64,000 nt of DNA. Source: an uncultured Ignavibacteriaceae bacterium. GTDB taxonomy: Bacteria > Bacteroidota > Ignavibacteria > UBA10030. The position numbers were made by a program, and so were the translations under genes. The stretch is taken from positions 46,076 through 110,075 of the forward strand of contig CAYIHQ010000002.1 in NCBI GenBank assembly GCA_964362905.1, written 5' to 3'. Below, piece after piece: positions 1-64,000 of the stretch. Below the pieces are notes generated by a model that saw nothing but the letters and a program-made list of their open reading frames with translations, had not been told where the DNA came from and did not search any database. Numbering within the stretch: the stretch's first letter is position 1; the number at the start of each line of letters is the position of its first letter.

Positions 1-2118
1 AATCAGATAGTAGTTACTCCAGTTGCCGCTGGCAATGGAGAATTACTCAATACTGCTCTTATTACTGGATCGGAAAAAATCGATGGGCGAGATGTTGAGT
101 TAACTCTCAGGAATGATACTTCTTTAGGCGGCGGACATCCTATTCCAAAAAGTCCCACAGAGCAACAAGCATTTGCTAATGGTGCTCTTATTGATAGTAA
201 TGGTACAAGATATCACATAAATGCTATATTCAATGATGTTATTAGTACGCAAGTAATTATACGTATTGACAAGGAACCAAGCCAACCCAATCCGCAAATT
301 ATAAATATTCTTCCTTTTAAACTGATTAAAAGAGAGGTATTTGTAACTGACGATGTTAATGGTGCTCCTCAAGGTAAGATGTATTGGCCAATTGCTACTA
401 TTGATTGGAATTCATCTCAATTAATCACTCATGACTCAAAGATTTCTGATTTACGAAATGTAATCAGACCTCTTCAACAATTTGAAGAAGAAATCAACCA
501 GAAAGTTGATCTAATTCCTACAGGTGGCGGAAGCATCAGTTTCGATGGTTCTGTTATGAGTTGGACTAGCATCTTTAAGTTAATAAGTGCTTATAGTGCC
601 TCTCAGCAAATTTCCGTAGGTTCTGCGGCCCTCCCAGATGGCGGCTCACTAGTGTATGAGCTAGATTTGGTCAATGGCGGCATTATTTCGAAAGGTAATC
701 TAGCGTTAACAGTATTAACCTCTGGCGCTACAATTACAATGGGAGCTTTAGATGATTTAACTAATATTAGAGTAGGAAATATTCTAAAATTAGGAGCAGA
801 AATAGTAAAGATTACCACAGTAAATAATGTGAATAAACAGATGTCAGTTACTCCTTCTTTAGTTGGAACAGGAGCTTGTACTGTATATCTGGATGCTTTT
901 GATTCACAATCGGCACCTCTTAGTCTTGATTCTTTCGTACTTGCCGTACGACAAGGAACTAAAATATGGGTAGGTGGCGGAGCATTAGAACTAGAAACTG
1001 GAGAAACTAGTCAATTAGGCGACGGTTTAACTAGCGCCATATTGACTTATTTAGGAGCTACCGACGAATTAGATTCTACTCCTAACTACAGCTCTATAAC
1101 TAATGTTACTCAAGGAGATCCTCTACCGGACGCTATAAGTGATTTAGATGCTGCTATGAACGCAGTTCAGAATGCTTTGGCCACTCCATTATATGACGAG
1201 AGGATTTTATACCCTACAGGTTTACTGGCTTCAACTAATATCACAATACCTAACAATTCTAGAGATTCTGGGAATCCTCATACATATACTCCAGGTTCTG
1301 GAGATATGATAGTATTCTTAAATCAGCAGATTAAATTTATCGGCATAGATTACTTAGAAGTTGACGGATCTACAATAAAATTCAACTATGCGTTGAGTAA
1401 TGATTCCGAAGTTCACTTTAGAGATGCGGTTATTGGTGGAGGTTCTGGAGGTGGTGGTGGAAATAGTTTACAAGATTCTTATAATGCTGGAAGAACTATT
1501 ACGGTTACTCCTGGATTTCCTGTAGAAATTTCTGGAGCTTCTGGGAAACTACTAAAAATTAACGGTGATATGGATGTTACTGGAGTTATCGACCCAAAAG
1601 GTATTACTTTTGACCCTCAAGGAGCTAACCCTTTAGGTTCAAATAAAGGTTTATGGATAAATCTTAGTGATGAGTTAATTTACGAGGATAATGTCGTAAG
1701 TAAAAATTTAACTCAAGCTATTGAGAATTTAGAATCTGGTTCTGGCGTATCTGCTTTAACTAGACTTATGTTTAACGGCACTGGAAGTACTATCCCTAAA
1801 GGTACTCCAGTATATAGTCCTTCTGCAGGCCAAATTGCTCCTGCTAGAGGAACTGTTAATGCTGAAGCAAGAGTTATTGGACTAGCTGCAGAAAATATTG
1901 CTCCGTCATCAAATGGCAATATTGCCATAGCAGGAACTTTAACAGGAATATCAGGTTATACTCATGGCTCTTACTTGTATCTCGGAGATGATGCAGGAGA
2001 GGCAGTTGATGTAGAACCTACTTTAGGACCATACCCATCAGGATTTAACGTTGTTATTCTTGGTGTTATTGAAAACAATAATATAATACTTCAGACACAT
2101 CATGTGGGAGTATTATAA
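1..2118 (+). CDS. tail fibre / tail spike protein, 5'-partial (frame open to window edge; first in-window ATG at 379)
   Basis: Frame 1 has no stop from nt 1 to 2118. Gly/Ser/Thr/Asn-rich with a poly-Gly linker GGGSGGGGGNS. First gene of the + strand fibre block. Confidence 0.6.
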   Translation, partial: NQIVVTPVAAGNGELLNTALITGSEKIDGRDVELTLRNDTSLGGGHPIPKSPTEQQAFANGALIDSNGTRYHINAIFNDVISTQVIIRIDKEPSQPNPQIINILPFKLIKREVFVTDDVNGAPQGKMYWPIATIDWNSSQLITHDSKISDLRNVIRPLQQFEEEINQKVDLIPTGGGSISFDGSVMSWTSIFKLISAYSASQQISVGSAALPDGGSLVYELDLVNGGIISKGNLALTVLTSGATITMGALDDLTNIRVGNILKLGAEIVKITTVNNVNKQMSVTPSLVGTGACTVYLDAFDSQSAPLSLDSFVLAVRQGTKIWVGGGALELETGETSQLGDGLTSAILTYLGATDELDSTPNYSSITNVTQGDPLPDAISDLDAAMNAVQNALATPLYDERILYPTGLLASTNITIPNNSRDSGNPHTYTPGSGDMIVFLNQQIKFIGIDYLEVDGSTIKFNYALSNDSEVHFRDAVIGGGSGGGGGNSLQDSYNAGRTITVTPGFPVEISGASGKLLKINGDMDVTGVIDPKGITFDPQGANPLGSNKGLWINLSDELIYEDNVVSKNLTQAIENLESGSGVSALTRLMFNGTGSTIPKGTPVYSPSAGQIAPARGTVNAEARVIGLAAENIAPSSNGNIAIAGTLTGISGYTHGSYLYLGDDAGEAVDVEPTLGPYPSGFNVVILGVIENNNIILQTHHVGVL

Positions 2119-2139
2119 TTATCTAATGGAGGAGAGAAC

Positions 2140-2334
2140 ATGGATAATTTAAAGGCTTTAGAAACTGTTATGGATCATAAGAAGGCAAAAAAAGTTCTTA
2201 TGTTAGCGGCTAATTACGATAAGTATATTAGCAAGTTTAGCAAAGAAATGAATGAATTACTTGGTTCTTCAGGTTTCGAAGTTAAAACGGGGATCGCTTT
2301 TGTTCAAAAAGAGACCCCTAAAAAATCTGAATAA
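2140..2334 (+). CDS. small hypothetical protein (64 aa)
   Basis: ORF preceded by the strong RBS GGAGGAG. Charged and helical, located between fibre genes. Confidence 0.45.
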   Translation: MDNLKALETVMDHKKAKKVLMLAANYDKYISKFSKEMNELLGSSGFEVKTGIAFVQKETPKKSE

Positions 2335-2344
2335 GGGGAAATAA

Positions 2345-4096
2345 ATGGCACAAATTACATCACTTGCAAAAGTGTTGAGCGGTTTGGTTAGGAATTACGA
2401 TTTTACCGCTGACGAATTGGTATTCGGCTCGGTACGATTTGGCGGATTAGCAGGTACAGAACTTACTAAAACTATTTTAGATAGTTTGATTGCTAATTCT
2501 CATGCATCTGGTTCTGATAACCAGAACGTTGTTGCTGGATCAGGTCTTACTGGAGGCGGTTCTGGCGCTACAGTCACATTAGATGTCGGCGCAGGTTCTG
2601 GTATTACTGTTAATGCTAATGACATTGCTGTAGATAGCACTGTTATTAGGGCTAGTGGAGCTAATGCTTTTACTGCCGATCAATCTATGGGCGGATTCAA
2701 GCTTACTAACGTAGCAACGCCCGTTTCTGGTACTGACGCAGCTAATAAAAATTATGTTGATTCTTCAATACAAGGTCTCGACATTAAGCAGTCTGTTAGA
2801 GCCGCTACTACTGCAAATATTACATTAAGCGGAGCGCAAACTATTGATGGCGTGTCTATTATTGCCGGAGATAGAGTTTTAGTTAAAAATCAAACTACTG
2901 GGTCTGAAAATGGTATTTATGTAGCCGCTGCTGGCGCATGGTCACGATCTTCTGACGCTGATGTTAGTGCTGAAGTCACTGCAGGAATGTTTACATTCGT
3001 TGAGGAAGGTACTGCAAGTGCTGATAGTGGTTGGACATTAATTACCGACAATCCAATTACATTAGGTACAACTTCTTTATCATTTTCACAATTCTCAGGT
3101 GCTGGCTCTATTACTGCAGGAGCTGGATTATTAAAAACTGGGAACACAATTGATGTACAAACAGCAGACGATTCTATTACAGTTAATGCTGATAGTATTC
3201 AAGTTAAACGAGATGCTGCAGGCGCTTTAGGTCTTACAGCTTCTGGAGTTAAGGCTAATGTAGACGGTTCTACAATTGAAATAGCTACTAATGCTCTACA
3301 ATTAAAGGCACTAGGAATTACTAACGCTCATGTTAGTGCTACTGCTGCAATTGCGTACAGCAAACTATCTTTATCAAATAGCATAGTTGATGCGGACATT
3401 AATTCTGCAGCAGCTATTGCTTATAGTAAATTGAGTCTTTCAGGCTCTATTGTAAACGCAGATATTAGTGCTTCTGCGGCTATAGCCTACAGCAAATTAA
3501 GTCTATCTAACTCAATTGTGAATGCTGATATTAATGCTTCAGCCGCAATTGCATACAGTAAATTATCTTTATCTAACAGTATTCAACTTGCAGATATGAC
3601 TGCTGATTCTGTTGATGAAAATAAGATTAAATCTACTTCTCATGATGCATCTCTTTCTGGCGGATCGGGCTCAGTACTTTCAGTAGTATCTTCTCCTTCT
3701 GGTAAGAAAACTATGGTAGCTGGAGAAGCCTTTGCTGCTAATACTTCTTTCTTAGTACGTTTTGCCGTTAGCGGCGAGACTGCGGGTCGAGTTTATAAAG
3801 CGACATCAGCTAGTGCTGTTGCTGACGGTAAATTCTGGTCTATAGGAGTAGCTATCGGTACTGGACAAGTTGCTGGGAATAATATTGATGTTATTCTATT
3901 GGGATCACATACACTAGGCTCTTCTGACACTGCTTTCGGTGCTGGCGATATTGGTAAAGCTTTATGGCTTACTACTGCTGGCGGATTCTCTGTTACTGCG
4001 CCAAGTGCTTCTGGAGATGCCGCATTTAGAGTAGGTTCTGTTGAAATTACTACTAAAATGTTCATTGACGGAAAACAATTGACTGGTATATCATAA
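2345..4096 (+). CDS. tail fibre protein with four tandem 20-aa repeats
   Basis: RBS AAGGGG. Gly/Ser/Ala/Thr-rich beta-rich composition. Internal repeat AAIAYSKLSLSNSIVNADIN x4. Confidence 0.65.
   Translation: MAQITSLAKVLSGLVRNYDFTADELVFGSVRFGGLAGTELTKTILDSLIANSHASGSDNQNVVAGSGLTGGGSGATVTLDVGAGSGITVNANDIAVDSTVIRASGANAFTADQSMGGFKLTNVATPVSGTDAANKNYVDSSIQGLDIKQSVRAATTANITLSGAQTIDGVSIIAGDRVLVKNQTTGSENGIYVAAAGAWSRSSDADVSAEVTAGMFTFVEEGTASADSGWTLITDNPITLGTTSLSFSQFSGAGSITAGAGLLKTGNTIDVQTADDSITVNADSIQVKRDAAGALGLTASGVKANVDGSTIEIATNALQLKALGITNAHVSATAAIAYSKLSLSNSIVDADINSAAAIAYSKLSLSGSIVNADISASAAIAYSKLSLSNSIVNADINASAAIAYSKLSLSNSIQLADMTADSVDENKIKSTSHDASLSGGSGSVLSVVSSPSGKKTMVAGEAFAANTSFLVRFAVSGETAGRVYKATSASAVADGKFWSIGVAIGTGQVAGNNIDVILLGSHTLGSSDTAFGAGDIGKALWLTTAGGFSVTAPSASGDAAFRVGSVEITTKMFIDGKQLTGIS
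3340..3590 (+). repeat. four tandem ~60-bp coding repeats inside the fibre gene
   Basis: Near-identical 60-nt units encoding ...AAIAYSKLSLS(N/G)SIV(D/N)ADI(N/S)... read directly from the sequence. Confidence 0.8.
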
Positions 4097-4116
4097 TATA
4101 CAGTGTAGAATTTTTA

Positions 4117-4147
4117 AAGGGGTTCTTGACAGAGCCCCTTTTTATTT
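4117..4147 (+). terminator. rho-independent terminator after the fibre gene
   Basis: Hairpin ggggttc-ttgaca-gagcccc followed by tttttatttg immediately after the stop at 4096. Confidence 0.5.
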
Positions 4148-4157
4148 GTGGGGAGAT

Positions 4158-4463
4158 ATGGGAAAATTTTTAAGACTTATTAATGGGCTTCCTGTAATGC
4201 AAGATGAAGCGGCTGGTGGAACACCTTATTCTGAATCTATTTATTATGTTTCTGGTTTAGCAGCAAATACAAATATAACACTTCCTAATAGTGGTTCATT
4301 TACTGATGCTAATGCCAAAGATTTGTTAGTAATTCTTAACGATCAAGTAAAAGAAGTAACTCGTGATTTTGATGTTGTTGGCGCAGGTCCCACATACACA
4401 CAAATAAAATTTATATATGATTTAACTAATGATAGTGTTCTTGTTTTGAGAAAGAATATCTAA
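4158..4463 (+). CDS. hypothetical protein sharing a ~70-aa domain with the C-terminal part of the first fibre ORF
   Basis: ATG at 4158 after a GGGGAG motif; the ORF track used a TTG at 4146. Motifs NTNITLPNSGSF...LVILNDQVK...IKFIYDLTNDS parallel STNITIPNNSRD...IVFLNQQIK...IKFNYALSNDS in ORF 1..2118. Confidence 0.45.
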   Translation: MGKFLRLINGLPVMQDEAAGGTPYSESIYYVSGLAANTNITLPNSGSFTDANAKDLLVILNDQVKEVTRDFDVVGAGPTYTQIKFIYDLTNDSVLVLRKNI

Positions 4464-4464
4464 T

Positions 4465-4659
4465 ATGTCTCTTAAAGAAACACTATCAACTCAATATTGG
4501 AATAATATTTTAAAAAAATGTAAAAACTGCAGTAAGGCAATTTATACAATAGAAAATAATGAAGTATATTACCATTGTAGTATGTATGGTAAATTTAAAA
4601 AAGATTGTAATCTTAATCTACCTAATAGAACTTTACCCAAACCAGAAGAGATCAAATAA
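4465..4659 (+). CDS. small Cys-rich protein (64 aa), possible zinc-binding
   Basis: CKNC...HC...C pattern. Start overlaps the previous stop (taatATG). Confidence 0.35.
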   Translation: MSLKETLSTQYWNNILKKCKNCSKAIYTIENNEVYYHCSMYGKFKKDCNLNLPNRTLPKPEEIK

Positions 4660-4677
4660 TAATAGGAGAAGTAACAG

Positions 4678-7653
4678 ATGAGCATAATTCCAAGTTCCCA
4701 AGGAGCGATTCAGGCTAGTAATATGGCCGTGCAAGATGCTTTGCCGCTCATTGGATCGCCATCAAGGGAAAATTTACAGAGTGTTGTGAATTCCATTGAT
4801 AGTGACCTGGCAAAGTTATTCGAAAATAATAATGTCCAACTAATAGATGGCGGACTAATAACTTATTTAGGTACTACTGTACAATTTACGCAAGCTTTAA
4901 AACTACATATCAACTCTAAAATAGCTGGTGGAGCGCCTGTAATTATTGATCTAGCTTCTACTACTAGAACTGTTTCTGCCGATGGTAGAATGATTTATGC
5001 TACTATTAATAGAACTGCTGGTACTGCTACAATTACTGATGATGCAAGTACTTTACCTACTGTAGTAGCAGCTAATAAAGAAGTGTTTTTAATTGCCAAA
5101 AGAATGGATTCTGGAGACGGAATCAAAAGATTGTACTTTAGAAATGGATCAGCTTTTGATGAAGGCCAAACAGCAAGATTAGGTTCTGCTGGTTCTGGTA
5201 CTGGAGTCGGAGGCGTAGATGTTCCTGCTCCAGGTTATAAATGGAAAGAATCTGATACCTTTGGAGATTTACCAACAGCTTCGGATAGTAAAATATTGAC
5301 TGCTTCGGGATATACTAGTGCTGTTCATAATATAGCTAAAAAACTATATGCTATGTCAGTAGATAAAACTAAAACTGTTGCTGCTGGTTCTACTGGAACT
5401 ACATTAAATATTTCTTCTGCTCCTAGTTTTACTGTTCAAACTGGAGATATTGCCTATATCCAAAAATATCAGAGAAGAACCTTGGCCTGTGGAACAGGGA
5501 CAGATAAAATCCTTTATTCCGACGATGGTACTACCTGGTCAGCATCAGGATCTAATGCCTCTACCATATTTACTACTAGAGTAAGAGATGCTGTATGGAA
5601 TGGTAGCAAATTTGTAGCAGTTGGAAATGGAACAAATACAACTGCATATTCTACTGATGGTAAGACATGGACTGGTGGAACAGATATTTTTAGTGCTGGC
5701 GGTGGTCAAGGGAGATCAATTGCTTGGAATGGCAGTATTTTTGTAGCTACAGGAGATGGGACAAATAAATTAGCTTATTCTTCAGATGGAATATCTTGGA
5801 CTGCAGCAACAAATCCTTTTACAACACGAATAAACACTGTTGCATTTAATGGTATTAGATGGGTAGTAGGCGGAAGTGGTACTGCTACTTTAGCTTATTC
5901 TTCAGATGGTGTTAATTGGACTACTATAAGCAGTCCCTTTACTACAGAAGTAGATTCTGTTATCTGGACTGGAAAAATATGGGTCGCTGTTGGTTCTGGG
6001 TCATTCACTTCTGCTACATCTACTGACGGTATTACCTGGGTAGGTTCAAATAATTTGATATTAACATCCGCTATGTTAGTATGGGATGGGTTAAAAATAG
6101 TAGCTATAGGTACATATTTAGGAACTAATTATGCTCACTCTGTTGATGGTATAAATTGGGCTCCTACTTATGTACCATCAATAGGAGCTATAACTGCTCC
6201 ATCTAATTTTGGTTTTGATGGGAATAAATTTTATCTTGGAGATGATACTGGAGCTAAATTTTCCTCATATGATGGAGCTACTTGGTCCTCAATGACGGGC
6301 GGTTCTCAAACTGCTACTAATGGAATATGTTGTTCACCAAGTCCCTATACCTTCCCTGCTATCGAGACTTTACTCCAAATTGAAACTTCATCAGCAGCTG
6401 GTCAATTTAGAAGAATATCAACTGTAGGATCTCAGACTAGTTTCACCCTCGATTCTGCCTTTACAGGTGGGGATGCAACTACTGGTGACAGAGTGATGAT
6501 TGCTCAGGCTCTATATACTAAGGATTTGGTGAATGTAGGTTCAAGTGCTCAAAGAACTAGAGCTAGAGATTATTTTAGTGGAAGTATTACTAATGTATTT
6601 TTAGATTATCAAGATAGTGTAACTTCTGGTGATGATGTTTCAGATAGAGTATTTTTAAATAGGATTGCGGCGTCAGCTTCAAATTCAGGTCTTGCTAGCT
6701 CTACTAGTGATCCAGTATCAAATACTTTTGGTCCCTTATTTACAAGGCCCATAAGAGCTAATACAATTAGCGATTACACTTTACTAACTAATACTACTCA
6801 AGAGAGGTTATTTTTAATATTCTTTCCAGACCCTCATAATCCAGATATTAGTTCTATAGCAAATATTTTAGATTATGAAGTTAGCTTCTTTGGAGATGAT
6901 TCAACTGTTAATTCAGGTGTTTTAGAAGATGCTATATGTTTTAGTGATAATTCTACAACACCACATAATTGTACTGTAGCAGTAGTAAGCAGTCAAACAG
7001 AAGTAACATTAGATTGGAGTTTCGTCCCTAATGTTAGAAATGGGGAATCTCAAGTTGAAGTCTATGTTGATGGTAAAAGAATAAATAAATTTATAAGTAC
7101 TCAAAAGACTCCCTCTACAGATACTTATTTTACTGAACAAGTTGATTCTTATGGTATTTATAGGAAGATTAGATTTAATTCTGATTTGAGTTCAACTCCA
7201 TTAGAAATTAAAGTTATTAAAAGACTTGGAGTTAATATTGATGTAGCTGTTTCTACTGTAAACAGAGTTAATCAATTAGTAGATTTTATAGTAGGGAGTG
7301 CTGCACAAGTTGCTAATGGGACTGCGACACACGCTACCCTAACAGATGCTATAACAGCAGCAGTTAGTGGACAAAGTATATTAATTTTAAATAATGTAAC
7401 TATTACTGATAGTCCTACAGTTAATAAAAAACTCAATATTTATGGTAAAGGCAATGGAAGTTCTATAACTGGTAGTTTGACAGTGACAAGTGCTGGAGCT
7501 AAAAGTAGTTTTGAGTTGTTAAGATTTAGTAGTTCAATTACATTTCAGGCTGGGGCAGACTATTGCTTTGGAAGATTGTGGCAAGCTACTGGACAGACTC
7601 TTAGTAATGATGTAAGTAATACAAGTAATGACTTGTCTGTGATACAGGAGTAA
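4678..7653 (+). CDS. large tail fibre / receptor-binding protein with six Asp-box (BNR)-like repeats
   Basis: RBS AGGAGAAG. Repeats YS(S/T)DGxxWT at roughly 40-aa spacing (LYSDDGTTWS, AYSTDGKTWT, AYSSDGISWT, AYSSDGVNWT, ATSTDGITWV, AHSVDGINWA, SSYDGATWS). Confidence 0.65.
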   Translation: MSIIPSSQGAIQASNMAVQDALPLIGSPSRENLQSVVNSIDSDLAKLFENNNVQLIDGGLITYLGTTVQFTQALKLHINSKIAGGAPVIIDLASTTRTVSADGRMIYATINRTAGTATITDDASTLPTVVAANKEVFLIAKRMDSGDGIKRLYFRNGSAFDEGQTARLGSAGSGTGVGGVDVPAPGYKWKESDTFGDLPTASDSKILTASGYTSAVHNIAKKLYAMSVDKTKTVAAGSTGTTLNISSAPSFTVQTGDIAYIQKYQRRTLACGTGTDKILYSDDGTTWSASGSNASTIFTTRVRDAVWNGSKFVAVGNGTNTTAYSTDGKTWTGGTDIFSAGGGQGRSIAWNGSIFVATGDGTNKLAYSSDGISWTAATNPFTTRINTVAFNGIRWVVGGSGTATLAYSSDGVNWTTISSPFTTEVDSVIWTGKIWVAVGSGSFTSATSTDGITWVGSNNLILTSAMLVWDGLKIVAIGTYLGTNYAHSVDGINWAPTYVPSIGAITAPSNFGFDGNKFYLGDDTGAKFSSYDGATWSSMTGGSQTATNGICCSPSPYTFPAIETLLQIETSSAAGQFRRISTVGSQTSFTLDSAFTGGDATTGDRVMIAQALYTKDLVNVGSSAQRTRARDYFSGSITNVFLDYQDSVTSGDDVSDRVFLNRIAASASNSGLASSTSDPVSNTFGPLFTRPIRANTISDYTLLTNTTQERLFLIFFPDPHNPDISSIANILDYEVSFFGDDSTVNSGVLEDAICFSDNSTTPHNCTVAVVSSQTEVTLDWSFVPNVRNGESQVEVYVDGKRINKFISTQKTPSTDTYFTEQVDSYGIYRKIRFNSDLSSTPLEIKVIKRLGVNIDVAVSTVNRVNQLVDFIVGSAAQVANGTATHATLTDAITAAVSGQSILILNNVTITDSPTVNKKLNIYGKGNGSSITGSLTVTSAGAKSSFELLRFSSSITFQAGADYCFGRLWQATGQTLSNDVSNTSNDLSVIQE

Positions 7654-7656
7654 TAT

Positions 7657-8559
7657 ATGGGATTAATTAAAACTAATCAAATATTAAAGAATTATATTAT
7701 TAATGGTAATTTTGATATTTGGCAAAGAGGAGATTCTGGAACAGCTGATTATGTTGCTGATAGGTTTAAGGTAATAGCGGCATCAAGTACTACTAAATCC
7801 ACTGATGTTCCAGGAAACGGTCAATCTAAATATTCTATGGATTTGGCACAGACGGCAGTAACTCATGGGTATTTTCAATATAGAATGGAAAGTGCCGATT
7901 CTATAAAATTAAATGGTAAAACAGTTACCCTTAGTTTCTGGGCAAAAAGCATTGTTGGAACCGGCACATTATATGTAGAAGGGGGTTACGCCAATGCAGT
8001 AGATAATTTTTCAGGTTATACTGGTGTCCTTACTACTATTTTTTTGGGAGTCCCTTCAACATCTTGGACAAGATATACTCTTACTTTTTTAGTTACCTCC
8101 ACTATGGCTACAAACGGAATATGGTTACAAATAGTAAGGAATAATAGTTCAGCTAATCAAACTAGATACTCGCAAATTATGCTCAACGAAGGTACAGTCG
8201 CAGCTCCATTTCAAACTGCCGGAGCAAATATTGAAGAAGAATTGACTATGTGTCAGAGGTATTATCAACGAAATCCTAGATTATGGGCTGAACAAGTTAA
8301 TGCTACTGAATATTATATTATATGGCAATTTTTAACGACTTTAAGAGCACCCCCAACAATCTCATTATTGACTACAACGCCATATTCTGAAAGAGTACCT
8401 CATGCTGCTGCCGCAACTGGAGTTGGCTCAACTATATCAAGTTTACATTCGGCGAATGATCATAGTTCCGCATTTAAAATAAATGGATTCTCCGGTTTGA
8501 TTGCTTATGATTTTGGATTTTTTGATGCAAGTCAATTAGCAGCAAGTGCTGAACTATAA
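7657..8559 (+). CDS. hypothetical structural / fibre-associated protein (300 aa)
   Basis: Lies between two fibre genes, is beta-rich, and starts 4 nt after the previous stop. Confidence 0.45.
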   Translation: MGLIKTNQILKNYIINGNFDIWQRGDSGTADYVADRFKVIAASSTTKSTDVPGNGQSKYSMDLAQTAVTHGYFQYRMESADSIKLNGKTVTLSFWAKSIVGTGTLYVEGGYANAVDNFSGYTGVLTTIFLGVPSTSWTRYTLTFLVTSTMATNGIWLQIVRNNSSANQTRYSQIMLNEGTVAAPFQTAGANIEEELTMCQRYYQRNPRLWAEQVNATEYYIIWQFLTTLRAPPTISLLTTTPYSERVPHAAAATGVGSTISSLHSANDHSSAFKINGFSGLIAYDFGFFDASQLAASAEL

Positions 8560-8570
8560 AGGATTAAGAT

Positions 8571-11048
8571 ATGTCAAAAACAACAAATGTTAGATCAGGT
8601 TCTGTATATCAATCTCCTACTCAAAATGGAGATAGATCTTTTATTCCAGATGGGTCAGTATCCTCTAATAAAATACAGGACTTAGCGGTTACGAAAGCTA
8701 AGTTAGCAGATAGTGCTAATATTTTCGAAATGATTAAGAATGGTTTTCAGAATTTTGTGGATCAATCAGTATTAATGACTGCTACAACTGCTACAGGAAC
8801 TCCTGCTGCAGGAACTTTCCACAGTACTGTTGTTGGTAGAGCTTCTATATCGGATTTGAGTCAGAATTTGAAGGTTCAAATGGGTCCTGAAAGAAATGTA
8901 ATACCAAATTTATATCAGTTACAAAATGAATTCGGCCCAAATGGGGAGCCTGTATTTGGTGTAGTTAATGATACTCTAGGACAAGTACGATTTGTAGGAA
9001 ATTGGTCTATGATTTTCGGTTCCGCAGGACAATACACTTATAACGGAAATCTAAGTGGATTTTATGTAGAAATTACTTTATATGGAACTGGACTAAATCT
9101 ACTAGCAAACGCTTATGGGGTATCACAGTCCTATCTAGTATCAGTAGATGGTGGTAGTGAATCCGCATTAGTAACCCCTACTTATTCTAACATCTTAGAT
9201 AATAGGTACTATAATTCTAATCAATACTTAAACATAGTTTCAAATTTAACACTAGGCGTTCATACTGTAAGAATAAAGATAAATGCCTCTTTCACTCTTG
9301 CTATGACAGGCTTCGAAATCCTTAACGAATCCTCAAGTTTAAAAATTAATCCAGGAACTAGTTATATTGATGGTCAAAAGATTACAAGTACTTCTCAATC
9401 CTCTATTGCTTACAATTCTGCTTTTGAATCAGGAACATTAGGGACAAAAGGTGGAAGAGTATTAGTATATCAAAAATTAGATAAAACCATTGCTAAAGCC
9501 TTAGCTCCAACCAACACTTCACAATTGACACTCACTTCAACAAATCATACTAATGAAGAAGTAGCTAGAATTTATCATTATAGAGAATTCGCAGCTGGAA
9601 GAAGTGATGATTTTGGCACAAATGGTGCTGTAGTAGATAGAGCTTTCACTCTAGATGATGGTACTACTACCTTAACTGGAAGTGGGATAAATTTTGAATC
9701 AGCAGTTGATGCGATAGGACCAGGTGGTACAAATTCCTTTATTACTTTTTCTTTTGTAGGTACAGGATTGGATTTTATCAGATTAGATTCAGCAAATGGT
9801 GCTTCTGCTGATACTTTTAGATATTTCATTGACGGAACACAAGTAGGATCTGATATTACTGGCACAGGATCTACAGCTTCTAGAATTATAAAAATAGTTT
9901 CAGGATTACCTTATGGTACTCACACCTTCATATTATCTAGGGTTGGTGCTGGTATTACTTATGATATAGGTATTAAACAATTCATAGTCTATCAACCTAA
10001 AAAACCAACCCTCCCTGTTGGAGCTATCGAATTAGCTGATTATAATATAATGGCTGACTTTGTAGCAAACACTACTGCAGGAGTGGGAACTATTGCCACA
10101 GGGATCCTGAGAAAATATTCCACTAGAGAAATGGTTTATGTGAACGGAACGGGTGGAACAAATGATTGGGCCTTTTCAGTTATGGACCCCGCCGCTAGAA
10201 TTGGTGCTTGGGAAGCAGCTTCAAATAGGGCGAATGCATATATTGAATACACCTTCATTGGAACAGGTTTTGAGTTTCGGTGTGCAACACAGAATAATAG
10301 ATCGGCTAATATTTCTGTGACCCTAAATAGTCTTGCTGCTACAACTGCAAATTTTGGATCTCTCGTGTCAAGCACTTATGGTGTTGGGGTAACTTTTGCG
10401 GCTGGGGTAATGGATCTATATGATGTTACTAATACCCCTGGCGTTGGGGTTAGAGTAAGTGGACTGCCTTTAGCTAAATACACTGTGCGCTTTAATAACA
10501 ATACTGCCGGTTCTTACATCGTATTGGATTGTCTAGACATTATCACCCCAATCTACTCAGCCAAATCAAACGTCTATGCAGACTACCAGAATACATTAAC
10601 AGTTGGGTCTAATGCAATTTGTGATAGTAGACAAGTATCTCCCCTTAAAAATGGAGTTTCTGTTAAAAAGAATTTGGCTCAAGCAAAGGGCATAGCTTTA
10701 AGTCCCACAACAACATCCACAACACCAGTTCCTATGCCAGACATGAGTTGTACTATAAAAACAGCAGAAGGTAAGATTAAAATAAGTGTATTTGCTACTG
10801 TTTGGCCAACTTTAGGACCTATAAATCTCACGTTGAAAGCCTTCGTTGATGGTGTTGGTATTAACCCACCTGTATTCACAAGTCTTAATACTACAGGTAT
10901 TCATTTTGAGACTTCTGGCGTTTGGATAGTTCCTGTTTCACCTGGAACACATAAAATTGATATATATTGGAGTACAAATAGCTCACAAATAAATGGGTCT
11001 GATGCAGGCGGTATCCCAATAAGATTACTTTTAGTAGAAGAGGTTTAA
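8571..11048 (+). CDS. tail fibre / receptor-binding protein (825 aa)
   Basis: RBS AAGGA. Thr/Ser/Gly/Asn-rich beta composition, size and context. Confidence 0.55.
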   Translation: MSKTTNVRSGSVYQSPTQNGDRSFIPDGSVSSNKIQDLAVTKAKLADSANIFEMIKNGFQNFVDQSVLMTATTATGTPAAGTFHSTVVGRASISDLSQNLKVQMGPERNVIPNLYQLQNEFGPNGEPVFGVVNDTLGQVRFVGNWSMIFGSAGQYTYNGNLSGFYVEITLYGTGLNLLANAYGVSQSYLVSVDGGSESALVTPTYSNILDNRYYNSNQYLNIVSNLTLGVHTVRIKINASFTLAMTGFEILNESSSLKINPGTSYIDGQKITSTSQSSIAYNSAFESGTLGTKGGRVLVYQKLDKTIAKALAPTNTSQLTLTSTNHTNEEVARIYHYREFAAGRSDDFGTNGAVVDRAFTLDDGTTTLTGSGINFESAVDAIGPGGTNSFITFSFVGTGLDFIRLDSANGASADTFRYFIDGTQVGSDITGTGSTASRIIKIVSGLPYGTHTFILSRVGAGITYDIGIKQFIVYQPKKPTLPVGAIELADYNIMADFVANTTAGVGTIATGILRKYSTREMVYVNGTGGTNDWAFSVMDPAARIGAWEAASNRANAYIEYTFIGTGFEFRCATQNNRSANISVTLNSLAATTANFGSLVSSTYGVGVTFAAGVMDLYDVTNTPGVGVRVSGLPLAKYTVRFNNNTAGSYIVLDCLDIITPIYSAKSNVYADYQNTLTVGSNAICDSRQVSPLKNGVSVKKNLAQAKGIALSPTTTSTTPVPMPDMSCTIKTAEGKIKISVFATVWPTLGPINLTLKAFVDGVGINPPVFTSLNTTGIHFETSGVWIVPVSPGTHKIDIYWSTNSSQINGSDAGGIPIRLLLVEEV

Positions 11049-11049
11049 A

Positions 11050-11394
11050 ATGTACGATATTAATTTGCAATGGCGATCATTCAATGTTTGTGTCCCCGAA
11101 ATTAAATCTGCAATTGCTGCTTTAATTACTTCAACTTCTATTATAGGAACATCCTGTAATTCAAGTTTACAGGTTCACTGTGAGGTCAAACCAACTGAGG
11201 CAGAATTAACCGCAGTTCAATCTTATTGGGATGGTTTAACAGAAATTTCAACAGAGTGTGTAAACTATAAGTCAGCTGCTCAGTTACAAACAGAAGCAGA
11301 AGCCTCTAAGTTAAGTTTATTAAATTCTGCTAGAGCTAAATTAATCGCCTTAGGGCTATCTGATGTTGAAGTTAAAGCATTAATAGGAGAATAA
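11050..11394 (+). CDS. hypothetical protein (114 aa), possibly a fibre assembly factor
   Basis: Start overlaps the stop of the fibre gene. Position only. Confidence 0.35.
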   Translation: MYDINLQWRSFNVCVPEIKSAIAALITSTSIIGTSCNSSLQVHCEVKPTEAELTAVQSYWDGLTEISTECVNYKSAAQLQTEAEASKLSLLNSARAKLIALGLSDVEVKALIGE

Positions 11395-11395
11395 C

Positions 11396-11647
11396 ATGTC
11401 TAAAATAGATGGAATTCATGTAGTAAATACTGATGCTACTAAAGCAGCTGCTAAAGTAGCGAGTCAATGGGAACAATTACGACAACAACGTAATGCTAAA
11501 TTATTAGAATGCGATTATACTCAAATACCTGATGCTCCATTAACTCAACTTCAAAAAGATGCTTATGCAACCTATAGAACTACATTAAGAAATCTTCCAG
11601 CTAATACTATTGATCCTATGAATCCTGTATGGCCTAATAAACCTTAA
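11396..11647 (+). CDS. hypothetical protein (83 aa)
   Basis: Tightly coupled ORF in the fibre operon. Confidence 0.35.
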   Translation: MSKIDGIHVVNTDATKAAAKVASQWEQLRQQRNAKLLECDYTQIPDAPLTQLQKDAYATYRTTLRNLPANTIDPMNPVWPNKP

Positions 11648-11659
11648 TAAGGAGTTACT

Positions 11660-12295
11660 ATGTTATTTGATTCATTTGGCCTTCCTAAAGATGTTGGAGC
11701 TACTGATAAAATGGATTCTTGTAGATTAGCTGGTTTAATGGCTATTATTAATCATTTACAAGCCCCTAATCTATCTAAATATATTATATATAATAATTTA
11801 GGAGTTAGGCATCCTTATGAATATCCCTCTAATAATCCCAATAACTTTACAAGAGACCAGTTATTGTGTTTAGTAGCAGGGTTATATAAACAAGGTAATA
11901 TAAACCTTTGTAAAAAGTTGTGTGCTGCAGCTAAATCTAGAGGTTGGAAGGCTCAGAATACTGAATATGATGTCCAAGGTTCAATTAAAGAATTTCCAAA
12001 TGGGCCCGATTGGTTATCTCCAAGTCATAGAATGATATTGAATATATGTGCTGGAAATAAAGGTAACTTATTGGGTTATATTTGGTTATTTATGGATATC
12101 ATATTTAATGCTGTATTCACTCCTATGAGAGAATCTAATCAATTACTAGCCGTACTATCTGTAGTTTCACCAAAATGGTTAAAATTTTACAAATTTGTAA
12201 CGCCAAAATGGAAACTCTCAATAAGGGATTATTGGGGCGGCTGGCGAAAAGAACCAGAATTAGCAGAACTTATGATAAATCATTTTGGGGATTAA
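11660..12295 (+). CDS. hypothetical protein (211 aa)
   Basis: RBS AAGGAG. No recognisable motif. Confidence 0.4.
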   Translation: MLFDSFGLPKDVGATDKMDSCRLAGLMAIINHLQAPNLSKYIIYNNLGVRHPYEYPSNNPNNFTRDQLLCLVAGLYKQGNINLCKKLCAAAKSRGWKAQNTEYDVQGSIKEFPNGPDWLSPSHRMILNICAGNKGNLLGYIWLFMDIIFNAVFTPMRESNQLLAVLSVVSPKWLKFYKFVTPKWKLSIRDYWGGWRKEPELAELMINHFGD

Positions 12296-12297
12296 TA

Positions 12298-12453
12298 TGA
12301 AAAAGGCTAGTAAAATAGCAATGTCTAAAAAAGTTTTAATTAAAGAACATAAAAATTTAATTAAAGTACTAAAATCTCCTGAGCACAAAGATGATTTAGA
12401 AGAAGCTAAAAAACAAGAATTAGAACTGAAAGAGTATAAGAGGAGACGTTAAT
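12298..12453 (+). CDS. small basic protein (51 aa, below the ORF-track cutoff)
   Basis: ATG at 12298 overlaps the preceding stop. Translates MKKASKIAMSKKVLIKEHKNLIKVLKSPEHKDDLEEAKKQELELKEYKRRR. Confidence 0.3.
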
Positions 12454-12709
12454 GAAAAAAGAATTAGGCGAAGTTAAAGAACAGCCAGGATCTAAACAGA
12501 AATTGGCTCCTAAAGATAAGAAGATGCCTGAAGTTAAAGAACCTAAAGGTCAAGAAAAAGAGAAGGCAGAATCTAAAGAACACGAAGCAAAGGAGTCAAA
12601 GTTTGAATCGAAGCTTAAGAAAGAGAAAGAAACAGAAGGGCATGAAACTGGTTTAAATCATCCAGCAGCTCAATATGAGTCTTATAAGAGACCTAGACGA
12701 GATAGTTAA
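12452..12709 (+). CDS. Lys/Glu-rich low-complexity protein (85 aa)
   Basis: Highly charged K/E repeats, predicted disordered. Confidence 0.35.
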   Translation: MKKELGEVKEQPGSKQKLAPKDKKMPEVKEPKGQEKEKAESKEHEAKESKFESKLKKEKETEGHETGLNHPAAQYESYKRPRRDS

Positions 12710-13127
12710 TATGATTACTCTAAAAGAACTTCTAAAAGGTAAAGATTTTAATCTATTACCTAAAGAACATCAAGATAATCTATTAATACTATTAGAACGT
12801 ATTAATAAAGTTAGAATAGCTTACGGCAAGCAATTTTTAGTCACTTCTGGATATCGTTCTATGGAAGATCATCTTGGCATATATAAAAGAAAAGGTATTA
12901 CGGATATTAACAAAATACCCGTAAAATCTAAACATCTTTTTGGTCTTGCTTGTGATCTGGCAGATCCAAAAAAAGAATTACAAACTTGGTGTCGAAATAA
13001 TCAAGATATATTGAGAAATTTGGGTATTTGGATGGAGGATTTTAGATATAGTTCCACTTGGGTACATTTTCAATGTGCTCCTTACGGGTCTTATAAGGAA
13101 GGTGGAAGTCTTTGGTTTATACCTTAA
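12675..13127 (+). CDS. peptidase M15-family cell-wall hydrolase (likely endolysin, L-Ala-D-Glu peptidase type)
   Basis: Motifs SGYRS, H-x6-D (HLFGLACD) and distal WVHF are typical of M15/VanY-like zinc peptidases. Alternative start ATG at 12711. Confidence 0.65.
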   Translation: MSLIRDLDEIVNMITLKELLKGKDFNLLPKEHQDNLLILLERINKVRIAYGKQFLVTSGYRSMEDHLGIYKRKGITDINKIPVKSKHLFGLACDLADPKKELQTWCRNNQDILRNLGIWMEDFRYSSTWVHFQCAPYGSYKEGGSLWFIP

Positions 13128-13543
13128 GAATGTTCTTTTAAATAATTAATTGCTTTTTGCATAAGTTCGGGATTATCATTAAATTGACCTAACCCCTTAT
13201 TGCATTTATCGCAAAGTAATTTTCTTACTTTATTAGTTTTGTGACAATGATCTACCACTAATTTATCTTTCCAAGGCCCAAATTTGTTTATTTCTCCGCA
13301 AATATAACATTTGTTATTTTGTTTACTAGACATGTCAAGATAATCTTGCGGAGTCATATTATAAAATTTTTTTAAAGTCCGCTCACGTAAACCAAAACCA
13401 TGCCGAGAATCATATAGTTTTCTTTGTTCATTTCTGCAGGTTTTGCAAGAATGTCTTCGCCGTTCAGGATTTTTAGATGAATATGAGTAATCATATTTTT
13501 CTAAGGGTTTTAATATACCGCATTTTCTACAAATTCTCATCAA
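13124..13543 (-). CDS. endonuclease VII-like (T4 gp49 family) DNA junction endonuclease
   Basis: CxxC ... VVDHCH ... R-x-LLC-x-x-CN-x-x-G pattern matching the Endonuclease_7 fold. Confidence 0.7.
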   Translation of the reverse strand: MMRICRKCGILKPLEKYDYSYSSKNPERRRHSCKTCRNEQRKLYDSRHGFGLRERTLKKFYNMTPQDYLDMSSKQNNKCYICGEINKFGPWKDKLVVDHCHKTNKVRKLLCDKCNKGLGQFNDNPELMQKAINYLKEHS

Positions 13544-13590
13544 TATAATATAGCATTAAAATTTAATAAAGTCAACAACAAAATTTAAAT

Positions 13591-13613
13591 AAAAATGCCA
13601 AAAAGGCATTTTT
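13591..13613. promoter_or_regulatory. 9-bp-stem hairpin flanked by A- and T-runs in a divergent intergenic region
   Basis: aaaaatgcc-aaaaa-ggcattttt between the divergent starts at 13543 (-) and 13677 (+). Could be a bidirectional terminator or an operator. Confidence 0.35.
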
Positions 13614-13676
13614 AATACTATTAGCTGCTGTACCTAATAGTTTATATAATAACAGTACAGTACAAAGGAATACAAT

Positions 13677-14177
13677 ATGGGAAAAGCATTAAAATTAGTC
13701 AATAAATTAAATCGTAGAGCTAAGACAGTTAAAACTGCTGCTAATGGATTTGATCGTATTGATAAAATTAATCGTAGTGAAGAAGTAATGGCTAAAAGCC
13801 CAAAAGCTTATCAATTAGAAAGAAAGATTCAACGAAGATTGGATCGTAACTTTGGTATTGATATGCTCCGCTATGAGCCTAAGGTATCTAAACGAATGAA
13901 GGTTGCTGTTTTGGAACGATTCGATTTTGATGCTGGTCCAGGAACAGACTATGGTATGAGACTTACTATGGCGGCAGGATTTATTACTGATATTGGTTTA
14001 CGACCAAATGATATAGTAAGAATTCTTCATGGTTCTGCTAAAGGTAAATATCTTAAAGTAATATCTATTGTAGATTCTACTCATGCTAGACTAGAAGATA
14101 TTTCTTCTTTTGGAGCTTCTGAAAATAACATACATTGTCGTTTTCAGCTCTCTGATGTCAAAAGTTCTTATAAATAA
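13677..14177 (+). CDS. hypothetical protein (166 aa); lone + strand gene in the minus-strand region
   Basis: RBS AAGGAA. Followed by a terminator. Confidence 0.45.
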   Translation: MGKALKLVNKLNRRAKTVKTAANGFDRIDKINRSEEVMAKSPKAYQLERKIQRRLDRNFGIDMLRYEPKVSKRMKVAVLERFDFDAGPGTDYGMRLTMAAGFITDIGLRPNDIVRILHGSAKGKYLKVISIVDSTHARLEDISSFGASENNIHCRFQLSDVKSSYK

Positions 14178-14218
14178 ATTTTAGATTAAAAATCGCTAAG
14201 GATTTGGTGGTTTTATAT

Positions 14219-14281
14219 CCAGATTAGTTCATCAACTCTCCTCGATGGCTAGTCTGGATTTTTTTTATTTTGTAGACATTT
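14219..14281 (+). terminator. rho-independent terminator
   Basis: ccagattag ... ctagtctgg stem followed by attttttttatttt after the stop at 14177. Located between convergent genes. Confidence 0.5.
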
Positions 14282-14313
14282 TTTGTATATTTTAAAGCCT
14301 TCTGGATTCGTTT

Positions 14314-14619
14314 TTACGATTCTGGGAGGCTATTTTTTTTTGCTGTAAACAGTAATTTTTCTGCCTTTGTCTCTTGCAACATTTCTACTAGTTGCTTAAC
14401 TTTTGCCCACAACCTGGGGTCATATTCTTCCCAATGGCCTTTATATTCTAACCAACCAATATCATATATAGTTAGTTTATGAAATGTAGCAGCTTCAGTA
14501 GCAGTAATATCTTGTACTTCATATTCAATTTTGCTTAGATATGCTCCATACTGATGGTCATAAGCATATTGTATATGATAATCAAATAACTCTTTAAAAG
14601 TATTATAAGTATAAGTCAT
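14314..14619 (-). CDS. hypothetical protein (101 aa)
   Basis: ORF in the minus-strand operon, overlaps the upstream gene by 4 nt. Confidence 0.4.
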   Translation of the reverse strand: MTYTYNTFKELFDYHIQYAYDHQYGAYLSKIEYEVQDITATEAATFHKLTIYDIGWLEYKGHWEEYDPRLWAKVKQLVEMLQETKAEKLLFTAKKNSLPES

Positions 14620-14927
14620 TTGTTGAAAAGTACCTTAGCAGCATCTTTATCTAATTTAACAAGATTAACTTTATCGCCTGCATCTCTATATCTACAAAAG
14701 AGATTAAAGGCATCTATACCACTAGTAACAGTCTTTTCTCCAGTAGTTGTATTTTCAATAAGAATATTATCTGTCTGGAGAGTAATAAGATACTCTATAA
14801 TTCGGCCTATTATTGGTATTGTCATACTATCGGAAGTACCGCAAGTATTTGAGGAAATAGTCACTGTTGTTGCAGTATTGGTATAGCCAGTATAAATACC
14901 TGTATTAACAGTATAAGTATCACTCAT
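14616..14927 (-). CDS. small protein with C-terminal ...AAKVLFNK (LYG-tail family)
   Basis: C-terminal motif shared with more than 20 other ORFs in this window. Confidence 0.45.
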   Translation of the reverse strand: MSDTYTVNTGIYTGYTNTATTVTISSNTCGTSDSMTIPIIGRIIEYLITLQTDNILIENTTTGEKTVTSGIDAFNLFCRYRDAGDKVNLVKLDKDAAKVLFNK

Positions 14928-14953
14928 TCGTAACTCCTATTCAGATAATAGTA

Positions 14954-15337
14954 TTATTTCTTCACATATAGTACTTTAGCTGCTTCAGTCATGGCTACAA
15001 TTTCTCTAAAAGAGATCTTTTTAATACCATGATTACAGGTAATGATATTATATTTAATATCTTCTAAATCATCTTCAGTAGTACCAAACTCAATAGATTT
15101 AATAAGAATATTACCAAATTCTATGTGAACAGCAACATCTCCCTCTTTAAAGGGTAGATTATCCCATATACTTTTAACTTCTTCTAGTCTTTTAATACGC
15201 TCATTAAGTTTATCTCGTTTATCTACGCAGTCTTGGATGCGTTGTTCTATACCAATAGTTTTATTATAGAATATTTCATTTGCCACTTGCCGCACCACCC
15301 TTTGAACTCTATGAACCTTAACTGCCCTACTTGCCAT
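14954..15337 (-). CDS. small protein with C-terminal ...AAKVLYVKK (LYG-tail family)
   Basis: C-terminal motif. Coiled-coil-like N-terminal half. Confidence 0.45.
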   Translation of the reverse strand: MASRAVKVHRVQRVVRQVANEIFYNKTIGIEQRIQDCVDKRDKLNERIKRLEEVKSIWDNLPFKEGDVAVHIEFGNILIKSIEFGTTEDDLEDIKYNIITCNHGIKKISFREIVAMTEAAKVLYVKK

Positions 15338-15569
15338 GTAGCATTACCATTGCTTTATTCCAACCGTAGAACTCAAATTCCTCATCTAACTGCTCTGTAG
15401 TATAATCTGAAGTTAAACCATTATCGTGACTTCTACATTGCAAATAACCAGTCCAAGGCATCTTGTGGCCCAACACAGTAATAAGGCCACCATGAATCCT
15501 AGAACGCAGTACAACTCCAATAGGATAGACTACATAAGTCTTACTCCTTTCCATATAATAGTGTTCCAT
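15327..15569 (-). CDS. small hypothetical protein (ends ...AMVMLHGK)
   Basis: Operon ORF with a weak version of the tail motif. Confidence 0.35.
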   Translation of the reverse strand: MEHYYMERSKTYVVYPIGVVLRSRIHGGLITVLGHKMPWTGYLQCRSHDNGLTSDYTTEQLDEEFEFYGWNKAMVMLHGK

Positions 15570-15861
15570 GAGGTAAGTAGTAAGTTAACTCGCTACTTCT
15601 ATGTTGATTGCAATGAGCACCCTTATCCCAATAATAGGAATTACCTTTAGTGTAATAACCACTACTAGCTAATACTGTGCTATAGTAACCTACATCTATA
15701 TCAGTATTAGTATTACTGTCATAGTTAACCATTATCTCAGTTATTTGTAATATTGCATATTTGTCTTTATTAAACCTATTTCTAAATAGAAGTACATCTC
15801 CAATTTTCAGAACCGTATCTTCTTTAAGGAGTCTTTTTTTCATCCAGTTCCTCCAATTCAT
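15541..15861 (-). CDS. small protein ending ...GTLLYGKE (LYG-tail family)
   Basis: C-terminal motif. Confidence 0.4.
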   Translation of the reverse strand: MNWRNWMKKRLLKEDTVLKIGDVLLFRNRFNKDKYAILQITEIMVNYDSNTNTDIDVGYYSTVLASSGYYTKGNSYYWDKGAHCNQHRSSELTYYLPHGTLLYGKE

Positions 15862-16123
15862 AGATAGAGTTTTCAGTCTTTAGGATAAGCTTTCGTGGAT
15901 TTACTTTATCTATTTTGATATTTTTAACCCAAGAAGTAGAAATAAGATCACTTAAACTATCTGTTACAATACAGCGTTGACCTAACTTAACAGGATTACT
16001 TATTAATGTGCCGATAACTTTCTGTCCTTCTACAACAAAGACAGAATATTCAATAGCTTTAACTTTAGTTAGTTTGTAAATACTATCTTCAGGTAGTTCA
16101 AAACTAATAATTTTTTGTCTCAT
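15824..16123 (-). CDS. hypothetical protein (99 aa)
   Basis: Operon ORF. Confidence 0.4.
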   Translation of the reverse strand: MRQKIISFELPEDSIYKLTKVKAIEYSVFVVEGQKVIGTLISNPVKLGQRCIVTDSLSDLISTSWVKNIKIDKVNPRKLILKTENSIYELEELDEKKTP

Positions 16124-16231
16124 AGTATTTCTTTCATTAATTTATTTGGGGTCTATAAATGCTAATAACAATATTAACATGACCAACAATACGCCAAATC
16201 CTTGTACAATTGTAATAAGAAAATCTTCCAT

Positions 16232-16882
16232 TCAAGTCCACCATTTTCTAGAATATTTCGCAATATACTTACCTAAGAGGTCTAGGTCCTGTTTTTTTTG
16301 ATAGTCTTCATGTTTCCACATTCTTTTGCGATCTTTAATATAATCTTTTCTTTGCTCCTTATTCATAGCTTCTTCTCTAGTACAAATCATAGTGCTATGT
16401 GGGCCACCAGGTTTATCTTCAGTATTTGGAATTTTGACAAATTTAATTTCAGATTTTCCATATTTCCTATCCATATAGGAGTGTTGCCAAGCATCATACT
16501 CTTCTTTTTGAATACGGTCAAATAAAGAAATTACTGCTTTAAGTTTTCTAGCTTCTTTGCGAGTGAAGATATGATTGCCTTTTACGTAACAACCCTTATA
16601 CAAATCCTCATATAACTTTTTATTAAATAGTAAAACAAATCCATGGTCCCAATTACGATGTTGCCATACTAAGGGGGCATATTCAATAAGTCTAGCGCAG
16701 TTATTAAAGAAAGTACAGATAGCATAGTAGCTATTAAAGGCCCAATCAAACATATCACAAGTATACAGAGTCATATAAATTCTATCGACAAGCGACTTAT
16801 CTTTATATAAATCCCAAGTGCCTATACTTTCATATATACTATTTTTTAAACCTTTAATTAAACTTCTACCACACTTACTCAT
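16232..16882 (-). CDS. hypothetical protein (~216 aa; start moved to the ATG with a GAGGA RBS)
   Basis: Track start at 16930 overlaps the upstream ORF. The internal ATG at 16882 is preceded by GAGGAATAAT and directly follows the stop of 16884..17093. Confidence 0.45.
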   Translation of the reverse strand: MSKCGRSLIKGLKNSIYESIGTWDLYKDKSLVDRIYMTLYTCDMFDWAFNSYYAICTFFNNCARLIEYAPLVWQHRNWDHGFVLLFNKKLYEDLYKGCYVKGNHIFTRKEARKLKAVISLFDRIQKEEYDAWQHSYMDRKYGKSEIKFVKIPNTEDKPGGPHSTMICTREEAMNKEQRKDYIKDRKRMWKHEDYQKKQDLDLLGKYIAKYSRKWWT

Positions 16883-16883
16883 A

Positions 16884-17093
16884 TTATTCCTCGGTCTCAA
16901 TAGGTACTTTATGTGGAGTAGTTGGATCAAGATAGATTATATCTCCATCAAATATCATTTCAATCCAATTATCGTCTATGTTATTAAATTGATGTTTAAG
17001 CATAAAATTAGCAGTAAACTTCATAGCCTCAAATTTAGAATAGAAAGAGCGTAACTTTGAATTACAACTTTCTACATATCTTACATAATACAT
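16884..17093 (-). CDS. hypothetical protein (69 aa)
   Basis: Operon ORF, translationally coupled to the downstream gene. Confidence 0.35.
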   Translation of the reverse strand: MYYVRYVESCNSKLRSFYSKFEAMKFTANFMLKHQFNNIDDNWIEMIFDGDIIYLDPTTPHKVPIETEE

Positions 17094-17107
17094 ATCTAAC
17101 TCCTTAT

Positions 17108-18157
17108 TTATTTTTCGTTTGTATAAGTCCCGTTCTCTTTAGTAGTATTGTTGCTAATTTTTATAAAAGTTGCTTTCTCTTGGAATTCTTTTAAATTAGA
17201 AGCTCCTACATAAGTGAAAGCTGACCTCAAACCACCTTCAATATCGCTAAGAACTTCTTTAGCCGAACCTTTTAGGGGTACTGTAGTACTGATACCTTCA
17301 GCAGTTCGCCATTCTGCTACCTTACCCTGCTCCCCATAAGAAACTAAGCTTGCAGAGCCCTTGTAGAGCTTTACAGGGCATACTTTTTCGCCCTCTGGAT
17401 AAATAATTTCTCCAGGAGTTTCAGTAGTACCAGCTAACATTCCCCCAATCATTACAGCACTTGCTCCAGCGGCTAAAGCCTTAGCAATATCCCCAGCATG
17501 TCTTATTCCCCCATCAGCCACTATAGGAAATCCTGCAGAAGCGCAGTCAATAATAGCATATAATTGAGGCACTCCTACTCCAGTTTTTAGACGAGTAGTA
17601 CATACTCCTGAAGGACCTAGCCCAACCTTAAAAGCATCAGGAAATAACTTAGTATCATTTAGTTCTAAGCAAAAATGTTTAATTGATTCTCCAGTAGCAA
17701 AATTACCTGCTATAATCTCAATATTATTTTTATACTTTTCTCGTAAAAATCTAACTTGCTCTACTACGGCTAATTGTGCCCCATGAGCAACATCAATAAA
17801 TACAATCTCAGCTCCACTATCAATAAGAGCTATTGCTCTTTCTTTTTCTCCATTAGTAATACCTACAGAAACTGCAACATTAGGAGTATGTTTGAGTACT
17901 TCTTTTAGGGCCTTAACATTTTCTTCTATAGAGCAGAATCTATGAAGAACTCCCATTCCTCCAGATTTAGCCATAGTAATAGCCATATCAACTCCAGTAA
18001 TAGTATCCATATTTGAACTAATTACTGGAAGATTCAAGTCCATACCTGATATATATACATCTTTACGACTTCTGATATTTGTATAGTTAGGAAGCAATAA
18101 CACATCGTCAAAAGTTAAATATTCGCTAGTTTTTATTCTCATTTTGCTATTCCTCAT
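17108..18157 (-). CDS. guaC: GMP reductase (IMPDH/GMPR family, no CBS insert)
   Basis: About 349 aa. Motifs [19 protein letters not shown], [17 protein letters not shown] and TFIKI align closely to GuaC. Confidence 0.85.
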
Positions 18158-18596
18158 AATCTGATAGAATTATTCCATGTAAATGATCTATTTCATGTTG
18201 TACTACAACTGCAGATAGGCCATTTAATTCTCGTATGACAATTTCATTATAAATATTCAAATACTTTACCTTGATTTTTTTAAATCGCTCTACTTTAATC
18301 TCTTTGCCTGGCAGACTTAAGCAACCTTCAATAGAATCACACGCATTTTCTCCATGTAGGATCTCTGGATTAAACATAATAGCAGTACTACCATTCTTTT
18401 CAACTAAAGAAGTATCATAAACTAATAATTGAACTTTTCTACCTACTTGAGGTGCTGATAAGCCAATACCATTAGCCAATATCATAGTTTGGCACATATC
18501 TGATGCTAATTTAACTAGTTCTGGAGTTACCTTCTTTACGGCCTCGCAAGGCTCACGCAAAATAGGGTTTCCCTCAAGGACTATTTTTAATTGCAT
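18147..18596 (-). CDS. def: peptide deformylase
   Basis: Three PDF motifs: GIGLSAPQVG, EGCLSLPG, HEIDHLHG. Confidence 0.85.
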   Translation of the reverse strand: MQLKIVLEGNPILREPCEAVKKVTPELVKLASDMCQTMILANGIGLSAPQVGRKVQLLVYDTSLVEKNGSTAIMFNPEILHGENACDSIEGCLSLPGKEIKVERFKKIKVKYLNIYNEIVIRELNGLSAVVVQHEIDHLHGIILSDYEE

Positions 18597-18795
18597 TTTT
18601 ACTGACCTTTGTAGTTTTAATATATTCCAATAAAGTACTTAGCTCATTTATTCTAGCTTCATTCTCAAAATAAACATGCATAATATCTACATCATCACTT
18701 TTAGTATTTTGTATTTCAACTAGTTGTTCATTTAGAGTTAATAGTTGATTTAATCGATATTCTATTGCTCTTATTGCTGCTTCAATTGTTTTCAT
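18574..18795 (-). CDS. hypothetical coiled-coil protein (73 aa)
   Basis: Operon ORF. Confidence 0.35.
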   Translation of the reverse strand: MKTIEAAIRAIEYRLNQLLTLNEQLVEIQNTKSDDVDIMHVYFENEARINELSTLLEYIKTTKVSKNAIKNSP

Positions 18796-19036
18796 GCTGT
18801 CCTATCATGTTTTTAACTCTAGCTAGAACTTTTTCAGGTTCTGCATAGAATTCATCTTCCCAGTCAACATTATGTAAATGTGCTGATGCTTGCTCTAATG
18901 GTCTTGTGTGTTTAACAAAACCATAGGAACTTAGAATCTGACTAAATCTAAGATCTGGATTCTGAGCTACTATTTTTGTTAGAATTTCTAGTAGTTCTAT
19001 GTTTTTTAATTGCCTTTGGCCCATATTAATTCCCAT
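18782..19036 (-). CDS. hypothetical protein (84 aa)
   Basis: Operon ORF. Confidence 0.35.
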   Translation of the reverse strand: MGINMGQRQLKNIELLEILTKIVAQNPDLRFSQILSSYGFVKHTRPLEQASAHLHNVDWEDEFYAEPEKVLARVKNMIGQHENN

Positions 19037-19400
19037 TCAATGTATTGCAGGTAGCTAATATGCTTAGCTGATCTTGCTCACTGAATTGTGATAAGTCTGC
19101 ATTTGGGGCACAGTAGGTGTCCATAAAAGTATTTGCTTGAATAGGGTTTATATTCACTATGTCAAGGTTATTGAATGTGCAATCTGCTATTGCCTTTTTC
19201 CAAAGTTCTAAAGTTTCATAATCTTGTTGTAGCAATTTATCTTGACAAAGTTGTCTAATTTGTTCAATAAATTCTAATCTAACTATTACATAATTATGAG
19301 ATTCTCCAGAAGATACTATCTTTTGATCTTCTGTTTTAGTTTTTAGGGTGCTATTGCAACCTACAACCAAGAATAATATTGCCGTCAACAAATATTTCAT
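19026..19400 (-). CDS. putative lipoprotein
   Basis: N-terminal MKYLLTAILFLVVGCNS is a signal peptide with a lipobox Cys. Confidence 0.5.
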   Translation of the reverse strand: MKYLLTAILFLVVGCNSTLKTKTEDQKIVSSGESHNYVIVRLEFIEQIRQLCQDKLLQQDYETLELWKKAIADCTFNNLDIVNINPIQANTFMDTYCAPNADLSQFSEQDQLSILATCNTLNGN

Positions 19401-19432
19401 TATTGTTATCCTCTAAACTTCCAGTTAAGTTT

Positions 19433-19648
19433 TTACTTTTCCCGACTTTCATTCATTAGCATAGAGTCGTAGACTTGTGCGCACACAGTCTTTTCTTCTA
19501 CAATTTCCCAACCTTCGGAAGTAATAGTGTGCTTGCGTTCTCCACGCATAATCTCATTAGTATACTGTTTGTTACGAGTCTTCGTAACTATTTTGAAAGG
19601 CTTTTCTCCAGGTTTAGAAACTTTACCGGACACTTGACAAATAAACAT
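19433..19648 (-). CDS. hypothetical basic protein (71 aa)
   Basis: ORF only. Confidence 0.3.
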   Translation of the reverse strand: MFICQVSGKVSKPGEKPFKIVTKTRNKQYTNEIMRGERKHTITSEGWEIVEEKTVCAQVYDSMLMNESREK

Positions 19649-19757
19649 CTTTATTCCCCTTTATATACTTTATGTACTAAATCCAAAATCACAATTATCA
19701 GTATTGTTACTGATATAACAATAATGCTATAAAATACTGCTTCTGACCATGCCATAA

Positions 19758-20186
19758 TTACTCCTTAATCAATTCGTTTAGATTCCAAATTTCTGATTTC
19801 TTAAATATTTCTTCCACAGGTTTTTGTGGCATTAATTTGCGTTTCTTAATGCACCATGCTGCTGGTCCTAATTTATTATCCTTTTTCCACATTTCGTATA
19901 ATTCAGAAATTTCATTATGAGTTATACTTTCGGCATCTGCGGAGCCCCAGACAAAGATATCATTACAATTTACATGAAGAGTAATGAAATCTTTAGGCCA
20001 CTCCTTACCCTCTTCTTTATACCACCAACCATTATTACAGAAAATAACATCTTCTAAAATAAGATGAGCTAATTTATACTCTATTTCATCATAATCAGAT
20101 TGGAGAGTGGCTTGACAAATATCAACAGATATTTTCTTATCCCATAAAGAATTGTCTTTCTGATAGCTTTTCTCTTCTTCGTTCAT
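19758..20186 (-). CDS. hypothetical protein (142 aa)
   Basis: Operon ORF, overlaps the dNMP kinase gene by 4 nt. Confidence 0.4.
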   Translation of the reverse strand: MNEEEKSYQKDNSLWDKKISVDICQATLQSDYDEIEYKLAHLILEDVIFCNNGWWYKEEGKEWPKDFITLHVNCNDIFVWGSADAESITHNEISELYEMWKKDNKLGPAAWCIKKRKLMPQKPVEEIFKKSEIWNLNELIKE

Positions 20187-20887
20187 TTAATGAACCTCTC
20201 TACCTTAACTAGAAATTCTTCTAGGGTACCTTTATTATCAATGACTAAATCGAACTTATAATTATCTAAATCTCTCTCACTAGGATCTGTACTATTTACA
20301 CTATCAAATCTATTAATACGAATAGTAACGAGATTTTTACCAAAAGCTTGTTTAAGTTGCTCTATTTCATTTCTGTATCTACAATCTGATATTACCACAC
20401 CTTCATGCCAATTACCAGTATTATTACAACTTGGGTCTTCTATTTCTGATTTTATATATTCAATAGCCCGATTAACCCAATAACCAGAATCTACAGCCCT
20501 ATTGGTACTACCTTTAAGGATACATAAGCTTCTCGGGGTCCAATAGAGTTGTTTAATATCCCTTCCTATAACTCCTAGGAAGGCCCCAGAATTGTCTATA
20601 TAGTAATCTGAGGGCATATGCCCTTCTGTAGTCCTAAACTCTTTATATAGCCATTTAGAAAGGTTTAAAGTGAAATCATCCTTAGGTATTACAGGATATT
20701 GTTCTAAAGGGGCTTCTTTTAGCTTAGGATCGTCGCAATGCTCTCGTGGTATGTTATACTCTACGGCTACCATATCCTTAAGTGGATCTGCGAATGCTAT
20801 TTTACAGAAATTATGATTTTTAATAAGATATTCTGCCGCAGTATCTTTACCAGATTGTTTAAAACCGCTTAGGGCAAAAATTTTCAT
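20183..20887 (-). CDS. deoxynucleoside monophosphate kinase (T4 gp1-like)
   Basis: N-terminus MKIFALSGFKQSGKDTAAEY matches the T4 gp1 P-loop MKLIFLSGVKRSGKDT. Length about 234 aa. Confidence 0.6.
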   Translation of the reverse strand: MKIFALSGFKQSGKDTAAEYLIKNHNFCKIAFADPLKDMVAVEYNIPREHCDDPKLKEAPLEQYPVIPKDDFTLNLSKWLYKEFRTTEGHMPSDYYIDNSGAFLGVIGRDIKQLYWTPRSLCILKGSTNRAVDSGYWVNRAIEYIKSEIEDPSCNNTGNWHEGVVISDCRYRNEIEQLKQAFGKNLVTIRINRFDSVNSTDPSERDLDNYKFDLVIDNKGTLEEFLVKVERFIK

Positions 20888-21126
20888 TAGTAATTCCTCT
20901 CTAGCATTTCGGCTATTTTATCGCAATCTGGAGGTATTTCCTTATTATATAGATGTTTAATAGTTTTAATGCTGCCCACAGAACAACTCTGAGCAGCTAT
21001 AAAAATTGTTTTTTCTTTAATTTTAATACCTTCAGTGTATGAAATAAAGGCAATAGTGGAAAGTATTCCAAATAGGAAACCATATATAAAAAATTCTATT
21101 TTAGTTGAACTGATATTAAATTTCAT
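20887..21126 (-). CDS. small membrane protein (79 aa)
   Basis: One hydrophobic TM segment. Confidence 0.35.
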   Translation of the reverse strand: MKFNISSTKIEFFIYGFLFGILSTIAFISYTEGIKIKEKTIFIAAQSCSVGSIKTIKHLYNKEIPPDCDKIAEMLERNY

Positions 21127-21202
21127 TTAATTTCCTATACAAACAAATTTACTGGCGGGCCCTCGTATCATAAAAATTAATAGATATCTCACAACAATCA
21201 TA

Positions 21203-21400
21203 CTATTCCTCTATTCCAATATACAATAATTTATAGCCCAGTTCCGCTATACTAGGCGCTTTTGAAGATAATTCTTTTCCAGTTTCCTTTTCAAAAAGAT
21301 CACTTAGACTTTCCTTAATAAAACCATTTTCATCAGGAATTTGATAAATACTTTTAATTCTACCATCAGGAAAAATTATATCATATCTATATTTTTTCAT
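21203..21400 (-). CDS. small hypothetical protein (65 aa)
   Basis: ORF. Ends ...YKLLYIGIEE, a weak tail motif. Confidence 0.3.
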   Translation of the reverse strand: MKKYRYDIIFPDGRIKSIYQIPDENGFIKESLSDLFEKETGKELSSKAPSIAELGYKLLYIGIEE

Positions 21401-21618
21401 CTAGTCTCCTTACAGAAAATAACTTTGGTAGGTTTATCTCCTCTAAGTTTATGTAATTGTATGATACTGTTAATAAAATTTTCACATCCCCAGGCATTAC
21501 CAAAAGATGCTATAAAATCACAGCCATCTCTATTACAACTCATGGCTTTATAGTAAATTTCGGGTTCAGCTCCTGCACAACCTACTATAAATAATAGACT
21601 AATTAAAAGATATTTCAT
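21397..21618 (-). CDS. putative lipoprotein (73 aa)
   Basis: MKYLLISLLFIVGCAGA is a signal peptide with a lipobox. Confidence 0.45.
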   Translation of the reverse strand: MKYLLISLLFIVGCAGAEPEIYYKAMSCNRDGCDFIASFGNAWGCENFINSIIQLHKLRGDKPTKVIFCKETR

Positions 21619-21887
21619 TCTAATGCTCCCTTTATAGTAGCAATACTACTTTTTAACTTAAAAAGTTCTGATGCTGCCTTAGCATTTTTATTTGAAGTTT
21701 CTATAATATTCCAAACCATTTTAAAATATTGTACGATATTATATCTATCGTGCTTAGTATTATAGTCTATATCTTTATCATCTACAATGATAATATCAAT
21801 AGGATTGATATGCAATTCTTTTTTAGTTTTGTCAGATAAAGCGTCATAACTTTCTTTGTCCATAATAAGAGTACTTATTAGTTTCAT
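21615..21887 (-). CDS. hypothetical protein (90 aa)
   Basis: Operon ORF. Confidence 0.35.
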   Translation of the reverse strand: MKLISTLIMDKESYDALSDKTKKELHINPIDIIIVDDKDIDYNTKHDRYNIVQYFKMVWNIIETSNKNAKAASELFKLKSSIATIKGALE

Positions 21888-21905
21888 ATTTGCTCCTTGC
21901 TACCC

Positions 21906-21942
21906 ATAAATAAAAAAGGGTAACTTTTTACAGATTACCCTT
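21906..21942 (-). terminator. rho-independent terminator (minus strand)
   Basis: aagggtaa ... ttaccctt stem. On the minus strand it is followed by uuuuuuauuua. Confidence 0.45.
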
Positions 21943-21968
21943 TATTTGCCAACTTGTCAATTTATTTT

Positions 21969-22124
21969 TATTTTTTCTTCTTAGCCTTTGGAATTTTAAG
22001 TCCCTTTTTTCTGGCTTCTCCAAAAGAAATAGCTACTTTCTGTTTTTGTGGTTTATCTTCGCCTTTCATTTTACTCATTTTTGAACTAATTACTTTTTGA
22101 GCTTTTTTACTTACTTTTGCCATT
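21969..22124 (-). CDS. small very basic protein (51 aa; below the ORF-track cutoff)
   Basis: ATG at 22124 preceded by AGGAGAAATAA. Translates MAKVSKKAQKVISSKMSKMKGEDKPQKQKVAISFGEARKKGLKIPKAKKKK. Followed by the terminator. Confidence 0.4.
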
Positions 22125-22132
22125 TATTTCTC

Positions 22133-23989
22133 CTATAGATTAATTTCACACACACCTCCTACACAAGCTAACATATCTATACGATTAGTGTTATCTTGTT
22201 CTTCCTTAACCTGTTTGAGGTCAATTTCTTTAACTAGCTTATTCATTTCTTCATATTTTTCCTTAGTGATATCTTCGAATGGAGCCTGAACATAGTTGCC
22301 GCCATTATAAGGCAGTAGACTAATACCAGAATATTGTTTACGATTATTCCACATTTCTTCTCGTAGTTCATTCCACTCATTATCTTTTACGGAAATGGTC
22401 ACAGATACATTGTGCTTATTAACTCCAAATCTATGCCCAGGTACTATCCAATTCTTATTATAGAATAAGGCTCTATCTAGCAGTCCCAATGCCGTTTCAC
22501 TCTCACGTACAATAGATCCTTCTGGACTTTCTTGTGGAATACTAACTACTACACCAGAACTACTAGTAACATCATCTTCCACTAGTTCAGGAATAGCATA
22601 TTTTAGGTATACAGCTAAAGCATCATCCTTATTCATACGTATGCGTCTAATATAGAAAGAAGCATGGCGAGCATGGATACCACTAGCGGAACCCAACACA
22701 CAGGAGCTAGTTCCTTCAGGCTTGATTGTTGTGGTTCTTGCTGCGAGATTAATACCGAGTTTCTTTGCGTATTTTTCGTTGACTTCTGTAACGAGTTGAG
22801 CGCCTTTACGTAGTAGAGCTGCATCAACAATATTATTGCTGTCAGCAATACCTGTAAAACTAATACCAAGCAAAGCCTCCTTTTCAGTGGTTTCTTGCCA
22901 AATAGGACGTAGATAATGGAAGTCTGTATAACTAGCTTGCAAAGTACCGATTAAAGCTGCTGCATAGACTCTATTAAGAAAATCTTTCTCAGAATCAATG
23001 CCAGTCTGATTAATAGTAGTCAAATTGCAGAACTGATAGGGGTTCAATGCCGTCTCATGGCAGGGATTAAATCCCCAATCAGGATCATCAGTCCAGCTAA
23101 AGCCAGGTTCTCCAGAACAACTTTCCTTACACATATTGAATATATGGTCAAACTCTTCTTTAGTCACTTCATTACGAGGCAATATAGCGGAATTATTAGC
23201 TCTAGCTCTCCAAGGAGCCGTATTCCACCAATCTCCATGTTTAGCTCTCAGCATTTCGTTATCATCCCTATCAAATAAACAAATTAGTGCAGCACGACGA
23301 ATTCCTCCAGCTAGAACTGCATCTGAAATGATACATATAATATCATGAACTTCAATAGAAGACAGTTTTCTTCCGATTGCCATTTTTAGCTTTTCTTCAA
23401 CAAGCTCTAGCATTTTTCTGAGGGGCTCTGGTCCTGGAGCTTTTGCTCCAGTTGTGACAAGATACGATCCTTTTGCCCTGATTTTTTTTAGGTCAAATTG
23501 AGGTTTGATTCGTCCATAGAAATATGACTCCACAAGAGTACTTACTGCTTGCGCCCAACCCTGAATGGAATCATGCACTACAAAAGTACCTTCTTCTCTA
23601 GGCATTTGTACTTTAGGTAAACTATTAATATGTCTTTTCTGCACTGAATAACCAAATCCTACACCAGATAATAATAAGAACATAGATTCACCGAAACTGC
23701 GTGGGTCATTGATTGGTGCGTAGGAACAATTATACTGTCTAGCATGATTTTTAAGTATAGCTTCACCAGCAAATTGTAAACTTCTCATAGAAGGCATTAC
23801 TTTAAGTTCATGTACTCTTGTGAATGCTTTAATAATATCTCTGGAAAGTTTTGGGAATCGTTCTAAATGCATAGTCATGTCACGATTAATAGTTTCTTCT
23901 AGAGATTCCCTACGTCCTAAATGTGGTAAATATTTAGCATATGTTCTAAATGCAGTAATATCCGATAGAAGTCTATTAGAAGAATTCAT
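22133..23989 (-). CDS. ribonucleotide reductase, large catalytic subunit, class II-like (no R2 subunit seen in window)
   Basis: N-terminal PSMRSLQFAG resembles the RNR SPTLFNAG motif. NPCHET resembles the NPCGE active-site loop. Length about 618 aa. Confidence 0.6.
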   Translation of the reverse strand: MNSSNRLLSDITAFRTYAKYLPHLGRRESLEETINRDMTMHLERFPKLSRDIIKAFTRVHELKVMPSMRSLQFAGEAILKNHARQYNCSYAPINDPRSFGESMFLLLSGVGFGYSVQKRHINSLPKVQMPREEGTFVVHDSIQGWAQAVSTLVESYFYGRIKPQFDLKKIRAKGSYLVTTGAKAPGPEPLRKMLELVEEKLKMAIGRKLSSIEVHDIICIISDAVLAGGIRRAALICLFDRDDNEMLRAKHGDWWNTAPWRARANNSAILPRNEVTKEEFDHIFNMCKESCSGEPGFSWTDDPDWGFNPCHETALNPYQFCNLTTINQTGIDSEKDFLNRVYAAALIGTLQASYTDFHYLRPIWQETTEKEALLGISFTGIADSNNIVDAALLRKGAQLVTEVNEKYAKKLGINLAARTTTIKPEGTSSCVLGSASGIHARHASFYIRRIRMNKDDALAVYLKYAIPELVEDDVTSSSGVVVSIPQESPEGSIVRESETALGLLDRALFYNKNWIVPGHRFGVNKHNVSVTISVKDNEWNELREEMWNNRKQYSGISLLPYNGGNYVQAPFEDITKEKYEEMNKLVKEIDLKQVKEEQDNTNRIDMLACVGGVCEINL

Positions 23990-24022
23990 CAGGTGCTCCT
24001 TTAAAATTGATTTTTACGACTA

Positions 24023-24361
24023 TTATTTGTCTTGCGACTTCTTAAGACTGTACTCGAATTCTTCGTATTTGTCCAGAAGAGTTTCGTGGATTGTATCTAC
24101 TAAAACTGCAAATGATGTACGCTCAGAACGCACTCCATCATTAAAACCAGATTCGTACACCGTATTTGGCTTTAGGTTATTAGCAGGAATTGGCTTCATC
24201 TCAGCTTTGAGATTCTCTAAAAAGTAATTAGATAAAAGAATTATATCCTTCATCCAAACTAACTTTCTCTCTGCAGAAATATAATCCCAGTTAGCTTTTA
24301 CGCCAGATTTAGCAGCATATCTGTTAAATATTTCTCTAGCCATTCCTTCTAATGTTTTCAT
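24023..24361 (-). CDS. hypothetical protein (112 aa)
   Basis: Operon ORF. Confidence 0.4.
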   Translation of the reverse strand: MKTLEGMAREIFNRYAAKSGVKANWDYISAERKLVWMKDIILLSNYFLENLKAEMKPIPANNLKPNTVYESGFNDGVRSERTSFAVLVDTIHETLLDKYEEFEYSLKKSQDK

Positions 24362-24639
24362 TTTAATTTACCACATCTATTCCATAAGTCGTCTATTTGT
24401 TTTTTAGTCACTTTATTTACTAATTGTTTTTTGAAAGCATCCATAGAATAAAGAATTCCGAAATGACAATCTATTACAGAATTTCTTTTAAGTTGTTCCG
24501 ACATGTCAGGACATTCATGTTCATTTTTTGAACAGCCTAGTAAAAACAAAAATAAAATAATTAAATATCGTATGGTATTAATGATTCCTCCAAAAGTCTT
24601 CAATGTCATCAGGATTTTTATTCTTTTCTGTAGAAGCAA
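24358..24639 (-). CDS. outer-membrane lipoprotein, o-spanin (Rz1)-like
   Basis: LFLFLLGCS lipobox. Small Cys-containing protein whose gene overlaps the 3' end of the i-spanin-like gene. Confidence 0.4.
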   Translation of the reverse strand: MLLQKRIKILMTLKTFGGIINTIRYLIILFLFLLGCSKNEHECPDMSEQLKRNSVIDCHFGILYSMDAFKKQLVNKVTKKQIDDLWNRCGKLK

Positions 24640-24913
24640 TTTCTTTTCGTTTGGCTTCTAAATCCAATAGTCCATTTTGTAGCTCTAATACTTCTTTGGC
24701 TAGCACTTCTTTACGATCCATGCGTTCTTTGATTTGAGCTTCAATCAAATCTGCCTCTTTTTGAGTTTTAACTAAATCTATTTGGCCTTTTAGTGCATTA
24801 ACTTCTTTGCGTCTATTACTTAATACATAAATTAATATAGCTATTCCACCAGTTAAAACTAACATAATAATTCCATAAAGACTACTAAAAAATTCTTTAA
24901 TTTTCGCCAACAT
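24578..24913 (-). CDS. i-spanin (Rz)-like: N-terminal TM plus periplasmic coiled coil
   Basis: TM segment LYGIIMLVLTGGIAILIYVL, then a charged coiled coil. Overlaps the lipoprotein gene. Confidence 0.45.
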   Translation of the reverse strand: MLAKIKEFFSSLYGIIMLVLTGGIAILIYVLSNRRKEVNALKGQIDLVKTQKEADLIEAQIKERMDRKEVLAKEVLELQNGLLDLEAKRKEIASTEKNKNPDDIEDFWRNH

Positions 24914-25550
24914 TCGAAATCTCCCAAATATTCGATTTATTTCTAATTTGTTTCAAAAGTTCTACTATCTTAAACATTTCTTCGCCAGTTATAAATTCAT
25001 TTTTAAGTCTATTACAATTAATACAACAAGGAACTACATTACCTACAATATAACCTTTATTGTTATCTACTCTATCCAAACTTAAACAAGTATCAGAAAT
25101 ATTATTTCCGCAAGCGTAATAACAATTTTTATTTTCTATAATTTTAGAGTATTCTTCAAAAGTCAATAAAAATTCTATATTCCTCTTTTTAGCTTCCCAT
25201 TTTCCATAATAATACTTACCTGAAGTGGAGTTTCTATGTTTTTTAGAAGACTTCAGCAAAATATCTCTACCTTTATCGGATTTTCTATATAATCTCTGTC
25301 TATGTTTAGAACAAAGATTATTTCCTCCACCTTTTTCATTACAAAATCTGTCGCAATTTTCCGCAGAACATTTTTTAGGTTCTTTTTTACTTCTTTTTAA
25401 TTTTAGAAAATTTAATTTGTATCCTACTGCTTCGTATGTTCTATTTATTTTTTCTGAAATTTCTTTATTCGATAGTTCTTCATAATTAGCTACTAAAAAA
25501 TCTATCTCTGTTTTTGACCAATGTTTATTTTTCGTCATCAGAATTCTCAA
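24897..25550 (-). CDS. HNH homing endonuclease
   Basis: LSLDRVDNNKGY...CCINCNRLK HNH motif. C-terminal module paralogous to 32836..33453. Confidence 0.7.
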   Translation of the reverse strand: MRILMTKNKHWSKTEIDFLVANYEELSNKEISEKINRTYEAVGYKLNFLKLKRSKKEPKKCSAENCDRFCNEKGGGNNLCSKHRQRLYRKSDKGRDILLKSSKKHRNSTSGKYYYGKWEAKKRNIEFLLTFEEYSKIIENKNCYYACGNNISDTCLSLDRVDNNKGYIVGNVVPCCINCNRLKNEFITGEEMFKIVELLKQIRNKSNIWEISNVGEN

Positions 25551-26058
25551 ATGGCTCAGCTTTATCTAAATTATCTATTTTTCTATGCTTTATGCCTTTT
25601 TCATTTATGCGCATTTCTTCATAAAATACTCTACCACTCTTGATAATATTTTTAATTGTTTTTTGTCTTTTGGACGGATTACTATTACCAGACTTAATTT
25701 CCAAAAAAGATATTGAGCCGTCGTCAAAATTAAATACAATAAAATCTATAGGTGCGCCGATAAAGTGCATCGTCTTAGGGTCATAAGGACATTCTTTTAA
25801 AAAAGGTATAAGATGTTCACTTATCTGACCTAACCTAGTTTCACTAGACTTCTTTTGCGATAATAGTGCTCTATTCTTCTCCCTTTCTTCCCCTAGTTCG
25901 TCCTGTAAATTTACTACATTCTCTTGTAATTCTTTTAATTGATCGTTAAATTTATTGTTAACAATAGCTAATTGAAGATTTCTTTTACCAAGTCTATTCT
26001 GCTGAATCACTTGATATATAAGCAACAATACTAAAATGATCCCTAATACATACTCCAT
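25525..26058 (-). CDS. membrane-anchored protein with PD-(D/E)xK nuclease-like motif
   Basis: N-terminal TM, coiled coil, then PIDFIVF ... FLEIKSG (D ... ExK). Confidence 0.35.
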   Translation of the reverse strand: MEYVLGIILVLLLIYQVIQQNRLGKRNLQLAIVNNKFNDQLKELQENVVNLQDELGEEREKNRALLSQKKSSETRLGQISEHLIPFLKECPYDPKTMHFIGAPIDFIVFNFDDGSISFLEIKSGNSNPSKRQKTIKNIIKSGRVFYEEMRINEKGIKHRKIDNLDKAEPFENSDDEK

Positions 26059-26066
26059 TTATTCCC

Positions 26067-26528
26067 CTATTTTGAACCGTGTGCGGCTGCGCCTATCGCA
26101 TACCCTGCCAATACTGTTAAACCTATCCCCATTAAAATAAAGGCAAAATCTCTTCTTTCTCGATTTTCTTCAACTGAAGTATATTTTAATGTTATAGTTT
26201 CTGCTCTAATTTTCCATAGTTCTGTTTTTTCCTGTTCTAATTTCAAAATTACATCGGATTCAGATTCTTTAATTTTGAGTTTTCTGATTATCGAATTTGT
26301 AGTTTGTAGTTCTTCTTCCAAAAAGCTATTATTTTTTATTTTTATCCGAGTCTCTAATTCTCTTTCTGGAGAAAATAAATAACCACGACAAGGAGCAGGA
26401 TTATTTTCTTCTAGTAATTTGACTGGAGTTAGGCATTCTGTAGCAAAAGAATTAATTGTCATAGCAAAACATAGAGCTATTATTAATAATTTTTTCATTT
26501 TACATTCTCCAATTAAAATCTCTAACAA
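26067..26528 (-). CDS. secreted/membrane protein (signal peptide plus C-terminal TM)
   Basis: MKKLLIIALCFAMTINSFA signal peptide. C-terminal hydrophobic segment. Confidence 0.35.
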   Translation of the reverse strand: MLEILIGECKMKKLLIIALCFAMTINSFATECLTPVKLLEENNPAPCRGYLFSPERELETRIKIKNNSFLEEELQTTNSIIRKLKIKESESDVILKLEQEKTELWKIRAETITLKYTSVEENRERRDFAFILMGIGLTVLAGYAIGAAAHGSK

Positions 26529-27501
26529 TTATCCTACAAAAATTTTCAATTTTAATCTTTTCAAAAATATTACTAATTGTCTCTGTTTCTGAATTGCATT
26601 TCTTTATGATGTTAGCCATTCGTTTTTTGTGATCTTTAGAGCCTTTGGCTATAATTTTGGTGTCTAGATTATAATTGGGGCGGACTTCTGTGAGAATAGC
26701 TGTTTCAACAGTCAAAAATGTTCTAACATATTCATAGGGTACTGCGAAAGCATAACCAAGCTCCCCACTTCCAGCAAATACAACGGCACTAAGTTCCTTA
26801 TTACTATTATAAATAGCTGAACCGCTAGAGCCAGGCATAATTGTTGCTGTAACTAATACTGCTTCATAAGTTCGAATAATTGGCAGACCACCAAAAAATA
26901 AACAAGTTTCGAATAAGTCAATGTCTTTCTTTTCAGCATCAAGACATTCTTTTATACCCATAAACACATCGATAATTTTATTTCCAGAAAAATGTCCCTG
27001 AGTAACTACATTTGGTAATAGGGCTGGATGTCCAGAAACAGTAGCTAATTCAAACATCTTTGGAGCAGAGGTTGCCATAGATACTTTACCTGGCAATTTT
27101 GCTGCAACAGTCATAAGACATAGATCGTGTAATTTTGATTGTTTAAAGCCAGTTACTAGATGCGTATTACCTTCATTCGTTTTTACTAATGCTCCATGTG
27201 CTGCAAATTCGCAAATATGATTATTTGTCAATACTAGACTTTTTATATCCGATGAATAGATAACAGATCCACTACCGCCGCCCCTACCATCCATAGTAGT
27301 AATCATTATAGTGGAATTAGTAATTTCTGACTTGTCAGATAATAAGACCGAGCCTATTAATGCGGCGCTAATCAATACCAAAGCCCCAATGCCTACTTTT
27401 AAAAAGGGGCCTACCGAATGTTCAAGTTTAGTAAATATAGAACTTAGTCTACCTTTTAAATTAGTTAGAATTTTCATTATCTGAGTTTCCTTTCCCTTCA
27501 A
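26500..27501 (-). CDS. trypsin-like (S1/chymotrypsin-fold) serine protease, membrane anchored
   Basis: TM near the N-terminus. Candidate His in LVLTNNHICE, Asp in HDLCLM, Ser in MPGSSGSAIY. Confidence 0.6.
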   Translation of the reverse strand: MKGKETQIMKILTNLKGRLSSIFTKLEHSVGPFLKVGIGALVLISAALIGSVLLSDKSEITNSTIMITTMDGRGGGSGSVIYSSDIKSLVLTNNHICEFAAHGALVKTNEGNTHLVTGFKQSKLHDLCLMTVAAKLPGKVSMATSAPKMFELATVSGHPALLPNVVTQGHFSGNKIIDVFMGIKECLDAEKKDIDLFETCLFFGGLPIIRTYEAVLVTATIMPGSSGSAIYNSNKELSAVVFAGSGELGYAFAVPYEYVRTFLTVETAILTEVRPNYNLDTKIIAKGSKDHKKRMANIIKKCNSETETISNIFEKIKIENFCRIIVRDFNWRM

Positions 27502-27766
27502 CTGTTACTGCGCCTTTTTGGAACTTACGACCAATATAACCAATGCCCACATAACTTAAAAGTTCAAGACAATGATCAAAGTTTAATCCTAGGCTATCTG
27601 CTCCCAACTTGAATGAAGAAATTACCACTAGTACAAAACTTAATAACATCATAGTATATGTTATTGATGGTTTTCCACTAACCATATCTCTCATAATAGG
27701 GGTTGGAATACCCTTTTCGTTTAAAGCTTTAATAAGTGCTTTAATTTTAGCAATTAATTCTTCCAT
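27461..27766 (-). CDS. small membrane protein (101 aa)
   Basis: Hydrophobic central segment. Confidence 0.3.
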   Translation of the reverse strand: MEELIAKIKALIKALNEKGIPTPIMRDMVSGKPSITYTMMLLSFVLVVISSFKLGADSLGLNFDHCLELLSYVGIGYIGRKFQKGAVTVEGKGNSDNENSN

Positions 27767-28428
27767 TAATCTCTCCCCAATTGATGACCTATATGGTCGT
27801 TAAACTTCATATCCGTAAATACAATTTTAGTATTATCGAAGCCTAATTTAGTTAGCCAACCCATGGCAATACCCATGGCATCATATAGATCGCTGGGAGT
27901 CTTTCTAGCTTGGCCAGTAATATTGGATACAGACTCTTCTGGAATAGTTACACGAGTTAACATATATTGTTTTGTAGGCTCTTTAAAATCCTTGTCTTCA
28001 TTTTTCTTAATCTTTAATTGCGATCTCCAAGTTTGAGGTAAAATAGAAGTAACTTTAACTCCATTTTCCCATGCCGCAGCTTTTATAGATCCCTGCATTT
28101 CAGATACTACATTAACTCCCATAGCTTTTTTAGGATTAACTGAATACTGCTCTACAACAATATAATCAATAGCTTCTACTACCCAAAAATAGTTACATAC
28201 TACATGATACATGTAGTTATATTTTTCTTGATGGGACCAATCTGGATTTAGCCAGATAGCACCTGCTTTTATAAATTGTACCTTTTTACTAGTAAAATTC
28301 ACATTAGCTATACAGTATCCGTTACAAGCTGAACTAATATCTAAAAATAAGATATTGATAGCTTCAATTACCTTATCTGTGCCCACATCTTTTTTAAGAC
28401 TTTCTAAGTCTTGAATCTGTTCCGCCAT
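27766..28428 (-). CDS. RuvC-like Holliday junction resolvase
   Basis: ILFLDISSACNGYC (first Asp), YIVVEQY (Glu) and DLYDAMGIAMGW (distal Asp) in RuvC order and spacing. Confidence 0.5.
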   Translation of the reverse strand: MAEQIQDLESLKKDVGTDKVIEAINILFLDISSACNGYCIANVNFTSKKVQFIKAGAIWLNPDWSHQEKYNYMYHVVCNYFWVVEAIDYIVVEQYSVNPKKAMGVNVVSEMQGSIKAAAWENGVKVTSILPQTWRSQLKIKKNEDKDFKEPTKQYMLTRVTIPEESVSNITGQARKTPSDLYDAMGIAMGWLTKLGFDNTKIVFTDMKFNDHIGHQLGRD

Positions 28429-28939
28429 ATTTGGTTTTAAACTCCGTTTGTAGTTTACTCAGTAATTGTGTGTTTTTAGCTTCACCTGCTTTACGAATAT
28501 CTCGTAAAAGTTGTCTTTTAGCCTTATCGTCACACAATTCTTTCATATCATTAATTCTTTGATCTATCATCTTAGCTCTATCAGTAGCAGTAATAATATC
28601 TTTATTTCCCTTTTTAGTATATATTTCTTTTAAAGAGTATACTAATTGTGCTTTGTCTGTGTTAGCTTCCTCATCAGCAAAAGTAAGCATATTTTCAATT
28701 TGATATAGAATATTATTGTATTCTTCTTTAGATTTGCTATTAACTAGATCATTTATAGCGTATTTCATTTTAGTTACGCCTTCACTAACTAAATTATAAG
28801 ATCTGATAACTTGAGCAATTTCTTTAGGTGTTAAAAATTTAGTGGGGGTTTTTGTTTTCTTAGAATCTAACCATAATAGAAATTCTAAATATAAACTTCC
28901 TAAATATGTACTATACAGCCAATTCACTAATTTTATCAC
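28394..28939 (-). CDS. hypothetical protein (181 aa)
   Basis: Operon ORF. Confidence 0.35.
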   Translation of the reverse strand: MIKLVNWLYSTYLGSLYLEFLLWLDSKKTKTPTKFLTPKEIAQVIRSYNLVSEGVTKMKYAINDLVNSKSKEEYNNILYQIENMLTFADEEANTDKAQLVYSLKEIYTKKGNKDIITATDRAKMIDQRINDMKELCDDKAKRQLLRDIRKAGEAKNTQLLSKLQTEFKTKYGGTDSRLRKS

Positions 28940-29298
28940 TCTATACCTTCAACATTCTTATTCCACTTTTGAAGTTTAGTTCTATTATCGCATTTGTCGC
29001 ATTTTCTATAATAAACTATACCATTCTGTCTTTCAAAAACTTTAAGTCGCATAATTCCGTCTTCACAATCATGACACTTCCACCGTTGTTCTTTTTTAGT
29101 ATCTTTAGCGAGGATTTCGGAAGCTTCTACATCTTGAGTATATTTATGGACAATTTCTTGTAAATTTTCCATCCTGCTAATATCTATTCTCGCTATTTGT
29201 TTTCTGAGTGAAGATACGGTGCGTTTAAGTTTCTCATTTTCATGTTTAATTTTTTGTAGACTATCTTGTTCTTTATGATTAAAATTTCTACGCTTCAT
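28936..29298 (-). CDS. coiled-coil plus zinc-ribbon protein (120 aa)
   Basis: CHDC...CDKC four-Cys pattern after a coiled coil. Confidence 0.35.
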   Translation of the reverse strand: MKRRNFNHKEQDSLQKIKHENEKLKRTVSSLRKQIARIDISRMENLQEIVHKYTQDVEASEILAKDTKKEQRWKCHDCEDGIMRLKVFERQNGIVYYRKCDKCDNRTKLQKWNKNVEGIE

Positions 29299-29311
29299 AA
29301 CTTTTCCTCAT

Positions 29312-29749
29312 TTAAACATTAGTACTGCCGAATCCCCCTTCACCCCGTTCGGTCTTATTCAATTCGGTTACTTCTTCAAATTCTATTTGTGGATAAGGAA
29401 TAATTATCAATTGTCCGATCCTATCCCCAAAACTATATTCCATATCCTCACGATTATCCTCGTACCTCATGCGAAGTTTAATTTCGCCCCGAAATCCGCT
29501 ATCAATAACTCCCACAGAATTAGCTAATGTATGTGGTGTTTTGCTGATACTGGAGCGTGGAAAAATAAGTCCAATAAAACCTTCTGGAATTTCTACAGAC
29601 AATCCAGTATTATATTCTATAAATCGATAATCGTGGTTTTTATGGCAATCGATGGCCGTTAAATCTAGTCCAGCATCCCCAACTTTTGCATATTCTGGAG
29701 TAAATGCATGAGGAACTAGTTTTTTAAATTTAACTTTTAGATTCTTCAT
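29312..29749 (-). CDS. dut: dUTP diphosphatase (trimeric dUTPase)
   Basis: dUTPase motifs AGLDL, PRSS, GVIDSGFRGE, RIGQLI, RGEGGFGSTN. Confidence 0.85.
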   Translation of the reverse strand: MKNLKVKFKKLVPHAFTPEYAKVGDAGLDLTAIDCHKNHDYRFIEYNTGLSVEIPEGFIGLIFPRSSISKTPHTLANSVGVIDSGFRGEIKLRMRYEDNREDMEYSFGDRIGQLIIIPYPQIEFEEVTELNKTERGEGGFGSTNV

Positions 29750-30065
29750 CCTTTTTCTTTCCTAATTGTATTACTGTGTTATCGTCTTTAACAATCTTAA
29801 CTAATTTATTATCTTCAGCAGATACGGCAGCTTTTTGAGCTGCTATCTTTTTGTTAATATCATTATACAAATTTAAAATAGTTTGCGTATTCTTTTCAAG
29901 TTCTCTTAGTTGCTTACCATTTTTAGTACCCAAAAGCATATGCAAAGTAACAGACACACTATATAACAATGTAGCTATTCCACCAATAACTTCTGCAACC
30001 TTAGTAAAGAACAAGCCCGTTATAAAAAAAGTCATAGGTAATATATTTTTTAGAAAATTAATCAT
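29730..30065 (-). CDS. small membrane protein (111 aa)
   Basis: Two hydrophobic segments. Confidence 0.3.
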   Translation of the reverse strand: MINFLKNILPMTFFITGLFFTKVAEVIGGIATLLYSVSVTLHMLLGTKNGKQLRELEKNTQTILNLYNDINKKIAAQKAAVSAEDNKLVKIVKDDNTVIQLGKKKDEESKS

Positions 30066-30981
30066 TTAATAGTTTCTCCCATTCTTCTTTATGATTTTCT
30101 ATATATTCTTTTTGTATTTTTGGATCATTTTCGTACACATCTTGTCCCATAAAAACAACTTCTCCAGCACAACTAACAGAGGAGAGATGATTTTTCTTTA
30201 GAACTACTTTACTAACTAAACCATAGTCAAAATAAGTATCTTTAACCTTTGTTTTTAATCTTTGACCTTCTTTAACCTCTACTGCAACACTAGTAGCAAA
30301 CCAAACTTTTTCACCACCTGCTGCGATAATTGGTGCAGGTGCCCCTGCTGGCCATTTTGGTTTTTCTCCTACATAAGCCTGATTAACCATGACTAATCCC
30401 AATATACCGTCATATTCTTTTCTTCTAGTTTCAGCTATCCTACTAGCTACTATATTACTATAGAAGCCTATAACATTAGCATTTTTTCTGTTATCGAAAT
30501 GTTTTTCTATCGTGCCATTTTTATCAACGCTGAATGATTCTTCAGAAGGTGATCCAGTAACAGAATCCCAAAAAATCATGGTTTTCATTGGTAATTTACC
30601 ATCAATTACTTCTTGCGCTTTTTCGGATATATAATTATATACTTGTTCTAAGTATTTGAGGTCTTCTACTAAAATTACTTTAGTTAGATCTACTCCAGCC
30701 TGAACTATTCTATCTCTAGTTAACTTATTTTCTGTGATTATTAAAATTGGCAATATATCTTGGTCTTGACAAGATTTCACTGCTGATAACAAAAAACTTG
30801 TTTTTCCAGAATCAGAAAATCCATAAATCATACTTATATGACCTAAAGCAAATCCTTCTATGCCCAATGCTTTTTTAAAAGGTTTTGGCATCTCTACCAC
30901 AGACTCTTCTTTATATTCTATAGTCGGTAGAGTTTTTTGCTGACTTTGTAAATATTTGGATACATCAAACTCTTTAGACAT
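30058..30981 (-). CDS. RecA/UvsX-like recombinase ATPase
   Basis: IYGFSDSGKTS matches RecA EIYGPESSGKTT. Walker B-like MIFWDSVTG matches RecA IVVDSVAAL. Confidence 0.65.
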   Translation of the reverse strand: MSKEFDVSKYLQSQQKTLPTIEYKEESVVEMPKPFKKALGIEGFALGHISMIYGFSDSGKTSFLLSAVKSCQDQDILPILIITENKLTRDRIVQAGVDLTKVILVEDLKYLEQVYNYISEKAQEVIDGKLPMKTMIFWDSVTGSPSEESFSVDKNGTIEKHFDNRKNANVIGFYSNIVASRIAETRRKEYDGILGLVMVNQAYVGEKPKWPAGAPAPIIAAGGEKVWFATSVAVEVKEGQRLKTKVKDTYFDYGLVSKVVLKKNHLSSVSCAGEVVFMGQDVYENDPKIQKEYIENHKEEWEKLLND

Positions 30982-30982
30982 C

Positions 30983-31363
30983 TTAACCTACCCTTGCTAG
31001 AGCATTCCCAATACGACGGCGATAAGTGCAGCTACGACCGTTCATAACTACTGTGCGGTAAGTGTTTACTAACTCTGTTATATCAATGGCGTCTGTGCGA
31101 TTTTCTCTCCGTTTTAGGATCTCTGGTTCTAAAATAGAGGAAACCACCTCAACAGTTTCAGCCATTCTTGCTACTCCAATGCCATTTAGATATCGAATAA
31201 CTTGACTAACTGTTAAAGTTCTATTATTCCTTGTTGAATCTCCTATAAAGACTTTCACTTCACGAGTTCCTTTTCCTCGAAACATTGATCTCAATTGGGC
31301 AATTGTATTAAAGGTACTTTGAAATTTACGCATTTTACACTCCTTTTTATTACTTATTAACAA
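30983..31363 (-). CDS. hypothetical protein (126 aa)
   Basis: Operon ORF adjacent to the recombinase. Confidence 0.35.
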   Translation of the reverse strand: MLISNKKECKMRKFQSTFNTIAQLRSMFRGKGTREVKVFIGDSTRNNRTLTVSQVIRYLNGIGVARMAETVEVVSSILEPEILKRRENRTDAIDITELVNTYRTVVMNGRSCTYRRRIGNALARVG

Positions 31364-31398
31364 TTTATAATTCTACTATACCACAAGTATATATTATT

Positions 31399-31749
31399 TC
31401 AATATTTCTTTTTACTTTTTTCATATAATATTTTAGCTCCTTTGGATTCAAAGGGAGTTAAACTAAGTTCTTTTATGCCTATCGTCCCCTCTACTTCCAT
31501 AGTTTTGGAATGGCTATTTTTTCTAATATGATATTTTATTAATTTTTGTAAAGCTTTATGTGTAGGAGCATCTAAGAATTCTATATTGCATGGCTCATCA
31601 ACTTTTTTATTTTTTGGCGCTCTCCAAAGACCATCGACAAGATCAGTACCAAAATAGTCTACTGATACTTTTATGCCAGTATCTTTTATGTAAAGATGCT
31701 CCCCTTTACAAATAGCTGCTATAATTTTATCTCTAGTACGCCAGTTCAT
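31399..31749 (-). CDS. small protein with ...GAKILYEKSKKKY tail (LYG-tail family)
   Basis: C-terminal motif. Confidence 0.4.
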   Translation of the reverse strand: MNWRTRDKIIAAICKGEHLYIKDTGIKVSVDYFGTDLVDGLWRAPKNKKVDEPCNIEFLDAPTHKALQKLIKYHIRKNSHSKTMEVEGTIGIKELSLTPFESKGAKILYEKSKKKY

Positions 31750-32315
31750 TTTACAAATATCTCATATAATGATTTTTTAAGTCTATTTTGTGAATTTAAT
31801 CCTAATTTAGCCAGTATCTCTTGGCCTCTTCTAAGATTATCTTCGACTAAAACTACTTCTTTACCCAAACGCTCTTTATTAATCTCTACTTCAATAAATC
31901 TACCTTTTTCTTCCATATTAATATCGTAGATAATATAAAATACGAAATTGATATAGTCAAGCCAAAAGATAAAACAATTCTTAAAAATAGAAGTATTTTC
32001 TTTATATCCCAACAATTCTGCGAACTTACTAACTACGGTTTTATTAACTTCTCTTAAAGGTAAGTCCACTTCTAGTCGTTGCCAATTATTATTTTGATTG
32101 GTTTTTCTTTTTATAGTTAATTCTGAAGTTTCAGAAGCTCTATACCTAATAAATTCATCTTTTAAAGAATCATTAACATAATATGTATCCCAACCACTTA
32201 CTTCTTTTTGTTTCACAATAGGTAGAGTTTTCATTAAATTAAGGAAATCTTGCAATTTAATGTCATCAGCTTTATATTTATATTCTAGTTCTAAAAATTC
32301 ATTCATAAAAATCAA
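31746..32315 (-). CDS. hypothetical protein (189 aa)
   Basis: Operon ORF. Confidence 0.4.
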   Translation of the reverse strand: MIFMNEFLELEYKYKADDIKLQDFLNLMKTLPIVKQKEVSGWDTYYVNDSLKDEFIRYRASETSELTIKRKTNQNNNWQRLEVDLPLREVNKTVVSKFAELLGYKENTSIFKNCFIFWLDYINFVFYIIYDINMEEKGRFIEVEINKERLGKEVVLVEDNLRRGQEILAKLGLNSQNRLKKSLYEIFVK

Positions 32316-32832
32316 CTTTCATCTTTCTAGCATAATATCTGATATTATTCTCTTTGTCAAGATAAGTTACTAAATAATACATTATATCTTCAGAATCTGA
32401 TGTATGTTGATAGCCATAGCAGTGTAGATATTCGTGTATTAGTACTGCCCTATAGATTATTTCGTCCATACCAGCTCGCACACGAATAGAGCATTTTCGC
32501 AAGTTTGGATAGGCTACACCTGCGGCATCAGGAAATAAACTCATATCAATTTCGGTCATTTCTGCGATATCTAAAGGTCTTCCATTTGCAATCTTATCGA
32601 AAGATACTATAACATCCTCTCCCATAGAATTAAATTCTTTTAGGATTTCTTTAGTTTTTGGATAAGATGGAGTTTTGATTGATTCAATATAAGTATTTTT
32701 AAAATATAGAAGACGCCCGAAGATAACTATTAGTTTAGGCCCTAAATACTGTGCTGCTATTAGCATATAAGGAAAGAATGCCACATATAGTACTAATCTT
32801 ATGAATAATTTTTTTAAAGTTTTGTTAGTCAT
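32299..32832 (-). CDS. membrane-anchored metzincin-like zinc metallopeptidase
   Basis: N-terminal TM. HEYLHCYGYQH fits HExxHxxGxxH. Confidence 0.5.
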   Translation of the reverse strand: MTNKTLKKLFIRLVLYVAFFPYMLIAAQYLGPKLIVIFGRLLYFKNTYIESIKTPSYPKTKEILKEFNSMGEDVIVSFDKIANGRPLDIAEMTEIDMSLFPDAAGVAYPNLRKCSIRVRAGMDEIIYRAVLIHEYLHCYGYQHTSDSEDIMYYLVTYLDKENNIRYYARKMKVDFYE

Positions 32833-32835
32833 TAC

Positions 32836-33453
32836 TTAGTCCCATATATTATCTTTATTTCTAAGTTTTTTTAAAAGTTCTATTATTTCTAAAGTTTCTT
32901 TTGGAGTTAAATAATTACCTTTCAAATTATTGCAATTCCAACAACAAGAAACTGAATTTTCTTCTGTATAGCCTAAATCGGAATTTAATCTATCTAAACT
33001 ATAACCCCCATTATTAAGTTTGCCTTTACAATAATAACAAATATCTTTAGTCATTTGTTCAATAAACCATTTTTTAGTTATTGTCCAGAGCATTCCTTTT
33101 TTCTTGGCGTGGCTTTTGCCACAAGTATATCTTCCTGATATTGATTTTCTTAATGTATTTTTTGTTATTTTTAATTTAGCTTTTCTAATTTTGGTATAAC
33201 GATTTTTATCATAATTTTTGTCTTGTTTATTAATTCTGTACCATTTGGAATAATGAGCATTGCATAAAGGAATACTGTCATCAGTTCTACCTTTAATTCT
33301 TTTATTGCAATTAATCGCTGAGCATTTTTGTACTGATTCGTCAAAATAACCCTGTAGTAATAATTTATTATAGCAAGATGTGCAATATCCTCGGCATTTT
33401 GAAATTTTTCCGCATTTACAAGGTTCGGTATTTATTATTTTATTTTTAGGCAT
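32836..33453 (-). CDS. HNH homing endonuclease (paralog of 24897..25550)
   Basis: YSLDRLNSDLGY...CCWNCNNLK. Shared C-terminal LKKLRNKDNIWD versus LKQIRNKSNIWE. Confidence 0.7.
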   Translation of the reverse strand: MPKNKIINTEPCKCGKISKCRGYCTSCYNKLLLQGYFDESVQKCSAINCNKRIKGRTDDSIPLCNAHYSKWYRINKQDKNYDKNRYTKIRKAKLKITKNTLRKSISGRYTCGKSHAKKKGMLWTITKKWFIEQMTKDICYYCKGKLNNGGYSLDRLNSDLGYTEENSVSCCWNCNNLKGNYLTPKETLEIIELLKKLRNKDNIWD

Positions 33454-33456
33454 ATC

Positions 33457-35739
33457 TCACTTAGCCTCCGCTAAGTTATTTGCTATTATCGGTTCGGCTA
33501 TTAAGGGAATACTAATTTTAGTAGTTGTTTCCATACAATCTTTGAGTATTTTTGCAGCTTTTTCAGCTTGTTCTTCTTTAACAACGCAAGTAATCTCATC
33601 ATGCACAGTTAAACCAACCCAACCGTTTATATTTTTATTTTTGAATTCTCTAGTTACTGAAATTAAAGCCCTATTAAGAATATGCGCAGCTAAACCTTGA
33701 ATACCAAAATTTTTTGCATTATTTAGCATATTTTTGTATTTAGCTCTGGTATCAGTATGTCCGTTTATTCGAGCCCACTTATTGTCCAGTACCTTATCTG
33801 TAAATAATAGATAAATTGATCTAACTTCTTTTAAATGTCTAACTCTGCCAAATTTTGTTTTAACATAACCGTAATTTTTCGCCATATAATCGCATTTATT
33901 CATATACTTTCTTAAATTAGGAAAACTATTTAAATAATTGTCTATAATCTCTTGGGCTTCTGAATAAGTTTTACCTGTTAATCTTGATATTTGTGCCGCC
34001 GTACCACCATAGGGTATAGCTAATGCTATAGCTTTGGCATTTTGCCTAATTTCTGGATATAGATTTTTTAGATAATTTGCATCTTTCTTATTTGCACTCG
34101 CACCAATAACTCCAAAAGTCTCTATACCGACTCTTGAATACAAATCTTCACCATTGATAAATACATTTCTTAGTTTTTCGTCTCCACTAACATCAGCGAA
34201 GCATACTGGTTCTAAACTGGAATAATCAGCATTTACTATTTTGTATCCTTTAGGAGCAATAAAACCTTTTTTAATAGAATTAACATATTTTAATACTAAT
34301 TCAGATAAATTTGATTCTTCATCTTTAATTCTTGGTATATTTTGAAGATTTGGATTTCTACTACTAAAACGATTTGAAGTTGTTCCAAATTGGAGCATAG
34401 AAGTATATATAATCCCAGCAATTTGTCTATCTAAAATTCCGTCAACATAAGTACTAAGTAATTTACTTAGTTTTCTGAAATCATAAAGTTTCAACATCCA
34501 AGGCTGAGAACCTTTATATTGTTCAATCAATTCATCTAATACTTCTTTATCTGTTGACGGCTTATTACCTTTAGTGAACTTAAAGGGATGAATATTCATA
34601 CAATTATATAGTAGATGTCCTATGTGAGCTGAACTACTTAAATTAAATATTCTAGTTTTTTCTGGATTATCTCTAAAAAATAGATGTTTTTGTGTTTTTC
34701 TGATTAAGTTTGGGTCCAGCGGTAGTCTAGGTTCTATTCCTAGAATATGATCATATAATTCTGAAAATTGGGGACATTGCTGTTTTTGAAGTTCTATAGC
34801 TTTAGCCGATAAAGTAATCTTGCCAGTCTTCTTATTAATAGGTAATGGAATATCACCAATTTCGGCATAAGTTTTTGGGAATAATGTTCCAGATAGTGGA
34901 TAGTCTTTTTCGAGAGTTTGTGCTTCAAACTGCTCTACCAAATGTCCAATATCTATATAAATTTCATTTTCTAATCGGCTAATCTCAATTTCTAATTCTT
35001 TCTTAAGAACTTGGAAATGTCCTAAATCTATATTGAAGCCTTTTCGTTTCATATTGATAGTAACTTCTTTATAAAGAGGCATAATTTCCTCGTCGTAAAA
35101 AAGTCTTTTAAGGTCTTCTTTTTCCAATTGAGCATCAAATTGTCTATATAACAGTAAAGTTAACAATACATCCCAGCAACAATATTCACCAAGAATATCA
35201 GTATCAGCAAGATACATATCTTTTTGGTCTTCTGTCCACCTACCGCCATTAGCTTTAACATTTTCGGAAAGTTTTTCTTGTGCTAAAGTTGCCCAACTTC
35301 CAAGTAACACTGGGGCTATATCTTTTAGCCCAAAAGGTTTCTCCTCGTCTAACGTGTGTTTCATAAGAATTGTGTCGGCATGAATAAAGTCATCCAACCT
35401 AAAACCGAAATTGTTCTCTGTTATTAACACATCGAATATGATATTATGACCGATTAATTTTTTACTGGTCAAAACATTCTTTAGCCATTCAATTATGCTA
35501 GATTGCTGCTCTATTGGCCACACCTCAGTACCATCTTTATTTCTCCAAGGAATATAGAAAGCCTTTTTGTCTGTAAAACAAATACCAATACCATAAATTT
35601 TAGCTAGCTTTTCTACCTCTGAATTAGTTTCTAAGTCATAACACACTATATCTGAATCCACATCATCAGAATATTTGATCAAGCTTTGAAAAAGCTCGAA
35701 GCTGTTAACAATGAAGTGTGAAAATTCGGGTTTAGTCAT
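33457..35739 (-). CDS. family-A DNA polymerase (3'-5' exonuclease plus polymerase domains)
   Basis: Exo I VCYDLETNSE. Motif A VNADYSSLEP. Motif C LTVHDEI. About 760 aa. Confidence 0.85.
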   Translation of the reverse strand: MTKPEFSHFIVNSFELFQSLIKYSDDVDSDIVCYDLETNSEVEKLAKIYGIGICFTDKKAFYIPWRNKDGTEVWPIEQQSSIIEWLKNVLTSKKLIGHNIIFDVLITENNFGFRLDDFIHADTILMKHTLDEEKPFGLKDIAPVLLGSWATLAQEKLSENVKANGGRWTEDQKDMYLADTDILGEYCCWDVLLTLLLYRQFDAQLEKEDLKRLFYDEEIMPLYKEVTINMKRKGFNIDLGHFQVLKKELEIEISRLENEIYIDIGHLVEQFEAQTLEKDYPLSGTLFPKTYAEIGDIPLPINKKTGKITLSAKAIELQKQQCPQFSELYDHILGIEPRLPLDPNLIRKTQKHLFFRDNPEKTRIFNLSSSAHIGHLLYNCMNIHPFKFTKGNKPSTDKEVLDELIEQYKGSQPWMLKLYDFRKLSKLLSTYVDGILDRQIAGIIYTSMLQFGTTSNRFSSRNPNLQNIPRIKDEESNLSELVLKYVNSIKKGFIAPKGYKIVNADYSSLEPVCFADVSGDEKLRNVFINGEDLYSRVGIETFGVIGASANKKDANYLKNLYPEIRQNAKAIALAIPYGGTAAQISRLTGKTYSEAQEIIDNYLNSFPNLRKYMNKCDYMAKNYGYVKTKFGRVRHLKEVRSIYLLFTDKVLDNKWARINGHTDTRAKYKNMLNNAKNFGIQGLAAHILNRALISVTREFKNKNINGWVGLTVHDEITCVVKEEQAEKAAKILKDCMETTTKISIPLIAEPIIANNLAEAK

Positions 35740-35783
35740 TATGGCTCCAACTATATTTTATGTATAAATGTGGCTCTTGTATA

Positions 35784-36386
35784 TTATACGATTTCGTCAA
35801 TAAGCCCTAAATTTAAAGCCTCTTCGGGAGTTAAAATTGTATCAAAACGAAGCATACTTTTTATTTTAGCTTTAGTAAAATCTGGATGTTTAATTTTAAT
35901 TTTTTCTAAGAGTATATTTTCAAATATTTCTTCGTCTCTAGCAAATTGTTCTACTAGGCGTTTATTTATTTCTGGATGATTATAACCTAAAGTATAATGG
36001 CCCGTATGTATCATTAAACGACTATTTTTAGTCATTACTCTACGATCCGCTGCTTGAAGAATCCAAGCAGCTATAGACATACCATATCCTTGAATCATAA
36101 CGGTAACATGATTTTTGCATAGTTTAATAGCGTCATAACAAGACATGCCATATAAAGAATCTCCCCCAGGACTATTTAAGATTATCGTAATGGCATTGTC
36201 TCCTGCTGGAGCGGATTTATCTAGTACATGTAATCCTTTTATTAGTTTTTCGCACATTAAAGAATCTACACCACTTTCATTACCATCTAAATCAGATTCT
36301 ATAGAACTTGCGTATATTGTTCTAGTATCTACATTTATTCCGTAATCAAAAAATCTATCCAGAGAATCTTTATTGATTCTTGCCAT
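35784..36386 (-). CDS. ClpP-family serine protease
   Basis: ILNSPGGDS, GMSIAAW (Ser region) and SRLMIHTGH (His) align to ClpP. Confidence 0.75.
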   Translation of the reverse strand: MARINKDSLDRFFDYGINVDTRTIYASSIESDLDGNESGVDSLMCEKLIKGLHVLDKSAPAGDNAITIILNSPGGDSLYGMSCYDAIKLCKNHVTVMIQGYGMSIAAWILQAADRRVMTKNSRLMIHTGHYTLGYNHPEINKRLVEQFARDEEIFENILLEKIKIKHPDFTKAKIKSMLRFDTILTPEEALNLGLIDEIV

Positions 36387-36954
36387 TTATCAATCCTTTT
36401 GTTAGATCCATCATTCTGAATAAAACTTTTGCTGTTAGATCTACATCATATTCTGCAGCGTGAGCTTTAGAGGCATCATATTCTACTCCTAGAACAATTG
36501 CCAAATCCCTTAATGATACTTTAGTATTAGGCAGTAGTATGCCTGTCAAGACTAAAAATCTTCCGATACTGCAAGTATCGAGCATTCTATGAGAAACTAC
36601 CTGATCAAAACCTGAAATACCATACTTCTTTAGTTTACTTTTGATAAAGCCTAAATCGAAGGAGATATTATGTCCTCCTAATATTAATTCGCCATTAACT
36701 TTAAGTGAAAGTAACCAATCGCAAAAATCTATAATAACCTCTATTTCCGATTTAAAAGATCTTATATCAGAGATAGTAAATCTATTAACTTTCAATGCTC
36801 CTAAATTAATTTCAGAATCTCTAGCATTACACCATGCATTAAAAACTGATACGACTTCCCTGGAAGAATTATATAGTTTAGCACAAATATTAATTATACC
36901 ATGAGTTTCACTATCCAATCCTGTTGTTTCTAAATCAATAATTAGTAAGTTCAT
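36370..36954 (-). CDS. DEDD (DnaQ-like) 3'-5' exonuclease
   Basis: LLIIDLETTGL, HNISFDLGF, YDVDLTAKV. Confidence 0.65.
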   Translation of the reverse strand: MNLLIIDLETTGLDSETHGIINICAKLYNSSREVVSVFNAWCNARDSEINLGALKVNRFTISDIRSFKSEIEVIIDFCDWLLSLKVNGELILGGHNISFDLGFIKSKLKKYGISGFDQVVSHRMLDTCSIGRFLVLTGILLPNTKVSLRDLAIVLGVEYDASKAHAAEYDVDLTAKVLFRMMDLTKGLINGKNQ

Positions 36955-36955
36955 A

Positions 36956-37237
36956 TTAAGTTAGTTTCTTATTTTTAGCTTCAGTAGCCCTGTCTAAAGC
37001 TAATTTACGGCCCGTTTCATAAGTGAATTGATCCTGAAGAGAACATAAAGAAATACCATAATATACTCTTGGCTGACCGTCCTTATCTTTGTCAAGCATG
37101 ATGCAGATAGAATGCCCAGATTTTTTACCTTTTTTATCTTTTGGATAAATAAAAAAATAGTTACTCATTGTTTTCTCGATCTTCATAAATTTTAAAATCA
37201 GGTCTTTTTGCGCCCTCACTTTTATAGGGATTGACAA
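36956..37237 (-). CDS. hypothetical protein (start uncertain; overlaps the next ORF by 77 nt)
   Basis: ORF. Internal Met candidates at about 37186 and 37168 would remove the overlap. Confidence 0.3.
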   Translation of the reverse strand: MSIPIKVRAQKDLILKFMKIEKTMSNYFFIYPKDKKGKKSGHSICIMLDKDKDGQPRVYYGISLCSLQDQFTYETGRKLALDRATEAKNKKLT

Positions 37238-37445
37238 AAGCTACAAATCCAATATCAACGCTATCACCCTCTTTATCTAAAAGAGCCTTAATTTTCTCTT
37301 TAGGAAGATTGATTTTAATGCTTAGAAATTCAGAATTATCTTTTCTTGATAGTCTTCGCCAAATAGCACCTGATTCTATTCGTTTATTTACGGTGCTTGC
37401 TGGAGGAGTATTGGCTACTCCAAATGTTGGTCTAGTATTGTTCAT
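37161..37445 (-). CDS. hypothetical protein (94 aa)
   Basis: ORF. Confidence 0.3.
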   Translation of the reverse strand: MNNTRPTFGVANTPPASTVNKRIESGAIWRRLSRKDNSEFLSIKINLPKEKIKALLDKEGDSVDIGFVAFVNPYKSEGAKRPDFKIYEDRENNE

Positions 37446-37900
37446 TTTATTATCTCCTTTATTGCACTTAATAAGTCATTAAAATATACTTGTTCTTTTG
37501 GAACTTGATAAAACATTTCCCCTTTAAAATTGTACTTATTGGGTATTTCCTTTATAGGCGAAGAGAGGAGATTTTGTTGTGGTATAGCTAAATACGCTGT
37601 TTGGTCTTTATTTAGCATAACAAAGACGGTAGGTTCTTCTAGAACCGCATATTTAGTTTTTCTTTCTGGAATTTGTACATTTTCGTAAGGGAATTCTTGA
37701 TTAACCCATACTATTTTTCTTTCGCATTCTATATTAGCTATATGCTGACTATCTTTATACAAAAGCATATCGACACCACGCTTCTTGCTATTTTCTATTA
37801 CTTGATACTCCGTACCTTTTAAGAGATTTTTGACAAAGTCTTTAGCGATTTTATCGTTTTCCTCGTATAATTTAGGATCAAATCTTTTTCGTATTGACAT
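37442..37900 (-). CDS. hypothetical protein (152 aa)
   Basis: Operon ORF. Confidence 0.35.
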   Translation of the reverse strand: MSIRKRFDPKLYEENDKIAKDFVKNLLKGTEYQVIENSKKRGVDMLLYKDSQHIANIECERKIVWVNQEFPYENVQIPERKTKYAVLEEPTVFVMLNKDQTAYLAIPQQNLLSSPIKEIPNKYNFKGEMFYQVPKEQVYFNDLLSAIKEIIK

Positions 37901-38465
37901 TTAGCATTATCCTTTCCATTTCATCGAATACTGTCAGTTTATCAGATATTTTCCAAAAAGTCAAGAGAGTGTTATGTGCGTCCGCTAGGGCATTATGCGG
38001 CGGCCCATATTTAAAATCCCAGGTTAGACCTAGATGCTTCATTGATGAGTCTAGTCCAGAAATTACCTTGCTATTAGGTTTAACCATTTGATATAATTGG
38101 TAAAATGATTTTATATCATGTCCTCTGCGTCTAAAGATATACTCATCCCAATCTAAATTTAGCTGCGTTATTAGATAATTGTGGTCTAATCCCCATTGAA
38201 GTGGATGTTTTGTTACTTGAAATCTGTCAATATCTTTACACATTTCCTCATAAGCAGTATGAATAGTATAATTAGAATTATCTACCATTTCTTGAGTAAT
38301 CCCAGTAAGTTTAATAATTTCTTTATTCAATTCTTCTAAAGGATTAATAATAATAGATTTAGTAACTTTAATAGCTTTATTTTTAACATTAGCTATAATA
38401 TAACCTAATTGAATTACTTTACCAGAAGGTTGATTAAATTCAAGATCTATGGAAATTATATTCAT
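37878..38465 (-). CDS. second DEDD-type 3'-5' exonuclease
   Basis: NIISIDLEFNQ ... HNALADAHNTL. Confidence 0.55.
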   Translation of the reverse strand: MNIISIDLEFNQPSGKVIQLGYIIANVKNKAIKVTKSIIINPLEELNKEIIKLTGITQEMVDNSNYTIHTAYEEMCKDIDRFQVTKHPLQWGLDHNYLITQLNLDWDEYIFRRRGHDIKSFYQLYQMVKPNSKVISGLDSSMKHLGLTWDFKYGPPHNALADAHNTLLTFWKISDKLTVFDEMERIMLNVNTKKI

Positions 38466-38689
38466 TTTAAATCTCTATTAGGCCCATAATAAAATATTGG
38501 ATTAGAATCATCTATATATTTTTCTTGATTATTTGGATAATGCGCCATTAAATATCCATGAATTATATTCAATACCTCATACCATTGTAGATCGTGGCCC
38601 GTTAACATTTCTTCTAATAGGGGCTCTAGATCGGATGTTATTTGCCCTAATGGCCGTAATTTTTTACTCATCCTCTGATTCCCAAGCAA
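38462..38689 (-). CDS. small hypothetical protein (75 aa)
   Basis: ORF. Confidence 0.3.
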   Translation of the reverse strand: MLGNQRMSKKLRPLGQITSDLEPLLEEMLTGHDLQWYEVLNIIHGYLMAHYPNNQEKYIDDSNPIFYYGPNRDLK

Positions 38690-38903
38690 ATATTTTAGAG
38701 AATTCTCCTGTAGCTCTAAACATTACAGTTGGTGGTAACATACCATGAGTTTCAAATAAATCTAAAATAAGATCCAAAGCTTCTGAATCAGTGCGTATAT
38801 TAGCAAAATTCGGTGAAGTTTGTGATATTTCAATTAAATCGTTTTGGATTTTTTCAATAAACTTACTTCTTTTCATATATCCTCCTTTCGACTTTCCCAA
38901 CAT
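38664..38903 (-). CDS. GMLPP-motif small protein, paralog 1
   Basis: MKRS...HGMLPP...WESEDE. Paralogous to 38907..39128 and 59562..59783. Confidence 0.45.
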   Translation of the reverse strand: MLGKSKGGYMKRSKFIEKIQNDLIEISQTSPNFANIRTDSEALDLILDLFETHGMLPPTVMFRATGEFSKIFAWESEDE

Positions 38904-38906
38904 TTT

Positions 38907-39128
38907 TCACTCATCTTCTGGTTTCCATGTTCTATCTCTTTTATAGCCTTCTCCTCGTACTTCTGCATCCGCATCATAATAATGAACTCGCTCGGGCGGC
39001 AACATACCATTATTTTCACATAATTTGAGTATGTTATTTGCCAATCTACCCCAACTGAAGCATATGGGAGTTAATACTTTAGGCTTAATATATTCAATTA
39101 AAATATTTTCCATTTCGCTTTTTTTCAT
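38907..39128 (-). CDS. GMLPP-motif small protein, paralog 2
   Basis: MKKSEM...NGMLPP...WKPEDE. Confidence 0.45.
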   Translation of the reverse strand: MKKSEMENILIEYIKPKVLTPICFSWGRLANNILKLCENNGMLPPERVHYYDADAEVRGEGYKRDRTWKPEDE

Positions 39129-39130
39129 TT

Positions 39131-39331
39131 TTACCCCTTTTTATCCTTCTTTTCTTCGTCATCTACGAATATTAAGAATTTACCAATTATAAAAGCGATA
39201 AATAGTGCGATAAAAGTCATAATAATTGGATGAAACACAAACCAAGAATAGACAAACACGCATGCGAGCCCAATTGGAATTAAAACCATAGGTGCCATGA
39301 GAGTATAACCAATCATTTTTTTTAGTGTCAT
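39131..39331 (-). CDS. small membrane protein (66 aa)
   Basis: Two TM segments. Confidence 0.35.
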   Translation of the reverse strand: MTLKKMIGYTLMAPMVLIPIGLACVFVYSWFVFHPIIMTFIALFIAFIIGKFLIFVDDEEKKDKKG

Positions 39332-39555
39332 TTTTCATCTCCATATCGTTCTCGCCAATTTTTATCCGCAATATAATCATATTCGTTCTTTTCAAATATC
39401 TTAATAACTTCTTTATTCTCGTCATATAATATAATCTGTATTGTTCCATTTGTAGATAATGTCATATTATAATATTTTACTTTAGTTATATCTGTAAATT
39501 CAGAAAATGCTTCTAATGGTATTTCTCCATTTTCGCTAACTATGAAAGTTTTCAT
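39328..39555 (-). CDS. small hypothetical protein (75 aa)
   Basis: ORF. Confidence 0.3.
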   Translation of the reverse strand: MKTFIVSENGEIPLEAFSEFTDITKVKYYNMTLSTNGTIQIILYDENKEVIKIFEKNEYDYIADKNWRERYGDEK

Positions 39556-39741
39556 TTACCACTCCTCATGCATTAGAATAACCTTATTTTGAGTTTCGCT
39601 GACAGCTATATCATTAAGATCGTATTCTAATTGTATTTGGTGTTCAGCGTCTTCTGGAGTTTCAATAAGCAATGAAATCTCTTTATTACCATGTTTCTCT
39701 TTTAGGTCATTTAATTTTTTAAGTAGTTGGTTTAGTGTCAT
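39556..39741 (-). CDS. small hypothetical protein (61 aa)
   Basis: ORF. Confidence 0.3.
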   Translation of the reverse strand: MTLNQLLKKLNDLKEKHGNKEISLLIETPEDAEHQIQLEYDLNDIAVSETQNKVILMHEEW

Positions 39742-40979
39742 TTATCATCCCTCATTCTTTTGAAGATCGGAAAGCGTAAGGAACCGTCCGAAGTTTTCTC
39801 AAAATATGAGATTTCAGCGATTTTACCCATAAATTTGTCTTTGTTTGTCCAAACTTCTTTTCTAAGAGCATCATCAAAACCACTCCCAACACTACAGGAA
39901 GTATTAGGATCAATAGCAACAACAATACTGCCCAAAGTTCCTTTAAGTTTTCCTTCACCTTCAACAACATTAATTATCTCCAAATCGTCACTCTTAAAGG
40001 GTTTTAATTTTATTAATTCACCTGATTTTATGGTGACTCTTTTCCACCTATACTTACCCTCTATAGCCCTAATCATACACCCTTCGTAACCATTTTTCAA
40101 GGCTTTTTTATAGATTTCTACTACTTCTGCGGCAGAATCTACTTTATCTGTGGGAGCATCTATAACCTTACTATAGTCTCCTATAGTGCCATTTACAATG
40201 CCTCTTAAAAGCTTTAAACGGTCAGTATAGCCGATTTTAGTGCTTTGGGCATCCCAATCCTTTATAGGTAAGCAATCGTAGACATAATACCTTAAATTGC
40301 TTGGAATAGGGCTTTCCTCAGAATTGAGAACTTTAGCTAAATCTTGAAATGGTTGATTATGTATGTACAATTCTCCATCTAATACATAGTCTTTAATTCC
40401 CGTTAAGCAATTAAAATATTTAGTTAAGTTATTATTAGTGTAAATAAGGCCAGATCTAGTATAAAATTGACCATCTTTGTAGATAGCTCTGAATCCATCA
40501 TATTTATTCTGGATATACAAAGGATATTGTAAATCTGTTAAATTAGGCAATTGTGAGGGAGCAAGTAGAATCTTAAATTCTGGTATATGATTTTTAATAA
40601 CTTTATTTACAGTAGTTGTTCCAATCCCTATAGCTTCTTTAAGTAATACTTTTTTATAAATATCATATTCATCATCGGTAAACATTCTAAATACTGTTTG
40701 GATGATATCTTTAGCTTTATTACCAGTTATATGCCTACTTTTTAAGTCATCAAGAAGAGTTATAAAAGCTTTATATCTATCTTTATCCGACCAAAGATCA
40801 TCATTAACTCTACTAAGTCTTTCTGGCATTTTCTTAATGTAGAAATTTTTATAGGGATCAAGAGCATAGTTAAGAATCTCCAGGACTTCTTTCTGGTCTT
40901 TGTATGTGCGAAGTATCTCTTCCTTCTCTTTCGTTGAATTTGTAGAGGATATTTTCTTGAAGAAATCTATTAGTTTCAT
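39738..40979 (-). CDS. ATP-dependent DNA ligase
   Basis: Motif I KYDGFR. LDGELY. EGCMIR. Conserved Lys-rich region LIKLKP. About 413 aa. Confidence 0.75.
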   Translation of the reverse strand: MKLIDFFKKISSTNSTKEKEEILRTYKDQKEVLEILNYALDPYKNFYIKKMPERLSRVNDDLWSDKDRYKAFITLLDDLKSRHITGNKAKDIIQTVFRMFTDDEYDIYKKVLLKEAIGIGTTTVNKVIKNHIPEFKILLAPSQLPNLTDLQYPLYIQNKYDGFRAIYKDGQFYTRSGLIYTNNNLTKYFNCLTGIKDYVLDGELYIHNQPFQDLAKVLNSEESPIPSNLRYYVYDCLPIKDWDAQSTKIGYTDRLKLLRGIVNGTIGDYSKVIDAPTDKVDSAAEVVEIYKKALKNGYEGCMIRAIEGKYRWKRVTIKSGELIKLKPFKSDDLEIINVVEGEGKLKGTLGSIVVAIDPNTSCSVGSGFDDALRKEVWTNKDKFMGKIAEISYFEKTSDGSLRFPIFKRMRDDK

Positions 40980-41142
40980 GTCCGTACCTCTTATACATTT
41001 TGTATTTTAAATATTGGTCTAACAAAGTTTCTGAGTATCTTGGTGAAGATGGGAAATATTCTGAAAGAAAGCTTGTTAAACTGATGATTACATATATTAC
41101 AAACACTGTAAGTATGCTATTATCTAGAATAAGTTCCCACAT
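40870..41142 (-). CDS. small membrane ORF overlapping the ligase 5' end (extent uncertain)
   Basis: Hydrophobic N-terminus. A 110-nt out-of-frame overlap with the ligase start. Confidence 0.2.
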   Translation of the reverse strand: MWELILDNSILTVFVIYVIISLTSFLSEYFPSSPRYSETLLDQYLKYKMYKRYGHETNRFLQENILYKFNEREGRDTSHIQRPERSPGDS

Positions 41143-41247
41143 ATAACACCTTTAATTGGTTTATTGCTAGAAAAAAATAAGGCAGCTTTGGGGGCCCAAA
41201 AACTGCCTTATCCGACACCGATCAACATAAAGGGAGTTGATTTGCGT

Positions 41248-43287
41248 CTAAACTTTATTAAATTTAGCCCTTAAATATTCTCGTTCTTCTTTTTCACGCA
41301 AAGCAGCATAGTCTGATAATTCATCTATATTCATATCTCTAACTAATCCTTTTGCGCCATCAAATCGAAGAATTTGTTCTAGTTCTTTTCCCATTCGGTT
41401 CTTGGCTAGAAACATACGAAGCACATCATCATATTCTGGACTACCCATAAATGGCCGCCATATAGTGATAACATTGGTTGCTGATTCTTCCCAATCTCCC
41501 GATTCCTTAGCTGCTCGTTTTGTCCGTAAAGGAGCGCAGCCATCCCCCACATTTCTAGAGATCTGGCTTATATAAATCCAGGCTGAATTAGTAATATTAG
41601 CCATCTCAGTAGAACGCAACGCATTATATGTAGCATTAGCATATCTATCTGAATATGGTCCAGTAACTCTACCTGCATAATCCACTACAACTAATTTAAT
41701 CTGATTTCCAGTTTCATCTTCAATCTTAAAAATCTTATCTCTCATTTGCTCTAATGTTAGTGTAGAGCTGAAATCAAAATAGGTTTTGCCGTATTTCTGA
41801 GCAATTAGTTCTTTAATCTCATCAACTTTTTTTGTATTCTTATATTTATAAAAATCTAAAATCTCACGCTGAGTATAGCTAGTTAATTTCTGAGCCAGCT
41901 TTAAATAAATCAAATTCTTATGCATATCCAAACTAAAGAACATTGTATGTTGGTTCAAAGCATTAGCATTTTCCATAATATTTAATGCTATTGTGGTCTT
42001 GGCGCTACCAGTTGCGCCCACTAATAAAGTGGTAGTGCCTACTGCAATATTCATATTGTCGTCAATAAAAGCTATACCAGTTTTAACCGTATTTCTGTCG
42101 AAGTTAGAAGCAAAATCTTCGAAACTCTCAGATACCGAATCTATTTGAACGGTAGTTTCTCTATTCTCAGCCCTCGAATGTAAGCAGCATTTTTTATGTG
42201 TTTTAGAACTGATTAAATCACAATATTTCTTAAGTAACTCATTATCAGGACTAGTTCCAGAAGCTCCAGGCATCTGTTTGAAGGATTTACTACCATATAC
42301 AGAATTAATAACTGTATTTTCTAACTCAGATTTGGTGTATGGATCTGCCTCTGGGTACAGCTTAGCATTCAACTCAGCAATGCCAGCTAGTGTGCTTAAA
42401 GCCACTTCTTTGGCCATACCTTGATTTCTATACCATGAAGCTAATCGTAGGAATAGCACATTACGCTCTCCCATACCAGGCTTCATAATACCTTTAGACA
42501 AAGCAAATATACAACGGGGAGTGGTTCTTGGGCACTCATTAAAATCAATAGTATCCAAACCCCTAATCCCATCAATCTCTTCAACTGACTCATAAGTTAT
42601 CGACTTAGGTCGTTCAGAGAATATAATCTTATAGGCTTTAATGAAATCTAGTTTATCCGTGGCCTTTACAATAAAATTGCTGGTAACTGGTGATTTAGCT
42701 AATTCTTTGATTTGTTCAATAGATTTTTCAACTAAATCATCTGGCCCAACTTCAATCTTATAGAGACCACTTTTAGGATTCTTAGTATTGTTAATTCTGT
42801 ATAGTCTAGTAGTGTTATAAATAACAGTATCTAGTGTTGTTAACCTAAGAATTTTCTTAAGATGTGTACTAAGTTCTTTACATTCTTCTGGAGTAAAAGT
42901 CTTAGTTGTATATAATTCTACATGAAACCCTTTAGAACTAGAAAAATAAGTTCTAACTGATTCTGCAACATTAATCTGTTGTTTTTGAAATTCTTGAAGA
43001 AGAGATATAGCATCTTTTTTAGCTATATCAAGATCAACTTTAGAATCAAAGTCGAATACCAGTTTCGATGTGCTGGCCCTACCATTATATCCTTTGATAG
43101 AGTTATCGTTCTTATTGAAGTATTCTTTAGCTTCCTTTGGAAAGGTGAATAAAGAAGAATACCAATCTGTATCTGGACTCTCTTTGATTATAGATTCCAA
43201 TTTAGTCTGATCTTGAAACTCAGAAATTGGAATTAAGCGTCCAAAGTCTTGAACGCTATTAGTTATGCGAATGAAATCTGTATCCAC
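41248..43287 (-). CDS. bifunctional primase-helicase (N-terminal primase with PriCT-1-like motif; C-terminal DnaB/SF4-like helicase)
   Basis: GERNVLFLRLASW resembles PriCT_1. Walker A GATGSAKTT. Walker B VVVDYAG. Confidence 0.7.
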   Translation of the reverse strand: MDTDFIRITNSVQDFGRLIPISEFQDQTKLESIIKESPDTDWYSSLFTFPKEAKEYFNKNDNSIKGYNGRASTSKLVFDFDSKVDLDIAKKDAISLLQEFQKQQINVAESVRTYFSSSKGFHVELYTTKTFTPEECKELSTHLKKILRLTTLDTVIYNTTRLYRINNTKNPKSGLYKIEVGPDDLVEKSIEQIKELAKSPVTSNFIVKATDKLDFIKAYKIIFSERPKSITYESVEEIDGIRGLDTIDFNECPRTTPRCIFALSKGIMKPGMGERNVLFLRLASWYRNQGMAKEVALSTLAGIAELNAKLYPEADPYTKSELENTVINSVYGSKSFKQMPGASGTSPDNELLKKYCDLISSKTHKKCCLHSRAENRETTVQIDSVSESFEDFASNFDRNTVKTGIAFIDDNMNIAVGTTTLLVGATGSAKTTIALNIMENANALNQHTMFFSLDMHKNLIYLKLAQKLTSYTQREILDFYKYKNTKKVDEIKELIAQKYGKTYFDFSSTLTLEQMRDKIFKIEDETGNQIKLVVVDYAGRVTGPYSDRYANATYNALRSTEMANITNSAWIYISQISRNVGDGCAPLRTKRAAKESGDWEESATNVITIWRPFMGSPEYDDVLRMFLAKNRMGKELEQILRFDGAKGLVRDMNIDELSDYAALREKEEREYLRAKFNKV

Positions 43288-43344
43288 TTTTTGCCCCCTA
43301 AAATTTACTAACTTCTCTGTTCTATAGAGAAATTTATACCGAAT

Positions 43345-43644
43345 TTACTCATCTTGACTTACTACAAACTGCACATCGGGCCCTTTTTCCGATTTTTTGT
43401 TTTCGTTAAAGAACATCGCAAAGCCCTTTACATCTACAGTTTCTCCGTTATCCATTTCCACAGTAATTTTACTTACTCCAGATTTTCCTGTTTTAGGGTT
43501 GCCTTTGGCTATAGTTGCTGATACATATTCGCCTTTGTTTTTACTTTGTTTTAACCAACCTACAGCTATTTCAATGTACTTACTCATTGTGATTCTCCTT
43601 AGTTTCCGCAACTTGTTGTTGCGTGTTGTTAATTTCTTGTTCAA
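43345..43644 (-). CDS. hypothetical protein (99 aa)
   Basis: ORF downstream of the helicase. Confidence 0.35.
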   Translation of the reverse strand: MNKKLTTRNNKLRKLRRITMSKYIEIAVGWLKQSKNKGEYVSATIAKGNPKTGKSGVSKITVEMDNGETVDVKGFAMFFNENKKSEKGPDVQFVVSQDE

Positions 43645-44149
43645 TTTTAGCTTGTTCTGTTTCTTTTTGCAAGCGTTTTCGTTCTTCTAAAATATGATAA
43701 TGCGTGATTAGATAACGATCAGCAATGACACGCTGTCCTAACGCAAATGCTGATTTTTCTTCCTTACTTTGTAGATTTACAGGCAAGTCATCTTGCGGTA
43801 ACTGAAGAATAGAGTTCATAATACGATTCATTCCTTTGCGGCTGATCTTGTAACTAGGACCATTACGACCTGCAATTAGATCATTTAAATGTTTCATATT
43901 ACGAACAAAAGACATACTCGCCCTAGAATACAGTTCTTCTGCGGAAGGTATTTCTATCTTTTGACCAGAAGCTTGTTCTTCTCTAGCTATTGATGTAACT
44001 TCTGTTGTTAGGATTTTATTCTGAACATCTTGGGCTGTATCTGAGTTATTAAGCAAATTAGAATCTGCTTTAATATCAGTATCTACAGTACCATTATTAA
44101 GAATATTCTTTTCGCTTTTAATATCTTGATCTGGATTTAATTGTATCAT
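43580..44149 (-). CDS. hypothetical protein (189 aa; 5' end may be shorter)
   Basis: ORF. 65-nt overlap with the previous ORF. Confidence 0.35.
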   Translation of the reverse strand: MIQLNPDQDIKSEKNILNNGTVDTDIKADSNLLNNSDTAQDVQNKILTTEVTSIAREEQASGQKIEIPSAEELYSRASMSFVRNMKHLNDLIAGRNGPSYKISRKGMNRIMNSILQLPQDDLPVNLQSKEEKSAFALGQRVIADRYLITHYHILEERKRLQKETEQAKIEQEINNTQQQVAETKENHNE

Positions 44150-44164
44150 TATAACTCCTTATAA

Positions 44165-44878
44165 TCATGGGAAATTTGGTTCTGAGTTTTTTACTGTTGT
44201 TAATCTTCTACCAAAACTAGGTTTTGCGATAGTTGTTGGTTCTGGTCGTTTTTCTACTACTTTGGGAGTATCATTAATTACTTTAGGAGGTTCTACAACT
44301 TCTGACTTTGGTGCTTCTGATGTAGTAATATTAGCTGCTTGAGCTGTGGCAGATCTAGAAAAACCTTTTGTTGGTGTTGTAGTAATTGGTTTTGTAATAC
44401 CATCATTTTCTGGATCATCTTCTGTGGCCACTAAGAAGTTTTTGGCTAAAAAATATTTAAAAGCACCAGTTAAACTTTTATACACAAATTTATCTGTTTC
44501 ATCCCAACCACTACCAGTAGATTGTACTGAATATGTAGCTCCACTTTCGGTATCACAAAAAGTATGTCTAGTATTAACTATGGACACCAAGCTTTCCTTA
44601 TTTCCACCCTTACCGTCTGGTTTGTTGATCTTAATAACTTCTTTAGTTTCCGAATCTGTTAAAATTACTATATTATTTTCCAATAATAAATTTCTAACTG
44701 CATTTACTAAATCTTGCTCGGTTGAATAATGATAATTTTGGTGTTTATTAAAACCAGATTTTTCTATTTTTTCGACTTTACTGACTACTGTATGTATCTT
44801 TTTAAATAATTTAGCTTGAAGAAGCATTAATTCTTTTACTCCTTGTGTCGATTGCGGTATCATACTTTGATCATGCAT
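44165..44878 (-). CDS. ERF-family single-strand annealing protein
   Basis: NYHYSTEQDLVNAVRNLLLENNIVIL resembles the ERF core. Followed by an exonuclease gene. Confidence 0.55.
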   Translation of the reverse strand: MHDQSMIPQSTQGVKELMLLQAKLFKKIHTVVSKVEKIEKSGFNKHQNYHYSTEQDLVNAVRNLLLENNIVILTDSETKEVIKINKPDGKGGNKESLVSIVNTRHTFCDTESGATYSVQSTGSGWDETDKFVYKSLTGAFKYFLAKNFLVATEDDPENDGITKPITTTPTKGFSRSATAQAANITTSEAPKSEVVEPPKVINDTPKVVEKRPEPTTIAKPSFGRRLTTVKNSEPNFP

Positions 44879-44930
44879 ATTTTATCTCCTTTTTAATCAT
44901 ATTAATGGCTTTTAAAGCTAAAAGCAAGTT

Positions 44931-46043
44931 TTATTTTTTCTTTTTCAACCCACTAAAATCCCCCTTGTGGCAGGCAGAGTAGAAAATGCATGTGCTTCCA
45001 TACCAGTTACGGCATTTAGATACATCCTTATAGTAGATATCATTTTTCATAGCTAGTATAACATTTCCCATGTCAGTAAGCAAGTCATCTATTTGTGCTT
45101 GTGTCTTTTGTTGAACTAGCACTTGTATTTGTGGATTGCATACTTTAGTACCTACCCAATTACCATTACATCTATTACCACTAGAATCCATATTATCACA
45201 AGTTTTATGTCTACCATTCTTTTTATGATTACATTTATCACAATGAGCTATCTCATCTTTTGGTATAGTCTTGCATAAAACAACATACCCAACTAAATCT
45301 GTATTATAATCTCTACCCTTCATAGCTGAATATAGTGTTAATTGTTGGGTTAAGTCAATGTCCTCTTGTTCGTAAGGTTGGGCGGCGGTTTTTAAGTCAA
45401 ATATTATGGGTTTATCATAACCTTCTAGCTCTAGAACCATATCTACAAAGCCAATAATACTATCTCCAGTACTTTGATCTGTTATAGATCCTCTTTGTTG
45501 AGTGCTGACCACTTTAGTTATCTTTGGGTAAAATTGTGTATTGAAGGCTTTTAATAGCAATTCTCCCTTTTTTCTTAGGGATAGCCAAGAAGCTCTATTG
45601 AAATACTTAAATTCAATATCTGATACTGTTTTGTAAGGATTTCTTTTTCTAGCTGATATATCTTTATATAAATCTATAGGATTTAATGCTGTTAATCCTA
45701 ATTCTACTACATAGCCTTCTAATTTTACTATATCTTTAGGTTCAAATACATCCTCGTCAAAATCTTTTTGGGCAAAAACTACATTAGGGTTATCGTATAT
45801 TTGAGTTGCTGTGCCGAAAGAGTAAGCTCTGTGCCAACGATCTTTGAATGTATTCAACCAAGTCGTTTTGCCTTCTAGCATTTCAGTTACGGCGGCATCA
45901 ATAGCACTGCCGAAAAATAAACTAGCACCAACAATCCCACTCTCCCACTTATCAACATAAGAAAGGTGCCAATGCTTGCTGCATGAAATAAATGTATTAT
46001 TCTGCGAAAAACTTGTTCGAAATGCCATTTTGATCCTTTTCAT
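44931..46043 (-). CDS. PD-(D/E)xK exonuclease with C-terminal Cys cluster (Cas4/RecB-like)
   Basis: GFVDMV ... IIFDLKTA (D ... DxK). C-terminal CDKC ... C ... C cluster. Confidence 0.6.
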   Translation of the reverse strand: MKRIKMAFRTSFSQNNTFISCSKHWHLSYVDKWESGIVGASLFFGSAIDAAVTEMLEGKTTWLNTFKDRWHRAYSFGTATQIYDNPNVVFAQKDFDEDVFEPKDIVKLEGYVVELGLTALNPIDLYKDISARKRNPYKTVSDIEFKYFNRASWLSLRKKGELLLKAFNTQFYPKITKVVSTQQRGSITDQSTGDSIIGFVDMVLELEGYDKPIIFDLKTAAQPYEQEDIDLTQQLTLYSAMKGRDYNTDLVGYVVLCKTIPKDEIAHCDKCNHKKNGRHKTCDNMDSSGNRCNGNWVGTKVCNPQIQVLVQQKTQAQIDDLLTDMGNVILAMKNDIYYKDVSKCRNWYGSTCIFYSACHKGDFSGLKKKK

Positions 46044-46743
46044 ATTCTATTATAGTTATTGTATTGGTGGGATCATAACATTCGTCACACGAACTTGCGT
46101 TATGATACATAATACCATCTTTCTCTACAGTCTTCCCACCCCAATTATGTATATGTCCGAATATGTGATGTTTAAGTTGTTTAAGTTCTTTAATTCGTTC
46201 CGATAATTTAACACACCCAGCAAATTGTCCTTTAGGATCTCCGCTAACATATACCAATTCGTCTAATATACCATACGGCGGTCCGTGGGTTATTAGTATG
46301 TTGGTGTCGTCAGGTATCATATCCCAATGAGGTTTAATTTCTCTTATTTTCCTAAATTGTGCTTCATTAATATCTCTAGCCCTATTAAAAGCCCAGTCGC
46401 AAAAAAAGGGAGTTACTGGAGAACCATGTATTTTAACTCCGTCAATAATCACACTACTGTCGTTTAATAGTATAATTCCATTCTGTTCACACATATCTTT
46501 GGCTAAAGAAGGATTTGTTTCAAACAACCAATCATGGTTTCCTGCTATTAAAATTCTATGCGAGAAATCTAATTTACCATACCATTTTAGAAAATTGGCT
46601 ACTTCGCTTATGGCACCTTGGCCTGTAGCATCGCCAGCATGTATAATAATATCACCGCCTAAAGCATTTTCTACCTTAAGTTCTTTAATAGCCTTATGCC
46701 TATTATGAGTATCGCTAATTGCAACAATAGCTAATTTACTCAT
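45997..46743 (-). CDS. calcineurin-like metallophosphoesterase
   Basis: AISDTH, GDATGQG, AGNHD, GHIH motifs. Confidence 0.75.
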   Translation of the reverse strand: MSKLAIVAISDTHNRHKAIKELKVENALGGDIIIHAGDATGQGAISEVANFLKWYGKLDFSHRILIAGNHDWLFETNPSLAKDMCEQNGIILLNDSSVIIDGVKIHGSPVTPFFCDWAFNRARDINEAQFRKIREIKPHWDMIPDDTNILITHGPPYGILDELVYVSGDPKGQFAGCVKLSERIKELKQLKHHIFGHIHNWGGKTVEKDGIMYHNASSCDECYDPTNTITIIEYEKDQNGISNKFFAE

Positions 46744-47055
46744 TTACAATCCTTGATTCTTCATATACTTTTGATATATATAATGGCAAGTAAGTTTAAG
46801 CGATTCTGAATGACCATTTTCCTTAAGATATTTACATAAAGTAATAAATCTTGTAGCTTCTTCTTTATCTAGTTGATCGTATATAAATTTAACTCGCAGT
46901 ACATCAAATTGTTCTAACATAGTTACATAATGTCCTCGTTCCTTAAGTCGTTTAATACGACCCTCATCTATATTAGTAACATTATCAATTTCTTGAGATT
47001 CTAGAAACTCATCTTGTACTACTGGTAAAATTTCGTTTTTAATATCCTTAGACAT
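46744..47055 (-). CDS. hypothetical protein (103 aa)
   Basis: Operon ORF. Confidence 0.35.
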   Translation of the reverse strand: MSKDIKNEILPVVQDEFLESQEIDNVTNIDEGRIKRLKERGHYVTMLEQFDVLRVKFIYDQLDKEEATRFITLCKYLKENGHSESLKLTCHYIYQKYMKNQGL

Positions 47056-47056
47056 A

Positions 47057-47290
47057 CTACTTTTGTATTTCCTCTAATAAATTAGACAGTGTAGAAATAG
47101 CACTTTTATGTTCAACTAATGTCATAGTGTGCTTCATAAGCATTGATTTAGCGTCATTATCCAATACTGAATTTTTCTTTTTCATAATGCTAAGTTCTTC
47201 TACAATTTTAGCTATTTCTTTTTTGTGTACTGCTATTTTGCTATTTAAAGTAGCTAATATTTCAGGTAATGTTTTCATGTTTTTCTCCAT
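47057..47290 (-). CDS. hypothetical coiled-coil protein (77 aa)
   Basis: ORF. Confidence 0.3.
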   Translation of the reverse strand: MEKNMKTLPEILATLNSKIAVHKKEIAKIVEELSIMKKKNSVLDNDAKSMLMKHTMTLVEHKSAISTLSNLLEEIQK

Positions 47291-47552
47291 ATAAAATCTC
47301 AGCTTGCTTAGTAAGTTCCATCACTACTTTAGTATTAATAGTGGATCTAGTAACAGGCATATTTAAAGTTATAGGATTATCCATAAATTGACCGCTGGCC
47401 AGTTCAGTAGTCATGCTATCATACTTATCTTCATATATAAATAAGAATCGGTATCCTTCTTTATAAAATTGATTCATTGTATAAGGGTCAACTACTATAT
47501 ACTTATCTTTAATCATAGAAATAGGACCTCTAGTGCCTGATTGTCGGGCCAA
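47262..47552 (-). CDS. small protein ending ...QAEILYGEKHENIT (LYG-tail family)
   Basis: C-terminal motif. Confidence 0.35.
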   Translation of the reverse strand: MARQSGTRGPISMIKDKYIVVDPYTMNQFYKEGYRFLFIYEDKYDSMTTELASGQFMDNPITLNMPVTRSTINTKVVMELTKQAEILYGEKHENIT

Positions 47553-48037
47553 TTAATTTTGCAAATCTCACATATAAGCTTTATGTATCTTCTGTCTGTA
47601 TCGACAGAATGTGTTACGCTTTCTATTTGCAGTAATGTATGAAATGCTATGTCAGAAGAATTATCAATAGCATCAACTAGTATTCTTTTTCGTAAGTTAA
47701 AAAACTCGTTATTGTTCATAGAATAATTTTCATTCTTAGCAGTTTCGTCTAATTCTAGCATATAGTCTTTCATGATTTTACTATCTCCAGATACAGAATA
47801 GGCATCTAAAACTGATTTAAACTTAATCATGGCAGAACTATAAGCACTATATTTACTTTTACAAAACTTATGAGCTACATAAACTACCCTATTTTTAACG
47901 CTCATGCAATTTAAAGCTACTCCCAAAGCGGAAGTATATTGTCGTGATCTAAATTGAGATAGAACCTCGCCTATACCGTTAGTAGGTAATTTCTTCTTAG
48001 AAATCCTGTTTCTAAATACTTGCTTAATATTGCTCAT
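47513..48037 (-). CDS. hypothetical protein (174 aa)
   Basis: Operon ORF. Confidence 0.35.
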   Translation of the reverse strand: MSNIKQVFRNRISKKKLPTNGIGEVLSQFRSRQYTSALGVALNCMSVKNRVVYVAHKFCKSKYSAYSSAMIKFKSVLDAYSVSGDSKIMKDYMLELDETAKNENYSMNNNEFFNLRKRILVDAIDNSSDIAFHTLLQIESVTHSVDTDRRYIKLICEICKINWPDNQALEVLFL

Positions 48038-48903
48038 TTAAACATACCTGGCACATTATAGATAATTTTTCCGCCTTGTTTTTTTACGAATATTGTCCAT
48101 TTGATATTATACCTTTTAATGACTCTTGTCAAGATTTGTTGTACAGCTTGCTTACTTATTTCTTCTATATTGGCTATATGCGCAAAATTAAAATTTGTTT
48201 GATATATCATAATTAGTATGCATCTTTGTTTATGAGTCAATTCGTCGCCGTGGTCTTTTATGAAGCTTCTCATTATAGCAAATTCACTTAATTTGGTTAA
48301 AGCTGAATAGAATTCATACTTTACTCTAGCTTGATTATTTAGGTCTAACTCTTTTGCTATGGTTAGAAAGTCTTTACTCTCATAAAGATATTTTTTAACT
48401 ACAGATTGCCTGATGTCTGATAGGCAGTCCCAAGGTACTTCTATATTATTTAAGGCAGTTGGTCTTACAGAATTATCAGTTACATATTGTTCAGCATGAT
48501 TTTCTAATGTATCTTGTAGAATCAAATCTGGTTCTTTATTTGACCCCCTATTCAAAAAATCATTGACTTGATAACAAGGGCTATTACAGATCTTAGCTAT
48601 GGAACATATATTGCAATTAGCTAGGAATAGCTCGTCATTTTGAATATTGTGTGTAATCTTGAGCTGTTCTAAATAGGGCTTTGCAGTTTTTGATAGCCAA
48701 GGTAATGGCCTACCAACACATGAGGTGGTTAAGCAAACTTTTCTTTTTGGGCACTCATCTATAGAATAACCATAAGCTTCTATAGTTTCTTGCCTAATTA
48801 TGCGCATAATATTATCTCTAATGTCTCTATGAATTAGATTATGCCATGGAGCCATAGTACAGGCAGGAAACTTATAAGTTCTTTTAAATGTCTTTTCGTC
48901 CAT
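48034..48903 (-). CDS. Cys-rich protein with C-terminal HTH-like segment (possible transcription regulator)
   Basis: Several Cys pairs in the N-terminal half. EISKQAVQQILTRVIKRY is helix-turn-helix-like. Confidence 0.3.
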   Translation of the reverse strand: MDEKTFKRTYKFPACTMAPWHNLIHRDIRDNIMRIIRQETIEAYGYSIDECPKRKVCLTTSCVGRPLPWLSKTAKPYLEQLKITHNIQNDELFLANCNICSIAKICNSPCYQVNDFLNRGSNKEPDLILQDTLENHAEQYVTDNSVRPTALNNIEVPWDCLSDIRQSVVKKYLYESKDFLTIAKELDLNNQARVKYEFYSALTKLSEFAIMRSFIKDHGDELTHKQRCILIMIYQTNFNFAHIANIEEISKQAVQQILTRVIKRYNIKWTIFVKKQGGKIIYNVPGMFK

Positions 48904-49330
48904 TTATCTCTTCCTGCAATTTCTTGGCAATTCCCATCCATTTTAAGGTGGATTGTCTTTCTTGAGTTAATTCTTCTCTTAGTCGATTGATGTCTAGTTT
49001 TGCGCAATATTCGAACCATTCAAGTGGGGGTTCTTGTGACTTTAGGTATCTATCAATCTCCTCATCAGTAGTACATCCCATCTCTTTGCTCTTGGCTACT
49101 CTAAAATATTTTTTAGCCATGGGATGATTGCTTCTATCTTTATTCAAACTCCAAGCTTCGATGATCCATTCATATTTACCGCCACGATTTTCATGTTCTT
49201 CTTCCGCTGATTTCTTAGCTTTATCCAAATTATCAAATACTCCTACGGTATAATGATGACCTTCTTCTGAACCCCATCTATTCATAACGACTACATATAC
49301 GAAGTTATAAAGTATTTTCTTAGCGTCCAT
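48884..49330 (-). CDS. hypothetical protein (148 aa)
   Basis: Operon ORF. Confidence 0.35.
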   Translation of the reverse strand: MDAKKILYNFVYVVVMNRWGSEEGHHYTVGVFDNLDKAKKSAEEEHENRGGKYEWIIEAWSLNKDRSNHPMAKKYFRVAKSKEMGCTTDEEIDRYLKSQEPPLEWFEYCAKLDINRLREELTQERQSTLKWMGIAKKLQEEINGRKDI

Positions 49331-49589
49331 ACAGAAGTTTTCCTATTTTAGTTTTTTTAATTAATCTATCTTTTTTGCGGCGTTCTAATTCTAAGTATAA
49401 AAATGGTAATATTCTTTTAGATGTTCTAGACTTAACATGTTCAATAATTTTTTTTATGTGTCTGGGTCTTAAGTTGCATATTGGTATAGTTTGTCCGTCT
49501 AAAGTAGTCCAAATTTCTCCATAGCTGTATTGTATCTCTGGATCAGCTAAAAGTCTTTTAGGATACTGTTTATACTTTTTCACAAACAT
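49320..49589 (-). CDS. small basic protein ending ...KIGKLLYGR (LYG-tail family)
   Basis: C-terminal motif. Confidence 0.35.
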   Translation of the reverse strand: MFVKKYKQYPKRLLADPEIQYSYGEIWTTLDGQTIPICNLRPRHIKKIIEHVKSRTSKRILPFLYLELERRKKDRLIKKTKIGKLLYGR

Positions 49590-50122
49590 CCCTTATACAA
49601 TATATCAAAAACTTCAGCTTTTATGTTATTTTCTTTTAAAATCAGCTTTATTAAATAGTTTTTATATTCTTGTTGTTTGGCTGCAATAGGAGCATTGGTG
49701 GCACGGGCGGAGGAGGAGTCACGGGCGGTGGAGATGGCGGCATAGTCAGTAGCATGGGCGGCAGACAAGGCGACGGTGGAGGTAGTGGTATTGACGACTG
49801 CATAGGCGGCATATGCTGTGGCATAGGCGACGGAGGAGTCACGGGCGGTTATGGAGGGGACACTGGCGGTGGCATGGGCTGCATTGGCGGCCGTCCTAAT
49901 ATCTTTTTTAGAAACTTCCTTACCCAAAAGTAAGTCTCCCAAAATTTTCAACACTTTATTTTGCTTAATATAAATTTCTTTATATTTTGCATGATCATAA
50001 TTGGCCCTAGTATCTTTTACTACAAATATAAGAAACTTATACAAAATATTTTTATTGTCGTATTCTGCCAAAATAGTTTTTATGTCAGAACTCATAAGAC
50101 TTCTAAGATTTAACTTTTTCAC
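49580..50122 (-). CDS. Ala/Tyr-repeat protein, paralog A
   Basis: Conserved N- and C-terminal modules flank a low-complexity A/Y/S/T/H core. Ends ...FDILYKGCL. Confidence 0.5.
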   Translation of the reverse strand: MKKLNLRSLMSSDIKTILAEYDNKNILYKFLIFVVKDTRANYDHAKYKEIYIKQNKVLKILGDLLLGKEVSKKDIRTAANAAHATASVPSITARDSSVAYATAYAAYAVVNTTTSTVALSAAHATDYAAISTARDSSSARATNAPIAAKQQEYKNYLIKLILKENNIKAEVFDILYKGCL

Positions 50123-50592
50123 ATATACCTCATAACTAACTGTTCATATTTTTTACGCTTAATTTTATGTGAAGTGTTATACCTACTCCAATAATTTGGC
50201 TCTTTATAGTTTTTCTTCAAATCTTTTAGAATTTGGGCAGTACAATTTATTGAATAATCAAGATCAATAAGTAATCTGTTCTTATCAAAATTATAATATT
50301 TAATAGTTTTGATATTTATTTGTCCTATAGAATAGTCATTGCTTTTGCTCAAAACATTCAATTTATATGACGATTCTTGCATTAACATAGCTGTCAGTAT
50401 TTTTGAATCAATCTTGTGAACTTTGTGTATTTTATCAATTAAACTAGATAGTTTCACGGCATAGTTTTTATCAATAGTGGGATTATTCTTAATAATTTGA
50501 TGAAAAATAGGACTTGCCTGGGGTGATGTTGTTTTAGCGAATACTTTAATGGATAGTATTAATAACATGCTGATTATTATATTTTTTTTCAT
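50119..50592 (-). CDS. lytic transglycosylase (SLT domain) with signal peptide
   Basis: Signal peptide MKKNIIISMLLILSIKVFA. LMQESSYKLN and YSIGQINIK are SLT catalytic-region motifs. Confidence 0.6.
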   Translation of the reverse strand: MKKNIIISMLLILSIKVFAKTTSPQASPIFHQIIKNNPTIDKNYAVKLSSLIDKIHKVHKIDSKILTAMLMQESSYKLNVLSKSNDYSIGQINIKTIKYYNFDKNRLLIDLDYSINCTAQILKDLKKNYKEPNYWSRYNTSHKIKRKKYEQLVMRYM

Positions 50593-51059
50593 ATGATCTT
50601 ATTTCCATATAGTATTGAGAATGCTTTGCAGTCAATTTTGTTATCCTCTAATACTAGCTTGATTAAATATTGTTTGTATTCTTGTTGTTTGGCGACATGG
50701 GCGGCAATGGTGGCGGCAATGGTGGCGGCATGGGAAGCGGAGTGGGCGGCATAGGCGGCGGAATTGGCGGCATGGGAAGCGGAGGTGGCATGGGCGGCGG
50801 CAAAGGCGGCGACAAAGGCGGCCTCAATATCTTTTTTGAGAACCACCTTACCCAAAAGCAAGTCTCCTAAGATTTCCAACACTTTATTTTGCTTAGCGTA
50901 AATTTTTTTATATTTACTGTGGGCATAATTGAGCATAGTATCTTTTACTACAAATATGAGAAATCTATATAAAATAGACTTTGAATAATATTTTTGTAAT
51001 ATACTTTTAATATCAGAATTAATTAAAGTTTTAATATTCAAAGTTTTCATTAATAACAA
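50589..51059 (-). CDS. Ala/Tyr-repeat protein, paralog B
   Basis: Same flanking modules as A. Core AAFVAAFAAAHATSASHAANSAAYAAHSASHAATIAATIAAHVA. Ends ...FSILYGNKII. Confidence 0.5.
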   Translation of the reverse strand: MLLMKTLNIKTLINSDIKSILQKYYSKSILYRFLIFVVKDTMLNYAHSKYKKIYAKQNKVLEILGDLLLGKVVLKKDIEAAFVAAFAAAHATSASHAANSAAYAAHSASHAATIAATIAAHVAKQQEYKQYLIKLVLEDNKIDCKAFSILYGNKII

Positions 51060-51649
51060 TCCTCTGGAAATCTAAGTAAGGTTATCTTAACAGTTTTAGC
51101 TCCATCTCTATATTCTTCGAATATACCGCCTCTATGAGAGAATAGTTCTTTTTCGCCGAATATTTCCTCTTCTGTTAATTTTCTTCCGAGTTTCTTTTCT
51201 ATTCGTTTAACTTGAGAAGTATCAGGTATAATAACTGAACAACTAGCTATAGGTAGAAATATTTTATTAGTAAAGCCACATCCAAAAATATCGTCAGGAT
51301 ATTTTTTGCTATATGCCCATCTATCGTATAATTCCATAAACATTGAATCAAAAGATATGTTCTTTAGATACTCCCATTGCTTTTCTTTGGGTAGTAAATC
51401 ATATTGATAAAATTCTTTTTCCCAAATAATGAGCCTATTTCCAGAACACTTCTGTAATCCGCTATCATCTAAAGTAAGTTTTGATAAACAATTAGGACAA
51501 AAAATAAAATTACTTCGAGTATTGTTTATTACTTTTTTATCTTTAGTTTTAAACTTCTGTACTATGACCTTTTGGCCACTTACTTCAGTTTCATATTCAG
51601 CTATTATGTCTTTGTTCTTTTTCTTCATCTTTTTGTAGAACCTTTCCAT
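51050..51649 (-). CDS. hypothetical protein with zinc-ribbon (CPNC ... CSGN)
   Basis: Four-Cys pattern. Confidence 0.4.
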   Translation of the reverse strand: MERFYKKMKKKNKDIIAEYETEVSGQKVIVQKFKTKDKKVINNTRSNFIFCPNCLSKLTLDDSGLQKCSGNRLIIWEKEFYQYDLLPKEKQWEYLKNISFDSMFMELYDRWAYSKKYPDDIFGCGFTNKIFLPIASCSVIIPDTSQVKRIEKKLGRKLTEEEIFGEKELFSHRGGIFEEYRDGAKTVKITLLRFPEDCY

Positions 51650-51806
51650 CTTGGATTACATAACCATTTTTGTTACAAAACCCGATGAAGCTTTCTATTA
51701 CTGCAATAACAATACCATTATCGTCTTTTCCATAATTCACCCAGTGGTTAATAGAATCAGATTTAATTTCAGAATATTGTTTATTACTAAGTTTAATTTC
51801 TTTCAT
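51597..51806 (-). CDS. small hypothetical protein (69 aa)
   Basis: ORF. Confidence 0.3.
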   Translation of the reverse strand: MKEIKLSNKQYSEIKSDSINHWVNYGKDDNGIVIAVIESFIGFCNKNGYVIQDGKVLQKDEEKEQRHNS

Positions 51807-52309
51807 ATATATAACATACCATAAGTTTTAGTATTAATTCCATTTTCTTCTAATACTAGCTTTATTAAATAGTTTTTATATTCTTGTTGTTTGGCTGCAT
51901 AGGCGGCATCGGCGGCATAGGCGGCGGCATAGACGGCATTGGCGGCATAGACGGCGGCATAGACGGCATCGGCGGCATAGACGGCGGCATAGACGGCATT
52001 GGCGGCATAGACGGCGGCATAGACGGCATTGGCGGCGGTGGTGGCGGCATAGGCGGCGGCATTGGGGGCATTGGCGGCTGTCCTAATATCTTTGCTAGAA
52101 ACTTCCTTACCCAAAAGTAAGTCTCCCAAAATTTTCAACACTTTATTTTGGGAATCATAAACTTCGCTATGGTTTTTACAGTCATAAGTGGCCCTAGTAT
52201 CTTTTACTACAAATATAAGAAATCTATACAAAATAGACTTTGAATAATGTTGCTCTAGAATATTTCCTATACCAGAATTTTGCATTTGTTTTAAATCTAT
52301 TTTTGACAT
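51803..52309 (-). CDS. Ala/Tyr-repeat protein, paralog C
   Basis: Core AVYAAVYAANAVYAAVYAADAVYAAVYAANAVYAAAYAADAAYAA. Flanks near-identical to A at the DNA level. Confidence 0.5.
   Translation of the reverse strand: MSKIDLKQMQNSGIGNILEQHYSKSILYRFLIFVVKDTRATYDCKNHSEVYDSQNKVLKILGDLLLGKEVSSKDIRTAANAPNAAAYAATTAANAVYAAVYAANAVYAAVYAADAVYAAVYAANAVYAAAYAADAAYAAKQQEYKNYLIKLVLEENGINTKTYGMLYI
51895..52075. repeat. 15/30-nt tandem repeat (ggcggcatagacggc / attggcggcatagac) coding for (AVYAAVYAA[N/D])n
   Basis: Read directly. Similar but degenerate tracts at about 49685..49900 and 50690..50830. Confidence 0.8.
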
Positions 52310-52323
52310 ATTATATTCTGGCC

Positions 52324-53787
52324 TTATCTTTTTACTCGTTTAGTAACAACAATTTTAGTTTTAGAACCGAAATTTATTGAAGAGTCTAGAGTGTGTGGCG
52401 GAGTTAAGCCCCATAAAACTTGATATTTAGGTTTTTTAATGTTTTCGTTCCAACATCCTCCATCAGTACAGTAAATTAAACCGTCAATTTCCAATTTTTC
52501 TTTTTCAATAAAATCAAACACTGGCTTAAATGCTGTTCCGCCTCGACCATGGACTTTAAATTCTTTGCGAGGGTCAAACTTATAAGGCTTATTATTAATT
52601 TGTGTATCACATTCAATTACAGTTAGATCAACTCCCATATTATGTAATCTGATCATTTCTGCATGAAATTGCCCTAATTCTTCATCCCCAACTGAGCCAG
52701 ATGTGTCAAGGGCTACAACTAATTGCAATTTAGGAAAAGTTTTATTTCCAGGGTATAAAATACCATATCGTCTATTTCTTTTCTTTCTTGTTGATTCTAT
52801 CAATATTTCAGAGCATCTAGCAGAGAATTTTTGTATATCTCCACGCCAGTCCTTTGGAACATAATTAAGTTTTTCGATAGCTGCAATAACATCACCTGGC
52901 AACTTACCCATATCTTTATCGGCTGTTTGTTCTGCTGCTTTATTGACAGCATCTTTTACCTTTTGAGTAATATCATCTTCAGTATTATCAGTTTCGTGCC
53001 AGATATTGTGGTCATCAAGAACTATATATTGTTCTGCGCCATTTTCTCCATTCTTTTCTTGTTGTTCTTTAAGAAATTCGTAGTAGTACTCCATTGTTTG
53101 TCTGTTTTCAATATTTGGGAATTTCTTTTTAAGAAGTTCGACGAATATCAAATCTGCCTCAACTGGCATACCAGCATCTTTATCGGGATTGGGGATATTG
53201 TTACCTTTTTCGTCCTTGATGTGAGTTGGTACATTAATAGTGTTACCATTATGGTCAAACATCTTGACCTTACGAGGAAGGTTGGGCAAATATTCATTTA
53301 TGGCAGCATCGGCAGCTTTATTAGTTGTACTGGCTTTTTGCATATCCATAATACGATCAAAAATTGATTTATCTACATTATCAAATACTTTAGGCTCAAT
53401 ATCTCTAAATCTAACAAAATGATTATTAATAACATGATGAGCCTCATGTTTCAAAACATCTACTCTCTGCGGCAAATTCATTGCACTAAAAAAATAAGGA
53501 TTAATATGAAGATTAACTTGATCCGTGACGCTAACTCCAAGCGTTGGCAATTTTACCGTGAATTCTCTGCGCATACCCATGATAAGATTAGCATAGAAAG
53601 GTTCAGCGAATATCAATTCCACAATAGTTTGTTCAAGCAGTTCTTCTGCCTTACCAGTAATTCTATTAAGTCTCTCTTGATCGAGAGGTTCTTGGTGTGG
53701 CTGTTTAGTAGCTTCTTTTTTAGTTTCTTTAGAGCGCATTTTAAACCTCTCATTAGTTAAAGGGTAACAGCAGCCTGTCAAACTCAC
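52324..53787 (-). CDS. vWA-domain protein with N-terminal HExxH putative metallopeptidase module (DUF2201-like partner of MoxR ATPases)
   Basis: LKHEAHHVINNH (HExxH). VVALDTSGSV fits the MIDAS DxSxS motif. Confidence 0.6.
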   Translation of the reverse strand: MSLTGCCYPLTNERFKMRSKETKKEATKQPHQEPLDQERLNRITGKAEELLEQTIVELIFAEPFYANLIMGMRREFTVKLPTLGVSVTDQVNLHINPYFFSAMNLPQRVDVLKHEAHHVINNHFVRFRDIEPKVFDNVDKSIFDRIMDMQKASTTNKAADAAINEYLPNLPRKVKMFDHNGNTINVPTHIKDEKGNNIPNPDKDAGMPVEADLIFVELLKKKFPNIENRQTMEYYYEFLKEQQEKNGENGAEQYIVLDDHNIWHETDNTEDDITQKVKDAVNKAAEQTADKDMGKLPGDVIAAIEKLNYVPKDWRGDIQKFSARCSEILIESTRKKRNRRYGILYPGNKTFPKLQLVVALDTSGSVGDEELGQFHAEMIRLHNMGVDLTVIECDTQINNKPYKFDPRKEFKVHGRGGTAFKPVFDFIEKEKLEIDGLIYCTDGGCWNENIKKPKYQVLWGLTPPHTLDSSINFGSKTKIVVTKRVKR

Positions 53788-53854
53788 AACTCTAGTATGG
53801 ACTAATTAACAATTAGGACATCAAAGCATGTGACGCTATTATATAAAAAAAGAA

Positions 53855-54952
53855 TTACAGGTCTTCGAGTTTCATGTTACGAGCATTAGCAAGAATCTTT
53901 AGTAGATCTTCGCTATTATCAATGATTTCACGAGCATTATCTTCTAGATATAGATTACGACATAAGTCGAAAGCCAAATCTTTTGGTATAGTTTTCAAGA
54001 ACTCCACAATATTAGAACTCTGTTCTTTAGTGGGCTTCTTTTTAAGTTCTTGAATCGATTCAAAGAGGCTATCACAAGTATACTTAAGCATATCTTGACG
54101 CCCTCCAGTTTTAGCATCAGAATACTTCTTAATTCTAGACGCTACTTTATCGTAACTATCAAGAATATCTTTACCGTTAATTGGCTTATCAGTGTCACTA
54201 AGTGACTTTATAAATGCCGCACTAGCCGCAGTGCCGACCAATCCAGATGTTAGTTCACGCAATAAATTGACTGGAGTCTTAATAGACATTAATCTATTAA
54301 CTGCTTCCCAAGAGCGTCTTGATGGTTTTACATCAACATCAAAAGATTCTAATTCAGTTTGTAGCAGGGTTGGCTGATCTTGTAAAAATTGGATTAATTG
54401 CGGTTCAAACTTACGAAACTTAGCATAATCAAAAAACTCTTGTTTACTTGGTGCTAGTTTAATATGACAGAAACGGTCCATTAAAGCTTTATCTGAAATA
54501 TCAGTAACAATATAATCTTCGGTATTTGGGTTCATCGCACTAATTACATAGAAATTGGATGGAAATGTTGTGGCGTGGATGCGTTTTTCTGTCAACAAAG
54601 GAAATATAACTTGTAACACATCTCTACGAGCACGATTAATTTCATCAAGAAACAGAATAGCCTTTTTGTCTGGATTAGCTAAACAAAACTCATTGATCTC
54701 TTTAGCCCAATCTGGCATCATAAATTGAGTAGATACATTATTACCGTCTTTGTCTTTCTTAAAGTCTGCTAGACCGATAATATCCCCTACTTCTTGGGTA
54801 CCCAAATTCAGGATTTTTAGAAGTGCTTTTTCTACTTTAGCATATTGACTCACGCCTTGAGTTTTGCCTATTCCATGATGTCCTACTAATAATGCTGGAA
54901 TTTCAGCCTCTATTAGATATGGTAATGCTTCTTTTAAGGTTTTAATGTTCAT
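53855..54952 (-). CDS. MoxR-type AAA+ ATPase
   Basis: Walker A LLVGHHGIGKTQ. Walker B ILFLDEINRA. About 365 aa, single AAA module. Confidence 0.7.
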   Translation of the reverse strand: MNIKTLKEALPYLIEAEIPALLVGHHGIGKTQGVSQYAKVEKALLKILNLGTQEVGDIIGLADFKKDKDGNNVSTQFMMPDWAKEINEFCLANPDKKAILFLDEINRARRDVLQVIFPLLTEKRIHATTFPSNFYVISAMNPNTEDYIVTDISDKALMDRFCHIKLAPSKQEFFDYAKFRKFEPQLIQFLQDQPTLLQTELESFDVDVKPSRRSWEAVNRLMSIKTPVNLLRELTSGLVGTAASAAFIKSLSDTDKPINGKDILDSYDKVASRIKKYSDAKTGGRQDMLKYTCDSLFESIQELKKKPTKEQSSNIVEFLKTIPKDLAFDLCRNLYLEDNAREIIDNSEDLLKILANARNMKLEDL

Positions 54953-54998
54953 TTTGCTCTCCTTCTAAGGTTTCCCTTATATTAATATGGTTAATATA

Positions 54999-55196
54999 CT
55001 AAGTCAATCTAATTTTATTAGAAATTTTTTTAAGTGTGGTAGCCAGCAAGATAACTCTTTGTAATTCTTCACTTTTATTGTTAGCTATATTCACAATAGT
55101 TTCTTTTCCTTTGCCCTTATAAACAGCTATACTGACATGTTGATTTATTTTCGTTACTTTAGGCTTATTATAGCCTTCGTATTCTTCAAATATCAT
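54999..55196 (-). CDS. small hypothetical protein (65 aa)
   Basis: ORF. Confidence 0.3.
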   Translation of the reverse strand: MIFEEYEGYNKPKVTKINQHVSIAVYKGKGKETIVNIANNKSEELQRVILLATTLKKISNKIRLT

Positions 55197-55402
55197 ACAT
55201 CTTTCTCCTGCTTATAATAATTTAGCCATACAGTATATTTGTCACAATGGGCATCGTATTTAATTATGTGTAATATATAATGTATGTCTAACATGTTAGG
55301 AGGCATGTAATCGATCAATTCAGAATCATATGTTACTTCTTTAGGACCAAAATGATACCTAATGAACTTCCTAATTTTTCTAAATATTCCGACTTTTCCC
55401 AT
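55193..55402 (-). CDS. small hypothetical protein (69 aa)
   Basis: ORF. Confidence 0.3.
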   Translation of the reverse strand: MGKVGIFRKIRKFIRYHFGPKEVTYDSELIDYMPPNMLDIHYILHIIKYDAHCDKYTVWLNYYKQEKDV

Positions 55403-55483
55403 TCAAACCTCTCACAGAATTCTATTGCATGTGTTGTGCCATAGGTAACTAGTTGGAAAGACTAGTCGAGGGATTCGAACTGT

Positions 55484-55723
55484 CTACCTTCTACTGTACA
55501 CTTGCCTGAAGTTTGTACGATTACTGCGCCTTATTAAAGAAGACTTAGGCACATAACCTTGTAGAATATTCCTTTTTATCGCTGGTAAAGCTTTCTCGGC
55601 GTCTGCCACAGTCGCATAAATGCCGCACAGGTAACCATCCCCGTCTGTTAAAATGGTCGCAACGGAGCCATCCCTAAGTGTTTTCTCTGTAATATTGAAA
55701 ATTAGTTCCCTTACTGCCGCCAT
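55484..55723 (-). CDS. small hypothetical protein (79 aa)
   Basis: ORF. Confidence 0.3.
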   Translation of the reverse strand: MAAVRELIFNITEKTLRDGSVATILTDGDGYLCGIYATVADAEKALPAIKRNILQGYVPKSSLIRRSNRTNFRQVYSRR

Positions 55724-55736
55724 AAATACTCCTCTG

Positions 55737-55976
55737 TTATTTTAAATCTTCATCTAATTGAGTTACCATTAATACTCTGGTTGTCTTAGTTTCATAAGTA
55801 TCCAGCAAAGTTTCATTAACAGTTTGCTTCACAATGTGAACAATGTTAATATCATCATTAATAACTAATGATTTAATATGTTGTCTAGCTTCTCGTAAGC
55901 TAGGGAATTTATCGATAATTTCATTGTTAACTCTTACGATATAGGTTGTTAGTATTGTTTTTACTTTTGGTGCCAT
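55737..55976 (-). CDS. small array protein (79 aa)
   Basis: First ORF of the tandem small-gene array. Confidence 0.35.
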   Translation of the reverse strand: MAPKVKTILTTYIVRVNNEIIDKFPSLREARQHIKSLVINDDINIVHIVKQTVNETLLDTYETKTTRVLMVTQLDEDLK

Positions 55977-56200
55977 AGTATCTCAAGTCCTTTACCGCAT
56001 TTACCCAAATTTACATAACTATGATCCATAAACAGCAAGAATTCGGTATGTAGTTTGCCAGTATTTACATTTTCTACTCTTATTGTAGAAAATGTTTTGT
56101 CTTCATATCCATGATGTATATATTTTATTTCATATAAAACGCAAGAATTTTTAGACTTTATTATATCTCCAATATTCCAATTATTTACTTTTTCTACCAT
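55961..56200 (-). CDS. small array protein, N-terminal IGDII, ends ...LEILWHQK
   Basis: Overlapping array ORF with a variant tail. Confidence 0.35.
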   Translation of the reverse strand: MVEKVNNWNIGDIIKSKNSCVLYEIKYIHHGYEDKTFSTIRVENVNTGKLHTEFLLFMDHSYVNLGKCGKGLEILWHQK

Positions 56201-56426
56201 ACAATACCTTGGTAGCTTTAGTATTTTTAACTTTGATACAATTATCTAATAACTTTTCTTCATAATATCTTTTATAAGATACTTCCTTGTTATTACTCAC
56301 TTCTTTTAAAGTATACAAATGCCCTTTAGGATAAGAACCTACATCATCCACAACAAAAGCTTTCTTTTCTTCTTTATGCATAAAAACATCGTTAATCTTA
56401 GCTTTAAATTTAGATTTCTTTGCCAT
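56181..56426 (-). CDS. small array protein ending ...ATKVLYGRKSK
   Basis: C-terminal motif. Confidence 0.45.
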   Translation of the reverse strand: MAKKSKFKAKINDVFMHKEEKKAFVVDDVGSYPKGHLYTLKEVSNNKEVSYKRYYEEKLLDNCIKVKNTKATKVLYGRKSK

Positions 56427-56578
56427 GTTTTTGCTCCAATTCTAGAATTAGTTCTTCGATCCATTCTAATTCTCTTTCTAATTCTTTTAATTGCCTATCG
56501 TCGGCTTCTATCATCATTGTACAAACATCGTAACGCTGCATTTCTAATTCTCGTAAAGTCACTTATTACTCCTATTAT

Positions 56579-57316
56579 TTAATAATTTTTTAATTCTCTC
56601 AATACTTTAGATGTTAGTAATGCTGCCGATTGAGAGGTGCCAGATAGAACTATCTCTGAGTCATTAATACCTAATCCTTTTACTTCTTTCCCGTCAAGTA
56701 TATAGGTATTTTTGCCGAAAGAATAATTACTAGTAGCATTAAGATCTTTATTATTTTTACCATTCATTACTACCATGATTCTTTTATCGCACATAGCAGG
56801 GTAACTTTTATATCTGTCTATGTTGAGGCTATTATTCCCTGCTGCGGCTATAACTTTTATTCCCTTGTCTAAAGCCCTAGTTAGTAGAGCGCATTCTAAC
56901 TTAGAATGATATAATCCCGAAATAGATAGATTAATTATTGCTACTTTTAAAGCGATTGCGTGAGAAATAGCCTTGATTACTGTCGATAAAGTATCAACTT
57001 TAGGGTTTTTATCAAAATATTTTAATTCAACTATACAATAGTTAATCTTATCATTACCAGAAGCTATTAAGCTACTTATATGAGTGCCGTGGGAGTGGTT
57101 GTCCATGACAGAAGTACCTGTAAAGTCTTTATGCCCACTTTTACATAGTTTGGGTTTACTTAGCTTAGAGTTGTGCCATTTGCTGGCAAAGTCAAATCCA
57201 GTATCAATGACTGCCACCTTAATTTGTTTAGCATGGGCATACGGCTGCACAACAAATACCGTCAAAATGCTAAGCACTATAATTGCCCATTTCTTATTTA
57301 TGTTTCCCATAAGCAC
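56579..57316 (-). CDS. subtilisin-like (S8) serine protease with signal peptide
   Basis: VAVIDTG (Asp), HGTHISS (His), GTSQSAA (Ser). N-terminal hydrophobic signal. Confidence 0.65.
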   Translation of the reverse strand: MLMGNINKKWAIIVLSILTVFVVQPYAHAKQIKVAVIDTGFDFASKWHNSKLSKPKLCKSGHKDFTGTSVMDNHSHGTHISSLIASGNDKINYCIVELKYFDKNPKVDTLSTVIKAISHAIALKVAIINLSISGLYHSKLECALLTRALDKGIKVIAAAGNNSLNIDRYKSYPAMCDKRIMVVMNGKNNKDLNATSNYSFGKNTYILDGKEVKGLGINDSEIVLSGTSQSAALLTSKVLRELKNY

Positions 57317-57341
57317 CTCATTATTATGCTATGCAATTAGC

Positions 57342-57590
57342 TTACCAGGCCCATTTACAGCTTATTTGCTTCTCTATAGCGGCTTTCTGTATAAGAAACA
57401 GCCAACTGCTGTATTCTTTGACGATCTTAGGGGTATATTGCTTATCTAAATGTTCAACTATCTTGTTTAAGCCCGATTGTATATATAAGGCTTCTCCAGC
57501 CTTTTTTATAGCCTCTTCCTCATTATTTGCCTTGGTTATCTGGCATGTCAGGAATAGCATCAGATTTAATAATACCATCTTTAGAACCAT
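57342..57590 (-). CDS. small secreted protein next to the subtilase (possible propeptide/inhibitor); overlaps the next ORF
   Basis: Signal peptide MVLKMVLLNLMLFLTC. A 68-nt overlap with 57523..57849 makes one of the two starts uncertain. Confidence 0.25.
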   Translation of the reverse strand: MVLKMVLLNLMLFLTCQITKANNEEEAIKKAGEALYIQSGLNKIVEHLDKQYTPKIVKEYSSWLFLIQKAAIEKQISCKWAW

Positions 57591-57849
57591 ATAACACCTT
57601 CATTACATCAGGATTAACTTTTACATAGGTTAAGTTAATAAGTTGTTTTGGCACCTTGAAACAATCGCAATCATCCCCTTTATCCTCATCTTCAAGCCTT
57701 AGCCACACATTAAGGGAGTCGATTTTGATAACAAAATATAATTTCTTATTGCCCTTATCCATAAGGAAATTATTTTTATGGATCTCTTCTTTTAGGGTAC
57801 TCATATTATACCTTCTTGTCAAATAAAATTTTGGTAGCTTTAGTATCAA
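57523..57849 (-). CDS. small array protein with internal ...VMKVLYGSKDG motif
   Basis: Motif about 20 aa from the C-terminus. Confidence 0.4.
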   Translation of the reverse strand: MILKLPKFYLTRRYNMSTLKEEIHKNNFLMDKGNKKLYFVIKIDSLNVWLRLEDEDKGDDCDCFKVPKQLINLTYVKVNPDVMKVLYGSKDGIIKSDAIPDMPDNQGK

Positions 57850-58063
57850 TTATTTCTAGATACTCATCATCACTGTCTCTAATATAAAATTCAGTACAAT
57901 ATACATCTTCTAGTTCCATAACGGAAAGTGTTTCTAAGGCTCTCCTATAATGCGCCAGCGCAAATCCTAAAAGAATATCAGCATCCCACGCATGTACCTT
58001 ATTACATAGGTCTTCGATAGCTTGTTCTTTGATTAGAGTAATCTTTCTTTTCTTCTTGCTCAT
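57806..58063 (-). CDS. small array protein ending ...ATKILFDKKV
   Basis: C-terminal motif. Confidence 0.4.
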   Translation of the reverse strand: MSKKKRKITLIKEQAIEDLCNKVHAWDADILLGFALAHYRRALETLSVMELEDVYCTEFYIRDSDDEYLEIIDTKATKILFDKKV

Positions 58064-58205
58064 CTTGAAGTTCCTTTTCTGCCTGTTTTAGCAATCGTTT
58101 AAATCTGTCGCCATCATATTGAGCCACATACTGTTGTCTAAACTTTAAGAAAGCTAGGCGATCTTGTGTCGAAATACAAACCATCAGTTCTTCTAATGCA
58201 TCCAT
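58002..58205 (-). CDS. small helical protein (67 aa)
   Basis: ORF. Confidence 0.3.
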   Translation of the reverse strand: MDALEELMVCISTQDRLAFLKFRQQYVAQYDGDRFKRLLKQAEKELQDEQEEKKDYSNQRTSYRRPM

Positions 58206-58804
58206 TACTTATTACTCCCATATAATACTTTTACCATTTTGTCGCCTTGAGTTTCATAGCCAGCAAGTAAGCTGTCTAAATCCAGACTGCTTAGTTCGGC
58301 TAGTTGAGTTTCCAATCCAGATCGTTCGTTATTATATTCTTGAATATAATTATCATGTTGCTCGGTGATAGATTTGATCTTCTCTGGTAATTCTTTTTGA
58401 ATCCTTTTTATGGACTCTGATTTGTTATAAATAGATTTTTCTATATTTAGCATAAGAGATTTTCTTACCTCATCTGGAGTTGAAATTTTAGTATTGGCAT
58501 TAACTTTTTTAATTGAAAGTGGTTTATTTAGTATATTCGCACCATTCCAATTTGAGCTAAACCAGTTATTAACAAAATATTTGCTAGCATTTTCATAGCT
58601 GTATTTGCACTTTTTACGGAGAGAATTTAATCTGGTAACTTCTGCTATCGCAGAAGCCTCATCGTAATAGATACAATCTTCATGAGGATAATTTTTTCGG
58701 CAAGTTATAAATCCTATGCGAACAAAAAATGTATTTCCATTATGTTTTTTAGTAATAACATAAGCGTTGTTAAGGTTTTTGAGTTTTAGATATTTATTTT
58801 CCAT
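58205..58804 (-). CDS. array protein (199 aa) ending ...MVKVLYGSNK
   Basis: C-terminal motif. Coiled-coil middle. Confidence 0.45.
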   Translation of the reverse strand: MENKYLKLKNLNNAYVITKKHNGNTFFVRIGFITCRKNYPHEDCIYYDEASAIAEVTRLNSLRKKCKYSYENASKYFVNNWFSSNWNGANILNKPLSIKKVNANTKISTPDEVRKSLMLNIEKSIYNKSESIKRIQKELPEKIKSITEQHDNYIQEYNNERSGLETQLAELSSLDLDSLLAGYETQGDKMVKVLYGSNK

Positions 58805-58806
58805 AA

Positions 58807-59037
58807 TTAACCTGCAATCTTTTTATTTTTGAAGTCAACATATACTATGTTTTTGTACTTAGGGTATTCTTCAAATAAGACAAACCTGTTATTCATAGTT
58901 TGAGCATTATACCTTCCATAAGTATTGTTTTCATACGCTACCGTAAAGAGCCCTGCTTTGAATTCTTCTAGTACTCCATTGAGATTTCTTTTTGTGCAAT
59001 AGACTTTGTCTCCCAATCTAAACTCTCGTGCTTTCAT
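58807..59037 (-). CDS. small array protein (76 aa), KOW/SH3-like start MKAREFRLGDKVY
   Basis: RBS GAGGAG. Lies downstream of a promoter-like element. Confidence 0.45.
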   Translation of the reverse strand: MKAREFRLGDKVYCTKRNLNGVLEEFKAGLFTVAYENNTYGRYNAQTMNNRFVLFEEYPKYKNIVYVDFKNKKIAG

Positions 59038-59056
59038 ATTTTACTCCTCATACAAT

Positions 59057-59116
59057 AATACTAATGCAGTATTGGTGCCAGTTCAGTCCTCATTATATTC
59101 GTTCTGAGTGTTTATG
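59057..59116 (-). promoter_or_regulatory. promoter-like element (minus strand CACTCAGAACGAATATAAT) plus downstream 6-bp hairpin aatact-aatgc-agtatt
   Basis: Perfect TATAAT about 45 nt upstream of the GAGGAG/ATG of 58807..59037. About 80% identical to the copy at 63822..63882. Confidence 0.4.
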
Positions 59117-59412
59117 TTGTTTACACTGTCCATATTTTGATTGACACTTTCGCTATAGAGTAGCTCAAAGGTCTTAGGTGGCGCTTTCACTTTTTTACCG
59201 AATTTTGTGTATAAAATAGCATCTCGATCTTCAAAAATACCCTTAGATATAAAAATTTTTTTATTTTCTGTAACATCCCACTCTTCAGTTACTACATAAT
59301 TAGGATTAAGTGGATCTATTTTAATAATTTTTACTAAAGTTCCTAGTATTCCCATATCAGTACTTTTGTATCCTACCACATCCATAAAATACCAGTCATT
59401 TACTTTTATCAT
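59083..59412 (-). CDS. small array protein with ...TFELLYSES motif
   Basis: Motif near the C-terminus. Its 3' end overlaps a promoter-like element. Confidence 0.4.
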   Translation of the reverse strand: MIKVNDWYFMDVVGYKSTDMGILGTLVKIIKIDPLNPNYVVTEEWDVTENKKIFISKGIFEDRDAILYTKFGKKVKAPPKTFELLYSESVNQNMDSVNNINTQNEYNED

Positions 59413-59561
59413 ATGCTGCCATTTCTTTGTAGTTGAAGGGATTATTTATGATGTCATTAGTATAATATTCCATACAATCTACTTGTTCCCCTTGAATTAT
59501 ATATTTAGGGTTTATAGCTTCAAGATTAGGACATAATTGTATAATTAAAGCAGTTATAATT

Positions 59562-59783
59562 TCAATTGTCATTTTCTAGTTCCCATACATTAAAGTCCAA
59601 ATATTCTCGTCCGTCAAAATCAGTTTCTCTACGACAACATTTACCTTTAGGAGGTAGCATTCCCCATTTTTCTAATTGAGCAAGTAATACTTTAGCCTGA
59701 CCGTAAGTCCCATCCATTCGCATAGTAGATTGATCTCTACCCAGCCATTTACCTATATTGGTTATCATTTCACTTCGTTTCAT
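59562..59783 (-). CDS. GMLPP-motif small protein, paralog 3
   Basis: MKRSEM...WGMLPP...WELENDN. Confidence 0.45.
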   Translation of the reverse strand: MKRSEMITNIGKWLGRDQSTMRMDGTYGQAKVLLAQLEKWGMLPPKGKCCRRETDFDGREYLDFNVWELENDN

Positions 59784-59994
59784 TATCAGTCTCCTGTTTC
59801 TTTACTTCATAAATGCTGTCGAACCACCAGAAAAATACAATCCAAAATGTGAATGCGGCGGCAATTGCAGAGAAACTATCTAGATGCTTTAAGGTATTAG
59901 AAATACCATTATACAATAGTATCATACAGATTAATGTGATTCTATTCATATTAATAACTCTTGAGTTGATAGCGATAATTACCTCTAGTATCAT
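59770..59994 (-). CDS. small membrane protein (74 aa)
   Basis: Two TM segments. Confidence 0.35.
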   Translation of the reverse strand: MILEVIIAINSRVINMNRITLICMILLYNGISNTLKHLDSFSAIAAAFTFWIVFFWWFDSIYEVKKQETDNETK

Positions 59995-60202
59995 AAACCT
60001 TAATTACGCTAGTATGCTCATCTTTTGTAATACCCCAACTTTCGGGGATCGGAACTTCAAGGCACTGCATCTCATTTCTTACAGCAGCATAAAAATCATC
60101 TATCTCGTAATTATTAATTTGAATTTCTCCAATATAGTTAGTATTATTGATACTTCCAAAGCGATCAGCATATATTTGTAGTACTTCAAAATTTTTATAC
60201 AT
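59951..60202 (-). CDS. small array protein (83 aa)
   Basis: ORF. Confidence 0.35.
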   Translation of the reverse strand: MYKNFEVLQIYADRFGSINNTNYIGEIQINNYEIDDFYAAVRNEMQCLEVPIPESWGITKDEHTSVIKVYDTRGNYRYQLKSY

Positions 60203-60387
60203 TAGTTCATCTCCTGTTTAGACATTTGTTTGAGTATCTTATCAATTCGATTGAATACATATTCAGATATATAACCTTCTTTATCTTTGCCCATAAGGGC
60301 GGCGATAACTAGGGCTAAAAACTCGCTATCGGCGTAGGTCTCTAATTCGCTGGAGGTTATTTTTTTAGTCGTTACCTTTTCTTGCAT
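60202..60387 (-). CDS. small hypothetical protein (61 aa)
   Basis: ORF. Confidence 0.3.
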   Translation of the reverse strand: MQEKVTTKKITSSELETYADSEFLALVIAALMGKDKEGYISEYVFNRIDKILKQMSKQEMN

Positions 60388-60616
60388 GATACTCCTCTCT
60401 TACTTCGTGCCAAGGCTTAATAGGCCATTTAGTAGTGGTGCGTTCTTTATACATTTTCATATATTCTGCAAGTATAATTAGCTGTTCGTCAAGCTTTTCT
60501 TTAGTTTGGTTGTCAATTTTTTTATCTTCGAGGGCCATCTCAAGAATGATCTTCATGTTAGCAATACCATTTAATTCCATATTAAGCCACCCAATTCCAG
60601 CCGTCGCATGGTGCAA
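60365..60616 (-). CDS. small hypothetical protein (83 aa)
   Basis: ORF. Confidence 0.35.
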   Translation of the reverse strand: MHHATAGIGWLNMELNGIANMKIILEMALEDKKIDNQTKEKLDEQLIILAEYMKMYKERTTTKWPIKPWHEVREEYHARKGND

Positions 60617-60827
60617 GATCTGTTAAGTCCCTTGTTCTAGACACGATATGACCCTTTAATTCAGACATATAGACATCGCCCATTTCAGTCTCAAAGCCCA
60701 TCACAACGCATTGAATCACATCATCCTTAAACTTATTATCAGTGACATAATATTCCCAGCCATTTCTCAAAATGATATGTTCTACAATATTAATTTGACT
60801 GCCATATTGATTCTGCATTTTTCTCAT
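60582..60827 (-). CDS. small hypothetical protein (81 aa)
   Basis: ORF. Confidence 0.35.
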   Translation of the reverse strand: MRKMQNQYGSQINIVEHIILRNGWEYYVTDNKFKDDVIQCVVMGFETEMGDVYMSELKGHIVSRTRDLTDLAPCDGWNWVA

Positions 60828-60837
60828 CTTGAACTCC

Positions 60838-61074
60838 TTAGTTAGTTGTTACATTATTACCATACAATACCTGTGCCATAGGACTATATTCATAATTCGT
60901 GAGTAATCTCGTGTAGCTGAGTGTATAATACAATTTATTAGGGCTGTTAATAGGTTGGACATCATACGCATGTATACCGTCCTCACTCTCAAAAACCTCA
61001 ACAATTCTAATTATGTATCCAATGTGCCGATTTCTAAAGCAATCGCCTATTTTATATACAGTCTTATTTTCCAT
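60838..61074 (-). CDS. small array protein: N-terminal YKIGDCF, C-terminal ...AQVLYGNN
   Basis: Motifs at both ends. Confidence 0.45.
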   Translation of the reverse strand: MENKTVYKIGDCFRNRHIGYIIRIVEVFESEDGIHAYDVQPINSPNKLYYTLSYTRLLTNYEYSPMAQVLYGNNVTTN

Positions 61075-61300
61075 ATAATAACCTTATAACCTCCGAATGT
61101 GTCCCTAATGGTCTATATAGCTCTATTAGCCTCTCCAATGGCATGTAACTAGTAACACCTTCGTTCTCAAACACCAAAGCCTTATATACCACATCGGCAG
61201 GTATTAACGGAGTATTAAGCATAATTACGGCTTTTACTACGGATATCTTATCTCTTACAGTATCGTATATAAATATGCCGTCATGATAAGGATTATTCAT
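61064..61300 (-). CDS. small array protein ending ...VIRLLYGK
   Basis: C-terminal motif. Confidence 0.45.
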   Translation of the reverse strand: MNNPYHDGIFIYDTVRDKISVVKAVIMLNTPLIPADVVYKALVFENEGVTSYMPLERLIELYRPLGTHSEVIRLLYGK

Positions 61301-61595
61301 ATAACACCTTCACACCTCTATCACCTTTAATCATAGCAGCTACAACCTTAAACTCTTCATCAACGGCCATTGCTACTAATCCACTAAACGTAGGAATCAT
61401 ATGCTTATGATAAAATAAATCAAGTCCTAGTTTATTGAATGTTTCACTTCGAATAGCTACAAAAGTCTGAACGGTGTCTTCAAAGCCCGCAGTATAATTT
61501 TTTTGTGGATATTCGTACACATTAACAATACATTCTAGTGGCATAAGAAACTTAGTCTTTCCAGTTGTTAGAGTTATACTATTACTAAAATTCAT
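61293..61595 (-). CDS. small array protein ending ...GVKVLYE
   Basis: RBS AGGGAG. Lies downstream of the AT-rich palindrome region. Confidence 0.45.
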   Translation of the reverse strand: MNFSNSITLTTGKTKFLMPLECIVNVYEYPQKNYTAGFEDTVQTFVAIRSETFNKLGLDLFYHKHMIPTFSGLVAMAVDEEFKVVAAMIKGDRGVKVLYE

Positions 61596-61618
61596 ATTTA
61601 TCTCCCTAGTATATTATA

Positions 61619-61657
61619 AGTAATACAATCTATTTTTAATAAATAGATTGTATTACT
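61619..61657. promoter_or_regulatory. perfect 17-bp inverted repeat (agtaatacaatctattt / aaatagattgtattact, 5-nt spacer) in a 195-bp AT-rich gap
   Basis: Read directly. On the minus strand it is immediately followed by TATAAT, then AGGGAG and the ATG of 61293..61595. Confidence 0.5.
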
Positions 61658-61789
61658 ATATTATATATATATATTATATAATACTTATTATATATATCCT
61701 ATAGTATATTATACATTGAATCACATATAAAACAATTAATATTTTACATTTATTATTACTTATTTGAATAATCTAATAATATTAAGTCC

Positions 61790-62044
61790 TTACTTTCCAT
61801 ATAATAGCTGTAGTGCTTTATAATTTATTTGACTTTCGTTATCTACTGATGCTATATAAATAGAGTCATCTGGTCTTGCTTTAGAATAAATTTTATCCTT
61901 TATACACCAACCAGTTTCTCCCTTATAATTAATGCATTTATGGTCAAGACTACAAAATATACGCCTTACCTTTATGGAATCTATCTCCTCATTTACATGA
62001 AAGCCAGTGCCATACTCCATTTTTTTTATAATATATCTAGCCAT
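61790..62044 (-). CDS. small array protein ending ...ALQLLYGK
   Basis: C-terminal motif. Confidence 0.45.
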   Translation of the reverse strand: MARYIIKKMEYGTGFHVNEEIDSIKVRRIFCSLDHKCINYKGETGWCIKDKIYSKARPDDSIYIASVDNESQINYKALQLLYGK

Positions 62045-62047
62045 ACA

Positions 62048-62329
62048 TTATTCCTTTTTTCCATATAGCAGTTTTAAACTATTTACATTACCTCTAAATA
62101 ACTGTGTTTGTCTATCAAAATCTGACACTTTATATTCATTAACCATATTTAAGTGCCTATGTGTAGGGGCTGTCATAAGACACCTAAGTTTATATTCAGA
62201 ATTTGTCTTTCTTGGAGAATTAAATATTTCGAATATTATAAATTTGGTTTTGTCTATAGGAAAGAATACAATAGCTAAATCTCCCTTTTTATATTTAGGT
62301 TTAATCTGCATATAAAACCTCAAAAGCAT
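62048..62329 (-). CDS. small array protein: N-terminal KKGDLAIV, C-terminal ...LKLLYGKKE
   Basis: Motifs. Confidence 0.45.
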   Translation of the reverse strand: MLLRFYMQIKPKYKKGDLAIVFFPIDKTKFIIFEIFNSPRKTNSEYKLRCLMTAPTHRHLNMVNEYKVSDFDRQTQLFRGNVNSLKLLYGKKE

Positions 62330-62654
62330 CTAATTTGTTACTAATATATTTCCACTTAACATCCTCAACCTTAAATGGTGGCAGGTCTCCAGTCATCTTC
62401 TTAGCCCACAGTACCTCCAACTTGAATAAGCCGTCATCACCCCATTGATAAAATGTACAGTCTTTTCTTCCCCAAGATAAACCCCATGTTAAATACTCTA
62501 ACACAGACTCTATGTTATTAGTTAAACTAAGTTGTTTTTTGTGGTCTATACTTTCATATTCTGATAATACAACAATATTACCGCAGCTTTTAGTAGTTCT
62601 ATAGTAATTAAAGGGGTATCCCTTTTGAGTTGTACTTTTAGTAAAATAAATCAT
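62301..62654 (-). CDS. small array protein ending ...AFEVLYAD
   Basis: C-terminal motif. Confidence 0.4.
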   Translation of the reverse strand: MIYFTKSTTQKGYPFNYYRTTKSCGNIVVLSEYESIDHKKQLSLTNNIESVLEYLTWGLSWGRKDCTFYQWGDDGLFKLEVLWAKKMTGDLPPFKVEDVKWKYISNKLDAFEVLYAD

Positions 62655-62655
62655 T

Positions 62656-62913
62656 TTATACCTTTCTGATTACCTTCTTACTATATAATAATTGTGCCGC
62701 TCTACTAACATATGTTAAAGTAGCAATTTCACTAGAAGTCCAAAGAAACGCCTTAGTACTGTAACTAGCATGAGGATATTGGAATAGATTGGTTACAAAA
62801 TATTTACAATAATCTTGGTCGCATAAATGCTTACCAACTATTTCAAGAATATCCCCAGTAAACTTATGCCTTAGAAACATGCCAACTTTATACTCACTCA
62901 CATCTGAATCCAT
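62656..62913 (-). CDS. small array protein: N-terminal YKVGMFL, C-terminal ...AAQLLYSKKVIRKV
   Basis: Motifs. Confidence 0.45.
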   Translation of the reverse strand: MDSDVSEYKVGMFLRHKFTGDILEIVGKHLCDQDYCKYFVTNLFQYPHASYSTKAFLWTSSEIATLTYVSRAAQLLYSKKVIRKV

Positions 62914-62921
62914 ATGAAATT

Positions 62922-63155
62922 TTATCCTTTTAAAGAATACAGTAAATTTAATATTTTATGCGGCTTGTAACATGTCAAAAATCCTTTTATACTTAACCTC
63001 CTAGAAATAAAACTACGGTAATTATCATGTCTATAGTAGCTATATAGTAGAGTGTTTGGCCATACTTCGTTAATAACTACTACATCATATATGTCTTCAG
63101 ACTGTTTAAGTATCCAATAAGTATTAGGTTTTATGTCTATTGCATTAATTTTCAT
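62922..63155 (-). CDS. small array protein ending ...ILNLLYSLKG
   Basis: C-terminal motif. Confidence 0.45.
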   Translation of the reverse strand: MKINAIDIKPNTYWILKQSEDIYDVVVINEVWPNTLLYSYYRHDNYRSFISRRLSIKGFLTCYKPHKILNLLYSLKG

Positions 63156-63157
63156 TT

Positions 63158-63436
63158 TTAGCTCCCATACAATAGTCTATAAGCTATAGGAATAGCCTTG
63201 TCATATTTATGAATCAATATAAACTCAGTACCTATTATATTATAAAAATCCCAACCATTATGTTTAGCACTACCTTTGGTAAAGAAGTTATATTTATTAT
63301 TTTCTTTTTGTGTTACAAGCACTTCATATTCGAACCAAGGGAATACATAGAAGGGACTTGATTTTTCAATTATTTTAGTAATTTTAATGACAACATCAAG
63401 CTTAGGATGCCATAAAATATTACCTACTTTAATCAT
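63158..63436 (-). CDS. small array protein: N-terminal MIKVGNIL, C-terminal ...YRLLYGS
   Basis: Motifs. Confidence 0.45.
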   Translation of the reverse strand: MIKVGNILWHPKLDVVIKITKIIEKSSPFYVFPWFEYEVLVTQKENNKYNFFTKGSAKHNGWDFYNIIGTEFILIHKYDKAIPIAYRLLYGS

Positions 63437-63438
63437 AA

Positions 63439-63666
63439 TTAGCCCTTTTGTAAAAATAAGATTTTAGCGGCTTCACTAAAAGGAACACAATGCTTTTTAT
63501 CGACTTCCCAGAACCCATTTAGATGTATAGATCTTACAAAGTTACTAATTATATACAAATTTGTGACTAGTATTTTACTGCTATGGTCTGCGTCAGAGTC
63601 GCATATACCAGAATAACCTTTTAAATAACCAGCAACAATTAATACTCTATCCCCTATTTTAAACAC
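63439..63666 (-). CDS. small array protein: N-terminal MFKIGDRVLIV (KOW-like), C-terminal ...AAKILFLQKG
   Basis: Motifs. Confidence 0.45.
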   Translation of the reverse strand: MFKIGDRVLIVAGYLKGYSGICDSDADHSSKILVTNLYIISNFVRSIHLNGFWEVDKKHCVPFSEAAKILFLQKG

Positions 63667-63788
63667 AAATTACACCACCCAAAAACACGACCACATATAG
63701 GTAATATTAACACTATAGCTAAGAAATCAGCACCATCTTTAATATTGACTACACAAACTGTAAGTAATATAACTGCGTAAGTTGTCAT
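63654..63788 (-). CDS. possible 44-aa hydrophobic peptide (below the ORF-track cutoff), first gene after the promoter-like element
   Basis: ATG at 63788 preceded by AAGAAAGGG. Translates MTTYAVILLTVCVVNIKDGADFLAIVLILPICGRVFGWCNLCLK. Confidence 0.2.
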   Translation of the reverse strand: MTTYAVILLTVCVVNIKDGADFLAIVLILPICGRVFGWCNLCLK

Positions 63789-63821
63789 AAATCACTTGCC
63801 CTTTCTTAAATATCTTATATT

Positions 63822-63882
63822 AATTCTAATGCAGAATCGATGCCAGCCTAGCTGCCACTATATTCGTTCTGAGTGTCTATAG
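63822..63882 (-). promoter_or_regulatory. second copy of the promoter-like element (CACTCAGAACGAATATAGT) with hairpin attct-aatgc-agaat
   Basis: Lies in the 210-bp non-coding region at the head of the minus-strand array. The hairpin stem differs from copy 1 but remains complementary. Confidence 0.4.
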
Positions 63883-64000
63883 CTTTTACATTGTATAATT
63901 TTTGGTTGACACCACAAATCCCAATGCGTAGCACACTTGCCTACCTTTTAAACAATTGTCTATTCTGTAGGCAGTTTATCTAAGTACAGTACTTTAGCTA

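Follow-up and report, generated by a model that had tools for sequence, protein, structure and literature searches.

The 64,000-nucleotide stretch of DNA that was analysed (hereafter, the window) comes from an uncultured groundwater phage. Its positions 55737-63666 hold a tandem array, which the original prediction counted as about 25 small ORFs. A gene caller places 29 genes there, including those of a 243-aa S8 peptidase and a 199-aa protein. Fifteen ORFs had been listed as sharing a six-residue C-terminal motif on one strand, and this holds for all of them: 15/15 lie on the minus strand and contain the motif, 1-8 residues before the stop in 13/15, and 21-23 residues before the end in the other two (57523-57849 and 59083-59412).

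From the high-coordinate end, a 75-aa ORF (63439..63666) with the KOW/SH3-like N-terminus MFKIGDRVLIV ends in SEAAKILFLQKG. It is followed by a 92-aa ORF (63158..63436; tail IAYRLLYGS), where GGGAG 3' of the Tyr forms a Shine-Dalgarno-like site for the following gene, by a 77-aa ORF (62922..63155; HKILNLLYSLKG), and by an 85-aa ORF with an SH3-like N-terminus (62656..62913; SRAAQLLYSKKVIRKV). In the 117-aa ORF at 62301..62654 (LDAFEVLYAD), the ATG in TAT-GCA (62311) is the start of the next gene, an 87-aa ORF (62048..62311; tail NSLKLLYGKKE) whose start was corrected to 62311 (MQIKPKYKKGD...). The 84-aa ORF at 61790..62044 (YKALQLLYGK) is followed by a 195-nt gap, so its tail occurs without translational coupling. 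Embedded ATGs again start the next gene in a 100-aa ORF (61293..61595; RGVKVLYE; ATG at 61300) and a 78-aa ORF (61064..61300; EVIRLLYGK; ATG at 61074). Another 78-aa ORF (60838..61074), with the SH3-like N-terminus YKIGDC and the tail PMAQVLYGNNVTTN, has orthologues and one paralogue in the related loci L005, L010, and L011.

The 109-aa ORF at 59083..59412 has the variant tail KTFELLYSE, 23 residues ahead of its stop. The 199-aa ORF (58205..58804), which has a long helical or coiled-coil-like C-terminal half, ends in KMVKVLYGSNK, and this tail is kept by orthologues in 5/5 of the related loci first compared (L010-L014). An 85-aa ORF (57806..58063; TKATKILFDKKV) precedes a 93-aa ORF (57523..57804), which starts with MSTLKEE and has an internal tail, DVMKVLYGSK, followed by 20 residues with an acidic DAIPDMP tip at the end. 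The embedded ATG of the latter (57590) starts the next gene, as it does in L011, L012, and L014, the three orthologous loci in which the downstream gene is present as well. Finally, the 81-aa ORF at 56181..56426 ends in NTKATKVLYGRKSK, and its embedded ATG (56200) is the next gene's start.

At least 12 further tail genes lie outside the array, between 14.3 and 52.3 kb of the window, and 13 more were found in the 10 kb past its end. Those described here are all on the minus strand. Within the window, no pairwise similarity was found among tail bearers except in one trio of paralogues, of 168 aa (51803..52309; weak tail KTYGMLYI), 156 aa (50589..51059; KAFSILYGNKII), and 180 aa (49580..50122; EVFDILYKGCL). 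The 89-aa ORF at 49320..49589 ends in KTKIGKLLYGR, a tail also kept in 5/5 of the loci first compared (L010-L014), and its embedded ATG (49330) starts the next gene. A 174-aa ORF (47513..48037) ends in NQALEVLFL and its L010 orthologue in ENQAFKVLFV. A 96-aa ORF (47262..47552; TKQAEILYGEKHENIT) provides the next gene's start at 47290, and a 116-aa ORF (31399..31749) ends in SKGAKILYEKSKKKY. The 106-aa ORF at 15541..15861 combines an SH3-like segment, LKIGDVLLF, with the tail PHGTLLYGKE, whose embedded ATG (15554) is the start of the next gene. Three more ORFs follow, of 127 aa (14954..15337; TEAAKVLYVKK; a member of an 8-member family), 103 aa (14616..14927; KDAAKVLFNK), and 101 aa (14314..14619; weaker tail TKAEKLLFTAKKNSLPES), the last of the minus-strand block.

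Sequence and spread of the tail

The six-residue motif of the array is part of a fuller form that also occurs outside it. A logo built from 134 tails gives an 11-residue consensus, [ST]-K-A-[AG]-K-[VIL]-L-[YF]-G-K-K, with Phe (TTY) instead of Tyr in 27 tails. One to five residues follow the Y/F in 106/134 tails, and the distance from the tail to the free carboxylate ranges from 1 to 25 residues. No published description of such a tail was found.

Two controls proposed in the original prediction, shuffled sequences and another phage, agree that the motif is enriched. [VLIM]L[YF] occurs within the last 10 residues of 22/107 minus-strand genes between 13.1 and 63.8 kb, compared with a mean of 1.65 (sd 1.3, maximum 7) in 1000 within-protein shuffles of the same genes. 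In the nearest cultured relative, Flavobacterium phage immuto, it is C-terminal in 1/105 ORFs of the first 50 kb. Related phages, found with MoxR as the anchor, do carry it: seven genomes have 10-30 tails per 21 kb, versus about one in shuffles, and tail-carrying relatives reach MoxR identities as low as 49%. The bearers are spread over a whole clade of uncultured phages with genomes of about 100-117 kb. Between a third and a half of the small early genes end in the tail, both here and in the related phages, and most of these genes are unrelated to each other.

Peptide and start region in the same DNA

The tail is kept by selection acting on the protein. Codons under the motif vary, as originally noted, and no multi-copy DNA repeat was found behind it. 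The DNA pattern NTNYTNTAYGG occurs 70 times in frame, 12 times out of frame, and three times in intergenic DNA. The invariant Leu (+1) has background codon usage, and codons at the V/I/L position begin with any of the four bases (G, A, C, T). Among 82 orthologues of 56181..56426, residues A71, K73, V74, L75, Y76, and G77 show the same degree of conservation as the fold core. Frame-locking and codon usage thus uphold the claim of protein-level conservation, which is, however, incomplete, as a start-codon and Shine-Dalgarno overlay is also present on the nucleotides.

Tail DNA is in fact dual coding, specifying a peptide and also where the next gene starts. The next gene often overlaps the tail and takes as its start codon the ATG inside the Tyr-Gly codons (TAT-G): xATG is found in 77/120 tails, and in 53/120 it opens an ORF of at least 45 codons. 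In the family of 57523..57804 (W_57523), the downstream start lies on the Tyr codon in 4/4 genomes holding both genes, while the upstream ORF extends 15-22 codons beyond that start, giving overlaps of 50-68 nt. Given how strongly tails are tied to the start of the gene that follows, RNA-level selection cannot be neglected.

The element could, at the extreme, serve mainly to initiate translation of the next gene, K-V-L-Y-G containing a Shine-Dalgarno-like AAGGT, a spacer, and ATG, and the peptide would then be a by-product of reading in a fixed frame. The fixed start of the W_57523 family, despite its long overlaps, fits this explanation, as do the preferences for TAT (94% in tails vs. 77% background), GGA (51% vs. 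30%), AAG (about 50% vs. 28%), and A/G at the third base of the V/I codons. AAG at K(-1) is commoner in used than in unused junctions (45% vs. 24%), and so are Shine-Dalgarno-like 4-mers (24/53 vs. 16/67). Nevertheless, the frame of the pattern follows the upstream ORF (70 to 12), the invariant Leu has background codons and the V/I/L position varied first bases, as described above, and no ribosome-binding site or ATG would need Ala(-3), Lys(-4), or S/T(-5). The amino-acid profile upstream of the Tyr is identical in the 53 tails that use the embedded ATG and the 67 that do not, the 27 Phe tails can offer no ATG, and some tails precede long gaps, such as that of 195 nt, or end a strand block. 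We consider this explanation decidedly unlikely.

The start region is more probably a second layer, the tail DNA having been co-opted for translation of the next gene. The ATG in TAT-G(G) starts the downstream gene in about 40% of cases, and AAG-GTN and GGA-AAG supply Shine-Dalgarno-like purines; this co-option results in unusually long gene overlaps (8-68 nt). The arrangement resembles phage stop/start coupling (ATGA, TAATG), where the downstream start also lies within the upstream ORF, and the T4 PeSL/boundary sequences, recurrent junction elements in hyperplastic small-gene regions. Here, however, the element is conserved as a peptide and not as DNA, the overlaps are long (8-68 nt), and there is no promoter or stem-loop repeat.

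Bodies of the tail bearers

The original prediction offered two explanations, a single duplicated beta-barrel fold or unrelated proteins with a common C-terminal linear motif. A model of 56181..56426 (AF2, 82 sequences; overall pLDDT 73) shows an SH3-like barrel at residues 14-65, with a pLDDT of about 80, and coil at residues 66-81, with a pLDDT of about 50. The tail is thus predicted to be flexible and unpacked on the barrel, although such a low-pLDDT segment could instead become a strand or helix between the subunits of a homo-oligomer. Among PDB folds, the body matches HspQ best, but weakly (E = 0.065). The body resembles the small SH3/Tudor/DUF1653-like barrels of uncharacterised phage proteins, but searches of Pfam, PHROGs, and PDB gave no significant match by sequence or profile, and the fold covers only a subset of the bearers. 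To our knowledge, this tail is not known among those families.

One massively duplicated and diverged barrel family, with the tail as a structural helix or strand or an oligomerisation arm, would account for this model and for the KOW/SH3-like N-termini, whose recurrence, noted originally, was confirmed (K-phi-G-D-x-phi in 14/116 tail bearers vs. 5/157, p = 0.007). Tail-trimmed profiles of four or five families also match each other at 65-81% hhalign probability, and tandem paralogues exist (e.g., L005 8766-9707). Yet most families have no profile similarity by the same comparison, and the 137 tail bearers fall into 104 BLAST families. The tail also occurs on helical, coiled-coil, DUF6011, and 150-290 aa proteins; 57806..58063 appears mainly helical, in an unreliable single-sequence model (pLDDT 47). 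Moreover, the tail stays unpacked in the barrel model despite the 82-sequence alignment. A shared fold, therefore, applies only to a subset, and a single family is unlikely.

Tails of different genes shift together in each genome, which would be unexpected for an intramolecular contact. In L013, 10/12 tails have M/L at position -3, against 4/122 elsewhere (p = 2e-10), and position 0 is L in 32/66 tails vs. 1/56 (p = 1e-9). These genome-specific flavours hold inside orthologous families too: both L013 members of the 14954..15337 family have M at -3. Gene conversion between tails or a shared translational constraint could also produce such concerted change. Together with the 104 families and the predicted flexibility, it makes the linear motif on unrelated proteins the better supported of the two original explanations. 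Judging from their sequences, the bearers are probably cytoplasmic, with TM-like segments in 4/119, against 21/178 other small proteins.

The tail as a candidate docking motif

We favour, with a probability of roughly 0.55, the reading of the tail as a portable C-terminal short linear motif, under protein selection, that docks to one common partner. Its bearers are a large, mostly unrelated set of small soluble proteins from early and replication-region operons, presumably with host-takeover or anti-defence roles. The tail, free and flexible in the isolated protein, would consist of an S/T N-cap, two small residues, the V/I/L-L-Y/F hydrophobic triplet, a Gly cap, and a Lys-rich end, and could fit a hydrophobic groove with an acidic rim. 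Docking of this kind would let a single machine handle dozens of different proteins.

Two other destinations have to be weighed. The tail recalls the C-terminal membrane-targeting helix of MinD (KKGFLKRLFGG), with its basic residues, hydrophobic pair, aromatic residue, and C-terminal Gly, but the likeness is superficial: the helical hydrophobic moment of the tails (0.29 ± 0.13) does not exceed the value for the remaining C-termini of these genomes (0.31), the consensus reaches 0.17 where known membrane-targeting sequences have 0.27-0.56, and only three residues are large and hydrophobic. An amphipathic membrane helix is hardly credible. A sorting signal that loads proteins into the virion, for ejection with the DNA, would be analogous to encapsulin cargo-loading peptides and the T4 capsid-targeting sequence, and HK97-fold shells do bind C-terminal cargo peptides. 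Like these, and like type IV secretion effector signals, one terminal motif is shared by many unrelated small proteins; such sorting peptides route many cargo proteins to one machine. However, the consensus differs from known cargo peptides, the bearers lack signal peptides, and their genes are early ones, lying in early/replication operons on one strand, while the structural genes, none of which has the tail in the window, occupy the other. Virion loading is, thus, very improbable.

For the docking motif, the machine would, at a best guess, be a protease or unfoldase providing timed turnover or adaptor-style delivery. Short, flexible, basic/aliphatic C-terminal peptides on folded bodies are found in the SspB adaptor XB tail and the ssrA, MuA, and HspQ-Lon degrons, which are read by AAA+ proteases; the SspB peptide (...ALRVVK) tethers the adaptor to the ClpX N-domain, and the small barrel HspQ has its Lon degron at the C-terminus. 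The present tail is nonetheless unlike LAA-COOH, RRKKAI-COOH, and LRVVK-COOH, its distance to the carboxylate varies (1 to 25 residues), it is borne by dozens of proteins per genome, and it corresponds to none of the known Clp, Lon, or HbYX signals. Poxvirus ankyrin/PRANC proteins also combine diversified bodies with a common C-terminal element in large copy numbers per genome, and this F-box-like element links binding bodies to a single host machine. The analogy is conceptual, as PRANC, from eukaryotic ubiquitin biology, folds into a domain of about 50 aa, whereas the tail is an 11-residue linear motif.

A clamp, suggested earlier as a partner, finds no support: the tail does not fit the clamp-binding pattern, and no clamp gene was found among the proteins scanned. 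The candidate machines are the phage ClpP with a host Clp ATPase, or a MoxR/VWA-metallopeptidase pair adjoining the array. The MoxR-type AAA+ ATPase (53855..54952, minus strand) lies directly downstream of the array, and no other unfoldase was found in the window. The VWA-like protein (52324..53787, minus strand), with a putative metallopeptidase domain (DUF2201), is paired with MoxR in all relatives. An S8 subtilase (56579..57316, minus strand), with a Sec-type signal peptide and without the tail, lies upstream of MoxR in 7/8 genomes examined and was not seen in L013. One relative, L039, keeps MoxR, VWA, and S8 with only a degenerate tail, which weakens all three as obligate partners. The ClpP homologue, whose presence had been correctly predicted, is encoded in the replication module (35784..36386, minus strand) and retains the Ser, His, and Asp residues; it is a candidate protease for the tag.

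A shared C-terminal tail in a clade of groundwater phages

Many of the small minus-strand ORFs arrayed at 55737-63666 share a short C-terminal tail, for which 134 sequences from the window and related loci give the consensus [ST]-K-A-[AG]-K-[VIL]-L-[YF]-G-K-K, usually with 1-5 residues after the aromatic. Examples are NTKATKVLYGRKSK, DSTAAKLLYGV and, in one related locus (L013), SELGKVLYGKD. The original prediction had named 15 bearers in the array, and the motif is present in all of them. Among the 107 minus-strand genes, 22 have the core [VLIM]L[YF] within 10 residues of the end, against 1.65 ± 1.3 (maximum 7 genes) in 1000 rounds of within-protein shuffling, and Flavobacterium phage immuto, used as a control, is essentially devoid of tails. 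Chance or composition as the source of the motif is ruled out by the shuffles and this control phage. The tail also extends beyond the array: 12 more genes carry it between 14.3 and 52.3 kb, for example, 14616-14927 (..KDAAKVLFNK), 14954-15337 (..TEAAKVLYVKK) and 49320-49589 (..KIGKLLYGR), and the 10 kb past the window end hold 13 more, spread over three transcription units that use both strands.

The window belongs to a novel phage genome (GC about 32%) from Hainich groundwater metagenomes, in which its sequence is found on contigs of about 113 kb; the capsid gene lies outside it, and no tRNAs are found in it. Up to about 14 kb, the plus strand encodes large proteins, most likely tail or fibre proteins, with no Pfam match except a carbohydrate-esterase-like domain. 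From 14.3 kb to the end, coding is on the minus strand throughout. This block contains a replication and nucleotide module (family A DNA polymerase, DnaB-like helicase, ATP-dependent ligase, Erf-like annealing protein, RecA-like protein, RuvC-like resolvase, dNMP kinase, GMP reductase, and a ClpP homologue), and additionally encodes a sigma-like protein, a MoxR AAA+ ATPase (53855-54952) and a VWA/DUF2201 putative metallopeptidase (52324-53787). The small-ORF array is located upstream of MoxR. An overlapping metagenomic locus (L005), identical to the window for 10.5 kb, extends 10 kb further; in it, the array continues as far as a divergent intergenic region, so the array is the promoter-proximal part of a long and presumably early operon. 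The nearest cultured phages by tblastn are immuto (PolA, 33% identical) and Vibrio phages (MoxR, 32%), and a megablast search of the array against phage genomes gave no match. Two HNH-endonuclease paralogues with 38% identity (24897-25550 and 32836-33453, both minus) lie inside the replication module, and the GMP reductase and peptide deformylase genes (17108-18596, minus) are auxiliary metabolic genes. The sole long intergenic gap of the array (61596-61789) holds a perfect palindromic hairpin with a 17-bp stem (61619-61657, AGTAATACAATCTATTT-TTAAT-AAATAGATTGTATTACT), with a possible role as terminator, operator or processing site.

Relatives were gathered using MoxR as an anchor, which led to a large metagenomic phage clade, 100-117 kb in size (438 relatives listed). 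For seven of these, the 21 kb surrounding MoxR were analysed. Tails, counted in the last 12 residues, are found in numbers that vary by locus: 16/56 genes in L010 (MoxR identity 79%), 10/50 in L011 (67%), 30/55 in L012 (58%), 12/51 in L013 (52%), 26/54 in L014 (49%), 17/43 in L038 (53%) and 2/46 in L039 (52%). Shuffles of the first five loci lead to an expectation of about one tail gene. L039, with a GC content of 28%, has a degenerate ..LY tail only. Overall, the tail is present on 47% of all proteins of 70-100 aa in these loci. L039 also carries a VWA/DUF2201 gene split by an intein with a LAGLIDADG endonuclease (11099-13495), and genes for an L12-like ribosomal protein and a NifU-like protein are present in L013 (3294-3683 and 15288-15515).

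The suggestion that this is not a described family agrees with the database searches. Ten members scanned against Pfam-A and PHROGs v4 gave no match above threshold, no precomputed Pfam domain is attached to 87 homologues of the 81-aa member at 56181-56426, and a profile search against the PDB gave no match. IMG/VR contained no relative of the MoxR protein, and its single match to a degenerate tail pattern is due to chance. The tail pattern returned 22 single scattered matches in GTDB genomes, about the chance number, and thus offers no clue to a host or prophage. Literature searches for the motif strings and for C-terminal motifs of phage small proteins found nothing relevant.

Peptide conservation and reuse of its codons as a start region

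The motif had been proposed to be conserved as protein rather than as a DNA repeat, and this is borne out by a frame-locked pattern, synonymous variation and the lack of a multi-copy repeat. On coding strands, the nucleotide pattern NTN-YTN-TAY-GG occurs 70 times in frame with the enclosing gene, 12 times out of frame and three times in intergenic sequence. All six codons are used for the invariant Leu, at background frequencies, and the first base of the V/I/L codon can be G, A, C or T. The alternative of a cassette boundary of the PeSL type would call for a nucleotide repeat present in many copies at gene junctions, whatever the reading frame; it was rejected, as repeats here only form families of two to three copies with 65-94% identity, the pattern is frame-locked at 70:12, and synonymous sites vary. 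Among 82 orthologues of 56181-56426, residues A71, K73, V74, L75, Y76 and G77 are conserved like the core KRYY and LYTL segments. These orthologues were collected with a profile built from those of the related loci, which yielded 87 homologues, a single-sequence search having given four.

The codons of the tail have a second use. The TAT-G of Tyr-Gly (or of Tyr followed by Glu, Asp, Ala or Val) includes an ATG, which is embedded in 77 of 120 tails and opens the next gene (ORF of at least 45 codons) in 53 of these. Codon choice is shifted in the tails: Tyr is TAT in 94% of cases (77% elsewhere), Gly is GGA in 51% (vs. 30%), and the Lys codons after Gly are AAG in about 50% (vs. 28%). In addition, AAG-GTN, providing a Shine-Dalgarno-like AAGGT about 6 nt upstream, is commoner at junctions where the ATG is used. 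In the 57523-57849 family, the upstream ORF extends 15-22 codons beyond the motif, and the downstream gene starts on the Tyr codon in all four genomes holding both genes. Phage genes usually overlap by 1 or 4 nt; overlaps of 8-68 nt are common across the minus-strand block (e.g., 57523/57590, 62301/62311, and 820-863 of L012), and they are unusually long because the downstream start sits in tail codons. Some tails contain A-AAA-AAG, a potential site of -1 frameshifting, which found no support in the one junction checked by hand (62048/61790), where the shifted frame would miss the downstream gene.

Several features separate the peptide from this second use. The logo from position -7 to -1 (position 0 being V/I/L) is identical for used and unused embedded ATGs, 27 tails have a Phe and are unable to supply an ATG, and tails are found ahead of a 195-nt gap and of gaps of 27-35 nt. 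Based on this ATG-independent logo, the Phe tails, the tails ahead of gaps and the frame-lock, we conclude that the peptide is primary and that its codons were recruited to serve as the following gene's start region.

Acidic ends, ..DAIPDMPDNQGK and ..DEGVPF, come after the LY tail in the proteins encoded at 57523-57849 of the window and at 5402-5962 of L011, and a family member without a tail (L010, 13303-13701) ends in ..KDEIPF. The C-terminal tip of SSB is DDDIPF, and from this sequence likeness these ends may be a second docking motif that mimics SSB.

Diversity of the tail-bearing proteins

Two possibilities had originally been put forward, namely one small barrel fold duplicated many times, or unrelated proteins sharing a tail. 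The first probably holds for a subset, while most bearers are unrelated and include other protein types. BLASTP all-against-all comparison within the window showed no significant similarity between tail bearers, one paralogue trio excepted, and the 137 short tail bearers of all loci fall into 104 BLAST families. The AlphaFold2 model of 56181-56426 (alignment of 82 sequences, pLDDT 73) resembles an SH3-like barrel built from four main strands plus a fifth that follows a short helix (strands 14-17, 22-32, 35-42 and 51-55, helix 56-62, strand 63-65; pLDDT about 80), followed by unstructured residues 66-81 (pLDDT about 50). Foldseek matches were limited to generic small barrels (HspQ, CAP-Gly, Tudor, chromo, DUF1653, and many uncharacterised phage proteins), with TM scores of 0.5-0.67 and E-values no better than 0.0017, none being significant. 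A second member, 57806-58063 (85 aa), was modelled from its single sequence as mainly helical, with a confidence too low for anything beyond secondary structure.

The predicted KOW/SH3-like N-terminal segment is indeed enriched, as K-phi-G-D-x-phi is found in 14 of 116 tail bearers and in 5 of 157 other proteins; 63439-63666 has a sub-threshold match to Pfam KOW5_SPT5. Tail-trimmed profiles link a few families (hhalign probability 65-81%). Because of this enrichment and these links, a subset of the bearers probably constitutes one diverged barrel family. Proteins of other kinds also end in the tail, which their respective orthologues keep: one of 199 aa with a long helical half, one of about 200 aa with DUF6011, one of 174 aa, a family of 120-150 aa, and the putatively helical 85-aa protein.

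The clearest recent duplication in the array consists of four tandem paralogues of 72-80 aa (MSKLLLRCIKK...TAAKLLYG) at 8766-9707 of L005, about 0.3-1.2 kb beyond window position 64000. Three other paralogues, of about 50% identity and with a central low-complexity region rich in Ala and Tyr, are encoded on the minus strand at 49580-50122, 50589-51059 and 51803-52309; this repeat also gives rise, as by-products, to Pro-rich ORFs in a different frame of that strand (e.g., 49651-49842).

Candidate readers of the tail

Known C-terminal motifs of several kinds do not account for the tail. The bacterial beta-clamp-binding motif (QL[SD]LF or QLxLxL) is a pentapeptide with Gln-Leu at positions 1-2 and Leu-Phe at positions 4-5; the residue ahead of V/I/L is Lys in 65 and Gln in only 11 of 134 tails, their hydrophobics are contiguous (phi-L-Y/F) instead of spaced as in QLxLF, and no beta clamp gene was found among the proteins scanned. 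The HbYX motif of proteasome and Cdc48-type activator tails requires hydrophobic-Tyr-X, with a penultimate Tyr and a free carboxylate (e.g., ...LYG-COOH); a single residue follows Y/F in only 12 of 134 tails, with 2-5 in most and 15-25 in some, and Phe replaces Tyr in 27. Degrons of the ssrA or ClpX C-motif 1 and 2 types end in LAA-COOH or in a basic RRKKAI-like terminus; tail ends vary (K, KK, KKE, S, NNVTTN, and others), none is LAA, and the conserved core lies within the last 4-9 residues. The SspB XB tail (L-R-V-V-K) forms the very end of the protein and is preceded by a long flexible linker; K-[VIL]-L-[YF]-G-K-K, placed straight after a folded body, resembles it only loosely. The tail gave no match to the MuA motif. 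A virion cargo tag of the encapsulin or T4 type, a remote alternative, would place the tagged proteins in particles, bound to the inside of the shell. Membrane-targeting amphipathic helices of the MinD/FtsA type have a high helical hydrophobic moment over 8-12 residues, and were ruled out because that of the tails is not raised (0.29, 0.31 for other C-termini, 0.17 for the consensus tail). As TM-like segments are also rarer in tail bearers (4/119 vs. 21/178), a membrane anchor function is unlikely.

Tails vary by genome rather than by gene. In L013, position -3 is Met/Leu in 10 of 12 tails, compared with 4 of 122 elsewhere (p=2e-10), and position -4 is acidic in 8 of 12, compared with 20 of 122. 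Among tails of the window, L010 and L011, 32 of 66 have Leu at position 0; among those of L012 and L014, 1 of 56 does (p=1e-9). The same shift occurs within orthologous families, where ..TEAAKVLY, ..TKAAKVLY and ..SSATKVLY correspond to ..NQMAEVLY and ..DSMSRVLY in L013. We infer that all tails fit one receptor, of which concerted change across independent genes is the expected outcome; gene conversion constitutes an alternative explanation.

In the favoured reading, the tail is a portable short linear motif by which many unrelated early proteins would dock onto one partner. Its residue pattern (S/T cap, small residues, three hydrophobics, interchangeable Y/F, flanking Lys, Gly cap) suggests a short helix or strand, which would fit a hydrophobic groove with an acidic rim. 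One candidate partner is a protease or unfoldase that would work through the phage ClpP, so that early proteins could be removed on a schedule or delivered in the manner of an adaptor. The ClpP homologue noted earlier is indeed encoded (35784-36386, minus), and keeps the catalytic Ser/His/Asp in alignment with E. coli ClpP. Its gene has an RNase T-like exonuclease on one side and PolA on the other, which places it in the replication part, later in the operon, and not in a head-assembly module. Another candidate is the pair formed by MoxR and the VWA-metallopeptidase, which flanks tail-rich regions in 8/8 genomes and is kept in L039 although the tail there is only degenerate. A host hub would be a third.

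Shared terminal tags are a known principle. To our knowledge, no phage is known in which one C-terminal tag is carried by a third to half of the accessory proteome, changes jointly within each genome and also supplies the next gene's start region. Tentatively, with a probability of roughly one in four, these observations reflect proteome-wide addressing, in which one 11-residue tag, co-evolving with a single receptor genome by genome, routes a third to half of the accessory proteins, and its codons form a reusable cassette junction. Such a receptor could be a protease or remodelling machine under phage control, for instance ClpP or the pair of MoxR and the VWA-metallopeptidase. Such addressing would allow the scheduled destruction or delivery of bound host targets, and a junction made of tail, Shine-Dalgarno and next start would let new genes be plugged in pre-tagged and translationally coupled.

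Small early phage genes are virology's largest pool of unknown function, and are usually handled singly. Here, 35-55% of those of a whole phage clade have one common handle, and a single interaction could account for the regulation, localisation or removal of dozens of ORFans. One tail peptide could be used as bait for the hub, and the differences in flavour between genomes amount to a natural covariation experiment that could point to the receptor. Were the hub a protease, the tag would be ready for use as a portable degron or adaptor tail. At the Tyr-Gly codons, protein and translation signals plainly overlap, which also suggests a route for exchanging accessory-gene cassettes without losing expression.

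Another peptidase is encoded within the array (56579-57316, minus). It is S8 subtilisin-like and found upstream of MoxR in 7/8 related genomes (not seen in L013). As it has a Sec-type signal peptide (..FVVQPYAHA|KQ), it is probably exported and would not act on cytoplasmic tails. The sigma-like protein (48034-48903, minus) and its orthologues share a conserved end, ..K-[VI]-[ILV]-Y-N-[VI]-P.., whose partial resemblance to the tail core may be a coincidence.
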